From: a virus
Lineage: Duplodnaviria; Caudoviricetes
IMG/VR virus record: IMGVR_UViG_3300025084_002866
Location: 2,308 to 66,307 of that record
Length of the DNA stretch: 64,000 bases
Strand: one strand, 5' to 3'
In this document: positions 1 through 64,000 of the stretch, in pieces
Position numbering within the stretch: the first letter of the stretch is position 1
Layout of the letters: every line of letters begins with the position of its first letter
Notes under the pieces: generated by a model
The model's database searches: none
What the model saw: only the letters and a program-made list of their open reading frames with translations
Told to the model about the DNA's origin: nothing
Made by a program: the position numbers and the translations under genes

Positions 1-104
1 ACAAACTGATTACCGCCATCAAAATCTAAACTATAGTTTGAACTTTTACTCTGATTAGCATTTCTTGGCATTCGCCAGCCTGGACTTAAAAACTTTGTAC
101 TCAT
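1..104 (-). CDS. LamG-domain virion protein, N-terminal fragment running off the left edge
   Basis: ATG at 104 reads MSTKFLSPGWRMPRNANQSKSSNYSLDFDGGNQF with no stop; parallels the N-terminus of 106..4287 (MSAKYKSPSF...YSMDFDG). Confidence 0.8.
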   Translation of the reverse strand, partial: MSTKFLSPGWRMPRNANQSKSSNYSLDFDGGNQF

Positions 105-105
105 A

Positions 106-3100
106 TTAATCTCCCATTCTGTACCAAGCCAATGGCGTTGGTAGGTTAGTATTATTTTCTATATCTGCTGTTTTTTCAACTCCACCTACAAGTGCTGTTG
201 GTTCGTATAAATCAAATTTAACTTGATCAGCTGTTAATGCTTCATCGAATATTGCAAACTCGTCAATAGAGCCAGTAAAATAAAAATTTGGGTGTAAATA
301 TCCAATAACTGACGTTACTGCGATTGGTGTTTGCCAACCAGTGTTGTTATCTATTGTTTGACTAACTCCATTTATGTAAATGTAATCTATTGAAAAAGTA
401 GATTTAACTATAACAACGTGATACCAAGTATTATTGTTAATTGTATAAACTGCTCTATTTTTAAGACTTAGACTAAAGCAAGCGGTTATATTACTACCCC
501 ATAGTCCAATACTTAAACGCTCGCTACTTGATGAATCTCCCATTGTAAAAATTCCTCCGTTATTACCGCTTGATGGTACATTAACCCAAAAAGAAATAGT
601 TTTAGTTCCAGTTATATCAATTTGACCTGTATCAAAATAATCATCTACTCCATCAAATGTCATTTCAAAAGCATTCGTGGTTTGTGCTCCAACATATCCA
701 GGTACATAAGGTACTTTATCATCTGGAATCATATTATAACTCTGTGAGTTAGCAACTGATAAAGGAGCGTCTCCTACACGATCTGTGATAGCTAAACCAT
801 CTCCTATACCATTAGCATAAGTTCCAGGTGCATCAGCTGTTAGCATTGAAGTAGCAGTTCCAGAGCTTACACCATTAGGTGCTCCAGCAATTGAGTTAGG
901 TAATGTAATATCGTTATTTACAAAATAAGCGTTTTCGCCAAGCCTCCACCAATTAGTAGGCGCTATAGGACTTATGTCACCTGGCTTACCGTTGTTATAT
1001 ATAGAAAGTATTTCAGCTTCTGTTAGTTTTTTATCAAAAATAGCAAACTCATCTAACAGTGAATTTTTTAAATAACCTGGGTTACCGGTATTTCCCGAGT
1101 AGCCTAACATATAATTTCCATTAGCTTCAACACCAGTTACCGGAGTACCAAACACCTGTGCTGGGGTTTGTTTAATTGAATCAATATATAATAGTATCTC
1201 ACCATTAATAACAGTTACAGCGATATGGTGCCAATTCCCATCTAGAATGTTTGATGGTACATCGCTATACTGCAGGTAATACTGATTAGTATTGTCACCT
1301 CCAATTATACGTATTCTCCATGTTCCATTATTAAATCTAAAAGCAGCTCTGTTTTGAGCGGTTCCACTTGCGGAGTTGTCTAAATTACCAACTACATAAT
1401 TATCTCCAGAAATCGTACCTATTTGTTTATACCATATTGAATAACTATAGCTCGTGTAAGATGCTGGTAAAGTAAAATTAGTATCTACTCGTTGTGAAGT
1501 TGAAAACTTTAAACTATAGTTACTATAAGGTGAATCAAATTGTAAATCACTTTGTTGTAAAGCTGTACTTGGTAAAGTTGTACTTACTCCGTTTACTGGT
1601 TGAGTTGCTAATACATCAGAACTAACTAAAGTAGCATTATTGTTAGTACCTGTTCTATTGTTACCTGATGAATCAGTTATTGTAAGAGAGTTAAGTTTAT
1701 ACCATAAATAACTATTAGACCAACCAGTTATATCTTTAGGAGTTCCTAAATTATATATTGATTCTATTGATTCAGCTCCAGTTTCTGGTAATACGTAGTT
1801 AAACCAAGCAAAGTTAGATAGTTGACCATTGAAAGAACGGTTAGAAGTAGCGTCTCTACCTCTTCCTAAGTATATCCCTGTTTCAGACATCGAAGAACTG
1901 TAAATTATTGTTCCACTATAGGCTGTAGATATTTTTGATCCATTATTTAAATATAAAAATATTTCATTTGAGCCATTTAATCCAAAAATAATATTATACC
2001 ATACCCCAGCTTGTATACTGGTACTTACAACTCTAGGGCCTCCATCATATACAGCCCACTGAAGTGTTCCATTTGTAATAAAAATAGAAAAAGCTCCGTG
2101 TCCTGCTTTAGTAGCAAAAAGTCTTTCTCCATTACTATTTAAAGCTTCTTGTTTAAACCATAATGAAAAAGTATGAGCGCCTGACGCTGAAGGCACGTCG
2201 CTAAATGAACTTCCATATGCTATTGAATCTGTATTTCCTGAGCCATTATTAAAGTCTAAAGCTTGCGTATAACTAGGTGTTTGAATAGGTAATTCACTTG
2301 GTATTTTCCAAGATGGGGTGTAAGCTACTCCACCTGGAGAATTAGTCGCACCATTATTAGTTCCTGTATGTCCATTACCAGAATAATCTGTTATTGCATT
2401 TTGATCATCTAGTTTCCACCAAGCAGTAGGAGAGAAAGAAGGAGTTGTCTCTGGAGTACCAAAGTTAAATAAAGTTGATATTTGTGAGTCAGTAAGAGCA
2501 GAACTATAAACTGCTATATTTGACATTTGCCCTTTAAAGTATTGAATATTATTTTGTCTTTTACCTATGATAAAATTAGCATCTGAAACGTTTAATGTGG
2601 TTGTAGCAGATTTTACTTCTTTATTAGTATCAACATATGCTGTCAACGTGTTAGCTGTTTCGTCAAAAACTAAAGCAAAGTGTCTCCAAACGCCAGGGCC
2701 ATCTACCGCTGTTAAACCCGTAAAACCATATACTACACCATTTATTAAGACCTCGAAATAACTTCTATACCTTATTAATATTCCATTACCTGGCCACGCA
2801 TCACCTTTATTTAAAAGAACTATAATGCTTATACTAGTACTTGGGTCAATATTAACCCAGGTAGAATACGTGAAATCCCCTGAATTTGGCGGAAGAGTAC
2901 TACTTTGTGTTATATCTATATAATCACTACTTCCATTAAAATCTAAAGCTGTTGTATAATTAGGTGCACTAGGCGTATAAACAGAATCTGCATTTAGTTT
3001 CCACCAGTTTTGTGGAGTAACTGTATAAGAAGTTTGAGGAGAGCCGTTGTTGTATATGTTATCTTTGTTAGTTGCCTGATCAGAGTTCCATATAGCTAAG

Positions 3101-4287
3101 TTAGATATTTGACCATCAAAATAGCTGTTAGTATTTATAGGGTCTGCTCCAATATATAATGGGTTTGTAGTTGTATCTGCTGTAGAACTTCCAGTTCCGC
3201 TTCCTCTTTGAATTCCATTAATAAAAATATAAGCTTGACCAGCGTTAAAAGTACAAATTAAATTAAACCAAGTACCAGCAGTAACATAGTTAGATATGTT
3301 TGCAACTTGTACAACTGGGTAACTTGGACCACCATTTAAATAAAAATATAATGAAGCACTTAAATCTATATCTGCTCCAATACCATTAAAAGGGGATGAA
3401 GATTCTCTATTCCCAAATAACCTTAATGTACCAGAAGCTCCTGTATCAATATTAGCCCATAGTGAAATACTATATTCAGATACATTAGATAAATCAGATA
3501 TTACCCCAGCATTAATATACTGATTATTCCCATCAAAATCCATTACATAATCTTGCAATACACCATTTGGAAATTGCCATTCGTTTCCTGAAGCTGAAGG
3601 ATAACCAGAGTTTTGTGCTTGCTCACCTAATGGATAATAAGCTATAGGACCTAAATTTGAAGCCATTAAGTTAGATGGATATATGTTGGGACTAGTCCCT
3701 CCATATAGTGCAGCTATTTCTGTGGTATCTAAAGCTCTGTTAAATATTGCTACTTCGTCTATTTGGCCTTTAAAATAATTTCCTAATGTGCCACTATAAA
3801 CACCAATTTTTGTTGGTGAACCTGATGCAATACTTGAAGTGTCATTAAACTGTATAGAACCTTCTGGATTTCCATTTACATATAAATCAACATCTTGATT
3901 ATTAGTGTAAACTATTGCAATATGATACCAAGTTCCATAAGTAACAGTAAAATTAAATTCTTTTATTCCTCCAGAGCTTCTACCACCATACACAAATATT
4001 TTTCTATTTGATTGTCTTACACCTATTGATAACATTCTATCAGTGTATGAATAATCACCAGCTGTAAGAATATAACCGTAATTTCCAGATGGTTGCTCTG
4101 GCTTTATCCAAGCGGAATAACTAATTGAATTAATACCATTCAAAGAATAATTAACATCTATGTACTGACTACTCCCATCAAAGTCCATAGAATACAAACT
4201 ATTGATACCAGTATCGTTAGCTGTGTTAGCTGAGGTATTTAACTCGTTAGGTAATAAAAAACTTGGACTTTTATACTTTGCTGACAT
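106..4287 (-). CDS. Multi-LamG (concanavalin A-like) tail/virion protein
   Basis: 1393 aa with repeated units of the form DFDG/DFNG...S.W....W.H....Y.NG...F.GQIDE.AIFN..L...P.AWWKL. Confidence 0.85.
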   Translation of the reverse strand: MSAKYKSPSFLLPNELNTSANTANDTGINSLYSMDFDGSSQYIDVNYSLNGINSISYSAWIKPEQPSGNYGYILTAGDYSYTDRMLSIGVRQSNRKIFVYGGRSSGGIKEFNFTVTYGTWYHIAIVYTNNQDVDLYVNGNPEGSIQFNDTSSIASGSPTKIGVYSGTLGNYFKGQIDEVAIFNRALDTTEIAALYGGTSPNIYPSNLMASNLGPIAYYPLGEQAQNSGYPSASGNEWQFPNGVLQDYVMDFDGNNQYINAGVISDLSNVSEYSISLWANIDTGASGTLRLFGNRESSSPFNGIGADIDLSASLYFYLNGGPSYPVVQVANISNYVTAGTWFNLICTFNAGQAYIFINGIQRGSGTGSSTADTTTNPLYIGADPINTNSYFDGQISNLAIWNSDQATNKDNIYNNGSPQTSYTVTPQNWWKLNADSVYTPSAPNYTTALDFNGSSDYIDITQSSTLPPNSGDFTYSTWVNIDPSTSISIIVLLNKGDAWPGNGILIRYRSYFEVLINGVVYGFTGLTAVDGPGVWRHFALVFDETANTLTAYVDTNKEVKSATTTLNVSDANFIIGKRQNNIQYFKGQMSNIAVYSSALTDSQISTLFNFGTPETTPSFSPTAWWKLDDQNAITDYSGNGHTGTNNGATNSPGGVAYTPSWKIPSELPIQTPSYTQALDFNNGSGNTDSIAYGSSFSDVPSASGAHTFSLWFKQEALNSNGERLFATKAGHGAFSIFITNGTLQWAVYDGGPRVVSTSIQAGVWYNIIFGLNGSNEIFLYLNNGSKISTAYSGTIIYSSSMSETGIYLGRGRDATSNRSFNGQLSNFAWFNYVLPETGAESIESIYNLGTPKDITGWSNSYLWYKLNSLTITDSSGNNRTGTNNNATLVSSDVLATQPVNGVSTTLPSTALQQSDLQFDSPYSNYSLKFSTSQRVDTNFTLPASYTSYSYSIWYKQIGTISGDNYVVGNLDNSASGTAQNRAAFRFNNGTWRIRIIGGDNTNQYYLQYSDVPSNILDGNWHHIAVTVINGEILLYIDSIKQTPAQVFGTPVTGVEANGNYMLGYSGNTGNPGYLKNSLLDEFAIFDKKLTEAEILSIYNNGKPGDISPIAPTNWWRLGENAYFVNNDITLPNSIAGAPNGVSSGTATSMLTADAPGTYANGIGDGLAITDRVGDAPLSVANSQSYNMIPDDKVPYVPGYVGAQTTNAFEMTFDGVDDYFDTGQIDITGTKTISFWVNVPSSGNNGGIFTMGDSSSSERLSIGLWGSNITACFSLSLKNRAVYTINNNTWYHVVIVKSTFSIDYIYINGVSQTIDNNTGWQTPIAVTSVIGYLHPNFYFTGSIDEFAIFDEALTADQVKFDLYEPTALVGGVEKTADIENNTNLPTPLAWYRMGD

Positions 4288-4297
4288 ATTCTATAAT

Positions 4298-5953
4298 TTA
4301 ACTATCTCCCATTCTGTTCCAATATACCGGAGCTGGTATTGTTGTATTTGTATCTAATAAGTTAGCTGACTTAGGCTGACCATTTACTGTAGTTGTAGCA
4401 TCATATATTCCTTTAATATCACAAGAGCTTAATTCTGAATCAAAAACTGCTAGCTCATCTAGTTCACCTTCAAAATAACTTGAGTTATTCCATCGCTTAC
4501 CAATATTATCTACTGTTCCAGCGTTAAAGCCTGCTACAGAAGTAGTAGACGCCGGAACGCCATCTACATATATATTAGAAATATCATTAGACGAATCAAC
4601 TGTCATAGCGAAATGATGCCAAGTGTTATTTACGAGGCTTGTAGTTGACCATGTTTTTCTTTGATCATTGTCAACTTCGTCGTTAGTTGTAAACACCATA
4701 AAGTTACTGTAACCTGAAACTACAGTCATTTTAAATTTATTTGAATCTATTATAACCCCTTGGTTACTTGTCCAATCAGCTGCTTTTGCCCAAAATACTA
4801 AGGTTCTAGTTGTACCGCTTAAGTTAGGTAAATTTTCACCCATGTGAACGTAAGAATCTGTTCCATTAAAACTCATAGCAGCATCGTTATTAATACTAGC
4901 TATTGCAGTAGCATTTGTTGAAGGTGTTATCTCTTGAGAAGCAGTAGCTGTACATCCGTTGCCATCTGTAACCGTAACTGTGTAAGTTGTAGTTGTAGTT
5001 GGAGCAACACTGATTTCTTGATTCGTGTCTGAATTACTCCATAAGTAACTTATTGTTCCAGTACCACCTGTAACATTAGCGGTTAAAGTAGCTGTATCAC
5101 CTGTACATATTGTAGTTCCAGGAACAGTTGCTATTGTAACTGAAGGTGAAGCGAATTCACTTATAGATAAAATATTAGAATAAGCAGAGGTACATCCATT
5201 TGCGTCTGTAACTTTAGCTCTATACTCTCCATCTGAATTAACAGATATTGTATTGTTAGTTTGTCCAGAGATTACGTTAAATCCAGAACCTGTATCTAAT
5301 TCCCAGACAAATGTTCCAGTACTAGGAGTAGCTGTTAAAGTTGTAGATTGACCAGAGCAGAAATTTGTACCAGATATAGATATTGTTGGTAAAGCGTTTA
5401 CAGTAAAGGTAAAATTGCTAGAAGTAGCTGTACAAGGTATACCTAAAGAACTATCAGTTATAGTTACCTTGTAAACAAAATTACCCGCAACATTAAATGC
5501 TGGGGTATAAGTATTGCTAGTTCCATTTTGAACTGATGTATTATCTTTAAACCATTCGTAATTAGAATAACCAGAAACAGCTGTTAGATCAGCTGGTGAA
5601 GGAGAAAAGCCAATACAAGTAGATGAATCACCAGTAATAGTGGTATTGATAGTAGATCCAATATTTATAGGGAAATTAGAGCTACCCACACCAACCACTG
5701 TGTAAATAACAGTATAATTACCAGTATCAGAACCAGATATATCTATAGCTCCAGTAGACGTGTTTAAATCTAAAGTACCTACTCCAGTGTAAGAGAAGAC
5801 TCCACCAGCTGGTGAAGCGTTTGTCAATGTTGGATCATTAGCATCAGCACAAAAATTAGATGATGAATAATCTAAAGTAACCTCTGGACCAGCTCCACCT
5901 TGACCAGGTAGATTTGGTAAGTCAGGTATTGTAGCAGCTATACCTATAAACAT
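4298..5953 (-). CDS. Ig-like repeat plus C-terminal LamG virion protein
   Basis: Thr-rich beta repeats (YTVTVTDGNGCTAT, YRAKVTDANGCTS) followed by a LamG unit ending YWNRMGDS. Confidence 0.75.
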   Translation of the reverse strand: MFIGIAATIPDLPNLPGQGGAGPEVTLDYSSSNFCADANDPTLTNASPAGGVFSYTGVGTLDLNTSTGAIDISGSDTGNYTVIYTVVGVGSSNFPINIGSTINTTITGDSSTCIGFSPSPADLTAVSGYSNYEWFKDNTSVQNGTSNTYTPAFNVAGNFVYKVTITDSSLGIPCTATSSNFTFTVNALPTISISGTNFCSGQSTTLTATPSTGTFVWELDTGSGFNVISGQTNNTISVNSDGEYRAKVTDANGCTSAYSNILSISEFASPSVTIATVPGTTICTGDTATLTANVTGGTGTISYLWSNSDTNQEISVAPTTTTTYTVTVTDGNGCTATASQEITPSTNATAIASINNDAAMSFNGTDSYVHMGENLPNLSGTTRTLVFWAKAADWTSNQGVIIDSNKFKMTVVSGYSNFMVFTTNDEVDNDQRKTWSTTSLVNNTWHHFAMTVDSSNDISNIYVDGVPASTTSVAGFNAGTVDNIGKRWNNSSYFEGELDELAVFDSELSSCDIKGIYDATTTVNGQPKSANLLDTNTTIPAPVYWNRMGDS

Positions 5954-5956
5954 CTT

Positions 5957-6277
5957 TTAATATAAAGCTACTATATCATTATCTGCTAAAGCTCCAGAAT
6001 CAGGAGTTGCTGCTGTTACGGATGTAACTAATACAGGCATAAAAGCCCCGGCAGCTACACCTTTAAATACAACTGAATTACCACTTTCCATAACAACAGT
6101 TATAGAAGCCATTTTAACCCCTACAAATAGGCAAACTCCTCTAGCGTCTGAATTAGGTATTGTATAAGTGCCAGAATTTATTTGAGCAGCTGTTAAACCC
6201 ACGGCATCATGAGCAAACATTCTTGGTTGAGCTTGCATATTTCCTTGAAGTCCTTGTAAATTTGGATTTTGTGCCAT
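5957..6277 (-). CDS. Small virion-associated protein (hypothetical)
   Basis: 106-aa beta-rich ORF tightly packed between structural genes. Confidence 0.6.
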   Translation of the reverse strand: MAQNPNLQGLQGNMQAQPRMFAHDAVGLTAAQINSGTYTIPNSDARGVCLFVGVKMASITVVMESGNSVVFKGVAAGAFMPVLVTSVTAATPDSGALADNDIVALY

Positions 6278-6282
6278 TTTAT

Positions 6283-6729
6283 TTATTTATTTATTTTTGT
6301 AATTTTTTCAGCACCTCTCGAACCAAAGTATGCTACATATACTGTAATCAGTAAAGTTTTTAATAATTCAACCCAAGCTGTATCTACGTCAAACATAGTA
6401 TGAAATGAATCTATTATTATTAATATTGTTGAAGCAAATGTTAAGTATATTAAAGTAAGTGGTCTAGTATTTTTACTTAACCACGAATCACTTTTCATAT
6501 CAACTCTCCATCTACTTGAAATTTCTTTTAGCTCTGTAAGATCTTGTTCTATTAGCTTCATAGCTGTTTCTTTATCTTGAGCCTTAATTTTAGTATCACC
6601 TGTTATAAGATTTTTTACAATTGCAAGACCGCCTTTGTCTGGTAATACTTCACCTATTTTCTTTAAAAGTGTAGGGGCCTTACTAGCTAAAAAAGCCCCT
6701 ACTTTAGTTTCTCTAAGTTTTTTGTCCAC
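6283..6729 (-). CDS. Putative holin (3TM/GTA-holin-like)
   Basis: WLSKNTRPLTLIYL motif, two C-terminal hydrophobic helices, YFGSRG.EK tail. Confidence 0.6.
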   Translation of the reverse strand: MDKKLRETKVGAFLASKAPTLLKKIGEVLPDKGGLAIVKNLITGDTKIKAQDKETAMKLIEQDLTELKEISSRWRVDMKSDSWLSKNTRPLTLIYLTFASTILIIIDSFHTMFDVDTAWVELLKTLLITVYVAYFGSRGAEKITKINK

Positions 6730-7181
6730 TATTTAGACTTCATGTGTTTAGATATAGAACATCCACCTTTTTTCATTGTAGGTGCTCCATATTTCTTAGA
6801 TGGTGCTTTTCCGTACATTTTAGCAGGTACATTGTCATACTTATGCTTTTGCTTGTCAATTCTATGAATAGCTTTCTTAGCATCGTAAATTAATTCTCTC
6901 TCATGCATCATGCTTTTATCATACTTGTTCATCATAGCAGGTGCATTAGAACTTTGAATATAATTCAACTTTTCAGCTGGTACATTCATATCAGCTCCTT
7001 TTACTTTTTTAGCTGCAGGAGATTTTTTCTTTGGTTTCACTGGAGTTCCAGGAGTATATTCCTTTTGAGTTGAAGTTAATCTAACTGTTTTACCACCTCT
7101 TGTGTAACCACTCTTTGTTTTAGTAGCATAAATTACTCTACCTGTTTTACTATCTTTTATTTTTACTGTTTTGTCTGCCAT
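6729..7181 (-). CDS. Basic hypothetical protein
   Basis: 150-aa Lys-rich ORF with stop/start coupling to neighbours. Confidence 0.6.
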   Translation of the reverse strand: MADKTVKIKDSKTGRVIYATKTKSGYTRGGKTVRLTSTQKEYTPGTPVKPKKKSPAAKKVKGADMNVPAEKLNYIQSSNAPAMMNKYDKSMMHERELIYDAKKAIHRIDKQKHKYDNVPAKMYGKAPSKKYGAPTMKKGGCSISKHMKSK

Positions 7182-7540
7182 TATTTCTCTTTTTTATATG
7201 CTTCTTTTTCCCATGGAAAAGATTTACTACCTTCCATGATCCATTTACCTTTGTATTTTATTTTACCGTTTTTACGTGGATAAGATTCTCCCTCCCACTC
7301 TATAGAGTTGTCAGAATAATTTAATCCTTTTTTGCCATTTGATTTAGCAAATCTTTTAAATTGATCAACATGAACTTTTTCATGCTTAATAACTTCTTCT
7401 AACTGCGCTGGACTATCAACTCTATTATTTACAGTTATAGTTCCATTGTTATTGGCTCTGCCTAAAACACCATCTTCTTCATCTACAAAATAAACTGGTG
7501 TATTATCAACAACATAAGGTGATTTTAATTTAAATGCCAT
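7181..7540 (-). CDS. Zincin-like metallopeptidase domain protein
   Basis: HExxH motif (VIKHEKVHVDQ) after a G.A...G.I.VN strand; C-terminal PWEKEAY. Confidence 0.6.
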   Translation of the reverse strand: MAFKLKSPYVVDNTPVYFVDEEDGVLGRANNNGTITVNNRVDSPAQLEEVIKHEKVHVDQFKRFAKSNGKKGLNYSDNSIEWEGESYPRKNGKIKYKGKWIMEGSKSFPWEKEAYKKEK

Positions 7541-7543
7541 AGT

Positions 7544-7687
7544 TTATTTTTTATAAGGAAACGCTTGATTTAACTTTTCTTTACGCTTAGCGCATCCACA
7601 GCCACCTGGTATTTTATCAGCTATAGCTTTTATACCTGTTGCAGTAGTTATCTTTTCTATCGTGTCTCCTAAGCCTTTTGATTCCAT
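7544..7687 (-). CDS. Small conserved phage protein (47 aa, CGC motif)
   Basis: Read from sequence, not in ORF track: MESKGLGDTIEKITTATGIKAIADKIPGGCGCAKRKEKLNQAFPYKK; fills the gap exactly. Confidence 0.75.
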   Translation of the reverse strand: MESKGLGDTIEKITTATGIKAIADKIPGGCGCAKRKEKLNQAFPYKK

Positions 7688-7689
7688 AA

Positions 7690-8187
7690 TTAACACTTCC
7701 ATCTACGTCTAGCAGCTTTACCTCTTTCACCGGTCCAACCTTTTGATCTAGCACAAAAAGACTTTCTTCTTTTAGCGGCTTTACTACCTGGTTTAACATC
7801 TCCAGTTACAGCAGTTTTAAGCTTGCTACCTGGATTTTCTTTTCTATATTGCTTAACTCCCTTAGAAGTCATACCAGCACCTTCTTCTTTAGTCCTGAAA
7901 GTTCTACCTTTACCTTTAGTAGTCTTACGCATCTCAGCTGGTGATTTCTCACCACATTTTAAATCAGGATTACCAACTTGTCTCCAATCTTGTTTAACCC
8001 ATGTTTTTAAATCACCACCACTACTGGTTCCAGTAACATTACTTTTAGAACTTCTCTTGTATTTACCAGCAGCTCCAGCACTTCTCTTAGCGCGTATAAC
8101 AGATTGTCTCTCTGACTTACTCATGCTTCTTATCTTAGCCAACGGCAAGCAAACTTTTTTAGTACCTCCTCCTTTTGACTTAGCCAT
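7690..8187 (-). CDS. Basic hypothetical protein
   Basis: Lys/Arg-rich ORF; likely start MAKSKG at 8187, coupled to the upstream stop. Confidence 0.65.
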   Translation of the reverse strand: MAKSKGGGTKKVCLPLAKIRSMSKSERQSVIRAKRSAGAAGKYKRSSKSNVTGTSSGGDLKTWVKQDWRQVGNPDLKCGEKSPAEMRKTTKGKGRTFRTKEEGAGMTSKGVKQYRKENPGSKLKTAVTGDVKPGSKAAKRRKSFCARSKGWTGERGKAARRRWKC

Positions 8188-8324
8188 TAGCACTTACCTT
8201 TACCTTGTTGTTTTGAAGCCCACATATTAGCATATGCAGATGGGTATACGTCAAACTTTCTTTTAGCAGCGGCTTTACAAGAAGCTGATATTTTTCTTAA
8301 TGCTGGGGAATTATTCTTTTTCAT
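8187..8324 (-). CDS. Small basic phage protein (45 aa, YPSAYA motif)
   Basis: Read from sequence: MKKNNSPALRKISASCKAAAKRKFDVYPSAYANMWASKQQGKGKC. Confidence 0.7.
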   Translation of the reverse strand: MKKNNSPALRKISASCKAAAKRKFDVYPSAYANMWASKQQGKGKC

Positions 8325-8725
8325 TATCTTTTTCTTTTACTTACTTGAACTTCTTTAACTATAACAGTTGTTTTAGGCTTTCTTTTTTGTAATTCTTCTA
8401 ACTGCTTATTTAATTCTTCAAACTTATCATCTGCTTTAGTACCATCCTGTAGCATTGATGAAGTTATCTTAACTTCTTCTTTTAATATATCATTAGCTTC
8501 TTCAAGCATATCAACTCTTTCTATAAGATCATCTATATTCTGCTTATTCCACTGTTCTTTTAAATCATACTCTAATCTTTCCACTTCTACAGGTGGTAAA
8601 GTCTTTGCTAACTGTATGTCATTTTGCAATGTATAATACATACCGACTAAAGTGGTTGTTAACATTATTATACCAATTACAGTTTTTAAATCAATTTTAA
8701 ATTCAGTTGACTCAGATATTTTCAT
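8324..8725 (-). CDS. Membrane-anchored coiled-coil protein (possible spanin-like lysis accessory)
   Basis: N-terminal TM helix, then coiled coil; directly downstream of the endolysin. Confidence 0.5.
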   Translation of the reverse strand: MKISESTEFKIDLKTVIGIIMLTTTLVGMYYTLQNDIQLAKTLPPVEVERLEYDLKEQWNKQNIDDLIERVDMLEEANDILKEEVKITSSMLQDGTKADDKFEELNKQLEELQKRKPKTTVIVKEVQVSKRKR

Positions 8726-9184
8726 TTATATTTTTTTGTATGCAGTTCTACCTTTATTTTTATATGCCTTAAGCATTATATTCCTGTTCTCTTCCTCTGA
8801 TACGTAACTAATATGTATCCAGCTTGGATTTTCATCTGTGCCAAACTCCCATATTAATTGATCAAAACTTAAATTATCTTTTATAAACTCAAACATCTCC
8901 GCATTAGTAGCATGACCATATTTATCATCTATATCCATAGCTTGGCCTTTACAGTGCTGTGAAGTTTTACTTCCACCTATAGCCTTGTTGAGGTCACCTG
9001 ATCTATACATACTATTAATGCAGATAGGCTTACCTACGTGACTTCTAAGAGGCTCAAATACTTTTTCTGCTAAAATCTGCATATTTGTTATATGCTCTTC
9101 ATTAGGAGTGTTCTCTACACCTAGTCTCTTAGCTGTTATAGATCTTGTAGCTTCTTTATATGATATATGTTTACTTATTATCAT
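8726..9184 (-). CDS. Endolysin, peptidase M15 family
   Basis: SMYRS...N..IGGS.TSQHCKGQAMDI...WIHISY motifs; probable start MIISKH at 9184. Confidence 0.85.
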   Translation of the reverse strand: MIISKHISYKEATRSITAKRLGVENTPNEEHITNMQILAEKVFEPLRSHVGKPICINSMYRSGDLNKAIGGSKTSQHCKGQAMDIDDKYGHATNAEMFEFIKDNLSFDQLIWEFGTDENPSWIHISYVSEEENRNIMLKAYKNKGRTAYKKI

Positions 9185-9329
9185 CTTTGTTGTGTAATAA
9201 CATCCACTTATGCACAGTGTATCCAATGGTTAACATTAGTAATATAACTTCTAATGCTGGCTCTATCCAGTTCATACTAGCTAGAGTAAATGAAGAAGCA
9301 TTTAGCAAGTACAGCTTCAAGTCTTGCAT
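9171..9329 (-). CDS. Small membrane protein, holin candidate (52 aa)
   Basis: Read from sequence: MQDLKLYLLNASSFTLASMNWIEPALEVILLMLTIGYTVHKWMLLHNKDDNK; immediately upstream of the endolysin. Confidence 0.6.
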   Translation of the reverse strand: MQDLKLYLLNASSFTLASMNWIEPALEVILLMLTIGYTVHKWMLLHNKDDNK

Positions 9330-9334
9330 ACCCA

Positions 9335-9502
9335 CTATCTCTGAGCGTTAAGCGTAGGATTTCCTTTGTACTCTATATTGTCAATTTTTAAATTAACTTT
9401 AATATTAGAGTTTCTAGATTCCATTTTTCTTTCACCTAAAGGCTTGCAACCACAAGATAACTTCTTTCCAGCTGGCATTTGTTTTTCTCCGTAACTTGGC
9501 AT
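9335..9502 (-). CDS. Hypothetical protein (55 aa)
   Basis: Read from sequence: MPSYGEKQMPAGKKLSCGCKPLGERKMESRN...; fills the gap on the coding strand. Confidence 0.6.
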   Translation of the reverse strand: MPSYGEKQMPAGKKLSCGCKPLGERKMESRNSNIKVNLKIDNIEYKGNPTLNAQR

Positions 9503-9504
9503 AA

Positions 9505-9780
9505 TTATTTTTTTAATATTTTAAAATCTTCACCGGTTATCTTACCGTCGTTGTTAGCATCAATTTTATCTTGATCACCAACCAACTTCATAGTAGGTGG
9601 CGGAGTATATTGAGCAATATTATTAAACTTTTGAAAAGCAGCAGCTTGTTGAGCTGATTGCATTCCTGGATCTTGTATAGTGTTTATACCTTGCAAGTCG
9701 TTTATTGATCTACCTGGCGCTCCAGCTCTATTTTGCTGAATAGGCATACCTGTTATCGGATCTATTTCTGGATTAATCAT
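9505..9780 (-). CDS. Hypothetical protein with EF-hand-like loop
   Basis: C-terminal DANNDGKITGED fits DxNxDGxIxxxD. Confidence 0.6.
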   Translation of the reverse strand: MINPEIDPITGMPIQQNRAGAPGRSINDLQGINTIQDPGMQSAQQAAAFQKFNNIAQYTPPPTMKLVGDQDKIDANNDGKITGEDFKILKK

Positions 9781-10211
9781 CTTTCTTTGTCTTTGTTAAC
9801 GTATTCTACAGATTTAGTCATTACTTTAAAACTATATCTATTACTTTTTTCTAATTTAGTTGTAGGCATGTCTTCTTCGCCTAGCATGATACGATACATT
9901 CTACTGATTAGCTGTTTGCACTTATAGGATACTTTATATATATGATATTTTTGAGTGGTGTGGTTTCTTTTCCGCCACACTGTAATCCACCCTTGTTTCA
10001 ATAATCTGTTCCAGCGCCTGTTATCCCAGCTAAATGAGTACGTACCTTTTTTAAAATCATCTTTTTTAAACATGTCCATAGCGTCTAAATAAATTAGTAG
10101 CTCTAGATCTGCGTCATTTAAATCATTAGTTTTACAAGCCCATTTCCTTATTATTCTATAATGCTTAAGTAAACCTAGTTCTTTTAAATCACTAGAAGTT
10201 AACTTTCTCAT
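9777..10211 (-). CDS. Hypothetical protein, possible winged-helix DNA-binding
   Basis: 144 aa; LNDADLELLIYL...LLKQGWITVW...YKVSYK pattern resembles MarR/wHTH. Confidence 0.5.
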   Translation of the reverse strand: MRKLTSSDLKELGLLKHYRIIRKWACKTNDLNDADLELLIYLDAMDMFKKDDFKKGTYSFSWDNRRWNRLLKQGWITVWRKRNHTTQKYHIYKVSYKCKQLISRMYRIMLGEEDMPTTKLEKSNRYSFKVMTKSVEYVNKDKER

Positions 10212-10468
10212 AGAATAATAACTACATCAAACTCTTTAATGACTTTATATTCTTCTTTATTTATTTCAATATTAAATCCAGCGGCTTTGTCATAGTAAAC
10301 TTCATCACCTTTTTTTAATACTTTTACATCAGAGCCAGGTTCTAAAACCTTAGCTCTTCTGTATCTAACATCTTCTCTTTGCTTTTCAGCTAGAATTAAT
10401 CCACCTTTTGTTTGAACATCAACTTCCTTGATAGGTTCAATTACTACATACTTACCAATTGCTTTCAT
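10208..10468 (-). CDS. groES: Co-chaperonin GroES
   Basis: KAIGKYVVIEP...TKGGLILAE...KKGDEVYY; adjacent to groEL. Confidence 0.9.
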   Translation of the reverse strand: MKAIGKYVVIEPIKEVDVQTKGGLILAEKQREDVRYRRAKVLEPGSDVKVLKKGDEVYYDKAAGFNIEINKEEYKVIKEFDVVIIL

Positions 10469-12009
10469 ACTCTTACGTTATTAATAACACAATCAGTTGA
10501 TAATATAGTAGTAGCTACTGAAGCCGCGTTTGTCAATGCACTCTTAGTAACTAACAAAGGATCTATAATTCCGGCTTTTACCATATCCACCGTATTTCCT
10601 GTAACCACATCTAATCCTTTACCTTCTTCAAGCTTTTCTAATTTTTCAACACCCGCATTTTGCAATATCAACTCATAAGGTTTTCTTATTGCTTGATAAA
10701 GTATTTCTTCACCTATACAGGTTGGTTTTAAATTAAAACTAGCATTTAGTAAAGCTACACCACCTCCTGGCACTATACCTTCTTTAATCGCGGCTTTTGT
10801 AGCGCAAATAGCATCTTCAACTCTGTCTCTCTTCTCTTTAAGTTCTATCTCAGAGTTAGCCCCAACTTTAACTGTAGCAACTTTAGCTTTTAACTTAGCT
10901 AATCGTTTCTCTAGTCTAATAATAATATTAGGGTTTTTAGTTTCTTTTATATTTCTTTCTAACAAGGCGATAGTTTCTTTAACCTCTGCGTTGTCAGTTA
11001 AATCAACTTGTAGTATTGTCTCTTCGTGGTTTGTTACAGACTTAATACATGTACCTAAGTGTTCAGGTTGTATAATATCCATATCATCTCCTAGATCCTC
11101 ATTAATAAGTGTAGCGCCAGTAACAGCACATAGATCAGATAATACATCCTTCTTGCTGATTCCGTATATTGGCGCATCTACGATATTGACCTTTATATTA
11201 CCCTTCGTTTTATTCATAGCTAGCGCGGAAACTACTTGTGGGTCAACATCTGCAATGATAAGAAGACTCTTACCATTTTTTATAATAAATTCAAGGACTG
11301 ACTGAATCTTCCGCACGTTGGGTATTACTGATTCAACGATTAGAACCAACGGATTTTCAAGTTCAGCCGTTCCTTTTTCTTTGTTGGTAATAAAGTGGTT
11401 GTTCTTAAGAGCTCTGTCATATTGAACACCCTCTATTAACTCAACTACAGTTTCTGGTTGTTCGTTTGTTTCCATCATAACAACCCCTGTCTCATCTACT
11501 AATCTGAATGCTTCTCCTATGACCTTACCCAACTCTTTATCATTGTTAGCTGATATAGTAGCGACTTGGTCTATTTTCTTGCCAGTTACTTTCCTGGACT
11601 TTTTATTTAAATACTTTATAACTTTACTAACACCTGAGTCAATACCTTCTTTAACAGCTCTTGGATCATCTAGTAGCGAATGCTCTGTAGCTTGATCTAA
11701 TATAGCTTTAGCTAACACTGTGGCTGTAGTTGTGCCATCACCGGCGTCTGATACTGTTCTTTGAGCCGCTTGCTTTATTAATGTAGCTCCGATGTTTTCT
11801 AATGGATCTTGTAATGTTATACTATTAGCAACTGTTACTCCATCTTTTGTTATTTGTGGTGCGCCATTACCATCTTCTAGTATAACACATTTTCCACTTG
11901 CTCCTAGCGTTGAACCTACTGCATTGGTAAGTTTTTCAACCCCAGTTAATACCTGACCTCTAGCTGTATCGCCAAAAGTCAGGTTTTTAACTAACTTTAA
12001 TTCTTGCAT
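10465..12009 (-). CDS. groEL: Chaperonin GroEL
   Basis: ITKDGVTVA, AGDGTTTATVLA, GIVPGGGVAL, GIIDP motifs; 514 aa, no GGM tail. Confidence 0.97.
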   Translation of the reverse strand: MQELKLVKNLTFGDTARGQVLTGVEKLTNAVGSTLGASGKCVILEDGNGAPQITKDGVTVANSITLQDPLENIGATLIKQAAQRTVSDAGDGTTTATVLAKAILDQATEHSLLDDPRAVKEGIDSGVSKVIKYLNKKSRKVTGKKIDQVATISANNDKELGKVIGEAFRLVDETGVVMMETNEQPETVVELIEGVQYDRALKNNHFITNKEKGTAELENPLVLIVESVIPNVRKIQSVLEFIIKNGKSLLIIADVDPQVVSALAMNKTKGNIKVNIVDAPIYGISKKDVLSDLCAVTGATLINEDLGDDMDIIQPEHLGTCIKSVTNHEETILQVDLTDNAEVKETIALLERNIKETKNPNIIIRLEKRLAKLKAKVATVKVGANSEIELKEKRDRVEDAICATKAAIKEGIVPGGGVALLNASFNLKPTCIGEEILYQAIRKPYELILQNAGVEKLEKLEEGKGLDVVTGNTVDMVKAGIIDPLLVTKSALTNAASVATTILSTDCVINNVRV

Positions 12010-12041
12010 TTGATTTAATTTAATATAATTGTGTTTGAATA

Positions 12042-12332
12042 CTATTCGAAGGTTTTTACAACTTTCGGTCCTTTGGTAAACTCTAGCTTTTTAGTGTAGT
12101 GCTCAATAGAACTATCTATTGCTTGCTCTGCACCAGCTATTGTTTCTCTTCTGGTTACATCAACCCATTCATTTGAGTTCATGTCTTTGTATTCGGTTTG
12201 TAAAAATCCATTAGGTAATTGAGTTATTCTCCAGTTTTTCTTCTGTGAGATATGTTCCCATAACTTAATGGTTTCTTCATTTGGTTGTGGTGTACTACTC
12301 CACGTGTTGGTACGGGTATATAAAAACGTCAT
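12042..12332 (-). CDS. Hypothetical protein
   Basis: 96-aa ORF upstream of groEL on the coding strand. Confidence 0.6.
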   Translation of the reverse strand: MTFLYTRTNTWSSTPQPNEETIKLWEHISQKKNWRITQLPNGFLQTEYKDMNSNEWVDVTRRETIAGAEQAIDSSIEHYTKKLEFTKGPKVVKTFE

Positions 12333-12360
12333 TGTATTTGGTTTTAGTTAAACGTTGGTT

Positions 12361-12378
12361 ATTATATACTATCACTTG
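12361..12378 (-). promoter_or_regulatory. Candidate phage middle/late promoter CAAGTGATAGTATATAAT
   Basis: Related motifs lie upstream of other genes at 51552-51568, 61641-61655, 15131-15151 and 24178-24194. Confidence 0.4.
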
Positions 12379-12391
12379 ATAGTTCGGTTAT

Positions 12392-14263
12392 TTAAGCTTC
12401 TAATGCTTCAATTCTTGCGGTTAATTCTTTTATTGCTCCAACTAACGCTGGTATTACCTTAGTATAGTCAACCATTTGAGGGTCTATATCACCGTTAACA
12501 TCTAATGCGTCTTTGTCACCTATTACAGCATTTGGAAATTGCTCTTGCAATTCATGAGCTAAAAACCCTTCAACCACTGTTGCTTGTCCTATTATATTAT
12601 AATTTACAGGATTAAGAGCGTTTATCTTAACTGTAGAACCCTCTATTGAAGATACATTTTCTTTTAATCTGTAATCAGAAGCATTTGATAGTGACATACT
12701 TAAAGCAGAGGAATCTGAAAAAATATCTCCACATCTAAATGAACCTGGGCCACCTGAACTTCCACCGTAAAAAGTAATTAATCTAGAAGCATTTAATCCA
12801 CCTTGAGCATGAGAAGATCCTACCACTAAAGGCACAGATCCTGAAACAGTGCTTGGGTTAAATATATTTACAGCTCCTATAGAGGCGCTATAACTAGCTC
12901 CAGCAGTACCTACTATAGTGGCATTATTAGATGTAAAATAACCAGAAGGAAGCGTTGTTGAACTCGTTGAGTTTGTTAAAGAGCTATTTAAATATTTAAA
13001 TCCATTAGCTGTTTCGTAACCATCTTCACTAGCGTTTCCAAACATTATTGATCCTATTTCAACAGGATCATCAGAATTATTAGTACCACCATTACTTACG
13101 CCTAAGACTCCACTGACTCCATTAACCAGGTTTGTAGCAGGTATAGTTGACCATGAAGCTGTTGTACCATTAGAAGTTAAAACAGCGGTATTACTTCCTA
13201 TAGTTAAAGCTGAAGGAACACCATTTGCATCACCTAGCCATATCTTTCCTTGTTCCAAATTAGGTAAATCGTTTGTTCTACCTATACATGATACTTGTAA
13301 AGACCCATTAGCACCTGTTTTGTTTACTATAGCTACATTTTGTATAACATCTGTACCTATTGGCTTAGTACCTGTTAAATTTTCTGTAGTACCAGAGTTA
13401 TCAACATAAATAGGTTGACCTATAACTGGATTTGTTATATTATTAGTATTAAAGTCATCTAAAATACCAGTTACAATCATTTTACCTTCACCAGATGAAT
13501 AATCCGCTAGTGCTAGTCCAACCACTGGGTATTTTTCATTACCAGCTTGCTGTGCTGTTGCATCTGCTATTCCAACTGTTGGCCTACCGCTTCCATGAGC
13601 TGGACCTGAAATATATAAAGCATCTCCTTTAGCAACTGACACACTGTATTGCACGTCTTCTATTACAAAAGCGTCTGGAATAGTAACAGTAACTGCGTTG
13701 GTAGCTGCAGTAGCTGTAACTCCTGAACCTACAAAGTTTATAGAAGTAGCTGCTGCTGTAATATCTGTACCTTCATTTAATATAGCTAAGCTACTACCAC
13801 CTCCAGAAGGAGTGCCCCAAGTACCATCACCTTTTAAATAAGTTGTACCGCTACCTCCTGTTGGTACATGTCCAATATTATTTCCTCCAGAATAAGCTGC
13901 AGACGTTAAAACTGGTGCTGTAGTTGAATCGGCGATGGTTATAGCTGTGTTTGCCGATGTGACTGATGATATTCCTACTGGAGTAGCCCAATTACCTTGG
14001 TAATCTAAGAACTGACCAGCTGATCCACCTGTAGTGCCAAGCACGATGGTTCCAGAACTAGTGATAGGATTGTCACCTGTTACAGTAAATGCTGCAATAC
14101 CACTCAAGGATAACCCAACAGATGATACAGATCCGCCACCTGAGCTAGGTAAACTAGATACTTTCACTTGTTTAGTCTTATTACTATCTGCAGAGTCTGA
14201 TATAAGTATTAAATCACTACCTACTGGATTTGTTTTAGTTGGATATGTGTATATTATAGCCAT
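12392..14263 (-). CDS. Tail fibre with C-terminal intramolecular chaperone (peptidase S74)
   Basis: Gly/Ser/Thr-rich fibre repeats (YLKGDGTWGTP); SDYRLKENV...GFLAHELQE...VDY.KVIPALVGAIKEL..RIEALE C-terminus. Confidence 0.85.
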   Translation of the reverse strand: MAIIYTYPTKTNPVGSDLILISDSADSNKTKQVKVSSLPSSGGGSVSSVGLSLSGIAAFTVTGDNPITSSGTIVLGTTGGSAGQFLDYQGNWATPVGISSVTSANTAITIADSTTAPVLTSAAYSGGNNIGHVPTGGSGTTYLKGDGTWGTPSGGGSSLAILNEGTDITAAATSINFVGSGVTATAATNAVTVTIPDAFVIEDVQYSVSVAKGDALYISGPAHGSGRPTVGIADATAQQAGNEKYPVVGLALADYSSGEGKMIVTGILDDFNTNNITNPVIGQPIYVDNSGTTENLTGTKPIGTDVIQNVAIVNKTGANGSLQVSCIGRTNDLPNLEQGKIWLGDANGVPSALTIGSNTAVLTSNGTTASWSTIPATNLVNGVSGVLGVSNGGTNNSDDPVEIGSIMFGNASEDGYETANGFKYLNSSLTNSTSSTTLPSGYFTSNNATIVGTAGASYSASIGAVNIFNPSTVSGSVPLVVGSSHAQGGLNASRLITFYGGSSGGPGSFRCGDIFSDSSALSMSLSNASDYRLKENVSSIEGSTVKINALNPVNYNIIGQATVVEGFLAHELQEQFPNAVIGDKDALDVNGDIDPQMVDYTKVIPALVGAIKELTARIEALEA

Positions 14264-14304
14264 TATTTCTTTTTACATTTAGTTTCTTACCTTTTAACAA
14301 GGCA

Positions 14305-15114
14305 TTATATTAAGCTTTTAAACTTTTTTATACCTTTTTTAAGCATTTTACCAACAAAAGGCTTATAGTCTTTTAATTTAAAGATTTTTTCTGGTCCACC
14401 ATGTTTTTCCATCATTCTCCCATGGCCTATTGCAGCAAATCCTGCCCCAACAATTCCTTTGTTTCTAATATTAGCAGCAATATTGTAACGTCTTTGCTGA
14501 GGTGAATATTTATCTCTTTTATATTTTTGCCATTCACCAAATCTAAATCTTCTACCATCTGTTCTTGGATTAGTAGGTTTATCAACAGCTTCGCTGAAAG
14601 CAGCTCCAGATCCAAAAACCATTCTTGTTTGCGATCCATCACTTTTTCTAACAAACGTTCTTCTTTTTCCTAGACCAGGTACAAGTGGTGATACGATGTC
14701 TAATGCTCTTTCACCTGTTTCTTTTGCAAACTTCTTAGTAGTATCACCTGCTTTTTCGCTAACTTGTTTTAACTTGTTAGATCTATATGCTCTTTGTTTT
14801 TGTTTTGTTTTAAATCGATCTTGTTTTTTATACCCAGCAGTTTTTTCAATATCTTCCACACTAGTACCTGTTCCTTCAGGTATATAACCAGCTTCACCAG
14901 GGCTACCAGGAGTTATAGTAACATCTTGAACTTTTTTGTTTCTTACTTGTCTAATACTTTGAGGACCTGTCATATCTTGTCTAAGCCTTTCGCTAACCAC
15001 ATCTTTCATTTCTTGAGTAGACATGTTATTAGTTTGTATAGCTTCTTTATTCTTAGCTATCTTATTAATAATGTCCTTTAATTTACCTTCCTTCTTAGTT
15101 ACACTATATGCCAT
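14305..15114 (-). CDS. Basic hypothetical protein, first gene of the late arm
   Basis: 269-aa Lys/Arg-rich ORF. Confidence 0.6.
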   Translation of the reverse strand: MAYSVTKKEGKLKDIINKIAKNKEAIQTNNMSTQEMKDVVSERLRQDMTGPQSIRQVRNKKVQDVTITPGSPGEAGYIPEGTGTSVEDIEKTAGYKKQDRFKTKQKQRAYRSNKLKQVSEKAGDTTKKFAKETGERALDIVSPLVPGLGKRRTFVRKSDGSQTRMVFGSGAAFSEAVDKPTNPRTDGRRFRFGEWQKYKRDKYSPQQRRYNIAANIRNKGIVGAGFAAIGHGRMMEKHGGPEKIFKLKDYKPFVGKMLKKGIKKFKSLI

Positions 15115-15130
15115 AATTAATTATTTTGTC

Positions 15131-15151
15131 TTATAGTTAGTATATTACATA
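15131..15151 (-). promoter_or_regulatory. Candidate late-arm promoter TATGTAATATACTAACTATAA
   Basis: Directly upstream of the first minus-strand gene; resembles 24178-24194. Confidence 0.3.
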
Positions 15152-15295
15152 GAATTATTCATTTTTACTTATTGTTTATTGAAACAAAACTAAATAAATC
15201 TATATAATATATATGAATAAGAAAGATACAGTAAAGAAAATAACAGAGATAATATTGAATATACTTAAAATAATAAAGATGATTATTGAAATAGC

Positions 15296-15347
15296 AAAAG
15301 TGTGACAATAGCCTGTTACTAGGCTAGGTCTAACGGCCTAATGTCAC
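15296..15347. repeat. Inverted-repeat element, copy 1 (AAAAGTGTGACAATAG-N26-CTAATGTCAC)
   Basis: Arms nearly identical to those at 22759-22808; internal hairpins TAGCCT/AGGCTA and GGTC/GGCC. Confidence 0.7.
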
Positions 15348-15535
15348 TGTTTTATGTAACTATAAAAAGTATAGAAGTTAGGTACTGCACCCTCACAATA
15401 TAATTTTGTATTCCACAGTAAAATTGAATTTATATTTTAGGGCCCCCTGATGTTTTCAATACATTATTCCACGGTTTTACGTTTTCCCGATGCATTATTG
15501 TGTACCATCTACGTTTTCCATAACTACTTATCTTT

Positions 15536-15566
15536 CACCGACTAATTACGAGTTACATTGGATAAT
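15536..15566 (+). promoter_or_regulatory. Early repeat/promoter copy 1 (divergent)
   Basis: CACCGACTAATTACGA-GTTACATT-GGATAAT. Confidence 0.65.
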
Positions 15567-15604
15567 AATAGTATAAGATAAATAACAAACTAAATAAATA
15601 TAAT

Positions 15605-15673
15605 ATGATAACAGCTTTAATTTTTATACTAACTACATTGACAATAATAAATTCTTTAACTAAACATTTATAG
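15605..15673 (+). CDS. Possible hydrophobic micropeptide (22 aa)
   Basis: MITALIFILTTLTIINSLTKHL, between repeat copies 1 and 2. Confidence 0.3.
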   Translation: MITALIFILTTLTIINSLTKHL

Positions 15674-15740
15674 TAAATTGTGGAGAGGAGAAGTGTTGAA
15701 CTTCTAACTAATAATTAACTAACAAATAAAACTACACTTT

Positions 15741-15771
15741 TACAAACTAAATACGAACTAAAACGGATAAT
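15741..15771 (+). promoter_or_regulatory. Early repeat/promoter copy 2
   Basis: TACAAACTAAATACGA-ACTAAAAC-GGATAAT. Confidence 0.75.
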
Positions 15772-15814
15772 AATAATAACTAAACTAAATTAATAACAAA
15801 TAAATATAATAACT

Positions 15815-16051
15815 ATGAATAATAATAAAATAACTACTAAAAGATTTGTAATCAGAAAATCATTACTCGGTACTAATACAGTAATCACTTTCACTAACAA
15901 AAAAGATATAACATTCACTTATAATCACGATGAAATTTATACTAAGTTTCAAACTAAATTTGACGAGATGAATTGCTTTCAAAAGTACAAAAGTTATACA
16001 AATAGTAACACTGTTCCAAAATTCTGTAGAGAATTAAGTACTCAGTCTTAA
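15815..16051 (+). CDS. Early hypothetical protein
   Basis: 78-aa ORF downstream of repeat copy 2. Confidence 0.7.
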   Translation: MNNNKITTKRFVIRKSLLGTNTVITFTNKKDITFTYNHDEIYTKFQTKFDEMNCFQKYKSYTNSNTVPKFCRELSTQS

Positions 16052-16074
16052 AAACTAAAAGTCCAGTTAGTTCC

Positions 16075-16140
16075 ACTTGTTTTCTGGTAAATCAAATATG
16101 AACAAGTAAAGTCGATGTTGATAGTAATACTTTAACGACT
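16075..16140 (+). ncRNA. Candidate structured RNA (two adjacent hairpins)
   Basis: ACTTGTT(16075-81)/AACAAGT(16101-07) and AGTCG(16110-14)/CGACT(16136-40) with inner pairing, in an ORF-free gap. Confidence 0.35.
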
Positions 16141-16170
16141 ATAAATAACACGAACATATTACTCAGCACA

Positions 16171-16215
16171 TAACTGAAATGGTTGCAAGTGAGATTCGAT
16201 TTCTCACTCAGTTAC
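16171..16215 (+). ncRNA. tRNA-like minihelix (acceptor stem plus T arm only)
   Basis: TAACTGA-AATGGTTGCAA-GTGAGA-TTCGATT-TCTCAC-TCAGTTA-C; no D or anticodon arm. Confidence 0.5.
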
Positions 16216-16243
16216 AAACAAACTACGATAGTCGTAGGATAAT
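16213..16243 (+). promoter_or_regulatory. Early repeat/promoter copy 3
   Basis: TACAAACAAACTACGA-TAGTCGTA-GGATAAT. Confidence 0.7.
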
Positions 16244-16270
16244 AATATAAACTAATAAAAATAAATAACT

Positions 16271-16465
16271 ATGTATAATCCAAACTCTCCTTCAAACTGG
16301 TCTTGGTCAAAAGCTTTCGACGAAATGAATAACTCAATAAATAAAGCTGAACTTGAACAGCAAATAATAAATCACTTAAGTAATTACTCAGGTAATCCAA
16401 AGTGGATTGAATTAACTAAAGATCAACAAGAAGATCATTATGAAATCTTAATACAAATACTATGA
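16271..16465 (+). CDS. Early hypothetical protein
   Basis: 64-aa ORF after repeat copy 3. Confidence 0.65.
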   Translation: MYNPNSPSNWSWSKAFDEMNNSINKAELEQQIINHLSNYSGNPKWIELTKDQQEDHYEILIQIL

Positions 16466-16605
16466 CTAAAAACTTAAATACTACAATTGACAAAATAGCT
16501 TTATCAGAATTTGCTATACACTACTATCAGTTAGGTGATAACGAGAAAATGTGGTGTCACGACGAGATGATTAATAATGATAAATACTTAAAACTAAATA
16601 TATGA
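16462..16605 (+). CDS. Early hypothetical protein (47 aa)
   Basis: Read from sequence: MTKNLNTTIDKIALSEFAIHYYQLGDNEKMWCHDEMINNDKYLKLNI; ATGA overlaps at both ends. Confidence 0.6.
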   Translation: MTKNLNTTIDKIALSEFAIHYYQLGDNEKMWCHDEMINNDKYLKLNI

Positions 16606-16844
16606 ATAAAATAATACTAACAATCGGAATGGCTAGTTCTTTACTAGTATCACCAACAAAAAAAGATAGTACAATAATTGACTCAGTAGAACTAAGTGAA
16701 GCTATAAATAACATTCAAGATATGAAAGAGTGGATGCAGAGTGATATAGATAAAGACAATATAATTACAGATTTAGGTGAATTTTATATTGAAAATCTTA
16801 ATGAAGTTGAAGATATGTTAATTAAACTTTCTAATACAAACTGA
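16602..16844 (+). CDS. Early hypothetical protein with signal-peptide-like N-terminus
   Basis: MNKIILTIGMASSLLVS then acidic helix; its TGA stop lies inside repeat copy 4. Confidence 0.65.
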   Translation: MNKIILTIGMASSLLVSPTKKDSTIIDSVELSEAINNIQDMKEWMQSDIDKDNIITDLGEFYIENLNEVEDMLIKLSNTN

Positions 16845-16865
16845 ATACGATACTAACTGGATAAT
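16835..16865 (+). promoter_or_regulatory. Early repeat/promoter copy 4
   Basis: TACAAACTGAATACGA-TACTAACT-GGATAAT. Confidence 0.75.
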
Positions 16866-16885
16866 AATAATATAAAATAAACAAT

Positions 16886-17104
16886 ATGAATATAGAACAA
16901 CATAAATCTAAACTAAATAAAAAATACAATCAAGCGATTGTCGATAAAGTACTAAACACTATGTGGACTAAACTAGGTAATGAGTTAGACAATATAATGA
17001 TGGAATCAGGTGATTACTCTGAAACTAATAATGAAATGTTTGACGATCAGGATCACTACATGGGAATTATTTGTAACACTATGAAACTACAATGTGATGA
17101 GTGA
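16886..17104 (+). CDS. Early hypothetical protein
   Basis: 72-aa ORF after repeat copy 4. Confidence 0.65.
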   Translation: MNIEQHKSKLNKKYNQAIVDKVLNTMWTKLGNELDNIMMESGDYSETNNEMFDDQDHYMGIICNTMKLQCDE

Positions 17105-17255
17105 TTTATATGAATTTGAAATATACTATGGTGAGATAGAAGAACCACTGTATTTAACTAACGATAAAAACTATATTTGTGATGAAATGAGAGATTTCAT
17201 GGAAGAATTAGGAATAGAATTAAATGAAGTAATATATAAAGTAAAATCAATATGA
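17097..17255 (+). CDS. Early acidic hypothetical protein (52 aa)
   Basis: Read from sequence: MSDLYEFEIYYGEIEEPLYLTNDKNYICDEMRDFMEELGIELNEVIYKVKSI. Confidence 0.6.
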   Translation: MSDLYEFEIYYGEIEEPLYLTNDKNYICDEMRDFMEELGIELNEVIYKVKSI

Positions 17256-17392
17256 AAATAGAAAAAGTAATGCCAAGTGTTATGGCTATATTAATAATAA
17301 CATTACTAGCACTCGCGACATCGTGTACTACAACAGGTAAACTAGCAGTAAATCAAGATAGTTATTACAAATTCTGTCCAGGCTGTAACTAA
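17252..17392 (+). CDS. Small lipoprotein (46 aa)
   Basis: Read from sequence: MKIEKVMPSVMAILIITLLALATSC-TTTGKLAVNQDSYYKFCPGCN; lipobox-like LATSC. Confidence 0.65.
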   Translation: MKIEKVMPSVMAILIITLLALATSCTTTGKLAVNQDSYYKFCPGCN

Positions 17393-17395
17393 AAT

Positions 17396-17575
17396 ATGAA
17401 AATGATAAATAGAAATAAAGAGTGGGATCATGCAGAAGACGAGAAGTCTTTACTAGCCACAGTAGGAATAGTAGTCAGAGAACTCACTATAAAGTGTCCT
17501 AATGACCAAGAACTTGGTAAAGAAGTAAGAGAACTAATACAAAAATACAAACTAAATACGAACACTAATGGATAA
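17396..17575 (+). CDS. Early hypothetical protein (59 aa)
   Basis: Read from sequence: MKMINRNKEWDHAEDEK...PNDQELGKEVRELIQKYKLNTNTNG; the C-terminus is encoded by repeat copy 5. Confidence 0.6.
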   Translation: MKMINRNKEWDHAEDEKSLLATVGIVVRELTIKCPNDQELGKEVRELIQKYKLNTNTNG

Positions 17576-17576
17576 T
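17546..17576 (+). promoter_or_regulatory. Early repeat/promoter copy 5
   Basis: TACAAACTAAATACGA-ACACTAAT-GGATAAT; ATG 7 nt after GATAAT. Confidence 0.8.
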
Positions 17577-17582
17577 AATAAT

Positions 17583-17726
17583 ATGAAAACAATCAAATTT
17601 TACAATAGCAATAGAGCACTCATCAAGTTAGATGGCAAGTTCTACAGAGGTTTAACTATAAATAATATACCAGACGACTATACAAGCTGGTTTAACTACA
17701 AAGGTCTTACTTACATAACAAGTTGA
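17583..17726 (+). CDS. Early hypothetical protein (47 aa), possibly leaderless
   Basis: Read from sequence: MKTIKFYNSNRALIKLDGKFYRGLTINNIPDDYTSWFNYKGLTYITS. Confidence 0.65.
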   Translation: MKTIKFYNSNRALIKLDGKFYRGLTINNIPDDYTSWFNYKGLTYITS

Positions 17727-17736
17727 CAAACAACTG

Positions 17737-17847
17737 ACGAATAAGCATTGTTAACGGGCATGAGTGTGATGCTGTAACTCGACCCAAAAACATACGAGCG
17801 TTAACAAGCTATAGCTCATACCTTAACCAGTATGGGCTTTTCGTGGT
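17737..17847 (+). ncRNA. Three-way-junction RNA/attenuator candidate, copy 1
   Basis: ACGAA-TAA-[TTGTTAACG...CGTTAACAA stem]-GCTCATAC-loop-GTATGGGC-TTTTCGTGGT, then ATG at 17848. Confidence 0.6.
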
Positions 17848-18288
17848 ATGAAATGTAACCACAATATTCCACAAGCAAGATTAGATCTTGGTTATACTGA
17901 GTGTGTTGATTGCTCAACAGTAGAAAAACTCGGTTGTATCGATACTATTCATCACAAAACAGGCAATACTATTCAAGTAATGTCACGTGAAGATGCAGAC
18001 AAAGCTAGTAAGCTCACTCAAAGAGCAGGCTTTGGCATACTAAGATCTATGACTGGTGGTTCAAGTCAACGTAAATCTAAAATAATACATGGTTGCTCAA
18101 CTACTCAAATCGGTAGTCAAGAAATGTACGAGCGCATAGGTGAAACTTACATGAATTATTATGAAGTTGACAAAGAAATTGCAAAGCGCTTTCTCGATCG
18201 AGCGCTAGACAACGCAGAAGTATCTCAATTACAATACCAAAAGATACAAATGATTTGTCACAAACTAAATACGATCACTATTGGATAA
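17848..18288 (+). CDS. Zn-finger protein with TraR/DksA-like N-terminus
   Basis: C.HNIPQARLDLGYTECVDC resembles the C..IP..RL.....C..C finger, with the first Cys pair incomplete. Confidence 0.55.
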   Translation: MKCNHNIPQARLDLGYTECVDCSTVEKLGCIDTIHHKTGNTIQVMSREDADKASKLTQRAGFGILRSMTGGSSQRKSKIIHGCSTTQIGSQEMYERIGETYMNYYEVDKEIAKRFLDRALDNAEVSQLQYQKIQMICHKLNTITIG

Positions 18289-18289
18289 T
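18259..18289 (+). promoter_or_regulatory. Early repeat/promoter copy 6
   Basis: CACAAACTAAATACGA-TCACTATT-GGATAAT. Confidence 0.8.
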
Positions 18290-18304
18290 ATATATAAATA
18301 ATAT

Positions 18305-18463
18305 ATGAACAAAATAACAAAACAACTCGAAAACTTGTACTCTTGGACAAAATTCTATCAAGATCGAGGTAATAAAGAAGCAATTAGAAAGTGTCAAACT
18401 GAAATAGCCCAGTTGAAAATGGCTTTTAACCAACTAAAATCTAACAAAAATGGCAAAAAGTAG
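18305..18463 (+). CDS. Early hypothetical protein (52 aa)
   Basis: Read from sequence: MNKITKQLENLYSWTKFYQDRGNKEAIRKCQTEIAQLKMAFNQLKSNKNGKK. Confidence 0.6.
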   Translation: MNKITKQLENLYSWTKFYQDRGNKEAIRKCQTEIAQLKMAFNQLKSNKNGKK

Positions 18464-18818
18464 AACGCTAAACGAAATTAGGCAATCAAAAGAGTATCAA
18501 CAAGCTGTTGAACTAAGTGATCAAGGCGGTAAATACACTGTACCAAGTAAAGGCGCAGATCCTGTACCTGTTAAAAATCCTTTTGAACATGAAATGGTAG
18601 GTAAAGCTGTTGAAAATATAGTAGCAAAGCTAACATCTGGTGAAATATTTGATTTAATATTTCAAGCAGTTTCTGATGAAATGAGTGAACACTACGTGTT
18701 TGACTCATCAGAATACTTAACTGAAGCAGGTTTAGAGCTATTTGAAGATGAATGGTTTGAATTCTATCAAGAACACCATGGAGATATATTGTATCAAGTA
18801 ATGCAAAACTTAAAATAA
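18450..18818 (+). CDS. Early hypothetical protein, acidic C-terminal half
   Basis: 122-aa ORF. Confidence 0.65.
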   Translation: MAKSRTLNEIRQSKEYQQAVELSDQGGKYTVPSKGADPVPVKNPFEHEMVGKAVENIVAKLTSGEIFDLIFQAVSDEMSEHYVFDSSEYLTEAGLELFEDEWFEFYQEHHGDILYQVMQNLK

Positions 18819-19015
18819 TGAAGAAATTTAACGGAATGGAGTCAAAACTTATAATTGACGCGCTTAACTACTATGTAGCACAAGTAGAAGAAGATATATT
18901 AGAAGCAGCAAAAGATGGTAAAATATCAATATTTGCACCTGGTTTTTATACTAATGTATCAAAAGAGTTAATAGATAAAGTAAAATCTATGACTAAAAAA
19001 CAAATTACAAACTAA
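18818..19015 (+). CDS. Early hypothetical protein
   Basis: 65 aa; its TAA stop lies inside repeat copy 7. Confidence 0.65.
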   Translation: MKKFNGMESKLIIDALNYYVAQVEEDILEAAKDGKISIFAPGFYTNVSKELIDKVKSMTKKQITN

Positions 19016-19036
19016 ATACGAACACTATAGGATAAT
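19006..19036 (+). promoter_or_regulatory. Early repeat/promoter copy 7
   Basis: TACAAACTAAATACGA-ACACTATA-GGATAAT; ATG 7 nt after GATAAT. Confidence 0.8.
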
Positions 19037-19042
19037 ATAAAT

Positions 19043-19261
19043 ATGATATACGACGATTTAAAACCACATATCAAAGCCAAAATGAAAGAAAATGCTAAAG
19101 AGTATAAATCTATCAACTGGTTATTTGATAAACTAAAACAAAAAGACTATTACTCTGACTTAACTATCGAAGAAATAAGATCTATCTGTACATTTGGTGA
19201 TGTATGGTATCACGATCTTACTCAAAGAGACATTATATGGGGTGATTGGTTAACAAAATAA
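19043..19261 (+). CDS. Early hypothetical protein, possibly leaderless
   Basis: 72-aa ORF starting at the predicted +1 of repeat copy 7. Confidence 0.65.
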   Translation: MIYDDLKPHIKAKMKENAKEYKSINWLFDKLKQKDYYSDLTIEEIRSICTFGDVWYHDLTQRDIIWGDWLTK

Positions 19262-19267
19262 ATAAAT

Positions 19268-19618
19268 ATGAACGAAGAAAAACTAGCAATAGAAACATTA
19301 AAAGCACTAGGTGCTAAAGATACATCAAGTCCATCTCAAACAAAAAGAGGTACAACTTGCTTTACATTACCAACAGGTAGATGTATATCTGAACACAAGT
19401 CAGGTTACATAAGAGTAAATTTACTAAACAAAAAAGGCAGTATTTACACCTGTTATCAGCTAAATCCACAATATAAAACTCCTTATAAAATGATTTGGCA
19501 AGATGGTAAGCTACACGAAGGCACTCATAATAGAAGAATGCTAATTTATAACAGAGCTGAAAGACTAAAAAGACTTGTATTATATGCAATTAAAGATATA
19601 AATCAAGCAAATGGATAA
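19268..19618 (+). CDS. Early hypothetical protein (basic)
   Basis: 116-aa ORF. Confidence 0.65.
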   Translation: MNEEKLAIETLKALGAKDTSSPSQTKRGTTCFTLPTGRCISEHKSGYIRVNLLNKKGSIYTCYQLNPQYKTPYKMIWQDGKLHEGTHNRRMLIYNRAERLKRLVLYAIKDINQANG

Positions 19619-19721
19619 AGAAAAAAAAGAACAAATCACTGATACAGTGTGGTTTATAGTAGCCCTTCTCGCCATAGGGCTGCTACAAATCTTAGCAATA
19701 TATGGCGTATTTGTAAAATAA
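19611..19721 (+). CDS. Small membrane protein (36 aa)
   Basis: Read from sequence: MDKEKKEQITDTVWFIVALLAIGLLQILAIYGVFVK. Confidence 0.55.
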   Translation: MDKEKKEQITDTVWFIVALLAIGLLQILAIYGVFVK

Positions 19722-19729
19722 ACTAAATT

Positions 19730-20167
19730 ATGATACTAACTGAAGAAAAAATGATTAAAATAGCTAAGAAATCTCTTGGCTTAACACTAACCGAAGATTT
19801 TAACGGTGCAGACATCTACTGCTATAATGAATCTACTGTAGATGGCTATGATGTATTTGTATTAACTCACGACACTACAAATATAAATATATGTGAAAAT
19901 ATATATTACTATGACTCTGACCTAGCATCTGCTATCATGGAAGAAATACAATACAACGGTGGTAGCGAAACAGTATTACACATAGATAGTTATCTATGGG
20001 ATGACATCTACATGGATGATCAAATGCTTGAATATTTCGGTGAAACTATAGACAGCATTATTGAAGATAATGATGAAGAAGGTTATGGCTTAACACCAGC
20101 TGAAGTACAAGAATTAAAAGAAGAATATGGCTTAGATGCCGAAGAAATTGAAGAAACTGTTAGTTAG
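19730..20167 (+). CDS. Highly acidic early protein (DNA-mimic candidate)
   Basis: 37 Asp/Glu against 5 Lys and 0 Arg in 145 aa. Confidence 0.7.
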   Translation: MILTEEKMIKIAKKSLGLTLTEDFNGADIYCYNESTVDGYDVFVLTHDTTNINICENIYYYDSDLASAIMEEIQYNGGSETVLHIDSYLWDDIYMDDQMLEYFGETIDSIIEDNDEEGYGLTPAEVQELKEEYGLDAEEIEETVS

Positions 20168-20185
20168 TTAATAGTAGTTTAGTTT

Positions 20186-20273
20186 CCACGAATAACGTGA
20201 AAAGTGTTCAGCAAATGCTAGAAACTTATTCACATGTCACGCTCGTACTCACAAGGTACGGGCTTTTCGTGGT
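20186..20273 (+). ncRNA. Three-way-junction RNA/attenuator candidate, copy 2
   Basis: CCACGAA-TAA-[variable stem]-GCTCGTAC-loop-GTACGGGC-TTTTCGTGGT, then ATG at 20274. Confidence 0.6.
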
Positions 20274-20474
20274 ATGAGAACATTTGAAAAATATAAACAA
20301 AACCTAAGACAACATGGTAATGAGATATGGTCTTATTCTACTCATGTTGCAACTATAATATACGATAAAGACTACCATAAATCACACCTAAAACAACTTG
20401 GCTGGTGGTCTGTTACTACACAGAAACACATTAACTACGCTGCTAAAGAACTAAACTTAGAACTAGTTAAATAA
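20274..20474 (+). CDS. Hypothetical phage protein (WSYSTHVATI motif)
   Basis: 66 aa; SY.T.VA...G.WS.TT.KH pattern seen in small phage proteins. Confidence 0.65.
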   Translation: MRTFEKYKQNLRQHGNEIWSYSTHVATIIYDKDYHKSHLKQLGWWSVTTQKHINYAAKELNLELVK

Positions 20475-20475
20475 T

Positions 20476-20488
20476 TACAAACTAAATA
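20476..20488 (+). repeat. Truncated early repeat (5' half only)
   Basis: TACAAACTAAATA without CGA-N8-GGATAAT. Confidence 0.5.
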
Positions 20489-20500
20489 AAAATTATAACT

Positions 20501-20656
20501 ATGAAATACCTTTATCAAGAACTAGATGAGTTGTTGCAAGCGCTTAAATACTCAGATGAAGATGAGTTAGATGATCTACGTGATGATCTATACTTTGAAG
20601 ACATTTTAGAAATATGTAAAGAAATTACAGAATATATACCAGAAATTACAAACTAA
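20501..20656 (+). CDS. Small acidic protein (51 aa)
   Basis: Read from sequence: MKYLYQELDELLQALKYSDEDELDDLRDDLYFEDILEICKEITEYIPEITN; stop lies inside repeat copy 8. Confidence 0.65.
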   Translation: MKYLYQELDELLQALKYSDEDELDDLRDDLYFEDILEICKEITEYIPEITN

Positions 20657-20677
20657 ATACGATAACTAACGGATAAT
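20647..20677 (+). promoter_or_regulatory. Early repeat/promoter copy 8
   Basis: TACAAACTAAATACGA-TAACTAAC-GGATAAT; ATG 7 nt after GATAAT. Confidence 0.8.
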
Positions 20678-20683
20678 ATTAAT

Positions 20684-20989
20684 ATGACTGAAGACGAAAT
20701 ACAAAGATTAGCTGACTTAATATTCGATAGAATGATGGAGAAGCAAGAAAGACTAGATCAAGATTATTATGATCAAGTTAAAAAGCTACATGAAAATGGC
20801 TATGTAATCAGCGAAGCTAGTGATAGCTCAGGTTTAAACGACGAAGAAAAATTAGTCGGTGAACTAGCTAGATTACAAACTATGATGATGATACTAGAAG
20901 ATAAAGAAGAATACGAAAAAGCAGCAGTAATACAAAAGAAAATACAAGTAATAAATAAAAAACTAAATGACGGAACAGGAAAATATTAA
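20684..20989 (+). CDS. Hypothetical protein with C-terminal UVR-like coiled coil
   Basis: LEDKEEYEKAAVIQKKI resembles the UvrB/UvrC motif (E.YE.AA.I...I). Confidence 0.6.
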   Translation: MTEDEIQRLADLIFDRMMEKQERLDQDYYDQVKKLHENGYVISEASDSSGLNDEEKLVGELARLQTMMMILEDKEEYEKAAVIQKKIQVINKKLNDGTGKY

Positions 20990-21815
20990 AGCTATGCTAG
21001 CGCATAAATACAACGAAGATAAAGCAGATTACCCTGCACTTATACAACCAAAACTAGACGGCGTACGTTGTCTATTTACTGCAAAAGGCGCGTTCTCTCG
21101 TGCTAATAACCAGTTTATGAATGTAGAACACATTGAACAAGCTCTAAAGCCTTTCTTTGCAAAAAATCCTACAGCTATTCTTGACGGCGAACTGTACAAC
21201 CACGGACTAAAAGATGACTTTGAAAAGATTATATCTCTTGTTAAGAAAAGAAAACCAACAGATGCTGACAAAGCTGAAGCTAAAGAACTAGTGCAATACC
21301 ATATGTACGACGTAGCTAGTATGACAATAGCCACTTATGTAGACAGAAACTTGTTCTTGCTAGCTGAACCATCATTTATGAACAGCTCTATACTAGAAGT
21401 TACATCTACTAGATTAGCTATAGACTTTGACGACGCACAAAGATTTCATGCTAAAAACCTTAAATTAGGTTACGAAGGTTCTATATACAGAACACCATCT
21501 GGCAAGTATAAAGGTACAAGATCATGGGATCTTATGAAGTTTAAAGACTTTCACGATGCAGAAGCTACTATTATTGACTTTGTTCCAGGTAAAGGCAAGC
21601 GTGAAGGAACGTTAGGTAAATTTATTATGCAAGATGATGAAGGCGTAGAGTTCGGTTGTCCTCCTGGTAAAGGCTACGACTACGATGCTCTTGCTGAAAT
21701 GCTAGAAAATGCAGCACAATATGTAGGCCAACTAGCTACATTTACATACTTCGAGCGTACAAAAGCTGGAAGCTACAGACATCCACATTACAAATGCTTA
21801 CGTAACTATGAGTGA
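20967..21815 (+). CDS. ATP-dependent DNA ligase
   Basis: PKLDGVR (KxDG), LDGELY, EGSIYR, LMKFKD motifs and an OB domain. Confidence 0.93.
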   Translation: MTEQENIKAMLAHKYNEDKADYPALIQPKLDGVRCLFTAKGAFSRANNQFMNVEHIEQALKPFFAKNPTAILDGELYNHGLKDDFEKIISLVKKRKPTDADKAEAKELVQYHMYDVASMTIATYVDRNLFLLAEPSFMNSSILEVTSTRLAIDFDDAQRFHAKNLKLGYEGSIYRTPSGKYKGTRSWDLMKFKDFHDAEATIIDFVPGKGKREGTLGKFIMQDDEGVEFGCPPGKGYDYDALAEMLENAAQYVGQLATFTYFERTKAGSYRHPHYKCLRNYE

Positions 21816-21963
21816 TCCAATAAGCTATATGCCTTGGCTGAAGAAAAATGAATGGCAAAGCGATTTATATCACTGTGAAATGTGCAGTGAATTTATGACA
21901 GAAGAACATCACACTTTTTGTGATATATGCGACAAATGCAGAGACGAATACCCTGAATTATGA
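21808..21963 (+). CDS. Small Zn-finger protein (51 aa)
   Basis: Read from sequence: ...HCEMCSEFMTEEHHTFCDICDKC.... Confidence 0.65.
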   Translation: MSDPISYMPWLKKNEWQSDLYHCEMCSEFMTEEHHTFCDICDKCRDEYPEL

Positions 21964-22079
21964 GAAGATTAATATATGATATGTTTTATGCTGATGAGAT
22001 CAGTGAAGACGTTGCTTACAAACTAATTGATAAGCTAAATAAAATAAGAGATAAAACTAAATACAGCTGGGAACGATGA
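21960..22079 (+). CDS. Hypothetical protein (39 aa)
   Basis: MRRLIYDMFYADEISEDVAYKLIDKLNKIRDKTKYSWER; ATGA overlaps at both ends. Confidence 0.55.
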   Translation: MRRLIYDMFYADEISEDVAYKLIDKLNKIRDKTKYSWER

Positions 22080-22555
22080 ATATATTTTATTTACATAGAG
22101 ATCCAGTTGTAGCTGCTAAGGTACAATACAATAAACACGTTGTTAAAATGATCTTAGAATCAGCCCAAATGCTTTGTACAGCGCATCATCATTTCAATGA
22201 AAATGCAAATGTACCTTATAAAAAAGCTCATTACAATCACCCATCAACTAAATGGGTTAGAGAAAGTATAGATCATTACTTTTGGTTATATGATCATATG
22301 ATAGGGCTAGGTGAAGAATATACAAAAAGGTATAATAAAAAGCATTTAAGTATAACTAAATGTGAAGATGCTTTAAAAATAGAGCCATTTGGTATAGATT
22401 ATAATGGCTTTAAACAACCACCTCAGTGTATGCCTGATGAATTTAAAGATGAATGTAGTGTAAAAGCTTATTGGAACTATTATATAGGAGAAAAACATAA
22501 CGTAGCGAACAAAGATGAGAAAATTTATAAGCAAGCGCCGGTGCTTCCGGCATAA
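22076..22555 (+). CDS. Pyrimidine-dimer DNA glycosylase/endonuclease V-like protein
   Basis: MNIFYL.......A......KHVVKMILESAQMLCTAH...Y...H.NHPS..W...S motif. Confidence 0.75.
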   Translation: MNIFYLHRDPVVAAKVQYNKHVVKMILESAQMLCTAHHHFNENANVPYKKAHYNHPSTKWVRESIDHYFWLYDHMIGLGEEYTKRYNKKHLSITKCEDALKIEPFGIDYNGFKQPPQCMPDEFKDECSVKAYWNYYIGEKHNVANKDEKIYKQAPVLPA

Positions 22556-22688
22556 AAGATACGTAGCAAAAAGAATGGCTGAATTACAAATGGAAATATG
22601 TAATGAGGCAATTAAAACAGGTTACGTCGATGATACAAAAAGAGATAAATTATTAAAATACAAACAACATTATGAATATTTCAAATAG
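22515..22688 (+). CDS. Hypothetical protein (57 aa)
   Basis: Read from sequence: MRKFISKRRCFRHKRYVAKRMAELQMEICNEAIKTG.... Confidence 0.45.
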   Translation: MRKFISKRRCFRHKRYVAKRMAELQMEICNEAIKTGYVDDTKRDKLLKYKQHYEYFK

Positions 22689-22794
22689 AATTTTCAATTC
22701 TTTTCAAGAATACATCGAAGCAGAAGATATGGTCTTCAAAACATTGGAGGCTCAGATAAAAAGTGGGACATTAGGGTCTAAGGATATAGAGTAA
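22672..22794 (+). CDS. Hypothetical protein (40 aa)
   Basis: MNISNRIFNSFQEYIEAEDMVFKTLEAQIKSGTLGSKDIE. Confidence 0.45.
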   Translation: MNISNRIFNSFQEYIEAEDMVFKTLEAQIKSGTLGSKDIE

Positions 22795-22808
22795 GGGGCT
22801 AATGTCAC
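22759..22808. repeat. Inverted-repeat element, copy 2 (AAAAGTGGGACATTAG-N24-CTAATGTCAC)
   Basis: Matches the arms at 15296-15347; the right arm contains the ATG of the HTH gene at 22802. Confidence 0.7.
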
Positions 22809-23422
22809 ACCGTAACTTAACATATCTAAATAATAATAGGATAGTGTACCGTAAGTACTCTTCAGACAATCCAACAGCGAGTTACGACTGGGGTTGGTAT
22901 TATGCTGATGGTACTTATGGGTATTACTCATTGTTTAATACCAAGGCTAAAATTAATAGTTACAAGTCATTAAAATGGCATCTATTAACTTTATGGTATT
23001 TAAATCCTAAATTAACAATGGATGAGTTTAGAAATTTATCTGAGTATATATGTTATGAAAACAATTGCTTTATAACTTTCGAAGTTCCTGAACAGATATT
23101 AAACAATATGATTTATGAAGTCTATATGGAAGATCTTGATCAACCACCTAAAAATAGATTACGTAAAATAGTATTTAAAGATGGTACTGGTTTAAGTACT
23201 AGTGAGAAACTAAGTATTGTAGGTACTATAGCTGGTAAAGGTAAAAGTGTTAATGAAGACGATATTTACGATGCAATGCTATACACGCATGAGCAAGGTA
23301 AAATTACAATTAATAAATTAGCTAAGCTTTTAAATTGCACAGCTAGAACAATACATAGAAACATGGGTGAAGAACTTAAAAGAGAAAAAGAGTTATTAAA
23401 TAGACAACATGAAAAAATATAA
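22802..23422 (+). CDS. DNA-binding protein with C-terminal HTH (possible replication initiator or regulator)
   Basis: ITINKLAKLLNCTARTIHRNM is a helix-turn-helix. Confidence 0.65.
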   Translation: MSHRNLTYLNNNRIVYRKYSSDNPTASYDWGWYYADGTYGYYSLFNTKAKINSYKSLKWHLLTLWYLNPKLTMDEFRNLSEYICYENNCFITFEVPEQILNNMIYEVYMEDLDQPPKNRLRKIVFKDGTGLSTSEKLSIVGTIAGKGKSVNEDDIYDAMLYTHEQGKITINKLAKLLNCTARTIHRNMGEELKREKELLNRQHEKI

Positions 23423-24164
23423 TGTAAAAAACTACGTAAGGTACAAGGAAGATATTAAAATATCTATTGAGAATATAAAAAGTAAAAGATTTATTGATTA
23501 TACTCCAAGAGAACTTAAAATAATATTTTTACCTTTAGTAGAGAATATAGCTAGGAAGTTTGCAACTTCACAAGAAGCGTCGGGTGTTATGTCTATTAAT
23601 GATATAATACAAGAAGGTAGCTTACAACTTTGTAAAGCTGTAGATAAAATAGATAGAACAAGGTTAATAGAGTCTGAAGACATTGAAAAGACTTTAAAAT
23701 CTTTTTTAGCTAAAAGAATACGTGGTGGAATACGTAGAGAGATAGATAGAAACAGAGGTACAATGCGCATACCTGAACACAAGCTAAATGAAATGCGTAA
23801 AGATGGAGGTAAAGATAAAAAGATGGTTGCTATGTTTTTTAATAGCATATTCTTAAGTATCGATGCTAATCCATCAGATGAGAATATGGTTTATCAAATA
23901 CCTGATAAATCAGATCCTTACAATGAAATACTGCTTAATGCTTATATATTAAGTTTGTTAAACAAACATTTAACTTCTGATGAAGTATTTGTTTTAAACA
24001 AGAGCTATGGCCTTGATGGTAAGAAATGGTCTGCTAATGATATAGCAGCAGGTTTAGAGATTAAAGGTGTGTCTGCATACGTAAGAGTATCAGAGCTAAA
24101 AAAGCAAGCAGTAAACAAGTTAATAGATAATGTAGATCACTCGCAAGTGCTTGATTATCTGTAA
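23409..24164 (+). CDS. Phage RNA polymerase sigma-70-family factor
   Basis: Region 2 (LVENIARKF...DIIQEG..L.KAVDK.D...RIRGGI..EI....TMRIPEH) and region 4 (LT..E..VL..SYGL...VRVSELK..A..KL). Confidence 0.85.
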   Translation: MKKYNVKNYVRYKEDIKISIENIKSKRFIDYTPRELKIIFLPLVENIARKFATSQEASGVMSINDIIQEGSLQLCKAVDKIDRTRLIESEDIEKTLKSFLAKRIRGGIRREIDRNRGTMRIPEHKLNEMRKDGGKDKKMVAMFFNSIFLSIDANPSDENMVYQIPDKSDPYNEILLNAYILSLLNKHLTSDEVFVLNKSYGLDGKKWSANDIAAGLEIKGVSAYVRVSELKKQAVNKLIDNVDHSQVLDYL

Positions 24165-24177
24165 ATTAATAAATAAA

Positions 24178-24194
24178 TATGTAATTATATATAT
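24178..24194 (+). promoter_or_regulatory. Candidate middle promoter TATGTAATTATATATAT
   Basis: Between the sigma gene and the ERF gene; resembles motifs upstream of late genes. Confidence 0.3.
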
Positions 24195-24731
24195 ATGACA
24201 ATAAACCAAAAATTAACCAAAATTCAAACAGAGTTTAAATCAAAGAAATCAAGATTTAACTCTTTCGGCAAGTACTATTTCAGGTCTGCTGAAGACATCC
24301 TAGAAGCTACAAAACCCTTTTTAAAGGAGTTAGATGTAACTGTTACAGTTGATGAAGAACTAATATCTTTTGACCCTCCGGTGATGCAGGTAACTGCGTC
24401 TTTATCTGATGGTAAAAACGATATTAAATCTAGAGCTGTAGTTGGTGTTGATTTAGATCAGAAAGGTATGCAAATGCCACAAAGATATGGTGCAGCTAGT
24501 TCTTATGGTAAGAAATATGCACTAGGTAATTTGTTCTTGATTGATGATACTCAAGATTCAGATGCTACAAATACACACGGTAAAAAACAAACTATTACTG
24601 AAAAAGCGATTATATCAGCGCAACAATTATCTAAAGCTAAAGACTATGTTAAAAGCGGTGGTAAGTTAGACGCTATAAAATCTAAATATAGTTTAACAAA
24701 AGAGCAAGAGAAAGAATTAGCTACATTATGA
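24195..24731 (+). CDS. ERF-family ssDNA annealing protein
   Basis: FNSFGKYYFRSAEDIL..KP...Q..GAASSYGKKYALGNLFLIDD..D.DATN. Confidence 0.88.
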   Translation: MTINQKLTKIQTEFKSKKSRFNSFGKYYFRSAEDILEATKPFLKELDVTVTVDEELISFDPPVMQVTASLSDGKNDIKSRAVVGVDLDQKGMQMPQRYGAASSYGKKYALGNLFLIDDTQDSDATNTHGKKQTITEKAIISAQQLSKAKDYVKSGGKLDAIKSKYSLTKEQEKELATL

Positions 24732-25462
24732 AAGATACAAAAGAAATACTAGAGAAGCTGAAGAACGATGAGCATTATTATGGTGAGTTTGGCAGGAATT
24801 TTATATCTAATTCAGATATAAGAACACTGATGACTAATCCATTAGACTTTAAAAAGCCATCTGAACAGTTTCCTCATTTTCTTATAGGAGGCTATTTTCA
24901 TACTGCTATTCTTGAACCAGATAAGATCAAGAACTTTAAAATAGTAGAAGCTAGCTCACGTAATACGAAAGCTTATAAAGAAATAACTAATGGCGAAGTT
25001 TGCTTGTTACAACATGAAGTTGATAAAGTAGAAGCATTAGTTGAGAAGATGATGAATAATAAAGTTTGCAGAGATCTTATACACTCAGAAGGTAATGATT
25101 TCGAAGTACCAGGCGTCTGTGAAATGGCAGGCAACTGGTGGAAAGGTAAAGCTGATATTGTTAATCATAATGAAAAATTAGTTATTGATTTAAAGACAAC
25201 TGCAGACTTAGAGAAGTTTCATTGGTCAGCAAAGAAATATAACTACGATTCACAAGCTTTCGTATATAAGAACTTATTTGGCTATGATATGTTATTCATG
25301 GCTATAGATAAGAACACAGGTCAGATCGGTATCTATGACTGCTCAGACAACTTCTATCAGACAGGTTCTGATAAGGTTGAAAAAGCATCAGAAATATATG
25401 ATCTGTTCTTTAAAAATAAGGATTTCGATCCTAACAATTACTTCATAAATAAAACCCTATAA
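24728..25462 (+). CDS. PD-(D/E)XK exonuclease (RecE/exonuclease VIII-like)
   Basis: WKGKADIV...VIDLKTT...Y.YD.QA..Y motif; adjacent to ERF. Confidence 0.82.
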   Translation: MKDTKEILEKLKNDEHYYGEFGRNFISNSDIRTLMTNPLDFKKPSEQFPHFLIGGYFHTAILEPDKIKNFKIVEASSRNTKAYKEITNGEVCLLQHEVDKVEALVEKMMNNKVCRDLIHSEGNDFEVPGVCEMAGNWWKGKADIVNHNEKLVIDLKTTADLEKFHWSAKKYNYDSQAFVYKNLFGYDMLFMAIDKNTGQIGIYDCSDNFYQTGSDKVEKASEIYDLFFKNKDFDPNNYFINKTL

Positions 25463-25463
25463 A

Positions 25464-25787
25464 ATGGCAGGAATAATAAAAGCAAGTATCAATTTAAATG
25501 CAATTGATAAATCAAAGATAATCACAGGCAAGAAAGGTAAATACCTACCTATTACGATTACAGTAAACGATGAGCCAGACCAGTTTGGCAATCAAGGTCC
25601 TGTGTGTATAGAACAAACAAAAGAAGAAAGAGAAGCTAAAACAGCTAAGGTATATTTAGGTAATGTTAAAGTCTTATGGACTAACGGAACATTCCCTGAA
25701 AAAGTACCATACGATAGTAACTTAGCTGCTCAACCACAAAACAATAAACCACAAGCGGTAGCTGCTGATCCAGATCTACCATTTTAA
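25464..25787 (+). CDS. Single-stranded DNA-binding protein
   Basis: OB-type N-terminus with a flexible tail ending DPDLPF; located in the replication module. Confidence 0.7.
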   Translation: MAGIIKASINLNAIDKSKIITGKKGKYLPITITVNDEPDQFGNQGPVCIEQTKEEREAKTAKVYLGNVKVLWTNGTFPEKVPYDSNLAAQPQNNKPQAVAADPDLPF

Positions 25788-25800
25788 TTAAATCAAATAA

Positions 25801-27510
25801 ATGCAAGTCGAAGATAAAGAAATAAATGGATTCTTAATTGAGTCTTTTAATCAGCACGGCTTAGAAGTAGGAAAAACGCAGGGGATTTGTCCCCTGTGTT
25901 CGTCTTCTAGGAAACCTGAAAATAAGAAAGCTAAATGCTCTTCTTATGATTGGGAGCGTGGTATCGGTACTTGCCATAACTGTGACAAATCTTTCCAGTT
26001 ACATACATTCAAACGTAAAGGCAGAGCTGAGCGTGAGTATGTAATACCTGAAGTTAAACATAGGCCAGTTGAATCTAAAGTGGTTGATTGGTTTAAAACA
26101 AGGGGAATATCTAAACAAACCTTAGATGAGGTTGGTGTAGGTGAAGGTAAAGAGTTTATGCCACAGACCGGTAAACCCGAGAATACTATTCAGTTTAATT
26201 ATTATGTAGGTGGAAACCTAACTAATGTTAAATATAGAGATGGTCGTAAAAACTTTAAGCTATATAAAGGAGCTGAAAAAGTATTTTACAATATAGACAG
26301 TGTTGTTGGTCATGACACCTGTGTTATAGTTGAAGGCGAAATGGATGTACTTGCTATACACGAAGCTGGTTACACTCCAGTTGTGTCAGTGCCAAACGGT
26401 GCTACATTAAATACAAACAACCTAGATTATCTAGATAACTGTATTGATTACTTTGAAGATAAGAAAAAGATAATCATTGCAGTTGATGATGATCCACCTG
26501 GTTTAGCTTTACAAGCAGAGCTTATACGTAGGCTTGGTGCTGAGGTATGTTATATAACTACGTTTGATGATTGCAAAGATGCTAATGAGTACTTAACTAA
26601 GCACGGTACTAAGGAGCTAATGTCACGTATTGATACAGCACATCCTGTACCTCTTGAAAACGTTACAACATTTAGAGATATTGAAGATGAAGTTACAGAC
26701 TTTGTTCGTAATGGTTTTAAACGTGGTTTTCAAATTGGTTTACATAACTTTGATAACATCTTTTCTACATACACTAAGCAGTTTATAACTGTGACAGGTG
26801 TTCCTAGTTCAGGTAAGTCAGACTTTGTAGATCAAATGGTTGTAGGTTACAATAGAGAATATAGCTGGAAGACAGCGTTTGCATCTCCTGAAAATGCACC
26901 AACATATTTACATGCACATAAATTAATGCGTAAAGTATGGGGTGATATGCCTGATAAAGGTGATATTGGTGGTGATAAATGGAATCAAGTAGCTAATCAT
27001 GTTAATGATAACTTCTTCTTTATTGATATGGAACGTTATACATTAGAATCAGTATTACGTAAAGGCGCTGAGCTAGTTAAACGTAAAGGTATTAAATGCC
27101 TTGTTATTGATCCATATAATAAAGTTAGAGACACTGATTGCCAAACAGAGGATGTTAACCGTTACACAATGGAATATCTAACTAAGATCGAGACTTTTGC
27201 AAAGAAGTATGATGTGTTAGTATTTATTGTAGCTCACCCAACTAAGATGTACAAAGGGCAAGATGGTAAGATTGAAGAGCCTACGATGTATAATATAAAA
27301 GGTGGTGGTGAATGGTATGATGCTAGTTACCACGGTTTATTAGTACATAGAGACTACGATGCTAAGACTACTAAAGTTAAAGTATTAAAATGTAAGTTTC
27401 AAAACTTAGGCATTAATGGAGCTGAGGCTCACTTTACTTGGGAACCAAAGTCTGGCTGCTTCGTACCACACGAAATGCCTGAAATAGATGAGAAGATGCC
27501 ATGGGACTAA
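25801..27510 (+). CDS. Primase-helicase (T7 gp4/Twinkle-like)
   Basis: Zn finger (CPLC...CHNC), TOPRIM (VEGEMD...D.D...KDANE), DnaB-type helicase (GVPSSGKS, LVIDPY, VAHP). Confidence 0.93.
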   Translation: MQVEDKEINGFLIESFNQHGLEVGKTQGICPLCSSSRKPENKKAKCSSYDWERGIGTCHNCDKSFQLHTFKRKGRAEREYVIPEVKHRPVESKVVDWFKTRGISKQTLDEVGVGEGKEFMPQTGKPENTIQFNYYVGGNLTNVKYRDGRKNFKLYKGAEKVFYNIDSVVGHDTCVIVEGEMDVLAIHEAGYTPVVSVPNGATLNTNNLDYLDNCIDYFEDKKKIIIAVDDDPPGLALQAELIRRLGAEVCYITTFDDCKDANEYLTKHGTKELMSRIDTAHPVPLENVTTFRDIEDEVTDFVRNGFKRGFQIGLHNFDNIFSTYTKQFITVTGVPSSGKSDFVDQMVVGYNREYSWKTAFASPENAPTYLHAHKLMRKVWGDMPDKGDIGGDKWNQVANHVNDNFFFIDMERYTLESVLRKGAELVKRKGIKCLVIDPYNKVRDTDCQTEDVNRYTMEYLTKIETFAKKYDVLVFIVAHPTKMYKGQDGKIEEPTMYNIKGGGEWYDASYHGLLVHRDYDAKTTKVKVLKCKFQNLGINGAEAHFTWEPKSGCFVPHEMPEIDEKMPWD

Positions 27511-27662
27511 TGCCTAAACCAGTAGATTATAATATAAAGCATGTTATAACAGCTAATGGAATTGACTATGAAACATATGTAGAAGAAACTGTAGGAATAT
27601 ATAAAGCTATACTAGATAAATTTAATATAAAATATAAAGTATGGCAAAAACAGTTAAGCTAG
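27510..27662 (+). CDS. Hypothetical protein (50 aa)
   Basis: Read from sequence: MPKPVDYNIKHVITANGIDYETYVEETVGIYKAILDKFNIKYKVWQKQLS. Confidence 0.55.
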   Translation: MPKPVDYNIKHVITANGIDYETYVEETVGIYKAILDKFNIKYKVWQKQLS

Positions 27663-27889
27663 ATGAGTATAGGCAAACAAAAGAAGATAAAGAAGCCTAT
27701 TCTTGGTGTATAAAACACGGTGTTAAAATAGGTATGCTAGCAGCAGGACCTGGCTTTGACAACGCTGCTTGGAAAATACGTATTGTAGCTAATAATAAAG
27801 AAATGATTAGCCCAGGAGAATATAGAAAACATGAAATACTGCCTAAATTATTTGAAATGTATAGGCATTATTATAATAAACGTAAATGA
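27641..27889 (+). CDS. Hypothetical protein
   Basis: 82-aa ORF, overlap-coupled to the next gene. Confidence 0.6.
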   Translation: MAKTVKLDEYRQTKEDKEAYSWCIKHGVKIGMLAAGPGFDNAAWKIRIVANNKEMISPGEYRKHEILPKLFEMYRHYYNKRK

Positions 27890-28572
27890 TAGAAAATAAA
27901 TTTAAAAATGCAGATGAAGCTTTTAACTTCTATTATGGTGTAATACCATACGAAGGAGAAAGATTTGATAATACTATGACCATGTTTAACCAAGGTTTTA
28001 CTATTGAAAATCCTGCAGATCGCATGATAACTAATGAAGCTAGAAACTTCAACGTTGAATATGCAGAAGCTGAATGGCAATGGTACTTATCAGGTAATAG
28101 ATCAACAGCAAAGCTTGGTGAACTATATGGTAAGATACCTAAGATATGGCAGGATATGTCTGATGGTAATGGTAATGTTAATTCTAATTATGGTTACCAA
28201 TGGGAAAGAGGTTATCAGCTAGACAGAGTTGTAGCTATGTTAAAAGATAATCCTAAAACTAGAAGAGCTACCGTATCTATATATGATGGTAAAGAAATAT
28301 CTAAATATAAATATGATACACCATGCACATACGCTGTACAGTTTACAGTTGTTAATAATAAATTAAATATGTGCGTCACTATGCGATCTAATGATCTCTG
28401 GTTTGGTTTCTGTATTGATCAGTATTGTTTCAGTAAACTACAAGAACTAGTGTCAGAGAGAACAGGATATGCAATGGGTACTTATTACCACTTTGCACAT
28501 AATTTACACATCTATGATGATCAGCTACCTGAAAAAAATACATTAACAGAAAGGGCTAGAATATATGGATAA
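27886..28572 (+). CDS. Thymidylate-synthase-fold protein of the dCMP hydroxymethylase (T4 gp42-like) type
   Basis: NSNYG, NP.TRRA, DTPCT (catalytic Cys), MRSNDLWFGFCID with Asp at the ThyA Asn177-equivalent position, NLHIY. Confidence 0.75.
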   Translation: MIENKFKNADEAFNFYYGVIPYEGERFDNTMTMFNQGFTIENPADRMITNEARNFNVEYAEAEWQWYLSGNRSTAKLGELYGKIPKIWQDMSDGNGNVNSNYGYQWERGYQLDRVVAMLKDNPKTRRATVSIYDGKEISKYKYDTPCTYAVQFTVVNNKLNMCVTMRSNDLWFGFCIDQYCFSKLQELVSERTGYAMGTYYHFAHNLHIYDDQLPEKNTLTERARIYG

Positions 28573-29425
28573 AATAAATTATTATTTATACCACATACCG
28601 GGTAAAAAAATAGGTGTTACACGTGATCTTATATCCAGAGTTGTTGACCAACAGGGTTACAGCTTAGACGAAGTAGAAGTTCTAGAACAAAGTACAGATA
28701 TAAATTATATATCCGACCGCGAGTTAGAACTTCAACAGTCTTACGGCTATAGGGTTGATAGACAAAAATACAAAGATTTATATATAAATAAAATAAAACC
28801 AAAACCAATGAATATAAACGCAACCGAACAAACCTCAACATTTCCAGTACCAGTATCTAAACTAAAAGGAAGACTCATGGATGACATGGGCAAGTCATGG
28901 GTAACATCTCACGGTAAGTTTGAGATTAATATGGATACCATTAAATGGATAATGGAAAATGTAAAGACATCTATGTATACTACAGAAAGATGTTATGTAT
29001 ACAATAAAGCTTTTGCTAAGTACTTTAACACGCCTAAGTTTCCTTTTGGTGAAGATGCTTACCAAGCTTACTATGATACTTTAAATAAAAGAGCTACGCT
29101 AAATGGTTCTATGGAGTATATGAAGACTGACAACAGGTTCCAGCTTATAAGAGACTGGGCTGGTGAAAGAGGTCTTTATACTAAAGGCGATACTAAAACT
29201 CAGTTCTGTAAGCTAATGGAAGAATCTGGTGAACTAGGTAGAGCTATACTTAAAAATGATAATGAAGAGTTTGTAGATGCTATAGGTGATATGGTTGTAG
29301 TGCTTACAAATCTAGCTCATCTTGGTGGCACAACTATTGAAGACTGTATCGATGCTGCGTACAAGGTTATATCTAAAAGAACTGGTAAGATGGTTAACGG
29401 AACATTTGTTAAAGATGAAAAGTAA
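28565..29425 (+). CDS. Fusion: GIY-YIG-like N-terminus, middle domain, MazG-like NTP pyrophosphohydrolase
   Basis: YLYHIPGKKIGVTRDL.SR at the N-terminus; KLMEESGELGRAI...DAIGDMVVVL at the C-terminus. Confidence 0.75.
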   Translation: MDKINYYLYHIPGKKIGVTRDLISRVVDQQGYSLDEVEVLEQSTDINYISDRELELQQSYGYRVDRQKYKDLYINKIKPKPMNINATEQTSTFPVPVSKLKGRLMDDMGKSWVTSHGKFEINMDTIKWIMENVKTSMYTTERCYVYNKAFAKYFNTPKFPFGEDAYQAYYDTLNKRATLNGSMEYMKTDNRFQLIRDWAGERGLYTKGDTKTQFCKLMEESGELGRAILKNDNEEFVDAIGDMVVVLTNLAHLGGTTIEDCIDAAYKVISKRTGKMVNGTFVKDEK

Positions 29426-29774
29426 GACTATATTATTCAGAGATCCTGTTGTAGAAAGAGTCTGCGATAAGTTCGTTACGAGATCAGATGTTGGCTACGC
29501 TAAGTATGGCAGAACATTACACGATGAAAGAACTGGTAAGCATAAAGATCTTGGTGGCTATTTAAATGATATACAAGAAGAGCTTATGGATGCTATTCTT
29601 TATATTCAAGCTGCTAAAGAAGAGTTTGCTGATAAATTAGCTGATGAAGCTATAGCTGAGGCTAATAAAGCTAGTTTCAGACCACCGCATCCTAGTGATG
29701 CTGGTCAGATGGATCTTGAAAGAGCAATATCAACAGCACAGCTAGACTGGGATGACAAGATCGCGCCGGTTTAG
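29415..29774 (+). CDS. Second all-alpha NTP-pyrophosphatase-like protein
   Basis: G..KYG.TL...YLNDIQEELMDAILY (EE..D motif); probable start MKSKT at 29415. Confidence 0.55.
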   Translation: MKSKTILFRDPVVERVCDKFVTRSDVGYAKYGRTLHDERTGKHKDLGGYLNDIQEELMDAILYIQAAKEEFADKLADEAIAEANKASFRPPHPSDAGQMDLERAISTAQLDWDDKIAPV

Positions 29775-30207
29775 CCGCAAGAAAGGTCCGGTAAGATCTA
29801 AAAAAACTAAGCATGATGGAATACAATTTGCATCAGGGCTTGAGAAGCATATGTATATAGCTCTTAAAAAAGCTAAACTGAAGGCACAATATGAGGGACA
29901 AACTTACGAGCTTGTCCCTTCTTTTAACTTCGAACAAGAAGCTTATGAACGACAAGGTAATGGTAAAGGTGAATACCGTAATAGAGGAAATAAAAAAATA
30001 CTTAACATTAAGTATACTCCAGATTTTATCGGAAGTGACTTTATTATTGAATGTAAGGGACGTGCTAATGAATCTTTTCCCATACGCTGGAAGTTATTTA
30101 AAGCTTACGTACATAAACACTTACCGAACATTACATTATATAAACCTCAAAACCAAAAGGAATGCGAAGAAACCGTGAACTTAATTCTTTCGAAAAGAAA
30201 GACCTAG
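29752..30207 (+). CDS. T7 endonuclease I-like Holliday junction resolvase
   Basis: FASGLE...YE...YTPDF...IIECKG motifs. Confidence 0.8.
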   Translation: MTRSRRFSRKKGPVRSKKTKHDGIQFASGLEKHMYIALKKAKLKAQYEGQTYELVPSFNFEQEAYERQGNGKGEYRNRGNKKILNIKYTPDFIGSDFIIECKGRANESFPIRWKLFKAYVHKHLPNITLYKPQNQKECEETVNLILSKRKT

Positions 30208-30335
30208 CAAGAAGGAAGTATGCTGAACGACAACTTCAGAAGTTTATAGACTGGAGTATAGAACAAAAAGGATATTTAAAATATAAAGAACTAATAAAAT
30301 ATGAAAGAAAGTACTTTGCTAGAGATGCAAAATAA
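30162..30335 (+). CDS. Hypothetical protein (57 aa)
   Basis: Read from sequence: MRRNRELNSFEKKDLARRKYAERQLQKFIDW.... Confidence 0.45.
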   Translation: MRRNRELNSFEKKDLARRKYAERQLQKFIDWSIEQKGYLKYKELIKYERKYFARDAK

Positions 30336-30528
30336 AATTGCGGCATTAACAAGAGTTGTGCAACAAATGATAAATGAAATGAATATACTTAGTACTACTG
30401 CAATAGGTACTTTAGAAACTGTAAAATTAATACCAGGCTACGATAGAGCTATAGAGTTCTTAAAAAAAGAAGCTGAAAAAATAGAAAAAGAAAAACAAGA
30501 TGGAGTTAAGCAACAAGATACTAAGTGA
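30301..30528 (+). CDS. Coiled-coil hypothetical protein
   Basis: 75-aa ORF upstream of RNR. Confidence 0.6.
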   Translation: MKESTLLEMQNKIAALTRVVQQMINEMNILSTTAIGTLETVKLIPGYDRAIEFLKKEAEKIEKEKQDGVKQQDTK

Positions 30529-32362
30529 TATAACAGTGTACATGAAGTACGCTAAATTTGTACCTGAATTAAATCGTAGAGAAACCTGGGATGAATTAGT
30601 TACAAGAAATAAAAACATGCATATAAAAAAATACCCAAAATTAAAAGATGAGATTGAGGAAGCATACAAAAGTGTATATAGCAAAAAGATATTACCGTCT
30701 ATGCGATCACTTCAGTTCGGAGGAAAACCGATTGAAATTAGCCCTAACCGCGTGTATAATTGCGCTTATCTACCTATTGATCATATTGATAGCTTCCACG
30801 AAACTATGTTTCTCCTGCTTGGTGGAACTGGTGTAGGTTATTCAGTACAGAATCACCACGTTAAGAAAATGCCACCTGTTAATAAACCTTACAAGAAAAG
30901 AATAAGAAGGTTTTTAATTGGTGATAGTATTGAAGGTTGGGCTGATGCTATTAAGGTTCTTATGAAGTCTTATATGGGCGAAAAGAGATCATCTAGCATA
31001 CAGTTTGATTTTTCTGATATTAGACCAAAGGGAGCTCAATTAGTAACGTCTGGTGGTAAAGCTCCAGGACCACAACCTCTAAAAGAGTGTATACTAAAAA
31101 TTAAAGGTATACTTGATGCTAAAGATGATGGTACACCACTCACTACATTAGAAGCTCATGATGTTGTATGTCATATTGCCGATGCTGTTTTAGCTGGTGG
31201 TATTAGACGTGCTGCTTTAATTAGTTTGTTTTCTGCTGAAGACAGTGAAATGATTAGTGCTAAGTCTGGTAATTGGTGGGAAACTAATCCACAAAGAGGT
31301 AGAGCTAATAATTCAGCTGTATTAATGAGACATAAAGTAACTCAAGAGTTTTTTATGGATCTGTGGAAACGTGTAGAGCTATCAGGATCAGGTGAGCCTG
31401 GTATATATTTTAACAATGATAAAGACTGGGGAACAAACCCTTGTTGTGAAATAGCATTAAGACCTTTTCAGTTTTGTAACTTATGTGAGGTAAATGCTAG
31501 TGATCTTGAATCACAAGAAGATTTTAACGATAGAGTTAGAAAAGCAAGCTTTATAGGTACACTACAAGCTGGTTATACTGACTTTCATTATTTAAGAGAC
31601 GTATGGAGAGAAACGACAGAGAAGGACGCCCTTATCGGTGTATCAATGACGGGGATCGGGAGTGCCGCTGTGCTGCAGTTGGATATGACGGCCGCTGCAA
31701 ATATAGTAAAAAGAGAGAATACAAAGACGGCGAAAGCCATTGGTATTAATCCAGCTGCAAGATGTACAACCGTGAAGCCTGCTGGGACGACATCTCTGGC
31801 ATTAGGAACTTCATCTGGTATTCATGCATGGCATGCTAATTATTATACACGTAGGATCAGAGTTGGTAAAAACGAATCTATGTATAAGTATTTATCAGAA
31901 AATCATCCTGAGTTAGTTGAAGATGAATTTTTCAGACCTCATGATACTGCAGTAATTAGTATACCTCAAAAAGCACCTAAAGGTTCTATTATAAGAACTG
32001 AATCACCGTTTGATTTACTTGAACGTATAAAGAAAGTTGCTAATGAATGGGTTAAGCCTGGTCATAGAAAAGGATCTAACACTCATAATGTATCCGCAAC
32101 TGTAAGTCTTAAACAAGATGAATGGGATAAAGCAGGTGAATGGATGTGGAACAACAGAGAACATTACAATGGTTTATCTGTATTACCTTATGATGGTGGC
32201 ACTTATACTCAAGCACCTTTTGAAGATATAGGTAAAGTATATTATGATATGGCTATGAAACATTTAAAGGAAGTTGATCTCAGCAACATTGTAGAAGTTG
32301 AAGATGAAACGGATCTTTCAGGTGAATTAGCTTGTGCAGGAGGAGCATGTGAGATAACATGA
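30500..32362 (+). CDS. nrdJ: Class II (adenosylcobalamin-dependent) ribonucleotide reductase
   Basis: ILPSMRSL, VYNCA, GEPG...TNPCCEI, TTVKPAGT, C-terminal LACAGGACEI; no small subunit gene nearby. Confidence 0.92.
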   Translation: MELSNKILSDITVYMKYAKFVPELNRRETWDELVTRNKNMHIKKYPKLKDEIEEAYKSVYSKKILPSMRSLQFGGKPIEISPNRVYNCAYLPIDHIDSFHETMFLLLGGTGVGYSVQNHHVKKMPPVNKPYKKRIRRFLIGDSIEGWADAIKVLMKSYMGEKRSSSIQFDFSDIRPKGAQLVTSGGKAPGPQPLKECILKIKGILDAKDDGTPLTTLEAHDVVCHIADAVLAGGIRRAALISLFSAEDSEMISAKSGNWWETNPQRGRANNSAVLMRHKVTQEFFMDLWKRVELSGSGEPGIYFNNDKDWGTNPCCEIALRPFQFCNLCEVNASDLESQEDFNDRVRKASFIGTLQAGYTDFHYLRDVWRETTEKDALIGVSMTGIGSAAVLQLDMTAAANIVKRENTKTAKAIGINPAARCTTVKPAGTTSLALGTSSGIHAWHANYYTRRIRVGKNESMYKYLSENHPELVEDEFFRPHDTAVISIPQKAPKGSIIRTESPFDLLERIKKVANEWVKPGHRKGSNTHNVSATVSLKQDEWDKAGEWMWNNREHYNGLSVLPYDGGTYTQAPFEDIGKVYYDMAMKHLKEVDLSNIVEVEDETDLSGELACAGGACEIT

Positions 32363-32520
32363 AAAAGTTAACAATAATTGCCGGTCTTAGCATGATGACA
32401 GCTGGGACCGGTTATATGGTACATCACAAGAACGCGCCGAGATTTAATATGAATCCTAATACAATGGCAATAGCTACTGGAGGATTCTTTGTTGCGTTTG
32501 GTTTAAGTTATAGATTTTAA
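32359..32520 (+). CDS. Small exported/membrane peptide ending in a beta-signal-like GLSYRF (53 aa)
   Basis: Read from sequence: MKKLTIIAGLSMMTAGTGYMVHHKNAPRFNMNPNTMAIATGGFFVAFGLSYRF. Confidence 0.6.
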   Translation: MKKLTIIAGLSMMTAGTGYMVHHKNAPRFNMNPNTMAIATGGFFVAFGLSYRF

Positions 32521-32531
32521 AATGTAAAGTT

Positions 32532-32579
32532 ATGTGCGGACTATGTCTAGGCGGTACTTGCGAATACTGCAAGGATTAA
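32532..32579 (+). CDS. Possible Cys-rich micropeptide (15 aa)
   Basis: MCGLCLGGTCEYCKD; A-rich leader; ends just before the terminator. Confidence 0.45.
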   Translation: MCGLCLGGTCEYCKD

Positions 32580-32585
32580 AATAAT

Positions 32586-32618
32586 AAAAGGGGAGGTCAT
32601 TTACGACTTCCCCTTTTT
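32586..32618. terminator. Bidirectional intrinsic terminator between the convergent arms
   Basis: AAAAGGGGAGGTC-ATTTAC-GACTTCCCCTTTTT. Confidence 0.85.
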
Positions 32619-32662
32619 GGTTACAGGAACTTTGGGTATGGTGCCCAGTATTTTTATTGTCC

Positions 32663-35600
32663 CTATCTAATTACTATTTTCTTTTTACCACTTTTAGCTT
32701 TAACTCCGGATCTTATTTTTATTTTTCTAGATTTAGGAGGTTGTATTTTTTCTTGATTTTTAATTTGCCAAGCTGGCCAACCTAATAATAAAGCTACAGC
32801 TTGCCAAGCTTCCGTATCAGCTTCAGCCGCGGCTTTTAAATTTTCTACTTTTCTATACATTCTATCTAAAGGAAAGTTTGTTGTAGCTGTTATAACTTTA
32901 GCTGCAGATTCATAAGCTGGATTATCTAAGCTAAATCCTTTTTCAAACACTTCTTCTTTTCGCTTTTTACTATCAAATGGATATGCAGCACTTTGAAACC
33001 TAGTTAATTTACTTTTTATTGAAGGTGAAAAATCTAACAATTTCTTATAAGCTTCTGAGTATTCAGGATTATCTTTTTTAGATCTATCATATATATCTAT
33101 ACCTAAATTCTTTATTACTTGCAGTGTTACTCCACCTAGTCCTAAGCCTCTTAGTTGAGAATCAATCATTCCATTAGCTACTTTAAATAACTTCTTATCC
33201 TTATCCTTATCACTTGCTTCTATTTGTTTAGTTGACATTTCGCTTTCATCGTCTCCAAAGCCTAATGCAAAAGCACCTTGCTGCAACCCATTAAACATCA
33301 TATTTTGTAAAAAACCGTAATAAGCTATTCTAGAAACTCTAATCCTGTTACTTTCAGCTAAAGTTTTGCCAGGTATTCTTCTTTTATTAGCAATGTCTTG
33401 AATATCTCTTTTTTGCATACGAGCATACTGCATAGGAGTATTAACGTATTGAAGAATAACCCTACCTAAATCAGTTGACTGTTGTTGGGATATTTTACTA
33501 GGATCAGAAGATTGCTGAGATAATTCAGAAACGTCTCTCCATTCTTTCATTGCTATTTCCTCAGCTTCTTTTTCTGTTTTGCCTTCTTTCTTGATTAGAT
33601 CTTTAATTCTATTTCTGTAAAACAAAGCTCCTCCAGAAGCTATAGCAAAGCTATCAGCATACTTAGTTGGTGCGTATCCTTTTTCTAAAATATAGTTTAA
33701 AGCTGCTTTTGCTTTGTTCTTAGAGGTTTTAGCTGCGTCAGCTATTTCAGATTCGTTTATATTAAGCTTAAGCCCATTACGTCTATCTTTTAAATAGTCT
33801 GAATTTATTAGCTTTGTAAAATCTTTCCAATATTGAGGTTGATTTGCAAATGCTGCACCTGCTTTAGCTGGGTTGTTAAAACTCCAATTAATGTAATTAG
33901 CAGAAGATATTGTTTGCAATAAAGCTGATCTTGTATTTAAAAACATTGTAACTGCTGTAGAGTTGTTTATGTAATCTAAAACATCATTACTTAATTTATT
34001 TCCACCTGAAACTCTATTGCTACCAGAATTCATTCTAGTTAAAGAGTTTTCCAAAGCTAACCTATATTTTTTACCATAAGCAGCTTCTAACTTATTTAAA
34101 TTATCTTTAGAAAATATAAGATCTTTGTTTTGATTAAAATCTTGTAAATACTTACTTCTTTTATCTGTATTTAATAAATCCATTAAATCAGTGGTTATAG
34201 TTCCTACAGCCCAGTTTTTACCAGGTTTAGAGTAACCGTCACCTTTTGTTATACTTAAAATTTGATCTGCAAAAGCTTGTAGTTTTGGGCTTTCAGATAC
34301 TATATCATTTAACTCTTTTAAATCTGTTTTAGAAATACCAGGTATTTCTTGACCTGTTTTGTTCCAAAGATACGTTCTTACAGCTTGCTCATTTGTAAAC
34401 CCTGACTCTGTTTTAAGTCTTAAGTCTTTAGGAACATCTAGCTGCTTTTTTAAAGCTTTAAAATCATCCATTAGATTAACTCTGTCAGTAGATAGATTTT
34501 CCATAGCTCTACTATATGGATTTAATAAATTGTCTTGGTAAAACTTCATGTGAGCCTCTCCCTTTTTACCTTTTCCTAGAGTAGTATATAATAAACCAGT
34601 GAAATCTTCAGCAGATGGAGGTATAAAAAACTTTTGTTTTCTTGCTTTATTACCTCTAATTTCTGCTTTTATATCAGAAAAAACTTTTTCAGCTCCAATT
34701 CCTGTAGATTCTTCTATGTTTTTATTAAACTCAGCTGATAAGTCTTGAGAAGCATATGCTTGTTGAGTTTTTGATTTAACATCTAAAACTTCTAAAGCGT
34801 CTCTAACTGCTTTAACATTTTGAGGCGCATCATCTGCAAAGTAAAAATCATTATAACCTTCAGCTGCTTTGTTAACTAGCCAATCAGCTTTAGCCTCACC
34901 TGTAGAATTACCTAATCCAGTTATATTTTCTAAAGGTATTTCAATACCCATAACATCTAAAAACTCTTTAATAGCTGGAGCAGATTCAGGAGCTCTAGCA
35001 GTTAATATAAACATATCTCTATCGCCTGCTGATTCTTTAATCTTTTTCATCAGTTCAAACAAAGGTCCTTTCTTACCTTCAACAACTCTATTAAAGTCGG
35101 AAAAATCCATTTTCCAACCAGCATCAACTAGCCCCTTGCCTTGCTTAGCAAATTCTTCAGCTGTTAAAACTTTTCTTTCACCATCTTTTTCAGCGAAAAC
35201 TTTACTATTTGTTCTAGCAACTGTATCATCAAAGTCAAATACTCTAGCTTTTTTCACTGTCTTGTTTCTAACTCTAGCATTAGATATAGCTTTGTCCCTA
35301 GTCTTCAATGTATTTACAACTTGAGTTTGATTTAAATCTTTACTAGACATAGAAGCTTCTTTAAGAACTTCTACATTATTTTTAACTACCTCTGTTCTAG
35401 GATATTCTATTTGTTGTTCTACTTCTACTTTTGCTTTACTTGGTGGAAATTTAGTAAGAATATTTTCAGCTTCTTTTTTACCATATCTTTTTAATAATAT
35501 TTTAGCAATTGTATTTACATTTTTACCAGAAAAATCACGTAAAGATAAAGTTCTTGAAGGAGATCCTGGATTCAAAAAAGTAGTTAATAATTCGTCATTA

Positions 35601-38600
35601 ATTATAGGATCTATTGAACCACCAGTTCCTCCGTATTTAGGATCATCCTTTACTGCTCTATCAGCATCAGAAGTTAAAGATTGTGAAACACTATTGGTAA
35701 TATTTTCTAGTTCTTTCATGAACTTTTTATTTCCAATTTTATTTTTAGATTTTAAAAGTAAATTAACAAATTCTGTATTATATATAAATAAGTCTTTATT
35801 ATGCTCATTATGAAATCTTTTACCTCCAGGTCTTGTAGCTTCTCCAATTAAAGATAGATACTCCATAGGTGCAAGACCTTTAATTATACCTGTGGCTTGA
35901 CCTGTTTGTATTTGAAGAAAAGTTATTATATCTTCTAATGTTTCTTTTGTAGGGCTTTCTTTATAAACTTCTGATAGTTTTTCGTAAGTATACTTTATAG
36001 CTTCTCTATTAGCATCCATAGTTCTTTCATAAGCATCAGGTAATAATTTACCATTAGCATCCACTAATTTAGGATTGCTTAATTGATCTCTACCAAAAGA
36101 AGTTAAATAACTTTTATACTGCTCTCCTTGAGAAGATTCCCAAAGAGGAAACCTAACCTTAGCAGCTTCAATTTCTTTTTCCCATTTTTTCTTAAAACCT
36201 GTTTCGCTATAGTTAACCATGAAAACATCATCCATAAAATCTAGTCTTTCACCTTTGCTTTCAATTTTACCAAACACATCTTTAAATTCAGCTATACCAA
36301 AGTATTCAGCATCTCCTTTTTTTCCTTTATATTTTTTAAGACCAAAAGTTTTCAACGAACCTTCTCCAAAAGTATTTCTTACATACTTTGAAAAATTATC
36401 ATTTTCTAATAATTCAGGAAACTTTTTAAGAATTTTATTAAAACTTTTTATAGTTCTATCTCTATTTTCTGCACTAGTTACGTTTTTACTTCTAGTACCA
36501 GGGGCTATTGGTTGTAAATCTTTAAAGCCAGATAGCTTTCTTAAACCAGGTAATGCTTTGCTCCATCTAGATATGCTTAGCTCTTCTTCTTTTTCTATTT
36601 CTTCAAGAGTCATGTCCTCTCGTCTAGCTTGTTTCTCTCTTTCAATTTTTATTTTTGGATCAACTACAAATTTTTGCAAGTGGCTAACTACAGCTTTCTT
36701 TTGTTCGTCAGTAGTAGTAAGAGACAATTTAGTAATAAAGTCACTAGCGTTTCTTTGAGCAGCTAGAGCTTTAATATCTTTTGGTGTTAATTTTTCTCCT
36801 GAATTTAATTTCTCAACTACTTCTTCTAAAAAATCTACATCGTTTAAACTCATGGAAGCTAAGTTTTCAGACTTACCAGATTTTAAATCTTCTATTTCGT
36901 TAGCTGTTAATTCTTTTATTTTTCTTATCTGAGCGTTAGTTACAGCTTTTCCATCTTGATGTATTAATGCTTTTATTCTTTGATCAATCTTTCCGTTTTC
37001 TTTTAAAGTTTCAAAAGAACCATCTTCTTTTATACCAAAATATTCTAGAAATTTACTTCTATTAAATGGTAGTTTTTCTTGACCTTTTAATCCTGCTCCT
37101 GTACTTACCCTATCTCCTTGTTTGTAAAAAGCGTCTAATAAAACTTTTTGAACGCCAGTAGAAGTTTCTTTTAAAGATTCTTTAGCTGTCTTAGTGGTTT
37201 TACCATCAGGTAAAAGTTGATAAAGCATTTCAGCATTATCTACAATATACTGTTGAGCGGAAGTCACTTCTTTCTGAGATAATCTAGTTGAGGTTTTACC
37301 TTTAAAAGTTCCATCTTCATTATTAATTTTACCGTCTTTAACTCCAAAATCTTTACTTATGTTAGATAAGTCAGGAGTTGTTTTATAACTTTCTATAATT
37401 AAATTTGAATCTTCAATTCTATTATCTAAAAGCCTAGCTGATGCTTCTGGCTCTTGCAACACTGTGGTAACATCAAGTTTTCCTGTAGCTGGATCAATAA
37501 ATTTTTCCGGTATAGAACTAACGTCTCCACTGGTACTAAAAGTTTGATCAACAAGATTTTCTAAACCTCCTGATTCTCCGTCCCCTAAGTCTGACTCACT
37601 AATCTCTCTATCAAATGATCCTACTTTTTTTAATGTATTTACAACCTGTTTTGTGAATCCCATGTTTAAATAAGCGCCAACATCGTTTTTATTAGCGTCG
37701 TATCTCTCAGCGTATTCATAGAGTTTTAATTGTAATTCAAAAGCAGCTTCTTCTTTTATATCTTTTGACAATTTAAATCCAGTAATTGTTTCATATTTAT
37801 TTAATGAATTATATATTAAATTTTTATTATTGTCAACTATTTGATCTCTTTGTTTTCTATTCGGTTTACCGTCTGGATTTTTAAGTATTTCAGCTCTTAA
37901 TTTTCTATTATCTTCAACTATTTCTTTTGTAGTTTTCTTAACTACTGTACCTTCTAAATCTAAAGAAGATTTAATTTCTTTTTCAATATTAGCTTTATCA
38001 GCTTTTCTATTAGCTTCTGCATTACTTAAGTTATCTATATCAACATCTGGAATACTTTTTTTATCGGTAAAACCCATAAGCTCAGATACAAGACTTTCAG
38101 CTCCTCCTTGTCCTCTAATTCCTTTCCTAGATAATATACCTATATTTTCAACTACATCTTTAGCTGTTTTAGGTAATGGACTTTTTACTCCAGTTTGAAT
38201 TAATATGTCTTTAATTTCTAACTTTATTTCATTTAAAAGACTAGAAGCCAAGGCAGGATTTGTATAATAAGCTTCTGGACTACTTAAATACTCACCCATA
38301 AAAGATAAATATTCTTCTGCTAATAATTTTTTACCTTCTGGAGCGTTTGTATTTATATTATATTTATCTATAATTCTTTGTTCTAATTCTTTACCACTAA
38401 ACTCTCCAAACTGGTAATCATAAAATTGAGACATACCGTCTTTTGCTAAATTTTCAAGCGCTGCTGGATTTTTTTTATAGTACTCTTTTTGAAGTAAATG
38501 AGTTAACTCATGTATTTCTTTTCCTGGCGTATAAAGATCCATGTCTATAGTTATAGTGTTTGTATTAGGATCAAACTCAGCAGTAGATTTACTTTTTCTA

Positions 38601-41600
38601 AAATTATTTTTTCTAAATCTAGCTCCTCTACCAACCACAACGTTGACGCCTTTAAAATCTGGACTAAATGCTTGTATGCCCTTAACCCAAGGATCTACGT
38701 ATCTTTTTGTAAGATTGTTTTTAAAAGCTTCAACTTCTTTTTTATATTCTTTTACTGTTTCAGGATTTGTGCTTTCAAACTTTTCTCTACTTGGTGGAGT
38801 TAGTTCTACATAAGCTATTTCATATTGTATTAAGTTTTGTAACTCATTTACACCAGATGTTAAGTTTTCTACTTGTTCTTTTTCTTTAGGGCTAAGATCC
38901 TTAAGATCTCTTAGTAATCCAGGAGCTTCTTTTTCTCCATTAATCAGTCTAGTCGGTCCTCTTCTAACATCTTCTATCCTCTTATTAAGCTTATTTCTTA
39001 ACTCTATCTTTTTACTTGTAGGAATAACATCGTTCCCTTTAAGACCCATAGCTCCAAATCCGGAAAATATACCAGTTTGAACCATAATTCTTTCTTCAAG
39101 AGGACCTAACTTTCCATAAAGTTCCTCTATTGAAGTTTCAAAATTTTTCTCTCCTCTTATACTTGCAGAAACAGCACTAACTGCACTTGCGACTTCTGAA
39201 GACACAGCTCCTAATGGCCCAGATGCTATTAGTTTTTGAAAAACAGGTTGAAGAGCTCTATAGTTTTTACCCCATTTTATTGTTGTTCTACCAAGAGATC
39301 CAACACTAAAGAAAACAGCGCCAGTTCCGTACTCAGCATCTAAAGCTATTTGCATTTGTATATCTTCAACAATAGCACCCATTACAAACTTCTTAATACC
39401 TTTCAAGCCGTTATAATACTTTTTCCAACCTAAAGCGTTTAAAGCTTGTCCACCACCCATTAGTAAAGGCATTTCTGGAATGAAACTACCAATACCTTGA
39501 GCTATTTGATTACTTACAGATACTTTTACAGCTTCTTTTTGCTCTGGTGTTAATTCTATTTCAACACCTGACAATGACTTTACTTCATAAGCACTTGTTA
39601 CTATAGCTGAGTTTATAGCAGCTATTCTGTCTTGGGGTGACATTCCTTTTGAATATACAATATTTTTAGCTTCTTTGTCATTATATCCAAACTTTTCTAA
39701 AGTACTTACGAATGTAGAAGTTGCAAGAGTCTTTAAAAAACCATCTTTCTCTATAGCTGATATGTCTACGTTCCCAGCATACATGCTCCAATAAGCATTA
39801 GCTAAGGTTTCTACTTCATCATATTCTTCGTTATATATTTTAATAGCTTCAACATCTTGCTTGCTAGCCATGTTAAGCATTTCGTCAAAAAAGCCCTCAA
39901 AATCTCTTTGATCTATTCCTAATTGTCTCAACTTAAGTAAAGATATTTCTACTTCACCATTTTTATCAACATTGATACCAGCAGTTCTAAGATTATTTTT
40001 TAAAGTAGTATAACCACTTTCAAAGCCTGAAGGAATTTTTAATTTTATTTTAGACTCACTTCCTTGCTTACGCAATGTCTGTAAATTTATTATTTCTTTA
40101 TTGAATATATTACCAATAGCTTCTCTTTGAGTAAGTAAAGGATTAGACTCTTGTTCTGATTTTATTGAATCTTCAATTCCAGATTGTGCATCATCAGCTA
40201 TGTTAATCAACTTATCTATACTTGCTTCAGAAAAACCTCTATCGTTAAAAAAGTTTTTAGTTAATTCTCCGGCTGTAGTTTTAACTTCTACTGAACCAAA
40301 GTCCTCACCAAACCTACCTGGTATATTGGTTGTTGTTGTAGCATTCTCTTCTCTTTGAAGCTGTAGTACTTGATAATTACTTTGCTTATTAAACAACTGT
40401 AAATCTAAAGCTTTTAATTCATTCTTTTTAGCTTCTTCATCATATTCAATTGTTAACTCTTTCTTATTAACTTGATCAATTTTATTTTGTAATATGTTTA
40501 TATCTTTTGATATATCACCTTGCTTAATACTTAACTCTTGGTTTTTTAATTCTTGCTGTGTTAATTTAGAATTAAAATTACTTATTGTTTTACTTTTAAA
40601 ATCTTCATCAACTTCTATACTTGAAAGACTTATGGATCTATTTTCGTCATACTCTTGCTCTATAAAAACTTTATTTTCTGCCATTAAGTTATTATACATG
40701 TTGTCAAAAGAGCTTTTATATATACCTATCTCAGTATTAGTTCTTAACTCATCAATTAATTTTGCTTTAATTTGATCATGGTTTTCCGCGGTTAAAGTAA
40801 ACTTTTCTTTACCTGGTGTATTTTCATTACCAATACCATATTTCCAAGGGTTTCTAAAGGCATCTTTTTGTAATATATCTAACTCTGTTATTAAACTAAC
40901 CGCTTGTTCTTTGCTAGGATTTACAGCATCACCCGCACCTTTAAAATCACCTGTTGGCTTCTCGCCAACTGGTCTTATTTTTGGTTGATCATCATATGTG
41001 CCAATTTTTATTGACCTAATTCCATCTAGTCCAACTTCGCCAGTTGCTTTATATATTAAGTTAGACTCTTCGTTAAACTCAGGATTATCGTTTATAAAGT
41101 TAATAAAGCTATTGTATGCTTTTTTACTCTCACTTAGTGCATCTTCTTCTATTAAACCTTCTTGACCTATAGGTATGTTAACATCTCCACTACTTCTTCT
41201 ACTCTTAGTATTATATATAGTTCCTAGCTTTATAGTTTCATTTGTTCCAGTCTCTTTATTTATAACAGTAAAGCTATCACTACCTGGCTCAACTTGTTTG
41301 AAAACAAAATTAGGATATAAAGAATTTAGTTCAGGTACTATTTTTTCTTCACTTTTTAATTTAAAGTCTTCAAAAGATATTTTAACGTCAACGTCTTCTA
41401 TAGGTGGTATTTTAATAATATCCTTGTGTCTTTCTAAATACTCATCTATACTTAATCCATCTACATCTGCAGCTTCTTGTATTTTATCGGTAGTAAAAGA
41501 AGCACCTTTATACTTATATTTTACAGGTTCTTTTTCAACAGTATCTTCCTCTGTCTCAACTTCAATATTGTTTTTTTCTTCTGAATTAACACCCACTTCC

Positions 41601-41650
41601 TCAACTATTTCTTCAGTTGGTGTATTTTCACTAAGTACTTCTTCAATCAT
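32663..41650 (-). CDS. Giant virion (probably ejected) polyvalent protein
   Basis: 2995 aa, last gene of the structural arm; contains HELTH zincin motif, a sigma-region-2-like segment and a complete HAD domain. Confidence 0.8.
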   Translation of the reverse strand: MIEEVLSENTPTEEIVEEVGVNSEEKNNIEVETEEDTVEKEPVKYKYKGASFTTDKIQEAADVDGLSIDEYLERHKDIIKIPPIEDVDVKISFEDFKLKSEEKIVPELNSLYPNFVFKQVEPGSDSFTVINKETGTNETIKLGTIYNTKSRRSSGDVNIPIGQEGLIEEDALSESKKAYNSFINFINDNPEFNEESNLIYKATGEVGLDGIRSIKIGTYDDQPKIRPVGEKPTGDFKGAGDAVNPSKEQAVSLITELDILQKDAFRNPWKYGIGNENTPGKEKFTLTAENHDQIKAKLIDELRTNTEIGIYKSSFDNMYNNLMAENKVFIEQEYDENRSISLSSIEVDEDFKSKTISNFNSKLTQQELKNQELSIKQGDISKDINILQNKIDQVNKKELTIEYDEEAKKNELKALDLQLFNKQSNYQVLQLQREENATTTTNIPGRFGEDFGSVEVKTTAGELTKNFFNDRGFSEASIDKLINIADDAQSGIEDSIKSEQESNPLLTQREAIGNIFNKEIINLQTLRKQGSESKIKLKIPSGFESGYTTLKNNLRTAGINVDKNGEVEISLLKLRQLGIDQRDFEGFFDEMLNMASKQDVEAIKIYNEEYDEVETLANAYWSMYAGNVDISAIEKDGFLKTLATSTFVSTLEKFGYNDKEAKNIVYSKGMSPQDRIAAINSAIVTSAYEVKSLSGVEIELTPEQKEAVKVSVSNQIAQGIGSFIPEMPLLMGGGQALNALGWKKYYNGLKGIKKFVMGAIVEDIQMQIALDAEYGTGAVFFSVGSLGRTTIKWGKNYRALQPVFQKLIASGPLGAVSSEVASAVSAVSASIRGEKNFETSIEELYGKLGPLEERIMVQTGIFSGFGAMGLKGNDVIPTSKKIELRNKLNKRIEDVRRGPTRLINGEKEAPGLLRDLKDLSPKEKEQVENLTSGVNELQNLIQYEIAYVELTPPSREKFESTNPETVKEYKKEVEAFKNNLTKRYVDPWVKGIQAFSPDFKGVNVVVGRGARFRKNNFRKSKSTAEFDPNTNTITIDMDLYTPGKEIHELTHLLQKEYYKKNPAALENLAKDGMSQFYDYQFGEFSGKELEQRIIDKYNINTNAPEGKKLLAEEYLSFMGEYLSSPEAYYTNPALASSLLNEIKLEIKDILIQTGVKSPLPKTAKDVVENIGILSRKGIRGQGGAESLVSELMGFTDKKSIPDVDIDNLSNAEANRKADKANIEKEIKSSLDLEGTVVKKTTKEIVEDNRKLRAEILKNPDGKPNRKQRDQIVDNNKNLIYNSLNKYETITGFKLSKDIKEEAAFELQLKLYEYAERYDANKNDVGAYLNMGFTKQVVNTLKKVGSFDREISESDLGDGESGGLENLVDQTFSTSGDVSSIPEKFIDPATGKLDVTTVLQEPEASARLLDNRIEDSNLIIESYKTTPDLSNISKDFGVKDGKINNEDGTFKGKTSTRLSQKEVTSAQQYIVDNAEMLYQLLPDGKTTKTAKESLKETSTGVQKVLLDAFYKQGDRVSTGAGLKGQEKLPFNRSKFLEYFGIKEDGSFETLKENGKIDQRIKALIHQDGKAVTNAQIRKIKELTANEIEDLKSGKSENLASMSLNDVDFLEEVVEKLNSGEKLTPKDIKALAAQRNASDFITKLSLTTTDEQKKAVVSHLQKFVVDPKIKIEREKQARREDMTLEEIEKEEELSISRWSKALPGLRKLSGFKDLQPIAPGTRSKNVTSAENRDRTIKSFNKILKKFPELLENDNFSKYVRNTFGEGSLKTFGLKKYKGKKGDAEYFGIAEFKDVFGKIESKGERLDFMDDVFMVNYSETGFKKKWEKEIEAAKVRFPLWESSQGEQYKSYLTSFGRDQLSNPKLVDANGKLLPDAYERTMDANREAIKYTYEKLSEVYKESPTKETLEDIITFLQIQTGQATGIIKGLAPMEYLSLIGEATRPGGKRFHNEHNKDLFIYNTEFVNLLLKSKNKIGNKKFMKELENITNSVSQSLTSDADRAVKDDPKYGGTGGSIDPIINDELLTTFLNPGSPSRTLSLRDFSGKNVNTIAKILLKRYGKKEAENILTKFPPSKAKVEVEQQIEYPRTEVVKNNVEVLKEASMSSKDLNQTQVVNTLKTRDKAISNARVRNKTVKKARVFDFDDTVARTNSKVFAEKDGERKVLTAEEFAKQGKGLVDAGWKMDFSDFNRVVEGKKGPLFELMKKIKESAGDRDMFILTARAPESAPAIKEFLDVMGIEIPLENITGLGNSTGEAKADWLVNKAAEGYNDFYFADDAPQNVKAVRDALEVLDVKSKTQQAYASQDLSAEFNKNIEESTGIGAEKVFSDIKAEIRGNKARKQKFFIPPSAEDFTGLLYTTLGKGKKGEAHMKFYQDNLLNPYSRAMENLSTDRVNLMDDFKALKKQLDVPKDLRLKTESGFTNEQAVRTYLWNKTGQEIPGISKTDLKELNDIVSESPKLQAFADQILSITKGDGYSKPGKNWAVGTITTDLMDLLNTDKRSKYLQDFNQNKDLIFSKDNLNKLEAAYGKKYRLALENSLTRMNSGSNRVSGGNKLSNDVLDYINNSTAVTMFLNTRSALLQTISSANYINWSFNNPAKAGAAFANQPQYWKDFTKLINSDYLKDRRNGLKLNINESEIADAAKTSKNKAKAALNYILEKGYAPTKYADSFAIASGGALFYRNRIKDLIKKEGKTEKEAEEIAMKEWRDVSELSQQSSDPSKISQQQSTDLGRVILQYVNTPMQYARMQKRDIQDIANKRRIPGKTLAESNRIRVSRIAYYGFLQNMMFNGLQQGAFALGFGDDESEMSTKQIEASDKDKDKKLFKVANGMIDSQLRGLGLGGVTLQVIKNLGIDIYDRSKKDNPEYSEAYKKLLDFSPSIKSKLTRFQSAAYPFDSKKRKEEVFEKGFSLDNPAYESAAKVITATTNFPLDRMYRKVENLKAAAEADTEAWQAVALLLGWPAWQIKNQEKIQPPKSRKIKIRSGVKAKSGKKKIVIR

Positions 41651-41659
41651 ATTAAATAT

Positions 41660-43609
41660 TTATGGTGTGGTTCCAGTTCCAGTTGGTAAAGTTACATTGT
41701 TAGCATTGCCAGATGATACTGGTGTGTTACCACTAATGTTCTGGTTTATTAAAGGATTTGGATCTACATTTGTAGAAGTTCCTGACTGATTGCCTTTATA
41801 AAGTTTCATTGATTCTTTTAAAACTGTAGGAGTTGCCATTCCGCTAACTTTTCTAAGTTCTCTTATAAAGTTATCTTTAGCCTCTAAATCTTTTCTTTGA
41901 ACATAAGTGTTTCCACTTCTAATATATAAAGAGGATTTATTAAGCATTATTGGATTACCATTTACATCAACTATTTCCTGATTAGAACTTAAATCTGCTC
42001 CACTCATATACTTATCGTTACCATACATGTTTAACAACTCTAATTGACCTTTGAAATTATCTTTTTTCAACTTAGGATAATTTGTTAAAATAGATTCTAA
42101 ACCTACATTAATGTCACCTTCTTGAGTTTGACCAATTGGAGTTCCAAAATAATTGTTAGCAAAATTTCTTTGTGAACTTGGTATAGATATAGCTGAAGTA
42201 AGAAGATTTTTTGCATCTTGTTTTTGTATAGTATTACTTAACGATACGTCAGATCTTGAAAAAGATACATTTTCTTCAGCCATGAACCTAGCATACATGT
42301 CATTATAAAGCAGTTCTTTAGCTCTCTCTCTTTGTGCATATGAGTCTTTATTCCACTGATAAGAGTTTTTTACATCTTCTAAAGTGTAAACTCCCCCGGT
42401 GGGCTTAGGATCACCTGGTTTGGCTTCTAAAGGTCCACCCATTAATTGCCAATTGTTTTGAACAATATTCCCAGTATAAGAGGTTGTACCTAACCCGTTT
42501 AAGTCTATTTGTTCATCTACGTAGTTTCTTAATTTTTCTTTAGCTTTATCTAAATCTCTAATTTTTTGAATCGTAACAACCTTAGAGTCACCTCCATCGT
42601 CAATTGATTTTTTGTAAGTTTTATTAATTCCTTTAAAGTCCACGTTGCTACCTTCCTTGTGCCCGTCTAAAAACTCTTTGTATTTTTTACCATCTGTTAC
42701 TCCTATAAATGCTCCACCTGTTCTTTCTATTGATCTAGAAAGCTCTTCTTGAGTCATCTTAAAAGTTGAACCATCACTTTTGGTGTATCTAACAAAAGGA
42801 TCACTACCATCACCTGGGTTAATATATTTATAAGCGCCTTTGTTTACACCAAAGCTTAAATCTTTAGCTATATTTAACTTTAAATCAAACTGATCTTCAT
42901 TTGTGAAGTATAATGGAACTCCATCTTTACCTTTTTTAGGTGGTAATGGTAAGCCATCTTCAGTCCAAGGGCCACCTGGGTTGTTAGGGTTTGTGTGTTC
43001 TCCAATCTTATATAATGTAGCTATTAAAGGTATACCTTTAGTTCTATCAATATTTATTATCTCCTTTACTTGTGAATATTCTTCTTTTTTATAATCAAGA
43101 TCTTTTAAACTAGAGAAATTAGCTATCATTTGATTAGACAATTGGTCATCAATGGCTTCTCCAGGTTCATTTCCTAAAGCATTGTAAACTTCTTGATCTA
43201 GTCCAGCTGCGGTTAATTCTGCTTGAAGTTCTAAAGGTGGAAGATTTTTACTTCTTATTTCTTTATACTTTTCACCCTGTTCAATTGTTAAATTAGCTAC
43301 AGTACCTTCTTCTCCATAACCATCTTTACCAAACCTTAACTCACCACTTTTAACTTTTTTAGTAAGTAAAATACTTTTATCAACTTCTTTTTGAATTTCT
43401 TGTTGCTCTTTATTTAATAATAAATCTTGCTGTATTTTATCTTTTTCTTCTTTTTCTTTTTTCTTCTGATCACTTAAAGCTTTTTGTTGCTCTTTATTTT
43501 TCTGAGCTTGAACAGCTGCTATAGCTTTAGAAGTAGAATCACTTATGGCTTTCGATGCTTTAGAAAAACTAGTATCTAAAACTAAACTTGGTTGACTATA
43601 TGTTCCCAT
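41660..43609 (-). CDS. Putative internal virion protein
   Basis: 649 aa, N-terminal coiled coil; position typical of ejection proteins. Confidence 0.6.
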   Translation of the reverse strand: MGTYSQPSLVLDTSFSKASKAISDSTSKAIAAVQAQKNKEQQKALSDQKKKEKEEKDKIQQDLLLNKEQQEIQKEVDKSILLTKKVKSGELRFGKDGYGEEGTVANLTIEQGEKYKEIRSKNLPPLELQAELTAAGLDQEVYNALGNEPGEAIDDQLSNQMIANFSSLKDLDYKKEEYSQVKEIINIDRTKGIPLIATLYKIGEHTNPNNPGGPWTEDGLPLPPKKGKDGVPLYFTNEDQFDLKLNIAKDLSFGVNKGAYKYINPGDGSDPFVRYTKSDGSTFKMTQEELSRSIERTGGAFIGVTDGKKYKEFLDGHKEGSNVDFKGINKTYKKSIDDGGDSKVVTIQKIRDLDKAKEKLRNYVDEQIDLNGLGTTSYTGNIVQNNWQLMGGPLEAKPGDPKPTGGVYTLEDVKNSYQWNKDSYAQRERAKELLYNDMYARFMAEENVSFSRSDVSLSNTIQKQDAKNLLTSAISIPSSQRNFANNYFGTPIGQTQEGDINVGLESILTNYPKLKKDNFKGQLELLNMYGNDKYMSGADLSSNQEIVDVNGNPIMLNKSSLYIRSGNTYVQRKDLEAKDNFIRELRKVSGMATPTVLKESMKLYKGNQSGTSTNVDPNPLINQNISGNTPVSSGNANNVTLPTGTGTTP

Positions 43610-43635
43610 TTAATTTATTTTTATTATTATTTTAA

Positions 43636-44328
43636 TCACCCTAACGTTCCGCCTAGTTCTACCATGCTTCCAGTAAATGCTCCTATAGATTGTAAACCAG
43701 CGCTCTTGTATTCCATTTGCTGAGCTAAAGCATTGTCATGTAGCGCTTGAGCTCTGTCTAGATCTGTTTTCTCTCTTTCTTCAACAGCATTAAAAGCAAA
43801 TTGATCCGCGGCTAATTGACCTTGTTGTACCCTTATTTTTTCAGCCATAATTTGCTGCTGTAGTTGTTGCTCTCCTTGAGCTCTTAATTTTTCATTAGAA
43901 GCTTCTTGCTGTTCTATATTAGCTGCTATATTTTGCTTACTTCTAGAGGCGGCTTGTGCTAAAGCAGTTGCGCCACCAGCGCCCATACCTCCAGCCTGCA
44001 TAGCATCTAATGTATTTGCTAAAGCTATATCTGTTTGCTCCATTTGTATTTTAGCAGCCCCTGTAGCAACGCTTAAGCTAGCATATGGATTTTTTAATCC
44101 TCCTGATAAATCTTTAATATTTTCACCAAAATCTGGTATTTCTTGTCTAGCATTAGCTAAATTTGTTATATCATCATTTAATGATTCTATATTTGAATTC
44201 ATAGCGTTTGCAGATCCCATTGCAAAAGCAGCATTGACACCCTGCATTGCTACACCAGCAATCATTAAAGCAGGTATAACACCTTGAGTAGGTTCTATTA
44301 TAATTGTTTGAAATATTTCTAATAACAT
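43636..44328 (-). CDS. Putative DNA-ejection/internal virion protein
   Basis: Ala/Gly/Gln-rich helices (AGGMGAGGATALAQAA); probable start MLLEIF at 44328. Confidence 0.6.
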   Translation of the reverse strand: MLLEIFQTIIIEPTQGVIPALMIAGVAMQGVNAAFAMGSANAMNSNIESLNDDITNLANARQEIPDFGENIKDLSGGLKNPYASLSVATGAAKIQMEQTDIALANTLDAMQAGGMGAGGATALAQAASRSKQNIAANIEQQEASNEKLRAQGEQQLQQQIMAEKIRVQQGQLAADQFAFNAVEEREKTDLDRAQALHDNALAQQMEYKSAGLQSIGAFTGSMVELGGTLG

Positions 44329-44338
44329 ATTTTTATTT

Positions 44339-46027
44339 TTAAGATGATTGAACAAATTTACTACCTACAGACCATATTTCTTTTAAACCTCCAACGTTAG
44401 TATAGTTATCTGTTGATATTTTTACTCTAGCAAAATACCCTTTTATACCACTCATAGAAACGCCGAATACAACTTCATCAGGTCTAGCAGAGCTATTATT
44501 TATTAAGTTTGCAACATATAAGTTTTCTTTTCTATCAAAACCAGCTCTTTTTGGTTGTCCAGTTATAGTATCAGTATATAATCCTTGATCATAACTATAA
44601 ACTTGAACCGAAGTATCTTGATAACTATTACTAGTTAAGTAAGTTGAAGGTGAAGTTAGTGGAATATCAGGATCTGTCTGCTGCGAATCTGACTTAAAAT
44701 AATTAATTTGATACCCATTATCTCCTTCATAATTCACTGTTTGAAAAACTTTTTTAGCAGATGGAGAAGTGTTAAATATAAAATCAACAAAAGAGCTATT
44801 ATGAGTATTGTAAAAAGTCCCTCTATTATTAATCACACTTTCATCATAATGTTTCCATAAACCACCATTAAAAGTTGTATAATAAGAGTTTTTTAAACTA
44901 AAAGAGTTTGATGGATTGTAAGTATACAAACTAGTCCAACCTTTAACAGACTCGTCAAAAGACAATGTTTGATAAGCCATTTCTTCATTAGGACTTTGTG
45001 GTTTCTTTTGCATAGATAAACTATATTGTCTATCATATATATCCCAACCTCCTACTATTTTATCTTTAACTCTTGTCACAAATCTTAAATCACTAACTCC
45101 AGTTAAAGTTATATTACTTGAAAGAGTTATACTAAAAGGCGAAACATAAGACACGTCGGTAACAAAAGAATTAGTTTGAAGATTATTTATTTCTACATTC
45201 ATACCTATTTCTATGTCTTTAGGATCACTTACAGGAACTATAGAATTAACGGTTCCAGTGGTGTTAGTAGTGTTTTCAACCACGTAAGGTTTAACTTCAT
45301 TAGATAATTTCTCAAGTTCATCTCTAAAATAATCTGTCATACCATTTTGAGATATTTCTGTTAAACCATCTCTAGAAAGTCTTAAAATAGACCCTCTATA
45401 AGGATCTGCAAAATACTTTCTCATTCCAAAGTCAGCGAAACTTTCAGGATTATTACCAATTCCAAACTCCCCAACATAAGGAATTGTTTGACCTAGTACT
45501 GTTCCAGGAGGGTTTGTTGCCGTACCATCTTCAGAAGTGTATATTGTATCTTTATCAATTAAGCTTTGACTTACTTTGCTTTCTTGTAAAATTATTAAAT
45601 TCGTGTCGTAAGATACTGTTCTTTTTATCTCACCGTAAGAAGGGTCTATTGATTTGCTAATATTTTCAGAAACACTAAACACATTAGTACTATTAACACC
45701 TGTATTAGCATTGTAAACTCCAGAATATATCAAGCTATTAAATCTATGTCTTTGATTTATTTTTTCTTCATTTATATAAGCCCTAACACCTAGATCTGTA
45801 GAAGTGTTATTATAACCTCCTACTATTCTAGACTCTTCTATCATCCAGTTTCTTTCATAATCACTAGCTACTATAGTCATGTCATTAGGATATACTGGGT
45901 ATCCAGCTGGGTTCCATGGTAATCCAGGCCAATAAGAAACTAAACCTGGTGCTGAAGCGGGGCCTTGCGTTACTACTTTTTTATTCCAAAAAGTGTTGTA
46001 ATAAGATACTTTTGTTATAGTTGACAT
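44339..46027 (-). CDS. Tail nozzle/stabilisation-like protein, part 2
   Basis: Beta-rich; G.R.YFAD..RG.ILRLS.DGLTEIS..GM..YF, GIKGYF motifs. Confidence 0.65.
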   Translation of the reverse strand: MSTITKVSYYNTFWNKKVVTQGPASAPGLVSYWPGLPWNPAGYPVYPNDMTIVASDYERNWMIEESRIVGGYNNTSTDLGVRAYINEEKINQRHRFNSLIYSGVYNANTGVNSTNVFSVSENISKSIDPSYGEIKRTVSYDTNLIILQESKVSQSLIDKDTIYTSEDGTATNPPGTVLGQTIPYVGEFGIGNNPESFADFGMRKYFADPYRGSILRLSRDGLTEISQNGMTDYFRDELEKLSNEVKPYVVENTTNTTGTVNSIVPVSDPKDIEIGMNVEINNLQTNSFVTDVSYVSPFSITLSSNITLTGVSDLRFVTRVKDKIVGGWDIYDRQYSLSMQKKPQSPNEEMAYQTLSFDESVKGWTSLYTYNPSNSFSLKNSYYTTFNGGLWKHYDESVINNRGTFYNTHNSSFVDFIFNTSPSAKKVFQTVNYEGDNGYQINYFKSDSQQTDPDIPLTSPSTYLTSNSYQDTSVQVYSYDQGLYTDTITGQPKRAGFDRKENLYVANLINNSSARPDEVVFGVSMSGIKGYFARVKISTDNYTNVGGLKEIWSVGSKFVQSS

Positions 46028-46036
46028 ATATTTTTA

Positions 46037-49000
46037 TTAATTAGCTAACTCAGCTCTAACGGTGTACTCTGTAAAAAGACCACCTCCATCGTATAATTTA
46101 AAATTAATATCATACTTAGCGGTTGAACCACCACCACCTTGTGGCGCTCCTAAAGAACTATAGTGTATATATATACCTAATCCAGTTATTGAATTATCGT
46201 TTGGATCTAAGTCTCCAGTAGTAGTCCCGTTGTCTATTCTTGCTGGGCCAGGCTGTATAACTCCATTAAAATTCTGTTGATCACCAGAGACAAACGTAGC
46301 TGTTAAATTACTTATAGAAAGCTCTCTAGTTTGATTAGAATTATTTGGACTAATAACAGAACCATTAGTAGGATTACCATTGGTGTTACCGGTAAATTCA
46401 GTATTAGTTCTTAGGTTACCATATGTCAATAAACTACCTAAATAATACATATCACCTTGAATAGGACCGCTATTGTTTACATTGGCAAGATCACCCCAGC
46501 TAAAAGTTGTTGCCGGTATAATGTTAAAAGTCCAGCTAGGAACTATATTAGACAAACCACCGGTAAAACTAGCTGTTATTGTCCTGTAGTTTACGATACA
46601 AGTAACCGTAAAAGTATATTGATTAAATCCTAAAGCCTCATCTTGACCATAGTAAACATTTTCAACACCTGGATTGTTTTTTGTTTTTATAACAAAACTA
46701 CCATTACCATTATTAAATAGCTCAAACAAGTTGTTTACGGGCGTGTTTCCAGGATTTACAACAACAGAGTTTAATTCAAAAGAAGCATCTGGACTAACTA
46801 TATTGTTTCCGTCAAAATCAATAGGGTATATGTTATTAGTTACGAAAGATGAAACACCTTCATTTTCAAACCAAGCTATTGATGGATCAGAGTACCCATA
46901 AGGCGTGTCGCTATCTCCCGTTGTTATTTCAGTATTTAAAACGCTTATCAAGCCTGAAGTAGGCGTTTCCCAAAATATTTCTAAATTAGAAAAACTTGGT
47001 TTAGTTTCGTAAACAGCTAGATTGATAGGGAAATAAGAGTCATCGGTAGAAGATGAACTATCATTAAAGTCAACTGGTTCACCTATATTTGGAGATGGAG
47101 AAGTGTTGAATCCTGAAGGAATTGTTGATATTCTACCTATTAACGGATTGTTTTCAGCATTATAAAAAGGAGATGAATTTAAAGATACTTGATCAAAGGT
47201 TATAGAACTACCTGTGTTATTGGTATATTCTGGAATAAACTTGATTACAGCATCTTGAGAACCACCAACCCCAGCTTTAGCAACATAATATGTTAATTGT
47301 CTATTGTTAAATATAACAGTACCGTCATTAGCTCTAACACTAACTCTTTGCCCAATAATAGAATCAGATCTAAAATTCCCTTCAGCAATTAAAGTACCTG
47401 TAGTATCACCACTAGCCACTGTTGTTGCACTTTCCTGAGAAATAACCGAAGAAGATCCTATATTTAAATCTTTCTGCGTTCCGATAGTATTAACAAAATC
47501 AGGTGTAGTTGTTGGGTAAAACTGAACATTACCATTAGTTACAGGGCTCGTATTAAAGTTAATGTTAGTAACTCTACCAAACAAATTAACAGAACTTCTA
47601 AATTCTTTAGCTTCAGGACCAACATCTGTTAAGTCTTTAGGAACTTTGTTTATATTGTCAGAAAACAAAGATATATGAGCTGTTTTATTTAGCTCTTTAT
47701 CAGCATTATTTGGGTAGGCATTTAATATAGAAGGTAAGTAAACATTGTAATAATCTTGTTCTTGTTGTTTTATTACTATTTTCCAGCTATACCAACCTAG
47801 TGGATTTGTTAAATCGTATAAACCAGGATAACCTGGACTACTAATAACAGATGGAATTGCTGTTTTCCATAATATTTCTAAACCTTCACCATTCCAAGAC
47901 GTGGTAGACGTGTTCAAATTATTGTCACTTGGTGTTCTATAGTTGTTGTATACTGTAGAACCACTAAAAGTATCTACCAAACCAGGTACAACTCCGTCAT
48001 CAACTTCAGATAATATTACATCTGATTGCCTGCCATATCTATCTGATAAAACTATACCTACTTGGTATGTTCTATTCTGTTTTAATGTATGGTTTTGATA
48101 TTCTATAGACTGAGAAGTATTCTTATCAACAGTGTTTACATTATAGTTTAATGTCTCTGGACTAGTATGCTTGTCGTAGTAATTAGAGTATATAACTCTA
48201 TTTCCAGAGCAGGAAAGATTAAAAGCTCTAACAGGTGCTTTATCGAAAACTCTAGTATAATCTTTTTCAGGAAGCGTTCTTATTGGTTTTCTTGATTGGT
48301 AATCATATTGAAGCTTGTCTATGCTGACATTAGATAAATCACTACTTTCTATAACGTCTAGAACCTTTATAGATGTTTGATCAGATTCTTTTATCAACAA
48401 TTCTACTTCTTTTATTTTTAAATCTAAAACAGAGTTAGCCCAAGAAGATGAAGTTGAAGGACAATTAATTATTAATCCAACTTCATTTATATTGTTCCGC
48501 ATTATTCTATTAGTAGTACTAGTATAAGCATATTGCTCATCTGAATCTGAACTTATTGAAACACCTGTTTTAGGATTAAATGTTTCACTTAATAAATAAC
48601 CATCATTTTCAGGAACAAAAGCAGTTTGAGTAAAAGGAGCTATTAGCGAATACTCACCATCTTCAAATCTAAATCTATAGCTAAATCTAACAAATCTTTC
48701 TCTCAAGTAATCTTTATCACCTGGCCAATTAACATCGTAATGTGGGTTCAAGTTATTACCTGACGTAGCTTTAGGTGGTAAGTATTGATTAGTTTTGTTT
48801 TTCATTGTAGAAGATTCTGCAACTGTTAAAGTTATAGTACCATCACCTACTCTTGGGTATACATTTATAACGTCTCCATTAGTATAACCAACGCCTGGAT
48901 TTGTCATTGTAATACCAGTTATACCTCCAGTTACTGAACTAACAGAGGTTATAGTTACAATTAAACCTTCTCCAGTGCCACCTTGCATTTGGTTTACTGG

Positions 49001-49636
49001 GACTTCAAAAGGAAGTATTAAACTGCCATAGCCACTACCAGCTGTAGTTATAGATATAGCAGTTACTTCTTCTTTTATTAACGATATTGGAGTATATGGA
49101 TAATATTTTAAAACTGATATATTGTCTTCTGAATTATAATAACTTGAGTTTGAACTAGCTGTTTTTACATCTATTCTTCTAGGCTGGTTTCTATTGTCAG
49201 TAAAAAACAACACGTTTTCTATCATGTCAACTCCGGTTATATTGCTAGTTTTAGAAAAATTTAAAAAATATCCTTGCACTAATATACTAGAAGTATTAGT
49301 TATTGAATTATAACTACATATATAATGCTTTGAACTTGAGTATGCAAAATTACTTAAACCATCTTCTGATGAATCAGTGTAGTTTGTTATAAAAAAATAT
49401 ATACTATCATTTAATTCATCTACATAATATCCTATAACTTCTAAGTGTTTGTCAGTCAAGCCAAATCTTGTTAACTCAGTATTACCTAAAACATTCTGAA
49501 CTGTACCTACACTATCACCTTCTGATCTGCTTATTACAATATTTTGAGCATCTCTATATTGACCATTAGGAACAAGTCTAGCATCTAGATCTTTGTTCAT
49601 TTTAGATTGTAAAAAATTATTTTTAGCCTCTGCCAT
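46037..49636 (-). CDS. Tail nozzle/stabilisation-like protein, part 1
   Basis: N-terminal KMNKDLDARLVPNGQYRDA.N...SEG..VGTVQN.LGN; TLKQNRTYQVGIVL.DRYGRQS. Confidence 0.7.
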   Translation of the reverse strand: MAEAKNNFLQSKMNKDLDARLVPNGQYRDAQNIVISRSEGDSVGTVQNVLGNTELTRFGLTDKHLEVIGYYVDELNDSIYFFITNYTDSSEDGLSNFAYSSSKHYICSYNSITNTSSILVQGYFLNFSKTSNITGVDMIENVLFFTDNRNQPRRIDVKTASSNSSYYNSEDNISVLKYYPYTPISLIKEEVTAISITTAGSGYGSLILPFEVPVNQMQGGTGEGLIVTITSVSSVTGGITGITMTNPGVGYTNGDVINVYPRVGDGTITLTVAESSTMKNKTNQYLPPKATSGNNLNPHYDVNWPGDKDYLRERFVRFSYRFRFEDGEYSLIAPFTQTAFVPENDGYLLSETFNPKTGVSISSDSDEQYAYTSTTNRIMRNNINEVGLIINCPSTSSSWANSVLDLKIKEVELLIKESDQTSIKVLDVIESSDLSNVSIDKLQYDYQSRKPIRTLPEKDYTRVFDKAPVRAFNLSCSGNRVIYSNYYDKHTSPETLNYNVNTVDKNTSQSIEYQNHTLKQNRTYQVGIVLSDRYGRQSDVILSEVDDGVVPGLVDTFSGSTVYNNYRTPSDNNLNTSTTSWNGEGLEILWKTAIPSVISSPGYPGLYDLTNPLGWYSWKIVIKQQEQDYYNVYLPSILNAYPNNADKELNKTAHISLFSDNINKVPKDLTDVGPEAKEFRSSVNLFGRVTNINFNTSPVTNGNVQFYPTTTPDFVNTIGTQKDLNIGSSSVISQESATTVASGDTTGTLIAEGNFRSDSIIGQRVSVRANDGTVIFNNRQLTYYVAKAGVGGSQDAVIKFIPEYTNNTGSSITFDQVSLNSSPFYNAENNPLIGRISTIPSGFNTSPSPNIGEPVDFNDSSSSTDDSYFPINLAVYETKPSFSNLEIFWETPTSGLISVLNTEITTGDSDTPYGYSDPSIAWFENEGVSSFVTNNIYPIDFDGNNIVSPDASFELNSVVVNPGNTPVNNLFELFNNGNGSFVIKTKNNPGVENVYYGQDEALGFNQYTFTVTCIVNYRTITASFTGGLSNIVPSWTFNIIPATTFSWGDLANVNNSGPIQGDMYYLGSLLTYGNLRTNTEFTGNTNGNPTNGSVISPNNSNQTRELSISNLTATFVSGDQQNFNGVIQPGPARIDNGTTTGDLDPNDNSITGLGIYIHYSSLGAPQGGGGSTAKYDINFKLYDGGGLFTEYTVRAELAN

Positions 49637-49638
49637 CT

Positions 49639-50763
49639 TTAATGTTTAATCCATTTAGATTTACCACGCATTACTTGAGTAAACTCTTCAAGTTTAATAT
49701 TACTTAATCTTATTTTAGCATTTCTTAATTTAGCTGATCTTTCTCTTTTATATCTTTGAACTATATACTCAGGAAAATTAGCTCTAGAAGCTACCATAGA
49801 ATGCATTATATGAGCGTATAACGCTTCTTCTGCCATCTTAGGTACTTTTGTATTAGAATCATACGCTAAGCCATCAGAGATGTATTCTAATATAATCAAC
49901 TGATTTGCTAAGCCACTAGAAAAACTAAACTTACCTTCTCTTTCATTTATAGTAAACCAACCATTTTTCTGAGATACTTGAGGTTCTAAGCCATATCTTT
50001 CACCATAAGCCATTTTCCACCAAGACCAATCATATACATTAGCTTGATCAAATATTTCATCTGTTAGTTGCCCTGTAATGTTTAGATTATTATTACTAGC
50101 CCATCTAGCGTCTGTTTTAGCTTGTTGTGACTCTAGATTTTCACCAGTGTTATCTTGCTCAGGTATTCCATCTGTATTCTGCAATAATGGTTGTGTAGGA
50201 TTACTAGTTAAAGTAGTTGGGTATATAATATGTTTAACACCAGATGAATCTACCCAAGATAACTGAACATAATTAACGTAGTCTTGAGGTATTGCTAAAG
50301 ATAAACTTGGTGGTATTGTAAGTTCTTGTGAGTTAACAGATTTTAAAGTATCATAACTAAATTCTTGTAAACCCCTTTTAGCATGAAATATAACATCTGA
50401 TCTTTTAGCTCTCGGTATGATTTTATCTAAACCAACATAGGCAACCATAAAGTTATTTACGATGTCTATTAAACTAGTGTAAGCATAGCTACCGTAATTA
50501 TCCCATATAGACTCCTCTAGCAGTTGTATTACTATAATATCTGTTAAAATAGGTGCAACTACTAATGTGATTGAATTACCATTAATGGTATAGTCAATAG
50601 TTGATGTTAGCTCTGTACCATTTTTTAATACTTTGAAATTAGGTTTTGGTAAAGTAGCTAATAAGGTTTCACCAGTCCAAGTGTAAGGACCAAGACTTGT
50701 GGAATTAGTAAAAGCTTGTTGACCAGAGTAATATTGAGCGTTAGTTTCGTTTATTAATCCCAT
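49639..50763 (-). CDS. Head-tail adaptor/ring-like structural protein
   Basis: 374 aa in the tail cluster; P.DYVNYV.LSW, LEYISDGL motifs. Confidence 0.6.
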   Translation of the reverse strand: MGLINETNAQYYSGQQAFTNSTSLGPYTWTGETLLATLPKPNFKVLKNGTELTSTIDYTINGNSITLVVAPILTDIIVIQLLEESIWDNYGSYAYTSLIDIVNNFMVAYVGLDKIIPRAKRSDVIFHAKRGLQEFSYDTLKSVNSQELTIPPSLSLAIPQDYVNYVQLSWVDSSGVKHIIYPTTLTSNPTQPLLQNTDGIPEQDNTGENLESQQAKTDARWASNNNLNITGQLTDEIFDQANVYDWSWWKMAYGERYGLEPQVSQKNGWFTINEREGKFSFSSGLANQLIILEYISDGLAYDSNTKVPKMAEEALYAHIMHSMVASRANFPEYIVQRYKRERSAKLRNAKIRLSNIKLEEFTQVMRGKSKWIKH

Positions 50764-50769
50764 GTTTTA

Positions 50770-51510
50770 TTATCTTTTAGAATTTATTTCTTCTTGCTGT
50801 AGTTCTTGAGCAGCTGCTTGAATTATTTGTGGATCTCTTATAACGATACCAGAATATTTTAATATAGATAAAATAACTTCAGTTTGTTGACTTTCACTTA
50901 TTTCAAAATTAACAGATCCAGTAGTTGGAACAACACCAGCTCCAGTATTGGTTGGCTCATATATATATTGACCTAATGAACCAGAACTATAAGCCCAAAC
51001 AACATCTAAAGGTTTTCTAATATAATTAAAACCAATATCTGAAACCAACGGTGTAGTTGCAATTGGGTAAACTGTTAATTTATCTTCTTGATATATTGCT
51101 ACTGGAAAATTAGTAGTTGGTTGAGTGAGAGGAGATAATCGCTGTTGGTGATAATCTCTTTTGCTTACTATTTCTAATTCTGGAGAATTCGTACCTATTT
51201 CATAAAAGGCAGATCCAAATCTATGTAAATCTGTAGGCTGTGTATAAACGTTGCTAGTTACAGCAGAAGCGTTTGAGTTCTTTTCAAATACTTGAAACTC
51301 TTCTCTTATGTGGTCCATTCTAGACGCGAACTCCACGTTTGTTTTTGGCATACGTATGTATTGGTTATAATCTTCAAAAAAGCTTTCAAATATTTCTAAT
51401 TGAACTTGAGTAGCTATTTTGTTAAACTCATCAGGTGTTAAGTATCCTCTTTGTTCTTTATTAAGTATACTCAAAACTGTGGTATATACCGTGTTTACGT
51501 TTATTGCCAT
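50770..51510 (-). CDS. Ring/tail-tube-like structural protein
   Basis: Probable start MAINV at 51510, since the longer ORF start overlaps a terminator. Confidence 0.6.
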   Translation of the reverse strand: MAINVNTVYTTVLSILNKEQRGYLTPDEFNKIATQVQLEIFESFFEDYNQYIRMPKTNVEFASRMDHIREEFQVFEKNSNASAVTSNVYTQPTDLHRFGSAFYEIGTNSPELEIVSKRDYHQQRLSPLTQPTTNFPVAIYQEDKLTVYPIATTPLVSDIGFNYIRKPLDVVWAYSSGSLGQYIYEPTNTGAGVVPTTGSVNFEISESQQTEVILSILKYSGIVIRDPQIIQAAAQELQQEEINSKR

Positions 51511-51522
51511 TTTAATATTTTT

Positions 51523-51553
51523 AAAAAAAAAGGGTGGCGATAAAACCACCCTT
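51523..51553 (-). terminator. Intrinsic terminator
   Basis: Minus strand AGGGTGG-TTTTATCG-CCACCCT followed by a T run. Confidence 0.75.
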
Positions 51554-51568
51554 AATTATAATCACTTG
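51552..51568 (-). promoter_or_regulatory. Candidate late promoter CAAGTGATTATAATTAA
   Basis: Shares CAAGTGAT..TATA with 12361-12378. Confidence 0.4.
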
Positions 51569-52366
51569 TTATTTAAGCTTTTTATCTATTGATTTGTAAA
51601 CTTCAAGTCCTTCATCTGTTTTAAACCACGCAGCCATAGCTGAGTAAGGATTTTCATCAAAAGGTACTGTCATTAATTTACGACCATTAGCAACCCATTT
51701 AAATGTTCTTTGATCATCATCGAGTCTAACAATGTTAGCTTCAACAGACCTAATTGCGAAATTTCTTAACTCTACATTTTCATCTTGAGCCAAATCTAAT
51801 AGCAAAGCAGGTTGTTGCCTCGCAAAGAGTAATAAATCTCTTTTTAATTCTTTAGAGCTTAATTCAGTTACAGAAGAACCTTTTTCAACTCTTAAAATAG
51901 CTTCAGCTTTGTCTATATCCATTTCATAAGCCATATTCATAGCTGCTATTTCCATTTCAAGATAATCAAATTGATCAACTGCTTCTTCTATCTTATCATG
52001 CTCTTGAAACAAAACGCCTTTATGAGGGTGTTTAGCTAAGAACTCTTGTAAATTTCTTTTTTCTTTAGGAACCATTAAATGACCTTGGTCAAAAACAATA
52101 TGCTTTAAAGTAGCTGAACCTTTTTGTTCATCTACAAATATACTTTTTTGATTAGTAGCATATCTTAATTCTCTTTCATAACCTTTGTCTTCATCAAACC
52201 AAACACAAGGATACCTTCGTGAATGTCTAGATGTTATTGTGTAAGTTAATGGAGTTTTATTTCCTAATAAGTAATAGTTTCTATCTTTATATTCCCAAGT
52301 TTCTTTTTGAACTTTAGGAGTTGCTGGAGCTTTAGCTACAGGCTTTTTATTTTCTTTTGTTTCCAT
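51569..52366 (-). CDS. Conserved phage structural-region protein
   Basis: 265 aa downstream of the capsid gene; RELRYATNQKS.FVDEQ motif. Confidence 0.6.
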   Translation of the reverse strand: METKENKKPVAKAPATPKVQKETWEYKDRNYYLLGNKTPLTYTITSRHSRRYPCVWFDEDKGYERELRYATNQKSIFVDEQKGSATLKHIVFDQGHLMVPKEKRNLQEFLAKHPHKGVLFQEHDKIEEAVDQFDYLEMEIAAMNMAYEMDIDKAEAILRVEKGSSVTELSSKELKRDLLLFARQQPALLLDLAQDENVELRNFAIRSVEANIVRLDDDQRTFKWVANGRKLMTVPFDENPYSAMAAWFKTDEGLEVYKSIDKKLK

Positions 52367-52388
52367 AATATAATATAATATAATAATT

Positions 52389-52416
52389 AAAAAAGACCCC
52401 GCCGAAGCGGGATCTT
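52389..52416 (-). terminator. Intrinsic terminator after the capsid operon
   Basis: Minus strand AAGATCCCGC-TTCG-GCGGGGTCTTTTTT. Confidence 0.85.
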
Positions 52417-52427
52417 ATTATTTTGTT

Positions 52428-52703
52428 TTATGATACAGCTGTAAATACAGTTGTATTAGCAACAGCTCCAGCAGCGTCTGGACCTGCATTTATACACTTT
52501 AACCAAGATGCTTGTAAGCTAGCTTCTAAAGCCCTAGCAGCGGCAGCATCGTCCAATGTTATAGTTGCAGTAATAGTTGAACCACCAATGTAAGTAAATA
52601 CACAGTTGTTAGAACTATCACTAGCTACAACTTTTAACAATTCCTCAGAAGGAATATATAAAGGTTGGTCAGTGTTATATTTTGCTTCTATTAATTTAGC
52701 CAT
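52428..52703 (-). CDS. Small capsid-associated protein
   Basis: 91 aa between the major capsid gene and the terminator. Confidence 0.6.
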   Translation of the reverse strand: MAKLIEAKYNTDQPLYIPSEELLKVVASDSSNNCVFTYIGGSTITATITLDDAAAARALEASLQASWLKCINAGPDAAGAVANTTVFTAVS

Positions 52704-52733
52704 AATTTCTATCTTTTAAATATTAATAATTAA

Positions 52734-54197
52734 TTAAGCTCCTTTAAATAACACAAAGTTATTAGCAGCTTGAGTTACTAAACATCTTTCAGATAAGAAA
52801 TTAACTCTCATAACGTCAAGATCAGAAGTGTAAGCTCCACCTACAGATCCAGTGATCCAAGACTTCATCTTTCTATCTTCAGACTCAGAAGCTCTATATC
52901 TTACATGTAAGAAAGGACGTCTGATGTTTGATCCTAACATTTGATCGTAAACTGTAGTTGTTCCAGCAGGAACCATTACACCATCAATCTCATTAGATAA
53001 ACCTCTAGTCGTAGCATCGTTTAGATATTTCCAATCAGTTTTGTAGAAGTCATAAGAACCTCTTCTAAAACCTGAAAATCCAAAGTTTAATGCCATATCA
53101 CCATCATTCTCAAATAATCCGAAAGAAGCAGCTTGAGTAGAAGCAAATCCACCATTAACAGCAGCGATCATATCGTCGAAATCAAGAGCAGTAGCTCTAG
53201 ATAAGAATAACATGTTTTCTTCAATAGCACCTTGCTTGTCTAGGTTTTTAAGGATTTCATCGAAATCACCTAAAGCACCAGCACCAGGAGCAGCAGCTCC
53301 AGCAAAACCAGAGTATACATTACCTCTTGCTTCGATAGCAGCAAATAAACCTTCAGTACCTTTGATATTTTGAGTTGGAGTACCACCAGTTGGCGTAAAA
53401 TTAGTTCCAAAAGCAACTGTTCCAGTCATTTTTTCACCTTCAACCATTGACATCTCCATATAGTCTTCAAATCTTAGTCTAGTTTCAGACTCAGCTTTTA
53501 AATACCATAAGTATCCAGACTGACCATCTTCAGTAGCAACTTCGATCCAACCTATTTGAGCAACATCAGAACCACTTAATTCATAGTTATCTTTAAGTAT
53601 AATTGGAGAATTTTTGTAAGTAGTTACACCTGGTTCAATAGCTCCACCCATTCCATTAGTTCCTTTTGGAAACTCAGAACCGTATACAAACAAGCTATTT
53701 GAAGCAGCGCCTGTGATAATTCCAGCAGGAGCAGCGTCATATAACTCACAAGTTAATACAAAACCTGTAGCGTTAATACCAATCACAAGAGCTTTAGTAG
53801 TCACAAGACCAGTAGCATTGTCAGATATTAAAATTGTATTACCAACTCTAACACCAGAAGAAGCCTCAGCACCTTGAGGTGTAATAGTAACAGTTACTTG
53901 ATTATTAGCGACTGCAGCTACCTGTACCGTATCATAAGCTACATGTAATCTATTTTGTTCAGACCAAATAACTTGATCAGATGTCATTGGCATTTCAGCG
54001 CCAACCATTCTCAAGAAACCACCAATAGTTCGGTTTCCGTATCTTTCTACTTCTGCTTCGTAAAGCTCAGGTAGATATTGTTGTGTCCATTGCGAAAAAC
54101 CAGCCTTCTGAAAATCGATATAATTATCTTGTACAGCTACTTGATTCGGCATTGGAACTATAGAAGCAGGAAAAGACCCGCTAGTTGCAAAACTCAT
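52734..54197 (-). CDS. Major capsid protein
   Basis: 487 aa after portal and scaffold; YLPELYE.E.ERYGNR, TEGLFAAIE.RGN; strongly biased codon usage; followed by a terminator. Confidence 0.85.
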   Translation of the reverse strand: MSFATSGSFPASIVPMPNQVAVQDNYIDFQKAGFSQWTQQYLPELYEAEVERYGNRTIGGFLRMVGAEMPMTSDQVIWSEQNRLHVAYDTVQVAAVANNQVTVTITPQGAEASSGVRVGNTILISDNATGLVTTKALVIGINATGFVLTCELYDAAPAGIITGAASNSLFVYGSEFPKGTNGMGGAIEPGVTTYKNSPIILKDNYELSGSDVAQIGWIEVATEDGQSGYLWYLKAESETRLRFEDYMEMSMVEGEKMTGTVAFGTNFTPTGGTPTQNIKGTEGLFAAIEARGNVYSGFAGAAAPGAGALGDFDEILKNLDKQGAIEENMLFLSRATALDFDDMIAAVNGGFASTQAASFGLFENDGDMALNFGFSGFRRGSYDFYKTDWKYLNDATTRGLSNEIDGVMVPAGTTTVYDQMLGSNIRRPFLHVRYRASESEDRKMKSWITGSVGGAYTSDLDVMRVNFLSERCLVTQAANNFVLFKGA

Positions 54198-54219
54198 TTT
54201 ATTTTGTTTTTAGTTGTTG

Positions 54220-55392
54220 TTATTTTTTTATTTTAAATTTCAACTTAGAACTATCTGCGCCAGTGACAGCTTTCACTTTTAATCCATTAATAAACATATC
54301 ACCATTAGCTTGTGGCCTTACTTGACCTGTTATATTCTTAGATTTAGCCATCATATCTTTTACAGCGTCGGCTTTACCTTGCTCATAGAAATGATTAGCA
54401 ATAGTGTCTGCATTTTCAGCAGCGTAAATAGCTTTGTGATAACCTACAGTATCAACAACTTCACCCTCATTGTTTAAGAACTTCTTAACAAACGTGTTTA
54501 AGTTTGACTGTTTTTCTGCAACATCATTAGCATTTCCAACATTGTATCTAAATTTCTTTTCACCTACGTTAAACTCGAAACCTTCGAAATTATTAGTGAA
54601 AAACTCATTAGTTTTTGATTGAAACGTTTTATGACGTTGATCAGCTATTTGTTGTTCTTTGTTGTATCTATTGAAAAAGTCTAATGCTTTTTGTTGGTCC
54701 TGAGTTACGCCGGGTCTCAACTTGATTTCGTCGTAGTACTTACTCTTGGTTTCTTCCAAAAAGTTTTTGGCTTTAGCAATTTCTTCTTTGAAGGCAAGTT
54801 TCTTTTTCTTTATATCTCGCTCTTCATCCATATCTTCGTCAAAAGAGAAATTGTCTTCCATTATGAAGTTTATTTCTTCTTGATCTAAATGTGGTTTAGT
54901 ATTTTTGTAATATTCTTTAAGTAAAGAAGTATCGTCTATATTAGAATAATCTCTATTTAATCTAGCATAATCTTCGATAGTTCCACCTGTTTCTTCCATG
55001 AATGAAACTAGTTTTTCGATGTTTTCAGGTAATGGTTTTCCAGTAACCTTTTCATCTCTTATAGCTTCTTTATATTCTTTCTTAACTTCTTCTACTTCTT
55101 TAGCAGCTTCTTCAGTTATTTCAGATATTGGAGATATTACTTCTTTTTCTTCTTTAGCTTCAGTGGCAACGACTTTTTCTTCGTGTGTTTCTCCCACTTT
55201 TTTGCCATCTCCGGATGGTTCTTGTACATCCACTTTCTCTGCGCTTGGCTCTTGAATGGCATCTTCTTTTATTTCTTCTTTTACTTCTTCTTTTTTACTT
55301 AAATCAACTTTATGTACTTTGTTTGATTTAGTTTTTAATGAAGGTTTCTTAACCTTAACTTTCAAAGGTTTTACTTCTTCTTTTTCTGACAT
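54220..55392 (-). CDS. Putative capsid scaffolding protein
   Basis: Charged, helical 390-aa protein between portal and capsid. Confidence 0.65.
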   Translation of the reverse strand: MSEKEEVKPLKVKVKKPSLKTKSNKVHKVDLSKKEEVKEEIKEDAIQEPSAEKVDVQEPSGDGKKVGETHEEKVVATEAKEEKEVISPISEITEEAAKEVEEVKKEYKEAIRDEKVTGKPLPENIEKLVSFMEETGGTIEDYARLNRDYSNIDDTSLLKEYYKNTKPHLDQEEINFIMEDNFSFDEDMDEERDIKKKKLAFKEEIAKAKNFLEETKSKYYDEIKLRPGVTQDQQKALDFFNRYNKEQQIADQRHKTFQSKTNEFFTNNFEGFEFNVGEKKFRYNVGNANDVAEKQSNLNTFVKKFLNNEGEVVDTVGYHKAIYAAENADTIANHFYEQGKADAVKDMMAKSKNITGQVRPQANGDMFINGLKVKAVTGADSSKLKFKIKK

Positions 55393-55417
55393 AATATAAT
55401 ATAATAGTTAATGAAAT

Positions 55418-57838
55418 TTACTCAGGCATTAATTCTCCTGGGTTTTGTAAGCTACCCATATCATTATTAGCTAGATCTTGTTTTGCTTCAAAATCTATAG
55501 GTAGTAAATCGTTTTTTCTTTGAGAAATCATCTCGCTTTGTTGAGTTGCTTGGATTTTAGTTCTTTTATCTTTTCTATCTTCAATCTCTTGTTCTTTACT
55601 TTTTTGAACTTGAATCTCCATTTGTTTAAGCTGCATATCAAACTGGAACTTCATCTGAAGAATCTGCTTGTCAAGTTCTCCTTTTTGCTGCATCTTGTTT
55701 ATATCAAACTGAGATTTAGCTTGTTCTACTTGCATTTCAGACTCTGTTAAAGCTTGTTGTTTTTGCATTTCAGCTTGAGCTGTTCTTTCAGCTAATTCAG
55801 CGTTAGCATTAGTCTGCTGTTGTACTTGAGCAGCTTGTTGCTGTTGTTTTATTTTAAGTCTTTTGGCTTTTCTTTGTTTTAGCATTTGATTAGCCAACTT
55901 AAGATTATTTATACCTCTTAAGTCTATAGCGTCATCTAAGTCTATTTGACCTGATTTTAAAGCTATTTGAATGTTTTGTTCTAAAACTTGTTTTTCTTCT
56001 TCGTCTGGTTCTAAATTTAAAAATATTCCAAACTCATACATGTTTAAATCTGCAAGCTCTTCCAAAGTACCTACATTAAATCTAGATATACTGTTTTCTA
56101 AAGTTTGTTTAGTTAATGGAAACTCTAAAGAGTCAGCTACTCTTAAACTTATATTTTCACACGTTTTAACAGTCATATACATCATAGCTTGAAGTAAATG
56201 TCTTGTAGCCGTGTTTGAGTTAGCCGCTGCTAACTTCTGTAAACCTACTAGAGAGTTTTTATCAGGTGTTGATCCATCTCTAGCTTCGTTCAAACCGGTA
56301 ACATCTCGTATCATTTGTAAGTAATACTGATAAGTTTGTATTAAGCTTTGTATTTTGGCTCCACCTGAACCTGTTTGTAATTCTTGTATAGGAACTTTAC
56401 CTCTATTAATATCGCCATCTTGTGTTAACGATCTACCTACAATAGAACCAGTTTGAAAATACATATTTAAAGCTTCAGCTGGATTGTAGTTAGTTCCATT
56501 ACCTAAATCAACCTCTGCTAAACCATCCATATCTAAATAAACACCATCTGGCACAACTCTAGATAATACTTGTTGCAGTTTAAGATGTGTTAACTGAATC
56601 ATATCAGCAAAGCCTGTTATTTTACTAACGGTAGATTCAATACGGCCTTTGTACATTCTAGGAGCACATATATTGTAGTTCATTCTAACTTTATTTATGT
56701 TAGAATTAGGCCTTGTCATATTTTCCGCTAGTTCCCATTTTAACATCATAGGATGTCCTAATATTTTTGCTCCACTATATAATGTTTCGATAGTTCTAGA
56801 AACTCTATTAAACTTCTCGCTTTCAGGCGGATTAAAAGTATCAGGCTTTTGTAATGCTTTTTCTAAACCCGTAGGTGTTTGTTTTATTTTAAAAACTTGA
56901 TCAGAGTAAGTCTTATATTCAAAATATAATACTTGTACGGTTAAATCATCTTGTTTACCACTCCAATTTCTTAAATATTCTTGATTACCAGGGTATTTCT
57001 GTATAGTTTGAAGTTCTTGATCTGTTAAGTATGGAAATTCCATTTTTAAATCTGATATATAAACAGACTTTACTTCACCAACATAATATATGTCTTCAAA
57101 GTTAGGATCTTCCGTGTAAGAATAAACTAAAGAAGCTGGGTCTACGTAATCTACAACAACCCCTTCAGCTTTATTCCAAGTTGTTTTAACTGCTGATATA
57201 CCAAGCGTTACTAAGTCTTGACAAAACCTTTTTTTTATAGAATCGTATTTGTTTTTATTTAATATATCTTTTATAACTTCTTCTTCGGCTATTTCGATTG
57301 ACTGTTTGTAATCTAGTTGTAAATGTAATTTTACTTCATCTTCGTTTTCTAAACCTAATTCTCTAACTTCTTTAGACAATATTTCAACCCCCAACTCTTT
57401 CTCCATTTGTTGAATTAGCTCTAACTCTCTAACATCTCTTAACAACGTAGATGCGTAATCAGTTCTTGATTTCAAAGAAAATGGATCAACACTAAAAGCG
57501 CTTATTTCATAATTTCTTTGAGTCATTCCATTAACGACAATATCTACAAACTTAGATATTATTGGAACTGGCTTCCAGTCTAAGTTTAGATATGATAAAT
57601 CACCATTAATAGCTAGTTCATCTTTATACTTTTGAACAGGTTGCTCACCTCTTGCATACAGTCTTAAGCTGTGGTAGTTATTATAATTAGTTGCGTATCC
57701 ATTATTACCACGACCATTATTTCTAAACCATTCACCCTCAATCGCTCTACCGACAGCAAGTCCATAATCTAAAGTAGCTTTCTCTGCGTCAGGTACCACC
57801 TGATCCGGGAATGAACTATTATTAGTAGTATAAATCAT
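55418..57838 (-). CDS. Portal protein
   Basis: 806 aa directly after terminase; LDW.PVPII.KFVDIVVNG, VTGLNEARDG; Gln-rich C-terminal barrel. Confidence 0.85.
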   Translation of the reverse strand: MIYTTNNSSFPDQVVPDAEKATLDYGLAVGRAIEGEWFRNNGRGNNGYATNYNNYHSLRLYARGEQPVQKYKDELAINGDLSYLNLDWKPVPIISKFVDIVVNGMTQRNYEISAFSVDPFSLKSRTDYASTLLRDVRELELIQQMEKELGVEILSKEVRELGLENEDEVKLHLQLDYKQSIEIAEEEVIKDILNKNKYDSIKKRFCQDLVTLGISAVKTTWNKAEGVVVDYVDPASLVYSYTEDPNFEDIYYVGEVKSVYISDLKMEFPYLTDQELQTIQKYPGNQEYLRNWSGKQDDLTVQVLYFEYKTYSDQVFKIKQTPTGLEKALQKPDTFNPPESEKFNRVSRTIETLYSGAKILGHPMMLKWELAENMTRPNSNINKVRMNYNICAPRMYKGRIESTVSKITGFADMIQLTHLKLQQVLSRVVPDGVYLDMDGLAEVDLGNGTNYNPAEALNMYFQTGSIVGRSLTQDGDINRGKVPIQELQTGSGGAKIQSLIQTYQYYLQMIRDVTGLNEARDGSTPDKNSLVGLQKLAAANSNTATRHLLQAMMYMTVKTCENISLRVADSLEFPLTKQTLENSISRFNVGTLEELADLNMYEFGIFLNLEPDEEEKQVLEQNIQIALKSGQIDLDDAIDLRGINNLKLANQMLKQRKAKRLKIKQQQQAAQVQQQTNANAELAERTAQAEMQKQQALTESEMQVEQAKSQFDINKMQQKGELDKQILQMKFQFDMQLKQMEIQVQKSKEQEIEDRKDKRTKIQATQQSEMISQRKNDLLPIDFEAKQDLANNDMGSLQNPGELMPE

Positions 57839-57842
57839 CTAT

Positions 57843-60068
57843 TTATTTTATTATTTTTGAAGTTACCCCATCATTGTTATATCTTTTAATACCTAAACTA
57901 ATAGGTTGATATTTTCTTTCAGGATTAGGTCTGTATCTATTTTTGTTACAAGCCATTATAGCTAAACCAGAGCTTATAGTAGCATCGAACTTAGTTCTGT
58001 TATTAATATTAAACCTCCCCCAGTCTTCTAGGGTTTTTTGAAAGTACATATCTCCATAACCTTCTTGAAGTATACCTATGTATTGTTCTATATAAGATTC
58101 AATTGCAGCAGCATGTGCTTGTTTAATGTCTTCACTTGAGTTAGGTATTCCACCTATTTCTTTTTCTGTTGTAGAAAGTTTATTCCAAATTTTATCAGGA
58201 CGATTCATTGAAAAACCTCTATAACCTCTACGTTTAAAGTAGTATAATAATCTTGGTTTGTTATTTTCAGCAAGTATAGGCATACCGTAAAATACACAAG
58301 CCATTAACACATCTTCAAAGAATATCTCAGCTGTTTGAGGTCTTGATATATATTCTAAAAAGAAATGATTAGGCGGCGCATCTTCCATACTAAACTTTGT
58401 TAAGCCATGTAATGCTCCGTTAGATCCTTTACCATCTACTGTACCTGATATATCATAGCTATCACAACCAAAAGCTCCAATGTGTTCGTTTCCAGGACTC
58501 TTAAGCCCATTATTTACTATCACTCGATTTTGTAAGTTTTTAGGTGGTACCCAAGATATTAAAAACCTACCATCTTTATTAGGCATAAAAGAAACTCTTG
58601 TATCCTTAATACCATTTTCCCACATGAAGCTCCCTCTAGTTACAGAAGATACATTGTTCATTTCAAGATTATAATCTATTTGTTGATATATCTTGGTTAA
58701 GTTAAATAATGTGTTTTTAGCTTCGTCTCTGAATGCATGAGCTTCAGTTCTTGGAAACTGTCTATAGTATTCGTTTAATCCGTCTGTGTCGTCTTTAAGT
58801 CCATCAACTTCGTTTTCCCAGTGCTCAATAACTCCGATTGTAATTGGTTCACCATCAACTCCTTTGACTGGACTCTTTTGTCTAGTGAAGACAGGAAGTC
58901 CAAAAGTATCCATGAATCCTTCGTAGTTCCATTCCATAGGGATGAAAAGAGAGTAGAGGCCAGAAGATGTTTGTCCGTTTCTATTTCTTTTAGTAACGTC
59001 TGAATTGTAGTATAATTTTTTGAAGTTGTCTCCACCTTTATCTAAAGCATTTGAAGTTGAGCCCATCATACACTTACCTACGATCCTTGATCCTAGTCTT
59101 AATGTAGTTTTTGTAACTCTCCAGTTATTTAATATATTATCAGGTCTTTCCCATTTACCACTTTCATCATGAGCTAATAGTTTTAGCTTTTCACCATCGT
59201 AAGAGTTGTCACCTGTATTTTTCCAGTCAATAGTTGTATCTAATCCTTCTAGTTCTCTAAGCTGTTCATTCGACTCAAGCTTTCTTCTAGTAAGCTTTGA
59301 TGCCGGAACACGATATGCCAACTCAGTTTTTGGCCTGTCCATACCATCTTGAATGGGTTTAAAGAAGAACGGGTAGTTGACTGATATGGGTACAACTTTA
59401 TCTGTAAACATTTTTTTGGCGTCCGAACCAGACTTGGACAATATACCGAATCTAGCATCGGAAGATATTGTAGCTTGGTTAACAAGTTCCGCTGACGACA
59501 TAAAAGAGAATCCAGATCGTCTGTTTTTAAGGTAGCACATTCCGTAACATCTTGTATCTGCTTTACATGCTTCCCAAAATATAAAGAAGAGTCTATTTGC
59601 TTCTCTATAGTCTGGTGCTCCAATATCGATCTTTGACCATTGGAGGTACATGTAATGAGTACCAGTAATGTAATTAGCCATGCCGTTATTGTAAAACCAA
59701 TAACCATTTTCTCGCCTTTTGAATTCTTCGTCGATGTAATCATACCACTTTTCTTTAAATTCAGCTGGGTATTCTTCCCAGTCAAATCTACTTTTGATTT
59801 TACTTAATTCTTTTGGGTAGTCTTGTCTTTCCCAGTATTGTTCCGCTTTTTTATCGCTTCGTTTAAACGGTTCATCTGTTGCCGGTAAAGCAATCCTGAG
59901 ATCTTGTATTTCAATGATTTGTCCAATTTTTCCAGTTTTACTTATTACTATAAAATCATAATCAGAGTTATAACCATACTCCCATTTTTTAAATCTATTG
60001 TTTTTAGCTAATATCTTAGGATTTACAACGTCCTTAATTTCTTTCCAAAGTGCTTGTTCGTAACTCAC
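57843..60068 (-). CDS. terL: Terminase large subunit
   Basis: LKNRRSGFS (Walker A-like), LLAHDESGKW (Walker B), MMGST, FGCDSYD nuclease motif. Confidence 0.92.
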   Translation of the reverse strand: MSYEQALWKEIKDVVNPKILAKNNRFKKWEYGYNSDYDFIVISKTGKIGQIIEIQDLRIALPATDEPFKRSDKKAEQYWERQDYPKELSKIKSRFDWEEYPAEFKEKWYDYIDEEFKRRENGYWFYNNGMANYITGTHYMYLQWSKIDIGAPDYREANRLFFIFWEACKADTRCYGMCYLKNRRSGFSFMSSAELVNQATISSDARFGILSKSGSDAKKMFTDKVVPISVNYPFFFKPIQDGMDRPKTELAYRVPASKLTRRKLESNEQLRELEGLDTTIDWKNTGDNSYDGEKLKLLAHDESGKWERPDNILNNWRVTKTTLRLGSRIVGKCMMGSTSNALDKGGDNFKKLYYNSDVTKRNRNGQTSSGLYSLFIPMEWNYEGFMDTFGLPVFTRQKSPVKGVDGEPITIGVIEHWENEVDGLKDDTDGLNEYYRQFPRTEAHAFRDEAKNTLFNLTKIYQQIDYNLEMNNVSSVTRGSFMWENGIKDTRVSFMPNKDGRFLISWVPPKNLQNRVIVNNGLKSPGNEHIGAFGCDSYDISGTVDGKGSNGALHGLTKFSMEDAPPNHFFLEYISRPQTAEIFFEDVLMACVFYGMPILAENNKPRLLYYFKRRGYRGFSMNRPDKIWNKLSTTEKEIGGIPNSSEDIKQAHAAAIESYIEQYIGILQEGYGDMYFQKTLEDWGRFNINNRTKFDATISSGLAIMACNKNRYRPNPERKYQPISLGIKRYNNDGVTSKIIK

Positions 60069-60340
60069 TTACTTCTCCCTTCTGCAAAACCTCTAAAAGA
60101 CTTTTGTTCTTTAACTTCTTTTGGTTTTTCATTTAGTATATCTTCTTCTTGTTGAATACGATTAAGTATTTCAAAAGCATCAAATATAGCTAACTTTTTA
60201 GTAGCGGCAGCATTCTTTAATCTATCAGCGCTTACATCGTCGTCTGAGTCTACAATCTTTTCTTTTGCTACCTTTATAAGTTCCTCAACTGCTTTTTGCC
60301 CAGCTTGGATTATTTTCTTCTTCGTTTCCTTGGTATTCAT
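60065..60340 (-). CDS. Possible terminase small subunit
   Basis: 91-aa helical protein immediately upstream of terL. Confidence 0.45.
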   Translation of the reverse strand: MNTKETKKKIIQAGQKAVEELIKVAKEKIVDSDDDVSADRLKNAAATKKLAIFDAFEILNRIQQEEDILNEKPKEVKEQKSFRGFAEGRSK

Positions 60341-60878
60341 GAGTTAAAGCTATATCATTTGATTTCATACAATAAAGTCGTTCACCATCTATTATAAATT
60401 CAAACTCAGAATTTGGGGTAAACGTAATAAGTGTTCCAGGGGTGATTCCTAGCGCTTCTAATGAACTATTACTATATTTCATTATACCAACGTTAGGTTG
60501 CTCTTTCCTGTTCTCTAATAAGTTTTGGTTTTTAAGTGGTTTTACAAAACAATAATCTAAATGTGGTTTAAGATTATACATGTATATTTGTTCTTGTGAA
60601 ACAAAATATAAGTCATCTTTGAAAAAGGTTGAACTATTTCTTTCATTACCTTTTTGATCATACCATCTTCTAAATATATTATGATGTACGTAAAGCTCAT
60701 CACCTACTTTTATCTTTGAGGTGTAAGCCGCTGGAGTAGATACAACAGCAGCTTTTTTACTAACAAACCTATGGTTTTCAATACCTGTATTAATGATGAG
60801 TGTTTTATCATCAACTTTTTTAATATTGTCATACCTTTCATTTAAAGGTTTTACAATAAAGCTATATAAGCTTTTCAT
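60285..60878 (-). CDS. Tandem GroES-like protein
   Basis: Two FIVKP/FVKP...G....GD/GT..F units; ends EF.IDGERLYCMKSNDI. Confidence 0.6.
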   Translation of the reverse strand: MKSLYSFIVKPLNERYDNIKKVDDKTLIINTGIENHRFVSKKAAVVSTPAAYTSKIKVGDELYVHHNIFRRWYDQKGNERNSSTFFKDDLYFVSQEQIYMYNLKPHLDYCFVKPLKNQNLLENRKEQPNVGIMKYSNSSLEALGITPGTLITFTPNSEFEFIIDGERLYCMKSNDIALTHEYQGNEEENNPSWAKSS

Positions 60879-61105
60879 TAGTACTTTAAATCGTACTCTA
60901 CAGATATTGCCATATTAGCGTTAAACTTTTTCCAAGGCAAGACTTCATCATTTTTAGTTATAAAAATATTATATGACTGATCTTGATCTTCAAAAAGAAT
61001 ATCACTAATAGTATGTCCACCGTATACTTCCTGACCAGTTGAATAATGCATTGCATCGTTCTTGTAGTCAGAACCTATACTAATCTTCCTTATTACTTTC
61101 GACAT
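60878..61105 (-). CDS. Conserved hypothetical phage protein
   Basis: 75 aa; IRKISIG.DYKNDAMHY..GQEVYGGH. Confidence 0.65.
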   Translation of the reverse strand: MSKVIRKISIGSDYKNDAMHYSTGQEVYGGHTISDILFEDQDQSYNIFITKNDEVLPWKKFNANMAISVEYDLKY

Positions 61106-61328
61106 CTTCTTCTATCTTAGTATAAGTACCATCTTCAACATTAATATTGATAGCACCATACTCAGCTTCTAAAACCTCTTTGTAATCTTCTATTTCTTTA
61201 TTAGCTCCAGCTATTTCATGAAGTAATCCATGCTTTTGGCTTTCTAATAATCCGATGTTGTGAACAAGCTCGTTAAGCTGTTTTTGTTGCTCTTGAATTA
61301 ATAATAATTCTTCTTCTTTAATTTTCAT
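61080..61328 (-). CDS. Coiled-coil hypothetical protein
   Basis: 82-aa ORF. Confidence 0.6.
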   Translation of the reverse strand: MKIKEEELLLIQEQQKQLNELVHNIGLLESQKHGLLHEIAGANKEIEDYKEVLEAEYGAININVEDGTYTKIEEDVESNKED

Positions 61329-61356
61329 TTGATTTGATTTAATTGTTTGTTTTTAT

Positions 61357-61608
61357 TTACTCTCCTGGTCCTGGTTCAGCAGGTGTCCATTCTGGAGTAG
61401 CTAATAAGACTAATATCTCTTCATGAGTATAAGTCCCAACAGGTGTCAACGAACCGTTTGTAATAAAGCTAGGCTCTACCTGAAAAGACAAAACACCCTC
61501 TGTGTTAGCTACGTTTCTTCTCATTGTTTGAGCAGAAGACTGATTCACTTGACTGAACAAAACTGCGTTTGTATCAGATAAGTTAATTACTACATAAGTT
61601 GTTGCCAT
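61357..61608 (-). CDS. Small virion-associated hypothetical protein
   Basis: 83 aa following the LamG gene; TYTHEEIL..L...EWT. Confidence 0.6.
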   Translation of the reverse strand: MATTYVVINLSDTNAVLFSQVNQSSAQTMRRNVANTEGVLSFQVEPSFITNGSLTPVGTYTHEEILVLLATPEWTPAEPGPGE

Positions 61609-61640
61609 TGTTTAATTGTTATTTGTTAATTACTTGTTAT

Positions 61641-61655
61641 TTATATATTTACTTG
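61641..61655 (-). promoter_or_regulatory. Candidate late promoter CAAGTAAATATATAA
   Basis: Variant of the CAAGTRA..TATA motif, in the gap upstream of 61608. Confidence 0.3.
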
Positions 61656-61668
61656 TTTTATTTTTTTT

Positions 61669-64000
61669 TTACGACGGTACATCTATTCCTCTAGCTGTAA
61701 CCGGCATACCACTTGATATTGCATTAGCCGTACTATATGGCGCGTCACCTACTAAACTACCTTCTGACATTCCGCTAGACACTCCATTAGCTGTTGTACC
61801 TACACCGTTTGTTAAAGCGCTTACTGGCATACCATTACTTTCTCCATTGTTTGATCCTATTTCGTCAGCTACAATCCAATCATTTCCATTAAAACTACTA
61901 TTTTCACCTAACTGCCACCACGCTACAGGAGCTGCACCAGAAAAGTTATGTAGATTGCTAGGGCGACCTTCGTTGTAAATTTCTCTAACTTCAGAAGCTG
62001 ATAAAGCAGTATTCCAAATAGCTGCATTAGATATATTTCCATTAAAATTGTTATATCCAGCTTCAGAGCCAATTCTAAGGGGGTCAGCTCCTGTTGTTAA
62101 AGTACCTGTTGGTTGAGTTGCTGTGACTCCTTCTACAGTGTTTGAGTATAACATTAAAGTATTATTTATAGAATCGTAAACAACAACAAGGTTTACCCAT
62201 TTAGTGTTATCAGAAAACCCATTTGAGTTCTCTGCCGTATGCCAACCATTTGTAGTATCCATATACACTTTAAAAGCGTTAGAATTTGTAGCGTGTGGAG
62301 CTAATAATAACCAACCTCGGCTTTGTCCATTTGTGTTTCCTAAAACTCCTTTTTGACCGCTCGATGGCCAATTGTTTATCCAACAGGAAGCGGTAAAAGA
62401 AGACGTAAAATTTCCAACACTACCACAATCTATATAACCGTTTCCATCGAAACTCATAGCATATTTACTATAAGGCGCAACTGTTTGTAAGTCACTTTGA
62501 ACAAGGTTTGTTTGAGACATTCCTGAGCTTTCACCAGCTAATGTATTTACAAAGCCAGGATATTCAGTAGCTCCATTATTAGTTCCATTATTACTTCCTT
62601 TTGAATCTTCAATACCTGTAGTTGTGTTATCTAACTTCCACCAAGAAACCAAAGAACTAAATGAGCTCATATCTGTTAAAGGAGTTCCATTATTGTAAAT
62701 AGCTTCTATTTGGTTTACTGTTCCGCCTGTTCCATCTGTTAATGCTGTATTAAATATTTGAGTGTTTGAAATTCTACCATCAAAACCATACGTATTACCC
62801 CCATAAGAATAATTCCCAATTAATGATGTTGTTTCACTTGAATTAATAACTGATGTAGAATTGTTTACAGTTCCATCTGGAGAGCCATTTAAATAATAAG
62901 TATAATCATTTCCACTTTTAACTAATACTACATTATACCATTTGCCAGTACTTAAAGTGGTGTTACTATCAAAAGGACTTAAAAAATACCCTGAAGCACC
63001 TGTTAAATAAGTAGTAATTTTATTAGTTATTGTAAACTGTAAAGTTTTATTAGTAAAAATAAATTTTAATTGATTACTTGCAATAGAATCTAAGTTTATC
63101 CAAGAGCTAATTGTAAAATTTGCTCCAGTTATTATTGTGTCAAAAGTATCATTAATTACAATTGTATCAGCGCTTCCTGATGGGTTAAAATCTAAAGAAC
63201 TTGGATAAGCCGAAGGATTTTGGTTATTATCTACACTCCACTCTGTACTTGTACTATTATAAATCTCACTTGCATCGAGTTTGTACCAAGCTTTTAGATT
63301 AGAGCTTTGAGGTATATTAGCTAAAGTTTGTATTGGTGAGCCGTAGTTGTATAAAGCAGCTATCTCACCAGTAGCTGTATCACCTACTGAAACACCACCA
63401 TCTGTAAGAGTGTGTTCATATGCTATAAAGTTTGAAAACTCTCCAGTTGCTCCAGCCTGCGAAGTTCCCGGTACATTACCTATGCTAGTGAAATAACCGG
63501 GTTCATTTCTTAAAGTTCCAGTCCTTGCTGTTTTTATTTTTAAAACTCCATCAATGTATAGTTTAACATGTGAACCATCATAATTCATTATGTATTGGTG
63601 CCATTTACCATCAGCGTAATTAAACGTTAAACTTGGATATGTTTGAGTTAAAGGATTTACAGTAACACCAGCTCTTAAAGTGTCAGTTCCATTAAGCTGT
63701 ATGACAAAAGTACCATATGCACCAACAAAAAATATATATTTATTTAATTGACCATTAGTACTTGTTTTAAACCAAGCTGATTGTGTACAATTAGTTAAAT
63801 TACTAACACTTATAGGGGTGGTTATTCTAGTACTGCTTGTGTTATCAAAAACATAATCTCCAATAGCATTGTTTTCTGCTAAATACTGTCCGTTCCAAGC
63901 AGATGTACCTAAAGGATAATAAGCGATAGGTGAACTTGGTAAAGCCATAGGGTTTGAGACGGATGTTCCACCGCCCCAAAGAGTTGTTACTTGGCTTGGA
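61669..64000 (-). CDS. Multi-LamG virion protein, 5'-truncated at the right edge
   Basis: The frame stays open from 64000 (PSQVTTLWGGGTSVSNP-MALPSSPIAYYPLG), so the ATG at 63948 is internal; LamG repeats are paralogous to 106..4287. Confidence 0.85.
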   Translation of the reverse strand, partial: PSQVTTLWGGGTSVSNPMALPSSPIAYYPLGTSAWNGQYLAENNAIGDYVFDNTSSTRITTPISVSNLTNCTQSAWFKTSTNGQLNKYIFFVGAYGTFVIQLNGTDTLRAGVTVNPLTQTYPSLTFNYADGKWHQYIMNYDGSHVKLYIDGVLKIKTARTGTLRNEPGYFTSIGNVPGTSQAGATGEFSNFIAYEHTLTDGGVSVGDTATGEIAALYNYGSPIQTLANIPQSSNLKAWYKLDASEIYNSTSTEWSVDNNQNPSAYPSSLDFNPSGSADTIVINDTFDTIITGANFTISSWINLDSIASNQLKFIFTNKTLQFTITNKITTYLTGASGYFLSPFDSNTTLSTGKWYNVVLVKSGNDYTYYLNGSPDGTVNNSTSVINSSETTSLIGNYSYGGNTYGFDGRISNTQIFNTALTDGTGGTVNQIEAIYNNGTPLTDMSSFSSLVSWWKLDNTTTGIEDSKGSNNGTNNGATEYPGFVNTLAGESSGMSQTNLVQSDLQTVAPYSKYAMSFDGNGYIDCGSVGNFTSSFTASCWINNWPSSGQKGVLGNTNGQSRGWLLLAPHATNSNAFKVYMDTTNGWHTAENSNGFSDNTKWVNLVVVYDSINNTLMLYSNTVEGVTATQPTGTLTTGADPLRIGSEAGYNNFNGNISNAAIWNTALSASEVREIYNEGRPSNLHNFSGAAPVAWWQLGENSSFNGNDWIVADEIGSNNGESNGMPVSALTNGVGTTANGVSSGMSEGSLVGDAPYSTANAISSGMPVTARGIDVPS

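Follow-up and report, generated by a model that had tools for sequence, protein, structure and literature searches.

In most phages the host holoenzyme directly reads the promoters needed at time zero, and phage sigma factors usually serve middle or late genes; phiEco32, 7-11, SPO1 and T4 each use a sigma factor for middle/late genes and have early promoters of the host type. The early and middle promoters of T4 follow an extended sigma-70 consensus, with a MotA box at -30 and sigma appropriation, and its middle promoters depend on the early products MotA and AsiA and exist alongside a distinct host-type early class. Transcription-assisted DNA entry is known for T7 and N4. To our knowledge, the takeover of transcription by phages of marine Bacteroidota is almost unexplored. 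The early promoters of N4 are DNA hairpins with a 5-7 bp stem and a 3-nt loop (PMC4496689). In the Cellulophaga phage phi14:2, a virion RNA polymerase (RNAP) transcribes the early genes, for which no common motif was found, and two promoters used by the host RNAP, P070 and P075, read CTTGAC...TATATTTG and CTTGCA...TACTTTTG (preprint 10.1101/2020.03.07.982082). Both fit the host consensus TTG-N20-TAnnTTTG, of which the TAnnTTTG element lies at -12 to -5 in Flavobacterium (PMC9723704).

We analyzed a 64,000-nt stretch of DNA (the window) from a lytic, podovirus-like marine phage whose host belongs to the Flavobacteriaceae. A first-pass annotation had described eight copies of a promoter-like repeat on one strand, and a search of the window with YACAAACTAAATACGA-N8-GGATAAT reproduced all eight plus-strand positions with 0-3 mismatches (Table 1), while 100 dinucleotide-preserving shuffles gave 0 matches, the number expected by chance being 0. 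The whole 66,307-bp phage record contains these eight forward copies and none beyond them, with 0 in reverse orientation and 0 in controls. The copies sit at gene junctions and extend over the 3' ends of the ORFs before them; the ORF behind the last one is followed by a ligase, an HTH protein, the sigma gene and replication genes, with no more copies between. The half copy noted earlier was likewise borne out, although it is probably not a working promoter of the same geometry, and two further half copies were found, one listed in Table 1 and one at ~15184.

Table 1. Coordinates of the repeats and of the two candidate reader proteins, numbered from the first nucleotide of the window.
Feature	Coordinates	Strand	Comment
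Promoter copy 1, degenerate (3 mismatches)	15536..15573	+	predicted +1 = A15573; next ORF a 22-aa peptide, ATG 15605
Promoter copy 2, exact	15741..15778	+	predicted +1 = 15778; ORF 15815-16051
Promoter copy 3, 2 mismatches	16213..16250	+	predicted +1 = 16250; ORF 16271-16465
Promoter copy 4, 1 mismatch	16835..16872	+	predicted +1 = 16872; ORF 16886-17104
Promoter copy 5, exact	17546..17583	+	predicted +1 = A of ATG 17583 (leaderless); ORF 17583-17726
Promoter copy 6, exact	18259..18296	+	predicted +1 = 18296; ORF 18305-18463
Promoter copy 7, exact	19006..19043	+	predicted +1 = A of ATG 19043 (leaderless); ORF 19043-19261
Promoter copy 8, exact	20647..20684	+	predicted +1 = A of ATG 20684 (leaderless); ORF 20684-20989
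Half copy	20476..20503	+	upstream block ACAAACTAAATAA fused directly to TATAAC + ATG; without CGA-N8-GGATAAT
Second half copy (ACAAACTAAATAAATATAATATG)	15585..15607	+	immediately 5' of the 22-aa ORF
Phage sigma, 251 aa, regions 2, 3, 4	23409..24164	+	candidate motif reader; downstream of all eight copies
Sigma region-2-like segment in 2995-aa virion protein (32663-41650)	37625..37850	-	candidate time-zero factor

Across public phage contigs the full element is TT-ACAAACTAAATACGA-N7-T-GGATAAT-ATAAAT-R. It begins with a -35-like block (ACAAACT, -36 to -30), followed by a second conserved block (AAATACGA, -29 to -22). After a stretch that lacks conservation come T-G at -14/-13 and the -10 box, which is 8 nt long and invariant (GATAATAT, -12 to -5), then an A/T-rich discriminator and, 7 nt past GATAAT, a pyrimidine-purine start. 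The 17-nt distance between CAAACT (positions 1-6) and GATAAT (positions 24-29), read earlier as a sigma-70-like geometry, is constant in every copy and in the variant types A-D described below. The -10 box has the A-11 and T-7 of sigma-70-family promoters, GATAAT being essentially invariant in the 430 copies that match the search pattern with at most 3 mismatches. Pairwise identity among the window copies is 96% in the two conserved blocks as against 38% in the 8-nt spacer between them and 33% in the upstream flank, and the blocks are therefore under selection rather than recently duplicated or gene-converted. In copy 4, CTAAAT is changed to CTGAAT, and the stop codon of the upstream ORF thereby stays TGA. 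The motif lacks symmetry, matches no Rfam family and has no secondary structure in the six copies folded (MFE 0 to -1.7 kcal/mol, z 0.3 to 1.0); the spacer of copy 3 forms a hairpin that is peculiar to that copy.

The predicted start of transcription could be assessed across the whole family, in which we found 672 distinct motif copies in 189 loci of public phage contigs. The base 7 nt past GATAAT (position 36) is a purine in 657/672 copies (A 433, G 224, T 15, C 0), and position 35 is a pyrimidine in 538/672. Where position 36 carries an ATG, an ORF of 30 codons or more begins there in 163 of 165 cases, and the same is true of all 23 ATGs at position 38; of the 135 ATGs at position 34, 2 nt before position 36, only 6 open such an ORF (median ORF, 1 codon). 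Motif and start codon are 0 to 45 nt apart, and the lower end of this range is a sharp one-nucleotide boundary, as is characteristic of a transcription start. These statistics support the earlier proposal that transcription starts at the purine 7 nt past GATAAT, with start codons piling up exactly there and hardly any before it. As had been claimed for copies 5, 7 and 8, the ATG lies exactly 7 nt past the last T of GATAAT, and because the start point is supported family-wide, so is the reading of their predicted mRNAs as leaderless. By the same reckoning, about 26% of the family's motif copies would yield leaderless mRNAs starting at AUG, an unusually high share compared with the 5.5% reported for Flavobacterium psychrophilum (PMC9723704).

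We compared the motif with known promoter classes. Only A-11 and T-7 are common to the -10 box and TAnnTTTG, an agreement at 2/6 of the positions that the host -7 box specifies. The TTG (TTTG) at about -33, 19-20 nt 5' of the -7 box, is absent from the motif in that register. With both box and TTG mismatched, the earlier statement that the motif is not of the Bacteroidota housekeeping type TTG/TAnnTTTG (PMC9723704) stands, and since the host is a member of the Flavobacteriaceae, the proviso that a non-Bacteroidota housekeeping sigma might read the motif falls away. Matches to TTG-N17-21-TAnnTTTG within the window occur at chance level, solely in antisense or intragenic positions and with no sensible placement. 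The host-type pattern is found at 1.5-2.6 times the control level in three candidate host genomes and is not enriched in the phage genomes; conversely, the proximal half of the motif is not in excess in those three host genomes. From its sequence, the phage appears to be without any host-type promoter. ECF sigma promoters, for which we required a GGAAC-like -35 and, 16-17 nt further on, a CGT-type -10, are not matched, the -10 here being GATAAT and CGA lying only 6 nt past AAC. The sigma-28/FliA consensus is TAAA-N15-GCCGATAA; in the motif, TAAA (positions 6-9) lies 11 nt from the GATAA-containing octamer, 4 too short, and the phage sigma scores far under the FliA cut-offs.

Related phages carry variants of the element. 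In types B, C and D, which were detected de novo, GATAAT(AT), the spacing and T-1/R+1 are retained, but the upstream halves differ, being uniform inside each genome and lineage-specific across related phages. Type D has GGACTT at -35 and retains GATAAT, with GATACT in its place in a few copies. The CGA described earlier as conserved at about -24 is present in most lineages and absent from type D. Among 53 loci anchored on the sigma gene, all motif matches but five lie on the gene strand upstream of sigma; in total, 71 loci carry a sigma homologue, and the motif or a variant precedes the gene in nearly all that have enough upstream DNA. At one of them (L185), the ATG of the sigma gene falls exactly on the +1 of a motif copy. 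Conversely, two relatives, MW202828.1 and the elemo phage, have neither a Sigma70_r2 match nor GATAAT repeats. In MW202828.1, 11 hairpin repeats occupy the equivalent region. The lineage-specific variants and the co-occurrence with a phage sigma both favour the phage-specific promoter class that had been proposed.

A model of the phage sigma matches sigma-A and sigma-S chains over regions 2-4, with a fold like those of primary and stationary-phase sigmas, and its region 2 aligns with RpoD as far as RIPxH of region 3.0. Region 2.4 is invariant between lineages, like the -10 box. Types A, B and D share one and the same region 4 recognition helix (SAYVRVSELKKQAV) despite their different -35-like blocks, so that region 4 cannot account for the lineage-specific upstream halves. 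We found no protein that varies in step with the type of upstream half.

Judged from sequence, the eight elements are almost certainly promoters of a kind that the host sigma is not known to read. We put at roughly 80% the probability of the fuller reading that they are sigma-70-family-type promoters of non-host specificity, with the phage sigma as their likeliest reader, driving a rightward early/middle block. Under this model the repeats would drive the presumed early and the middle genes from 15.5 to 32.4 kb; a sigma-70-family factor of non-host specificity would read the -10 box, and host core RNAP would initiate at the purine 7 nt past GATAAT, giving a leaderless mRNA where this purine is the A of an ATG. 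The primary-sigma-like protein of the phage is the strongest single candidate for reading the -10 box, at somewhat less than even odds, and the lineage-specific upstream half may be the site of a further, fast-evolving phage regulator. As the sigma gene lies under the same promoters, its expression would amplify itself after a weak start. No other promoter type was found upstream of the sigma gene, which means that its product would be missing at time zero, except if it is packaged or if weak recognition by the host bootstraps its synthesis. The late genes, 49 kb in leftward orientation, have no GATAAT-type site in front of them and would lack an assigned reader if sigma reads the early promoters.

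The time-zero problem would disappear if the host holoenzyme (sigma-A) read the elements from the outset. A fast-evolving regulator of the phage would then use the lineage-specific upstream half (-36 to -22) as its operator or activator site, to silence or strengthen early transcription later on, and the phage sigma would serve late genes. We consider this tentative and on the unlikely side. Divergence of operator and regulator would explain elements that are genome-uniform, lineage-variable and nested in one sigma clade, and the failure of sigma region 4 to track the upstream half is in keeping with it; the -10 box does keep the A-11 and T-7 of TAnnTTTG, and in vitro the T7 A1 promoter is reportedly active with the RNAP of Cellulophaga baltica (preprint 10.1101/2020.03.07.982082). 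However, the box matches the host at only 2/6 positions and there is no TTG at -33, whereas the phi14:2 promoters that depend on host RNAP do fit the host consensus. The proximal half is not in excess in the three candidate host genomes, and no regulator co-varying with the upstream half was found.

The time-zero problem could also be solved without host sigma-A if a virion-delivered factor read the elements. One candidate is the giant ejected protein, whose sigma region-2-like module would attach to the -10 box and to host core RNAP. Transcription-assisted DNA entry would be well served by eight promoters that point the same way from one end of a gene block, and two relatives have weak Pfam Sigma70_r2 matches within their giant proteins (G009, E 5.6e-4; G010, E 0.06), which have PHIRNF...GWINS(E/Q)L in common. 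This reading is nevertheless improbable: conservation of the giant protein among relatives is limited to the C-terminal 700-900 residues, no homologue of the segment in the window could be detected in five complete relatives, G010 with its identical motif among them, and the domain sequences are strongly divergent between two phages with the same promoter. No sigma-4-like HTH follows the domain, and the giant protein shows no conserved DxDxD motif suggesting a hidden RNA polymerase. We give equally little credence to the broader proposal that the phage imports its own specificity factor, either this module or packaged phage sigma, and so redirects host core RNAP at time zero to promoters that sigma-A cannot read, the upstream halves forming an addressing code; if true, this would be the first injected sigma, and the code would bar related co-infecting phages from each other's early promoters. 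That the elements are not promoters at all, and instead sequence-specific RNA processing sites, replication/partition iterons or repressor operators, is very improbable. Their position over 3' ends of ORFs at gene junctions would suit such roles, and RNA processing could likewise give defined 5' ends, but the bipartite layout with a fixed-length unconserved spacer and sigma-70 geometry, the lack of symmetry and of RNA or DNA structure, the scatter of copies over 5 kb at gene starts, the one-nucleotide hard lower bound on a start-codon distance of 0 to 45 nt and the pyrimidine-purine signature at position 36 all point to promoters.

The finding concerns an abundant, uncultured ocean phage of flavobacteria, and its family turns up very frequently in ocean metagenomes. 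More than 120 IMG/VR stretches carry an exact motif match among the matches listed, a lower bound; more than 8000 candidate sigma homologues, all those listed, fall under the E-value cut-off, and 261 IMG/VR stretches encode relatives of the family's GroEL. The analysis yields an exact model of the 38-nt promoter that predicts its start nucleotide, natural specificity variants and a shortlist of candidate readers, all directly testable in vitro, and the promoters could become orthogonal expression parts for Bacteroidota.

Phage-specific promoters are an already known kind, of which the present motif is a new variant. Like the middle promoters of phi14:2 (preprint 10.1101/2020.03.07.982082), it is a repeated motif in a Flavobacteriaceae phage with a multisubunit RNAP as the enzyme, but unlike in P070 and P075, GATAATAT occupies the -12 to -5 register and there is no TTG. 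N4 offers a parallel: a podovirus with a giant virion protein, it too has several identical, co-directional promoters at the early end of its genome, which are needed at time zero and are read by its virion RNAP (PMC4496689). Unlike the N4 promoters, the motif here is unstructured and does not have an N4-type hairpin, and the giant protein yielded no polymerase signature of the T7-like or two-barrel kind. T4 promoters, as generally known, are likewise conserved well past the two hexamers, with a block replacing or overlapping the -35 upstream of a TATAAT-like -10; unlike in T4, a separate host-type early class was not identified, and among several genes of the block that were scanned against PHROG and Pfam, none was named as a MotA or AsiA homologue. 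The promoters served by phage sigmas, namely phiEco32 gp36, that of phage 7-11, SPO1 gp28 and T4 gp55, also form multi-copy phage-specific consensus sequences unlike the host housekeeping one (PMC8948821, PMC12276001), and those systems too combine a phage-encoded sigma-70-family protein with transcription by host core RNAP. In contrast to them, the present phage infects a Bacteroidota host and has no detectable host-type promoter, and its sole repeated promoter class precedes the earliest genes and the sigma gene itself.

The eight plus-strand copies of the motif listed by the first-pass annotation, and no extra ones, were recovered from the window when up to three mismatches were allowed, and 100 dinucleotide-preserving shuffles of the sequence gave no match. 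The complete IMG/VR record of this phage (66,307 bp, completeness rating 100%, of which the window is bases 2308-66307) likewise holds 8 forward copies, none in reverse and none in controls. All eight window copies have an A 7 nt after GATAAT; in copies 5, 7 and 8, as had been proposed, this A is also the first base of the following ORF's ATG. Pairwise identity among the copies is 96% in the conserved blocks versus 38% in the 8-nt spacer and 33% in the upstream flank, so the blocks are under selection and do not reflect recent duplication or gene conversion. The genes that carry the repeats appear from gene order to be early. A near-identity DNA search of a cultured-phage collection with the motif region gave no matches, and the motif string was found in none of the papers searched.

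An exact-pattern scan of IMG/VR located the motif in at least 120 stretches, and 672 distinct copies (≤3 mismatches) were gathered from 189 loci, with the phage sigma and GroEL serving as anchors. The full element calculated across copies is TT-ACAAACTAAATACGA-N7-T-GGATAAT-A-T-A-A-A-T-R, with conservation extending to positions left unconstrained by the search pattern. At position 36, the predicted +1 that lies 7 nt 3' of GATAAT, A is found 433 times, G 224 times, T 15 times and C never, and 538 of the 672 copies have a pyrimidine at position 35. Across 53 sigma-anchored loci, all matches but five are located 5' of sigma on the gene strand, and close relatives possess one additional copy approximately 4.35 kb 3' of the start of sigma. 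An N4-like hairpin promoter or RNA element was rejected, as the motif is unstructured and matched no Rfam family.

With a transcription start at position 36, start codons should be found from that base onward and none ahead of it. Among the 165 copies with an ATG at position 36, 163 have an ORF of 30 codons or more opening there (median 77 codons), as do all 23 with an ATG at position 38, versus 6 of the 135 with one at position 34, where the median ORF is one codon. The position-34 ATG, 2 nt ahead of the predicted start, is mostly part of ATGTAA and so meets an immediate stop; this hexamer is frequent among copies with G at position 36. The variable distance to the ATG, combined with a hard lower bound accurate to one nucleotide, excludes a role in translation, and judged from sequence this bound is the expected signature of a transcription start. 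We place the probability that these elements are promoters at roughly 0.8 to 0.85. From the start-codon counts, approximately 26% of the promoters (163/626) would yield leaderless mRNAs and additional ones leaders of just 2-4 nt, the remaining predicted leaders being 10-45 nt.

In Flavobacterium, the sigma-A promoter consists of TAnnTTTG at -12 to -5 with a TTG near -33, and 5.5% of mRNAs are leaderless (PMC9723704). The middle promoters of Cellulophaga phage phi14:2 are read by the host RNAP (preprint 10.1101/2020.03.07.982082) and, as read off the record, are of the host type, CTTGAC-N-TATATTTG and CTTGCA-N-TACTTTTG. The pattern TTG-N19-TAnnTTTG occurs at 1.5-2.6 times control in three candidate host genomes and is not enriched in the phage of the window or in one relative. 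Within the window, a relaxed host pattern is found at chance level, with sites only antisense or inside genes, and TAnnTTTG by itself occurs about as often as expected by chance. The phage box GATAATAT, in the identical -12 to -5 register, has only A-11 and T-7 in common with TAnnTTTG. These results uphold the earlier assertion that the motif is not of the host type and suggest that the phage is without any host-type promoter.

Judged by terminase and primase, the nearest relatives in culture infect Flavobacterium, Cellulophaga, Tenacibaculum and Maribacter, and exact copies of the motif sit on three chromosomal contigs from Flavobacteriales MAGs. In two of these genomes (G002 and G003) a copy lies 5' of a small signal-peptide gene that is truncated or interrupted there, the intact version of the protein family being 115 aa. 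As this gene is broken, rare (2 of 201 genomes of the host family) and has phage homologues (30-33% identity), the chromosomal copies appear to be remnants of DNA that came from phages; they add support to the host assignment, and were rejected as evidence that the host reads the motif. A host regulon was also rejected, as three candidate host genomes contain the motif's proximal half no more often than its control. In G001, the third genome, the copy is located ~100 nt 5' of a TerB-domain gene, beside 21-nt tandem repeats and near recG and parAB. A contig binned in a Rhodopirellula MAG (L125), which is probably phage, has a motif copy directly adjoining the 3' end of a tRNA-like sequence.

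In relatives that lack the exact motif, variants with other upstream halves (types B, C and D, known from one to three genomes each) occupy the same place. All types share GATAAT(AT), the spacing and T-1/R+1; the upstream half is lineage-specific and uniform over the 5-11 copies of each genome. Types B, C and D and the A2 forms intermingle within a single clade of the sigma tree, so the upstream half has undergone repeated, rapid switching. No covariation of the upstream half was seen with sigma region 4 or with the HTH protein adjoining sigma. The two best-covered type D phages, whose upstream half is CACGGACTT, carry an additional ECF-like sigma that was found in none of the other loci examined.

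As reader of the motif we tentatively favour the 251-aa phage sigma, at somewhat less than even odds. This protein has a Sigma70_r2 match, its region 2 aligns to RpoD as far as RIPxH of region 3.0, and its AlphaFold model (pLDDT 78.6) matches sigma-A and sigma-S chains over ~250-290 alignment columns, which makes it a three-domain sigma, expected to use a -35/-10 geometry. Nearly every sigma-anchored locus that extends far enough upstream carries the motif or a variant, and neither a Sigma70_r2 match nor GATAAT repeats occur in the elemo phage or in MW202828.1, whose terminase is 65% identical. Sigma region 2.4 is invariant (K102, R103, G106, R109, R110), like the -10 box, and an arginine at the place of sigma-70 T440 could fit the invariant G at -12. 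At one locus (L185) the sigma ATG falls exactly on the predicted +1 of a motif copy; the mRNA for this sigma would itself be leaderless and come from that promoter class. Against the phage sigma, its gene lies downstream of the promoters with no other promoter type upstream, the region-4 recognition helix is identical across types A, B and D, and late genes are preceded by no GATAAT-type site. A tblastn search of the cultured-phage collection with the phage sigma gave no matches, and when distant relatives without sigma were sought with GroEL as the anchor, only close relatives emerged.

Reading by the host holoenzyme with a phage regulator bound to the upstream half would settle the timing problem and account for the quick divergence of that half, as operators and regulators diverge; however, the motif does not match the host consensus and a co-varying regulator was looked for and not found, leaving this explanation rather unlikely. 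A factor delivered with the virion is suggested by weak Sigma70_r2 signals in the giant virion proteins of two relatives (G009 and G010), which have the motif PHIRNF...GWINS(E/Q)L in common. We consider this improbable, as the giant protein is conserved only in its C-terminal 700-900 residues, no sigma-4 domain follows the sigma-2-like segment, no polymerase signature is conserved, and a homologue of the window protein's candidate sigma-2 segment was not detectable in any of five complete relatives, one of which carries the identical motif. The giant protein was also rejected as a hidden RNA polymerase: its sole family match is a weak one to a PHROG polynucleotide kinase, and PDB sequence matches and a conserved DxDxD motif were both absent.

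Other candidate regulatory elements were observed. The third half copy in the window overlaps the top E. coli-type promoter match of the region (TTGAAA-18-TATAAT, 11/12). Three direct repeats in the 420-nt divergent intergenic region, immediately 5' of copy 1, may represent either iterons or a promoter region directed leftward; the gene adjoining this intergenic region is not conserved. Both copies of GGGCTTTTCGTGGTATG supply the ATG of the next gene, which has no motif copy of its own, and both terminate a GC-rich structured non-coding stretch, the second of which has a terminator-like hairpin. A conserved element 5' of the GroES-GroEL pair, found in 22 of 58 distinct GroEL-anchored loci, contains the palindrome CTATCAagTGATAG directly before TATAAT. 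A similar sequence occurs elsewhere in the window (2 sites observed versus 0.11 expected), and the element may serve as a late or middle promoter that includes an operator. A late-promoter search gave the candidate CAAGTGAT...TATAAT, with 2 occurrences on the late strand. In MW202828.1, which has a 3859-aa giant protein and no sigma, the equivalent early region contains perfect palindromes or hairpins, each ~15-25 nt 5' of a small gene, that resemble the hairpin promoters of the N4 virion RNAP.

Features and motif variants in the window, related phages and Flavobacteriales chromosomes
Feature	Position	Orientation	Details
Tail fibres and GroEL	window, 15114 down to window start	leftward	LamG, S74 domains
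GroES-GroEL upstream element	window 12340-12397	-	AACCGAACTATCAAGTGATAGTATATAATAACCAACG
Third half copy	window 15184-15215		ACAAAACTAAATAA-N-TATATAAT-ATAT-ATG, then 30-aa ORF
Direct repeats	window 15449-15519		(A/T)A(T/C)GTTTTC(C/A), spaced ~30 nt
Rightward block	window, 15.5 to 32.4 kb	rightward	opens with small ORFs interleaved with repeats; later ligase, HTH protein, sigma factor, Erf, exonuclease, primase-helicase; further, thymidylate-synthase-like enzyme, MazG, ribonucleotide reductase
GGGCTTTTCGTGGTATG	window 17834-17850 and 20260-20276
Terminator-like hairpin	window 20241-20263
Structural block	window end down to 32663	leftward	2995-aa protein, portal, large terminase
CAAGTGATTATAAT	window 51555-51568	-	related to GroES-GroEL palindrome
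Type A, milder forms			several
Type B			ATATAAGTTTGAYACGA-N9-GATAATATAnnTGAA
Type C			TCGAAAnnTAATACnA-N9-GATAATAT
Type D			CACGGACTT-N16-GATAATAT; some copies with GATACT
Exact motif, Flavobacteriales chromosomal loci	L139 (G001); L141 and L144 (G002); L140 (G003)
Additional ECF-like sigma	L217:7847-8440; L207:7985-8509		197 aa; 174 aa; Sigma70_r2 E 2e-13
Sigma ATG on predicted +1	L185:9965-10003
tRNA-like 3' end beside motif	L125:1290-1390		GGTTCGAATCC...
Hairpins of MW202828.1	L121:43733-49891		11 copies, CGGTGTCGTTAACGACAC(A/C)A

The phage group described here is very abundant but uncultured. Phage sigmas and repeated phage-specific promoters are well known from phiEco32, SPO1, T4, T7 and N4. 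Unusual here are a TATAAT-like -10 box instead of TAnnTTTG in a phage of Bacteroidota, the lack of a detectable host-type promoter, a sigma gene under a promoter class shared with the earliest genes, modular upstream halves that are quick to switch, and a large proportion of predicted leaderless mRNAs.

Follow-up and report, generated by a model that had tools for sequence, protein, structure and literature searches.

The early polycistronic RNA of phage T7 carries RNase III sites (R0.3-R1.3), at which cleavage leaves the upstream message with a protective hairpin. REP and BIME sequences of enterobacteria are transcribed within mRNAs, where they form barriers to 3' exonucleases and can attenuate; REPs reside on chromosomes in either orientation, and RAYT transposases move them. 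Punctuation by tRNAs and processing at tRNA-like structures are familiar from mitochondrial transcripts, the MALAT1 mascRNA and the tRNA-miRNA units of gammaherpesvirus 68. In T4-like phages, PeSLs (promoter-early stem-loops) are composite terminator/promoter motifs that mediate the shuffling of gene cassettes (PMC4122927, PMC2839356).

Here we describe S1, the name we give to a structured RNA cassette found between early genes of a tailed virus (Caudoviricetes) and analysed in a stretch of 64,000 nucleotides, the window, which covers positions 2,308 to 66,307 of IMG/VR record IMGVR_UViG_3300025084_002866. S1 shares with PeSLs the character of a short, highly conserved stem-loop repeated in the early hyperplastic region (PMC2839356, PMC4122927); both stand at the borders of small, variable early genes and mark where the cassettes of related phages differ. 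Unlike a PeSL, S1 contains no promoter and usually adjoins the next start codon, and it possesses a second, covarying closing helix and exchangeable structured inserts. A composite of terminator and early promoter was rejected as a description of S1, no promoter repeat being found inside it; the closer PeSL look-alike is a terminator-like hairpin followed by a promoter repeat, present in relatives. Like REP/BIME sequences, S1 is a conserved imperfect palindrome in which a mismatch or wobble is fixed, confined to intergenic positions and arranged singly or in clusters, but it is carried by phages and runs nearly always with transcription, and no transposase was seen with it among the window proteins scanned.

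The likeness to T7 RNase III sites lies in related copies between the cistrons of an early polycistronic RNA and in the order of lower stem, internal loop and upper stem; the minimal form of S1 is predicted to fold into just such a pair of coaxial helices separated by an internal loop. The helices of S1 are shorter, however (5-9 bp plus 8-9 bp), and its internal loop accommodates inserts of 30-130 nt. Like tRNA-like signals, including the tmRNA domain (RF00023), S1 is a closed helix whose 3' strand ends right before the AUG, with a closing stem, an insert on the 5' side and a hairpin on the 3' side, and genuine tRNA-like domains of relatives occupy its junction and bear its module. Since S1 lacks a T-loop, a D-loop analogue, a discriminator-CCA and any match to a tRNA or tmRNA model, this likeness is one of position and topology only. 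Intrinsic terminators and attenuators also present a G+C-rich hairpin followed by U residues on the coding strand, but in S1 there are only 3-4 U, these are partly paired, the downstream strand covaries, and the position is mostly within an operon and before an ORF.

Results

Occurrence of S1

S1 occurs twice in the window, at 17735-17847 and 20186-20273, where the original prediction had placed a two-copy element, and an exact 17-mer, GGGCTTTTCGTGGTATG, is common to both copies (two matches in 0 of 100 shuffles). The whole 66.3-kb virus record holds these two copies and no more. The features of copy 1 and its neighbours are as follows.

17548-17580, plus strand: early promoter-like repeat, ACAAACTAAATACGA-N8-GGATAATA (sequence)
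17584-17726, plus strand: upstream gene of 47 aa (MKTIKFY...KGLTYITS*; sequence)
17735-17741, plus strand: 5' strand of the closing helix, UGACGAA (sequence, RNAfold)
17745-17809, plus strand: insert, "module a" (gapless alignment A3)
17814-17837, plus strand: frame hairpin, GCUCAUAC, loop CUUAACCA, GUAUGGGC, of A-U type with U.G at pair 3 (sequence, RNAfold)
17838-17847, plus strand: tail UUUUCGUGGU, in which UUCGUGG is the 3' strand of the closing helix, followed by one U and then the ATG at 17848 (17-mer common with copy 2)
17848-18288, plus strand: downstream early zinc-finger gene (C..CxxC..HKTGN) of 146 aa, marker of the phage group (homologues in IMG/VR)

Copy 2 is arranged in the same order.

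19730-20167, plus strand: upstream gene of 145 aa, acidic, with C-terminus ..EETVS* kept in relatives
20160-20185, plus strand: string of stop codons in all three frames, TTAGTTAGTTAATAGTAGTTTAGTTT (sequence)
20186-20192, plus strand: 5' strand of the closing helix, CCACGAA (RNAfold)
20197-20233, plus strand: insert, a 37-nt imperfect stem-loop unrelated to module a (RNAfold)
20241-20263, plus strand: frame hairpin, GCUCGUAC(U), loop, (G)GUACGGGC, of G-C type (sequence, RNAfold)
20264-20273, plus strand: tail UUUUCGUGGU, with the 3' strand of the closing helix at 20266-20272 and the ATG at 20274 (sequence, RNAfold, 17-mer)
20274-20474, plus strand: downstream gene of 66 aa (MRTFEKYK...; sequence)

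At least ~170 further instances are present in related podophages, at no fewer than four different gene junctions and nearly always on the coding strand; the lineage that hosts S1 is an abundant group of uncultured marine podophages of Flavobacteriia. A search of bacterial genomes did not find it. The original prediction had not recognised the family, and Rfam likewise returned no match for the whole window at the gathering score, nothing relevant for 17500-20500 at E<=10, and nothing relevant for six related loci at E<=1. S1 is thus missing from Rfam yet common at sea, a metagenome scan having located it on at least 120 contigs, while the zinc-finger marker gene has 251 relatives on IMG/VR contigs. 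Tandem clusters occur among relatives, including arrays of 2-3 units without ORFs in three of them (L046, L438, L428). One inverted pair was seen. Metagenome contig ends do not pile up at the borders of S1; as the contigs are assemblies, presumably of DNA, this is uninformative either way.

Fold and conservation of the frame

RNAfold predicts a three-way junction for both window copies (z-scores -2.8 and -4.8), and for copy 1 the better fold is that of the plus strand. The constant part, or frame, comprises a 5-9-bp closing helix and an 8-9-bp hairpin, with 1-4 U linking the two on the 3' side. As originally proposed, ACGAA closes the element, pairing with UUCGU at 17840-17844 in copy 1 and extending to the 7 bp of CCACGAA/UUCGUGG in copy 2; at the copy 1 site, relatives have TGACGAA, CGCGAA or CACGA(A) as the 5' strand. 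The frame hairpin is GCUCRUAC/GUAYGGGC, and it shows compensatory and G·U-only changes, as does the closing helix. Pair 5 of the hairpin is A-U in 65 instances, G-C in 102 and G.U in one, and pair 3 is U.G, replaced once by C-G, so that the compensatory switch and the plus-strand wobble noticed in the two window copies hold in relatives as well. With the 3' arm alone fixed as query, the 5' arm was fully paired in 151 of 153 instances, and the other arm variants are all G.U-compatible on the plus strand save for one mismatch in L420.

In the closing helix, pair 2 is C-G at site B (the site of copy 2), U.G in L348 and U-A at site C, and pair 1 changes from C-G to A-U in L051. In 45% of instances the motif CCACG lies no more than 120 nt upstream; the figure is 3% on the downstream side and 1-8% for control 5-mers, and a complementary 5' strand of some kind accompanies 127 of 139 instances. 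The original prediction had named a lack of covariation in homologues as one ground for its refutation, and there both the hairpin and the closing helix covary. Because the one-sided changes are compatible with G.U pairing on the plus strand and are accompanied by compensatory pairs, selection acts on the plus-strand fold. Within one site, stems and tail are 100% identical compared with 76-82% at adjacent third codon positions, and GTGG is followed by TA in every tallied instance; the stems and tail of S1 are under purifying selection.

Two smaller elements of the original description were not retained in relatives, namely the TAA after ACGAA and a constant "UUUU" after the hairpin. The U-run, which is part of the closing helix, has 4 U, 3 U at site C, or, in L020 and L065, the form UAUU, whose A pairs with the 5' strand and so lengthens the closing helix to 9 bp. 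Since the run is shortened or interrupted where the helix gains, these residues are no less a part of the closing helix than of a terminator. The 7-9 nt past them are invariant and covary with the upstream strand, and in either tail variant 10 nt separate the hairpin from the ATG.

Exchangeable inserts and module a

The middle stem had been thought to keep its structure without its sequence, within a conserved three-way junction. It proves instead to be an optional insert with no conserved arm; it is missing from minimal forms in five relatives (L009, L017, L039, L005, L036), and the junction strands vary freely. The minimal form consists of 5 bp, an internal loop of 2x3 nt and a 10-bp upper stem (8-9 bp elsewhere), with a predicted energy of -21.8 kcal/mol. 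As these forms do without the middle stem, an aptamer or catalytic core at the junction is excluded; of the cis-regulatory RNA first proposed, plus-strand structure acting in cis at gene boundaries stands, whereas a conserved three-way-junction family does not.

Where an insert is present, it is one of about ten unrelated modules, placed at the 5' junction or in the hairpin loop, and in some relatives inserts are nested inside inserts. The insert of copy 2 has related forms with extra insertions in L034 and L418. Module a, the insert of copy 1, is formed by a closing stem (17745-17756 with 17799-17809) enclosing two hairpins, GGCAU/AUGCU with loop GAGUGUG and CUCG/CGAG with a 13-nt loop. Across the ten instances of alignment A3, which is gapless and draws on four contexts, its 16 pairs are 97.5% paired, nine of them are changed on both sides, and the loops are invariant; 0 of 500 shuffles reach the score. 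Module a is also contained in the tRNA-like part of tmRNA-like domains in L182 and L186, and identical modules are borne by three to four kinds of frame: the S1 junction, the S1 loop, the apex of a terminator-like hairpin and the tmRNA-like domain. Empty frames are common and equally conserved, so the frame must have a role without cargo.

Gene junctions

Sites without S1 read TAAtATG or TAATG and filled ones TAA-[S1]-tATG; S1 is inserted between a stop codon and the TATG that follows. The stop codon of the 47-aa gene upstream of copy 1 touches or overlaps the start of the next gene in most relatives, and empty sites there are TAAtATG (for example in L195). The foot of the closing helix stands one U before the ATG in both window copies, the abutment first described, and it does so because S1 was inserted in the tight TAA|tATG junction typical of these phages. 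The ATGs after the two copies are genuine: homologues of the 146-aa protein encoded after copy 1 have the same MKC... N-terminus in relatives without S1; this protein matches in PHROG only a family of unknown function.

An ATG follows S1 directly in 43 of 59 and in 88 of 119 instances (about 74%), before at least ten unrelated gene families and with no promoter repeat between, and on these counts a unit-final terminator position was rejected. A promoter repeat follows in only ~4 of 59; where no ORF comes next, S1 is succeeded by a further S1, a convergent gene or a promoter repeat. Relatives also have classical terminator-like hairpins (ATACGAG..CUCGUUUUAUUU), and these, by comparison, are followed by a promoter repeat in 9 of 9 examples. 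The position of S1 is intercistronic, not unit-final, in most instances. More copies of the promoter-like repeat lie near 15536, 15745, 16218, 16836, 18261, 19008 and 20649, and both window copies of S1 fall inside promoter-to-promoter units with no repeat between S1 and the next ATG.

At sites A, C and D the 5' strand of the helix begins 0-8 nt past the upstream stop codon or overlaps the last codons (CTACGAA encodes ..Tyr-Glu, and TAA follows). At site B, copy 2 included, the upstream stop is 21 nt ahead of the helix; the stop string TTAGTTAGTTAATAGTAGTTTAGTTT takes in the TAG of the upstream gene at 20165-20167 and is kept in all site-B relatives, every one of which bears S1. To judge from its sequence, we count this three-frame string as probable protection of S1 from ribosomes. 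The slot after site B, filled by the 66-aa gene in the window, holds at least six alternative genes, or none, across relatives, and is bounded by S1 and the next promoter repeat. The hairpin of copy 2 is the best terminator-like site of the early block, and the hosts have no Shine-Dalgarno pairing that might aid a start near the helix.

Site A is polymorphic for the presence of S1, and no decayed intermediates were seen. Comparison of filled and empty sites revealed neither target-site duplication nor a shared flanking word, and no transposase was found among the window proteins scanned, which represent part of the ORFs; S1 thus shows none of these marks of a mobile palindrome of REP or MITE type.

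tRNA-like elements at the same junctions

The junction that follows the zinc-finger gene is occupied in L186 by a tmRNA-like tRNA-like domain (RF00023, E 2e-10) that holds module a, with an ATG 4 nt downstream, and in six other relatives by S1 instead (L012, L030, L016, L043, L005, L045). Both L182 and L186 match RF00023 at junctions where others bear S1. A related structure occurs in the window itself.

16171-16215, plus strand: minihelix resembling the top half of a tRNA, with a 7-bp acceptor-like stem, a 6-bp stem and the loop UUCGAUU (fold)

This minihelix has no match in Rfam; its type is found also in L183 and L182 and bears modules in relatives, and it is a sister type of closing frame. 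S1 itself was considered as a tRNA-like or tmRNA domain and rejected, its loop being variable and open to inserts, its helices separated by 1-4 U and its 3' end being UA.

Discussion

The design of S1 is unusual: an almost invariant RNA frame hosts unrelated structured modules, even nested ones, and at the same gene junctions its place can be taken by tRNA-like or tmRNA-like frames. Both the frame and module a are ready candidates for new RNA families, and they offer a natural insulator and scaffold part for Bacteroidota genetics. The combination of fixed frame, swappable insert and tRNA-like stand-ins makes the marking and insulation of message boundaries the most likely function, ahead of a riboswitch or ribozyme. 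We give a probability of roughly 40% to S1 being a punctuation and insulation cassette at the RNA level, which also bears cargo modules and operates through leaky termination and/or processing together with 3'-end protection.

We infer each functional step of this reading. S1 would act in cis on early polycistronic RNA. Its stable hairpin and short U-run would cause polymerase to pause or partially terminate, and the hairpin would stop 3' exonucleases, fixing and protecting the end of the upstream message. In RNA that reads through, the closing helix would seal the fold and any cargo as a separate domain, which a structure-specific host RNase may excise, as for the tRNA-like elements at the same junctions, although with 15-17 bp in two stacked helices S1 is short for a classical RNase III site; the next cistron would then start at the foot of the helix or one nucleotide past it. 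The constancy of the frame and its place at the borders of variable slots would further make it a portable recombination point. In favour of this reading we count the plus-strand fold and its purifying selection, the insertion at tight junctions, the intercistronic position, the tRNA-like domain of L186 as a positional analogue, the stops ahead of site B and an end-of-unit use of S1 at the convergent junction of L462; the ORF-less tandem arrays of 2-3 units fit a small-RNA gene at least as well. Near-total invariance exceeds what a mere barrier or terminator needs and points to a specific partner, be it protein, RNase or recombination. Were punctuation and insulation indeed its function, S1 would show how a Bacteroidota phage separates and starts its early messages in hosts without Shine-Dalgarno-led initiation.

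A regulated attenuator or translational coupling switch, the original prediction's own reading, in which hairpin and U residues terminate and the closing helix hides the next start until a ribosome or phage factor opens it, is a tenable though unlikely alternative. It would accord with the strength of the hairpin as the top terminator-like site of the early block, with an ATG 1-2 nt from the helix in hosts that give it no Shine-Dalgarno help, with the constant 10-nt spacing in both tail variants, and with a helix at sites A, C and D within reach of the terminating ribosome, S1 standing in for a coupled junction of TAATG type. This alternative is hard to reconcile with site B, where the stop is 21 nt off and all-frame stops exclude ribosomes, with U-runs that are 3 U or broken in some lineages, with instances that lack a downstream ORF, and with the want of a conserved antiterminator pairing or, in minimal forms, of any switch partner. 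The ligand-controlled variant, with exclusive folds, was rejected because the middle domain is missing or unrelated and the alternative pairing is not conserved. A ribozyme or ligand riboswitch built on the three-way junction, a shape that both window copies do adopt in prediction, is close to refuted: the junction is optional, minimal forms are simple interrupted hairpins, junction strands vary freely, and Rfam has no match even at E up to 10. Very improbable, too, is an ordinary intrinsic terminator with flanking complementarity. The G+C-rich 8-9-bp stem followed by UUUU would suit one, and the same stem followed by 6-7 T occurs, as a plain terminator-like site, in five phage contigs without similarity to window proteins (L049, L055, L066, L054, L062), but about 74% of instances directly precede a conserved ORF without a promoter, the 7-9 nt past the U residues are invariant and covary upstream, and the run is cut short or broken where the closing helix improves.

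S1 might alternatively be selfish or recombinational DNA of PeSL or REP kind, providing portable homology for cassette swapping or moving as a palindrome, with a fold that merely renders insertion harmless. We consider this possible but rather doubtful. A near-identical frame at four or more non-homologous junctions, nested inserts, tandem clusters and an inverted pair, the polymorphism of site A without decayed intermediates, the six or more alternative genes (or none) after site B and absence from bacterial genomes would all be expected of such DNA, for which T4-like PeSLs offer a shuffling precedent (PMC4122927, PMC2839356). Against it stand plus-strand-only G.U changes with true compensatory pairs (bar the L420 mismatch), an orientation that follows transcription, and the lack of any target-site duplication, common target word or transposase among the window proteins scanned; it is in any case compatible with an RNA function and may be additive to it. 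A small stable RNA gene, its frame, like the tRNA-like frames of relatives, a scaffold for maturation and stability and its modules early trans-acting agents that might decoy or regulate host factors, seems improbable when empty frames are frequent and equally conserved and no mimicry of host RNA emerged (the hairpin pattern gave 9 matches against 8 for the control in 401 Bacteroidia genomes). Its attractions are modules that are themselves structured and conserved (module a with nine covarying pairs and invariant loops), their carriage on three to four kinds of frame, and the early-region location; if cargo is indeed the point, the modules would form a new pool of phage small RNAs.

The scheme of "punctuation and display", which would join the preferred punctuation and insulation to such cargo, is speculative and on balance doubtful: interchangeable frames would be cut from early transcripts by host RNases to yield near-leaderless messages of the following gene, in a host that does not use Shine-Dalgarno initiation, and stable small RNAs with swappable, trans-acting modules. 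The proposal that these frames comprise S1, the tRNA top-half minihelices, the 106-nt tmRNA-like domain and the long terminator hairpins is equally conjectural, as is the suggestion that the modules might target host machinery such as ribosome rescue or defence proteins.

Results and Discussion

Genomic setting and fold of the two copies

The virus record represents a complete uncultured virus of ~33% G+C, whose terminase shares 45% identity with the terminases of Flavobacterium, Cellulophaga, Tenacibaculum and Maribacter podophages. Its plus-strand block at 15.8-32.4 kb begins with small early genes and continues with replication genes. Eight promoter-like repeats split the early part into units, and each window copy of the structured RNA element S1 lies within one of them:

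15536, 15745, 16218, 16836, 17548, 18261, 19008 and 20649 (+): promoter-like repeat, ACAAACTAAATACGA-N8-GGATAATA, eight copies
17735-17847 (+): S1 copy 1, at the junction of a 47-aa gene and the zinc-finger gene (site A)
17745-17809 (+): insert of copy 1 (module a)
17848-18288 (+): zinc-finger gene
20186-20273 (+): S1 copy 2 (site B)
copy 1 unit (+): repeat 17548, 47-aa gene, copy 1, zinc-finger gene, repeat 18261
copy 2 unit (+): repeat 19008, four genes, copy 2, two small genes, repeat 20649

Because both copies sit inside such units, no promoter separates either of them from the adjoining ATG. The repeat has a core similar to T7-group promoters (ATACGA..CACTATAGG); no single-subunit RNA polymerase is recognisable in the window. 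A 2995-aa protein at 32663-41650 (-) is without Pfam or PDB sequence match and without an RNA polymerase signature, its sole match being a polynucleotide-kinase-like stretch at residues 2124-2326 (PHROG 415). This protein had raised the suspicion that S1 is an N4-like hairpin promoter, which we rejected: no polymerase domain is detectable, the loops are variable at 5-8 nt, and the wobble pairs suit the non-template strand only.

The sequence of the two copies agrees with the original prediction in both place and description. They have in common the exact 17-mer GGGCTTTTCGTGGTATG, of which neither the window nor the entire 66.3-kb record contains a third copy, and no shuffled sequence had two matches. 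RNAfold returned the proposed fold for both, that is, a closing helix, a middle stem-loop and a hairpin GCUCRUAC/GUAYGGGC, with z-scores of -2.8 and -4.8 for copies 1 and 2 and with unrelated middle stem-loops. The original reader recognised no family, and Rfam, searched at curated and permissive thresholds with the window and ten related loci, likewise gave nothing for S1. ARAGORN reported no tRNA or tmRNA in the window or in contigs L182-L186. A hammerhead ribozyme was discarded: CUGACGA in copy 1 resembles its core but is absent from copy 2 and from relatives.

Pairing and covariation of the frame

Exact-pattern scans of IMG/VR, anchored on various parts of S1 or on the stop-codon string that precedes copy 2, found 59 distinct instances in contigs of related phages, and a metagenome scan found at least 119 more; instances are related by descent, so these counts are not of independent events. 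The frame, comprising closing helix and hairpin, reads CCACGA(A), an optional insert, (U)AGCUCRUAC, a loop or insert, GUAYGGGC, U(1-4), UUCGUGG and UA. Pairs were tallied by scripted, register-fixed counts. Where the search fixed the 3' arm only, the 5' arm of the hairpin was fully paired in 151 of 153 instances. Among the matches listed, hairpin pair 5 was A-U in 65, G-C in 102 and G.U in one, pair 3 changed once from U.G to C-G, and four other one-sided changes each gave G.U on the plus strand; the compensatory change and plus-strand wobble first seen in the two copies thus hold among relatives. In the closing helix, pair 2 varies from C-G (site B) through U.G (L348) to U-A (CUACGAA/UUCGUAG; site C, another junction), pair 1 becomes A-U in L051, and the variants CCGCG, CGCGAA and UUAUGAA permit wobbles on the plus strand only. 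The 'U-run' of L020 and L065 carries a U-to-A change whose pairing with GAAUA extends the closing helix to 9 bp. Lack of covariation in homologs had been named as grounds for abandoning the proposal; closing helix and hairpin both covary.

Some complementary 5' strand for the closing helix is present in 127 of 139 instances. With G.U tolerated, control helices were equally long in this A/T-rich DNA, and a Watson-Crick 5-mer test was used instead: the 120 nt upstream contained the complement CCACG in 45% of instances, and the downstream side in 3% (control words, 1-8%). Stems and tail are 100% identical within one site, against 76-82% at adjacent third codon positions. Since portions of the motif were fixed in several scans, the invariance of these portions is partly ascertainment, mitigated by the free-arm test and by unbiased stop-string-anchored and protein-anchored samples. 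From arm pairing, covariation, complement enrichment and within-site identity we conclude, on comparative grounds, that the S1 fold is real, belongs to the plus strand and is selected for sequence as well as pairing.

The middle stem is exchangeable cargo

The middle stem had been proposed as an arm that keeps its structure without sequence conservation. This did not survive comparison: eight contigs (L009, L017, L039, L005, L036, L033, L034 and L019) carry a minimal S1 that lacks it and folds as an interrupted hairpin (-21.8 kcal/mol), and other instances hold one of ~10 unrelated inserts, which occupies the 5' junction or the loop of the hairpin or is nested within another insert. By this comparison, the middle stem is cargo outside the frame. 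Module a is itself structured: across ten instances aligned without gaps, its 16 pairs are 97.5% paired, nine having changed on both sides, its loops are invariant, and its score was reached by none of 500 shuffles. It extends to more distant members of the phage group and occurs in three contexts:

beside the S1 frame: L005, L036, L045, L020, L046
inside a tRNA-top-half frame: L183
inside a 106-nt tmRNA-like RNA: L182:3729-3834 (-) and L186:5069-5174 (-)

Only the tRNA-like domain of the 106-nt RNA matches Rfam RF00023, with scores under the 47-bit cut-off (L182, E 5e-13, 40 bits; L186, E 2e-10, 34 bits), and these are the sole meaningful Rfam matches among the loci searched. The RNA shows G3.U70, A73 and a canonical T-arm, with module a in place of the ~294-nt messenger part; it may be a phage mini-tmRNA. 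In L186 it lies just 3' of the zinc-finger gene, the spot occupied by S1 in L012, L030, L016, L043, L005 and L045, and an ATG follows within 4 nt. Two further modules are common to S1 and to long terminator-like hairpins of relatives.

Position and distribution

An unbiased, protein-anchored sample of 80 of the 251 zinc-finger gene relatives confined S1 to the closest relatives. Most others join the 47-aa gene to its zinc-finger neighbour through TAATG or TAAtATG, or give the latter a promoter repeat of its own. With S1 present (filled sites), the junction is TAA-[S1]-tATG, and likewise 3' of the zinc-finger gene. By this comparison S1 represents an insertion at a closely spaced gene junction, which explains why its closing helix ends beside the ATG, as originally observed; the ATG is a true start, since the N-terminus is identical with and without S1. 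Neither target duplication nor a common target word was seen between filled and empty sites.

S1 occupies at least four non-homologous gene junctions, co-oriented with its neighbours in every inspected instance. An ATG follows directly in 43 of 59 IMG/VR instances and in 88 of 119 among the metagenome matches listed, these ATGs belonging to at least ten unrelated gene families. In the remaining instances S1 precedes TAG-ATG, a short leader rich in A, a promoter repeat, a further S1 unit or, in L462, a convergent gene. The slot between site B and the next promoter repeat holds at least six alternative genes, or none. Whereas S1 and the tRNA-like frames may have a gene directly 3', a promoter repeat came after the terminator-like hairpins ATACGAG..CUCGUUUUAUUU in 9/9 examples seen; some of these hairpins share modules with S1.

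Those hairpins (ATACGAG-stem-module-stem-CUCGUUUUAUUU) lie 3' of the zinc-finger gene in L208, L223, L227, L248, L253, L258, L267, L231 and L244 (about 1200-1330). The zinc-finger protein has 146 aa in the window and 69-70 aa in most of the 251 relatives; short forms end in GYGTMLR and a stop, after which comes S1, a terminator-like hairpin or a tRNA-like element, and the window gene continues through this junction.

None of the cultured phages searched has S1. In bacterial genomes, 105 matches to the 17-mer were at chance level; three were genuine, each a short phage fragment that had been binned into a MAG. Host-RNA mimicry by the hairpin found no support in 401 Bacteroidia genomes (9 matches, 8 for controls). 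Metagenome contig ends, which do not inform on RNA ends, showed no pile-up at S1 borders. L049, L055, L066, L054 and L062 were set aside as plain-terminator look-alikes with no protein similarity to the window.

Possible functions

The reading that accounts for most features, to which we give a probability of roughly 0.4, is that S1 serves as a punctuation and insulation cassette. The hairpin with its few U's would cause pausing or leaky termination and shield the upstream message from 3' exonucleases; the closing helix would seal the fold and any cargo as a separate domain, at whose foot the next cistron begins. Genuine tRNA-like domains are substrates of RNase P/Z and replace S1 in relatives, which makes excision of the S1 domain by a structure-specific RNase plausible. 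Stops in all three frames before site B would fit a fold that ribosomes must not traverse. A simple terminator fits poorly, because genes come next with no promoter between, the downstream strand covaries with one lying upstream and the run of U's is cut short or broken; a riboswitch or ribozyme is a still poorer match, the junction being optional and variable.

Regulated attenuation or coupling is rather unlikely: sites A, C and D (the latter two being junctions in relatives) favour it, since a terminating ribosome could reach the 5' strand there, but site B does not. Recombination or mobility in the manner of PeSL or REP elements, likewise rather unlikely, would explain why the sequence is invariant, why S1 is present in some phages and absent from others, and why the slots vary; it may well act alongside an RNA role. 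The conserved modules and ORF-free arrays suggest a scaffold for trans-acting small RNAs, a reading that seems quite improbable.

Tandem arrays of two or three S1 units with modules between and no ORFs occur in L046, L438, L428, L418 and L421, and in L462:780-1159 two oppositely oriented units flank a small gene on the minus strand. The stop-codon string at 20160-20185 (+), ahead of copy 2, is conserved; similar strings precede plain terminators in other phage contigs (L084, L087, L096, L118).

Comparison with known systems

Near comparators include REP elements of enterobacteria, RNase III sites in the early region of T7 and tRNA punctuation. By its sequence features S1 does not qualify as a tRNA-like domain, riboswitch, ribozyme or simple terminator, and we place it among the structured intercistronic cassettes of phage early regions. 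The nearest described are PeSL, the terminator/promoter cassettes of T4-like phages (PMC2839356, PMC4122927), to whose definition S1 corresponds in part only, because it has no promoter. Unusual in S1 are its invariant frame, its nested swappable RNA modules and its interchange with tRNA-like and tmRNA-like frames.

Two further tRNA-like structures were observed. At window 16171-16215 (+), directly preceding a promoter repeat, is a minihelix resembling a tRNA top half, with a 7-bp acceptor-like stem, a 6-bp stem, a UUCGAUU loop and the linker AAUGGUUGCAA, similar to the D-loop analogue of tmRNA; the minihelix folds as such, gave no match in an Rfam search, and its frame type carries modules in L183 and L182. 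A further frame, GGUGUG .. GCAGGUUCGAUUCCUGC CACACC ACUA, at L184:285-480 (+), encloses a ~40-nt unit in duplicate; module a lies just outside.

Follow-up and report, generated by a model that had tools for sequence, protein, structure and literature searches.

A predicted T4 gp42-type dCMP hydroxymethylase and an adjoining MazG domain in an uncultured marine phage

Whether a phage could replace the cytosine of its own DNA, and with which base, is the question raised by a short run of genes in IMG/VR virus record IMGVR_UViG_3300025084_002866 (Duplodnaviria; Caudoviricetes), of which a window of 64,000 nucleotides (positions 2,308 to 66,307 of that record) was analysed. The source phage is very common in the ocean, uncultured and flavobacteria-infecting, with a podovirus-type genome of 66.3 kb. 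A preliminary description had proposed a cytosine-modification pathway composed of a thymidylate synthase (TS)-like enzyme, two NTP pyrophosphatases and NrdJ, leaving 5hmC, 5mC or another C5 adduct open. The genes (Table 1) suggest, with somewhat better than even confidence, that the TS-like ORF makes 5-hydroxymethyl-dCMP (5hm-dCMP), that the MazG domain acts as a dCTPase and that the phage DNA is partly or wholly 5hmC. This would extend a trick already known from phages to a further, new lineage and would not amount to a novel type of system.

Table 1. Features of the replication block, in positions of the window
Feature	Position	Strand	Basis
ATP-dependent DNA ligase, same strand block	20967..21815	+	PF01068, PF14743; phrog_114 6e-70
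Predicted dCMP hydroxymethylase homologue (5hm-dCMP synthase, T4 gp42 type), 228 aa	27886..28572	+	PF00303, signature residues, clade
286-aa fusion: N-terminal T5orf172/GIY-YIG-like segment (lead only), uncharacterised middle, C-terminal MazG/PRA-PH; candidate dCTPase	28565..29425	+	Pfam, PHROG
MazG/PRA-PH nucleotide pyrophosphatase domain	~residues 186-286, nt 29120-29425	+	Pfam, PHROG
Conserved 119-aa protein, no assigned function	29415..29774	+	Gene call at same start in related contigs
DUF1064 / Holliday-junction-resolvase-like protein	29752..30207	+	PF06356 2.6e-9, phrog_190 3.4e-13
Adenosylcobalamin class II ribonucleotide reductase, monomeric RTPR type	30500..32362	+	phrog_367 1e-129

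The TS-like ORF matches PF00303 (Thymidylat_synt; E 3.4e-30), and its translation contains YKYDTPCTYAVQF and MRSNDLWFGFCID, in agreement with the preliminary description. Its closest solved structures in HMMER searches are MilA (4e-21; 78.8 bits) and T4 gp42 (4e-18; 69.1 bits). In alignments to these structures, the last Asp of FGFCID falls in the column of T4 gp42 Asp179, where the gp42 D179N mutant (6l18) carries Asn, and is also aligned to the equivalent Asp of MilA, which bears out the earlier placement of Asp at ThyA Asn177. Three of the sequence blocks named earlier as gp42-like likewise align with gp42, as NSNYG/NSNYG, NPKTRR/NPDSRR and DTPCT/DFMCT (TS-like ORF/gp42). Relative to ThyA, V93 is replaced by Ser, L143 by Asp, H147 by Thr and N177 by Asp, while E58, Y94, R126, C146, R166, S167, D169, H207 and Y209 are retained; the Thr at position 147 is common to gp42. 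Only 18 residues follow Y209, versus 55-61 in canonical TS and the PaMx74 enzyme; in ThyA, this C-terminal tail closes the site during hydride transfer. Across a 142-sequence alignment, column 177 is Asp in all 132 of the nearest 50%-identity cluster representatives and Asn only in reference dUMP enzymes, and DTPCTY, NSNYG and MRSND..D are present in 120 of 120 family clusters, among the clusters listed. Family members bear the JGI label 'thymidylate synthase'.

Positions 177 and 147 show the strongest association of TS homologues with modified-cytosine contigs, and Asp177 homologues are strongly enriched on contigs experimentally carrying modified cytosine (PMC8670742). The dCH signature comprises an Asp three residues N-terminal to the Cys plus Ser-x-Tyr, with D145N abolishing activity (PMC6400193), and the same Asp-before-Cys/Ser-x-Tyr rule for hydroxymethylation is applied in PMC13326640. 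The TS-like ORF fits this signature with D-T-P-C and S-N-Y (T4 D145; S94/Y96), a class of residue rule that is correlative beyond T4, MilA and the tested sets. Deoxyribose is selected by Ser167 and Arg126, in place of which the ribose-preferring MilA/BcmA carry Ala and Lys (PMC5175136); the ORF has Ser167 and Arg126, and its signatures thus point to dCMP, not CMP, as substrate. Phylogenetic analysis, which the preliminary description had named as a check, placed the ORF in a 27-row clade with T2 and 44RR gp42 (SH-aLRT 98); dUMP hydroxymethylases form a separate clade (support 99), and canonical TS and the PaMx74 enzyme fall outside. A cytosine-directed, gp42-like assignment is therefore supported by residues and tree. 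Of the products left open earlier, hydroxymethylation is favoured over methylation, and the ORF is best read as a dCMP hydroxymethylase, because of the Asp at L143, the Ser-x-Tyr, the missing C-terminal tail and the gp42 clade.

For the pyrophosphatases, one of the two predicted earlier holds. The fusion protein passes the Pfam cut-offs for both MazG (25.2 bits against 22) and PRA-PH (23.7 bits against 21.3), matches PHROG MazG-like families at 6e-34 and 5e-30 and the Sulfolobus MazG-type protein 1vmg at 4e-4, and has a complete EXXE/EXXD motif (E220-x-x-E223, 11-12 residues, E235-x-x-D238) that is unvarying across its family. Residues 1-175 have no Pfam match; in the ESM Atlas, T5orf172 occurs in 11-48% of members of clusters neighbouring this N-terminal segment. 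Because similarity between the MazG domain and anything in the T2 genome was undetectable, which sets this partner pyrophosphatase apart from T4/T2, the analogy with gp56 is one of superfamily and position only. PRA-PH is found alongside TS on modified contigs (PMC8670742), and the PaMx74 pyrophosphatase adjoining its TS homologue is a PRA-PH protein that aligns weakly with the MazG domain over the catalytic helices (E 0.008). The most likely substrate is dCTP. The other candidate, the 119-aa ORF (29322/29415-29774), finds no support as an NTP pyrophosphatase: it has a short EELMD motif but no significant match to a pyrophosphatase family, and hhalign against the MazG fusion family gave a probability of 3%. 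It had no matches in Pfam, NCBIfam or PDB, matched two function-unknown PHROG families only, and none of its 4711 database relatives has a Pfam domain; KYG, EELMD, FRPPHPS and an acidic C-terminal tail are constant in the family. The DUF1064 gene, though overlapping this ORF, is outside the nucleotide pathway.

The gene previously called NrdJ, which lies in the same strand block, does encode a class II reductase. This appears to resemble RTPR, the monomeric triphosphate reductase (TIGR02505, 267.7 bits, E 1.9e-79, below the 340-bit cut-off), more than NrdJ (NrdJ_Z, 47.8 bits), the phosphorylation level of its substrate being unreadable from sequence. Its sole solved relative is the L. leichmannii ribonucleoside triphosphate reductase 1l1l (1.3e-39), and its C-terminus carries CAGGAC. 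The TS-like ORF overlaps the MazG fusion by 8 nt, the fusion overlaps the 119-aa ORF by 11 nt and the latter overlaps DUF1064 by 23 nt; the order of these four genes is kept in marine contigs up to 68 kb. An association of TS(Asp177), PRA-PH/MazG and DNA ligase, with enrichment of PF01068/PF14743, has already been described by MetaGPA on cytosine-modified environmental phage contigs (eLife 2021, PMC8670742). As on those contigs, one replication block here holds PF00303 (Asp177, non-His 147), PF01503/PF03819 and PF01068+PF14743. However, the present cassette has no dCMP deaminase or carbamoyltransferase, and modification was measured for the MetaGPA contigs, whereas this lineage is likened to them by domain content only.

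From these features we infer a pathway in which the TS-like ORF, as a deoxycytidylate 5-hydroxymethyltransferase, would use dCMP and methylene-tetrahydrofolate. Cys147 of the ORF would attack C6, Asp178 would read and protonate the cytosine, and Asp144, aided by Ser100 and Tyr102, would activate water; the exocyclic methylene would be hydrated, so that the product would be 5-hydroxymethyl-dCMP and not 5-methyl-dCMP. The MazG/PRA-PH domain would most likely convert dCTP to dCMP and PPi, removing the competing nucleotide and feeding the hydroxymethylase. The RTPR-like reductase would supply deoxynucleotides, possibly as triphosphates, and supply at that level would make the dCTPase step necessary. 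Since the phage encodes neither kinase nor replisome polymerase, host kinases would phosphorylate 5hm-dCMP and the host replisome would incorporate it, giving DNA with no detectable further decoration. The T4-like active site, followed by a MazG-type pyrophosphatase gene, argues that phage DNA probably holds 5-hydroxymethylcytosine. The model enzyme, T4/T2 gp42 (EC 2.1.2.8; PDB 1b5e, 6a9a, 6a9b), is a deoxycytidylate 5-hydroxymethyltransferase sharing with the ORF the TS fold, catalytic Cys, short C-terminus and clade, as well as Glu60, Asp179, Asp145, Ser94-x-Tyr96, Ser169 and Arg123 (gp42 numbering), at ~34% identity over 75% of length (246 vs 228 aa). Unlike T4, this 66-kb podovirus-type phage has no gp1 kinase, glucosyltransferases or DNA polymerase of its own.

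Other products deserve consideration. That the ORF simply turns dUMP into dTMP, as thymidylate synthases do, would suit the JGI name and the Pfam family, but is hardly conceivable given the substitutions at Asn177, His147 and Leu143, the lost tail, the position of canonical TS in the tree and NCBIfam ThyA equivalog scores far under every cut-off (<=96 bits; cut-offs 108-576). A dCMP methylase of the Xp12/Pamexvirus type, yielding 5-methyl-dCMP and 5mC DNA, was an option in the preliminary description, and replacing Asn177 by Asp is by itself enough to make a dCMP methylase of a TS (Liu and Santi 1992, as cited in PMC8670742). The PaMx74 module resembles the present one in that a pyrophosphatase adjoins a cytosine-directed TS homologue; at other sites, the genome also encodes a class II reductase and a ligase. 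We nevertheless regard a methylase as improbable: the PaMx74 enzyme, a reported homologue of confirmed 5mdCMP synthases, lies outside the hydroxymethylase clade and has Asn143, an Ala preceding the Tyr and a TS-like tail of 61 residues, none of which occurs in the TS-like ORF, and its module (PRA-PH pyrophosphatase, TS(Asp177), dCMP deaminase, DHFR) and DNA polymerase contrast with a phage that has no DHFR, deaminase or polymerase, and neither of the first two beside the ORF. Another substrate or C5 product is very improbable; this covers MilA-like action on CMP, serving RNA or a nucleoside metabolite, as well as formation of 5-hydroxy-dCMP or of an adduct not yet described. MilA is the best-scoring solved match, and TS homologues have recently been seen making unexpected products such as 5hoC; against this stand the deoxyribose-selecting residues absent from MilA/BcmA and the location within a phage replication operon. 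A 5-hydroxy-dCMP (5hoC) synthase was rejected because the ORF retains D169, where such synthases have the diagnostic Asn (D169N).

Weightier, though still unlikely, is the possibility that 5hm-dCMP is made but bulk cytosine replacement does not follow, owing to partial substitution, host shut-off by draining dCTP/dCMP or an unrecognised downstream step. In agreement with the preliminary description, no ORF matched a kinase, glycosyltransferase or DNA polymerase in family searches; when the complete 66.3-kb genome was searched in six frames, thymidylate kinase, ThyX and family-A polymerase were not detected either, and no 5hmC-decorating transferase was found in the phage. The nearest complete relatives lack a ThyA-family gene and one has ThyX at the equivalent place, which marks the cassette as an accessory of nucleotide metabolism that can be exchanged. 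T4 requires gp1 since the E. coli kinase rejects hm-dCMP. However, the absence of a kinase is not unusual, because Bacteroides phage BF486P2 and PaMx74, the latter reported with C wholly 5mC, likewise have no detectable thymidylate-kinase-like gene, and 'unusually minimal' was thus an overstatement. The enrichment of Asp177 homologues on modified contigs, the neighbouring MazG, consistent with canonical-nucleotide exclusion, and the strict conservation of the TS-like gene in a very large family also argue for replacement by 5hmC. Incorporation is feasible, as 5-modified dC enters plasmid DNA in bacteria expressing a TS homologue plus a suitable kinase. Against the proposed pathway, a phage dNMP kinase is co-expressed in the published in vivo assays, and enzyme and kinase are paired in Chryseobacterium phage MA9V-2 and the P0124 contig. 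The runs containing the phage are Illumina reads or assembled contigs, in which base modification is invisible.

Among cultured phages, the closest homologue is BF486P2_00032 of BF486P2, annotated as a deoxycytidylate 5-hydroxymethyltransferase (48.6% identity, 226 aa, same signature residues), from a phage whose host also belongs to Bacteroidota. BF486P2 differs in that it encodes two TS-like paralogues, the second of them divergent, and has a gene of the dUTPase family in place of MazG.

The 228-aa product of the thymidylate synthase (TS)-like gene is very probably a dCMP hydroxymethylase, as suggested by its fold and by the residues of its active site. It matches the Pfam family Thymidylat_synt (PF00303, E 3.4e-30), and among solved structures the CMP hydroxymethylase MilA ranks first (4e-21) and T4 gp42, the phage dCMP hydroxymethylase (dCH), next (4e-18), with all thymidylate synthases behind. 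In the alignment, E63, Y102, R126, C147, R167, and S168 coincide with the reference catalytic and phosphate-binding residues. The preliminary description had listed four sequence blocks shared with gp42 (NSNYG, NP..RR, DxxCT, and MRSND..FGF..D) and had read an Asp in place of the Asn177 of ThyA, and both observations are borne out by the structure-based alignment, in which NSNYG lies opposite NSNYG of gp42, NPKTRR opposite NPDSRR, DTPCT opposite DFMCT, and MRSNDLWFGFCID opposite MRSNDVVFGFRND. The last Asp of MRSNDLWFGFCID is D178, opposite gp42 D179, where the deposited D179N mutant has Asn. PMC8670742 cites Hardy, Santi and Graves (1992) for the finding that the Asn177-to-Asp exchange determines the choice of cytosine, and in its own analysis position 147 (ThyA numbering) is the second most discriminating one; the query has Thr at 147, the same as gp42. 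When 1.84 billion cluster representatives were searched with HMMER and the best 150 matches were kept, Asp occupied the 177 column in all 132 of those matches that were at least 190 aa long, and Asn at this column is limited to the added reference dUMP enzymes (SPO1 gp29, a ViI-like phage, Abidjanvirus, and Lw1 td). The motifs DTPCTY, NSNYG, and MRSND...D are kept in 120 of the 120 family clusters listed (77-91% identical).

Four published residue rules, concerning the base, hydroxymethyl versus methyl transfer, the sugar, and 5-hydroxy-dCMP, were applied to the sequence. The study of the T4 ternary complex proposed that dCH enzymes are marked by Ser-x-Tyr and by an Asp at the third position ahead of the Cys; this Asp activates the substrate water, the D145N mutant is dead, and the C-terminal tail with which ThyA closes its site for hydride transfer is missing from dCH (PMC6400193). 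An identical L143D/E rule is applied in a 2026 NAR paper (PMC13326640). The query reads D144-T-P-C147, placing Asp three residues before the catalytic Cys at position 143, which is Leu in three canonical TS and Asn in the enzyme of PaMx74, a Pamexvirus phage reported to carry 5mC, and the query's S100-N-Y102 corresponds to T4 Ser94-x-Tyr96. The H-x-Y motif is followed by 18 residues in the query, 28 in T2 gp42, and 17 in 44RR gp42, compared with 55-59 in the three canonical TS and 61 in PaMx74. Regarding the sugar, the positions of Ser167 and Arg126 in dCH and TS are occupied by Ala and Lys in the CMP-preferring enzymes MilA and BcmA, and the MilA double mutant A176S/K133R prefers dCMP (PMC5175136); the deoxyribose determinants (T4 Ser169 and Arg123') are present in the query as S168 and R126.

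These residues also separate the query from the other activities considered for the fold. A canonical ThyA is rejected by the Asp, Thr, and Asp at positions 177, 147, and 143, in place of Asn, His, and Leu, and by the absence of the tail in the alignment, and every NCBIfam ThyA equivalog model scores well under its cut-off (96.5 bits at best, where 327 is required). A 5-methyl-dCMP synthase of the Xp12/Pamexvirus type would share Asp177 with the query, but it is disfavored by the Asp at 143, the missing tail, and the lack of a DHFR or deaminase gene nearby. A 5-hydroxy-dCMP synthase of the RB69 gp48 type would be expected to carry the D169N change, whereas the query keeps the corresponding Asp170 in MRSND, as do 132 of the 132 representatives. 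By every defining feature that can be tested, the query qualifies as a predicted gp42-type dCMP hydroxymethylase. The HMM and phylogenetic comparison that the preliminary description had proposed as a check came out in favor of this assignment. A maximum-likelihood tree of 61 rows places canonical TS at the base, followed by PaMx74 and then by a hydroxymethylase clade that divides in two, with the dUMP hydroxymethylases forming one branch (support 99) and the second branch consisting entirely of Asp177 enzymes. The query falls inside a 27-row group (SH-aLRT 98) with T2 and 44RR gp42, apart from canonical ThyA and the 5mdCMP-type PaMx74 enzyme, and an earlier 76-row tree agrees with this placement. 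Because both trees are quick searches with some long branches, they are counted as consistent with the residues rather than as independent proof.

The IMG/VR record, of which the window covers bases 2308-66307, is 66,307 bp long and complete according to CheckV, and the end of one tail-fibre-like gene is the sole content of the 2.3 kb outside the window. Similarity to podoviruses of Flavobacteriia is seen in its terminase, its portal, and several families of "virion structural protein", with relatives including Elemovirus (Flavobacterium) and phages of Cellulophaga, Tenacibaculum, and Maribacter. The terminase is 45% identical to that of Elemovirus phages and 65% identical to that of MW202828, an uncultured freshwater podovirus. 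At the DNA level, 24 kb searched by megablast against the phage collection had no match. A GroEL-like chaperonin (10465-12009; phrog_5725, 2.5e-131) and a GroES-like co-chaperonin (60285-60878; phrog_13932) are encoded, and MW202828 and Elemovirus also carry GroEL-like and GroES-like genes. A virion protein of 2995 aa (32663-41650) has a weak match to phrog_415 (polynucleotide-kinase family) over residues 2124-2326, a region that takes in an FDFDDT (HAD-type) motif. Counts in a promoter and terminator scan did not exceed shuffled expectation. The 107-aa protein of the replication block ends in ...DPDLPF, resembling the acidic tip of bacterial SSB, and has no family match.

Genes of the replication block and the nucleotide-metabolism cassette, in order
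Feature	Position in window	Strand	Matches or remarks
DNA ligase	20.9-32.5 kb block (first listed)	+	PF01068, PF14743
DNA-binding protein	20.9-32.5 kb block	+	
Sigma factor	20.9-32.5 kb block	+	
Erf	20.9-32.5 kb block	+	
DUF3799 exonuclease	20.9-32.5 kb block	+	
107-aa protein, SSB-like acidic tail	25464-25787	+	between exonuclease and primase-helicase
Primase-helicase, then two small ORFs	20.9-32.5 kb block	+	
TS-like gene, 228 aa	27886-28572	+	PF00303
MazG fusion, 286 aa	28565-29425	+	PF03819, PF01503
119-aa ORF	29415-29774	+	
DUF1064 resolvase-like protein, then two small ORFs	20.9-32.5 kb block	+	
Class II reductase	30500-32362	+	TIGR02505, 1l1l

The MazG fusion starts 8 nt upstream of the stop codon of the TS-like gene. 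Its C-terminal ~100 residues match PF03819 (25.2 against a cut-off of 22) and PF01503 (PRA-PH; 23.7 against 21.3), as well as PHROG MazG-like families and the Sulfolobus MazG-type protein 1vmg. The metal-binding motif of the MazG family, spaced EXXE(12-28)EXXD, is complete and family-invariant (ESGE...EEFVD, residues 220-238). PRA-PH genes adjoin Asp177 TS homologues on modified contigs (MetaGPA, PMC8670742; a later NEB preprint), and the pyrophosphatase neighboring the PaMx74 enzyme is also a PRA-PH protein, which aligns weakly with the MazG domain over the catalytic helices. The profile matches, the motif, and this recurrent neighborhood indicate that the pyrophosphatase placed after the TS-like gene in the preliminary description is real and that its position is typical of such modules; position and superfamily are the two grounds for regarding the domain as a candidate dCTPase. 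Six-frame searches of T2, PaMx74, VPE25, BF486P2 (a Bacteroides phage), and SPO1L2 with the MazG domain gave no match, and neither did a PF03819 search of T2, PaMx74, VPE25, BF486P2, and Chryseobacterium phage MA9V-2, so that, with no match in the T2 genome, a sequence link between the domain and the dCTPase gp56 could not be established. The N-terminal ~75 residues of the fusion (window 28565-28800) show the pattern Y.Y...KIG.T...R...E, and their ESM Atlas neighbors are clusters with T5orf172, which we take to be a GIY-YIG-like domain, in some members. Since Pfam returned nothing even at E 5 for the N-terminal 175 residues, this resemblance is a lead only; the N-terminus is possibly a nuclease module joined to the pyrophosphatase. 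The AlphaFold2 model of the 286-aa fusion, built from a shallow alignment (85-100% identity), is too poor for use (mean pLDDT 40.8).

The second NTP pyrophosphatase named in the preliminary description, the 119-aa ORF, could not be sustained. Single-sequence and profile searches of PDB, Pfam, and NCBIfam found nothing significant, hhalign against the MazG family gave a probability of 3%, and the protein contains a single EXXD-like motif (EELMD) with no EXXE upstream, in place of the paired motifs of an all-alpha NTP pyrophosphohydrolase. Six-frame searches of the five reference phages were likewise empty, ESM Atlas returned unnamed viral clusters only, and the AlphaFold2 model (mean pLDDT 57.1; shallow alignment, 61-96% identity) is not usable. 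The start at 29415 matches the gene calls in related contigs. The family numbers 4711 relatives, in none of which Pfam recognizes a domain; FRPPHPS is invariant in it, and its acidic C-terminal tail, DWDD.IAPV, recalls SSB-type partner-binding tails. The reductase described as NrdJ is indeed a class II enzyme, but by sequence it is nearer to the monomeric triphosphate reductase RTPR, scoring 267.7 bits (E 1.9e-79) with TIGR02505, under the 340-bit cut-off of that model, against 48 bits with NrdJ_Z. Its only PDB match is the L. leichmannii triphosphate reductase 1l1l (1.3e-39), and its C-terminus, CAGGAC, contains the CxGGAC redox Cys pair. If the reductase uses NTPs, dNTPs would be produced directly by the phage, and a conversion of CTP to dCTP would mean that a dCTP-to-dCMP step exactly fits the need of the hydroxymethylase.

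PHROG and Pfam scans of ORFs of at least 90 aa revealed no kinase, glycosyltransferase, or polymerase, in agreement with the preliminary description. In a P-loop scan, only the Walker A motif of the primase-helicase itself was convincing, the few other matches looking like chance, and six-frame searches for thymidylate kinase (PF02223), ThyX, and family-A polymerase (PF00476) were empty. No DNA polymerase is annotated in MW202828 either, and its absence may therefore be common to the phage group. The absent kinase is the chief weakness of the view that cytosine is replaced in the phage DNA: in the published in vivo assays, a phage dNMP kinase is expressed alongside the TS homologue (PMC13326640; bioRxiv 2024.12.05.627091), and a kinase gene adjoins the enzyme in two other homologue-bearing genomes. 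However, BF486P2, which has the closest cultured homologue (48.6%), and PaMx74 also have no detectable thymidylate-kinase-like gene, so the absence is not exceptional and the earlier characterization of the system as unusually minimal is too strong.

The presence of 5hmC in virion DNA is judged moderately probable. A more specific proposal, in which 5hmC replacement is achieved by three phage enzymes without a phage polymerase or kinase, appears rather unlikely as a whole. Under this proposal, the RTPR-like reductase would make dCTP directly and the MazG domain would convert dCTP to dCMP, while the GIY-YIG-like domain fused to it would break down unmodified host DNA, so that nuclease and dCTPase would jointly supply the hydroxymethylase; host CMP/dCMP kinase, NDP kinase, and Pol III would then be used for phosphorylation and incorporation. 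If true, this would be the smallest known nucleotide-level cytosine-replacement system, and flavobacterial host kinases would accept 5hm-dCMP, unlike those of E. coli. Four-base palindromes occur across the genome at about their expected frequencies (GATC 1.03, GGCC 0.88, CCGG 1.21), CATG being the only one depleted (0.67), so that restriction-site avoidance is barely apparent; these counts are compatible with protected DNA and do not count as evidence for protection.

Compared with known systems, the likeness to the T4 hmC pathway lies in its first steps, whereas the dNMP kinase, glucosyltransferase(s), and own DNA polymerase of a complete T4-style system were absent from the scans of the query phage. 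It is neither a full T4-style system nor a new kind of system; environmental phages have already been reported in which TS(Asp177), PRA-PH, and ligase accompany modified cytosine (PMC8670742). In PaMx74, cytosine is reported to be entirely replaced by 5mC, and its enzyme is likewise reported to be homologous to a confirmed 5mdCMP synthase; unlike the query, this enzyme carries Asn at 143 and a tail of 61 residues, and Ala takes the place of the Ser before its Tyr.

The cassette gene order is kept on marine contigs of 44-68 kb. The stretch is present in 21 listed sequencing runs, 14 of which contain at least half of its sampled words; all are Illumina reads or Logan contigs, types of data that do not record base modification. 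Family members in the databases number in the thousands, and some come from Tara. No ThyA-family gene occurs in the closest complete relatives, MW202828 and an Elemovirus, and MW202828 has an annotated FAD-dependent ThyX (28958-29632) at the matching end of the replication block, suggesting that the cassette is a lineage-specific swap in a nucleotide-metabolism slot that appears exchangeable. Searches of the literature on flavobacterial or Cellulophaga phages for 5hmC or dCMP hydroxymethylase, or on this lineage, found nothing relevant. If the prediction is true, a very abundant ocean phage group of Flavobacteriia carries 5hmC instead of cytosine, which would bear on marine phage-host arms races (restriction and type IV systems), affect modification-sensitive methods such as nanopore base-calling, restriction or tagmentation libraries, and bisulfite or enzymatic conversion, and show how few phage genes may be enough for base replacement. 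The lineage also gives the published product rules of TS homologues a natural setting in which they can be cleanly tested.

Several further homologues have contexts of their own. BF486P2 encodes a second, very divergent TS-like paralogue (9156-9917) that has Leu for Glu58 and Leu for Gly173, keeps the Cys, Asp143, and Asp177, and adjoins a dUTPase-family gene. Distant homologues P0121, P0125, and P0131 lie on contigs shorter than 2 kb, with uninformative contexts. Chryseobacterium phage MA9V-2 (218 kb, Flavobacteriales host) carries at 2216-4152 a 447-aa Asp177/Asp143 TS homologue with a long C-terminal extension, which directly follows a thymidylate kinase gene, a pairing absent from the window phage. 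On a 39.9-kb Logan contig, a 48%-identical homologue (P0129) is translated correctly only with TGA as Trp and is flanked by a methyltransferase-like gene and a dCMP deaminase gene, so that this contig appears to be from a recoded phage that has a module for cytosine modification.
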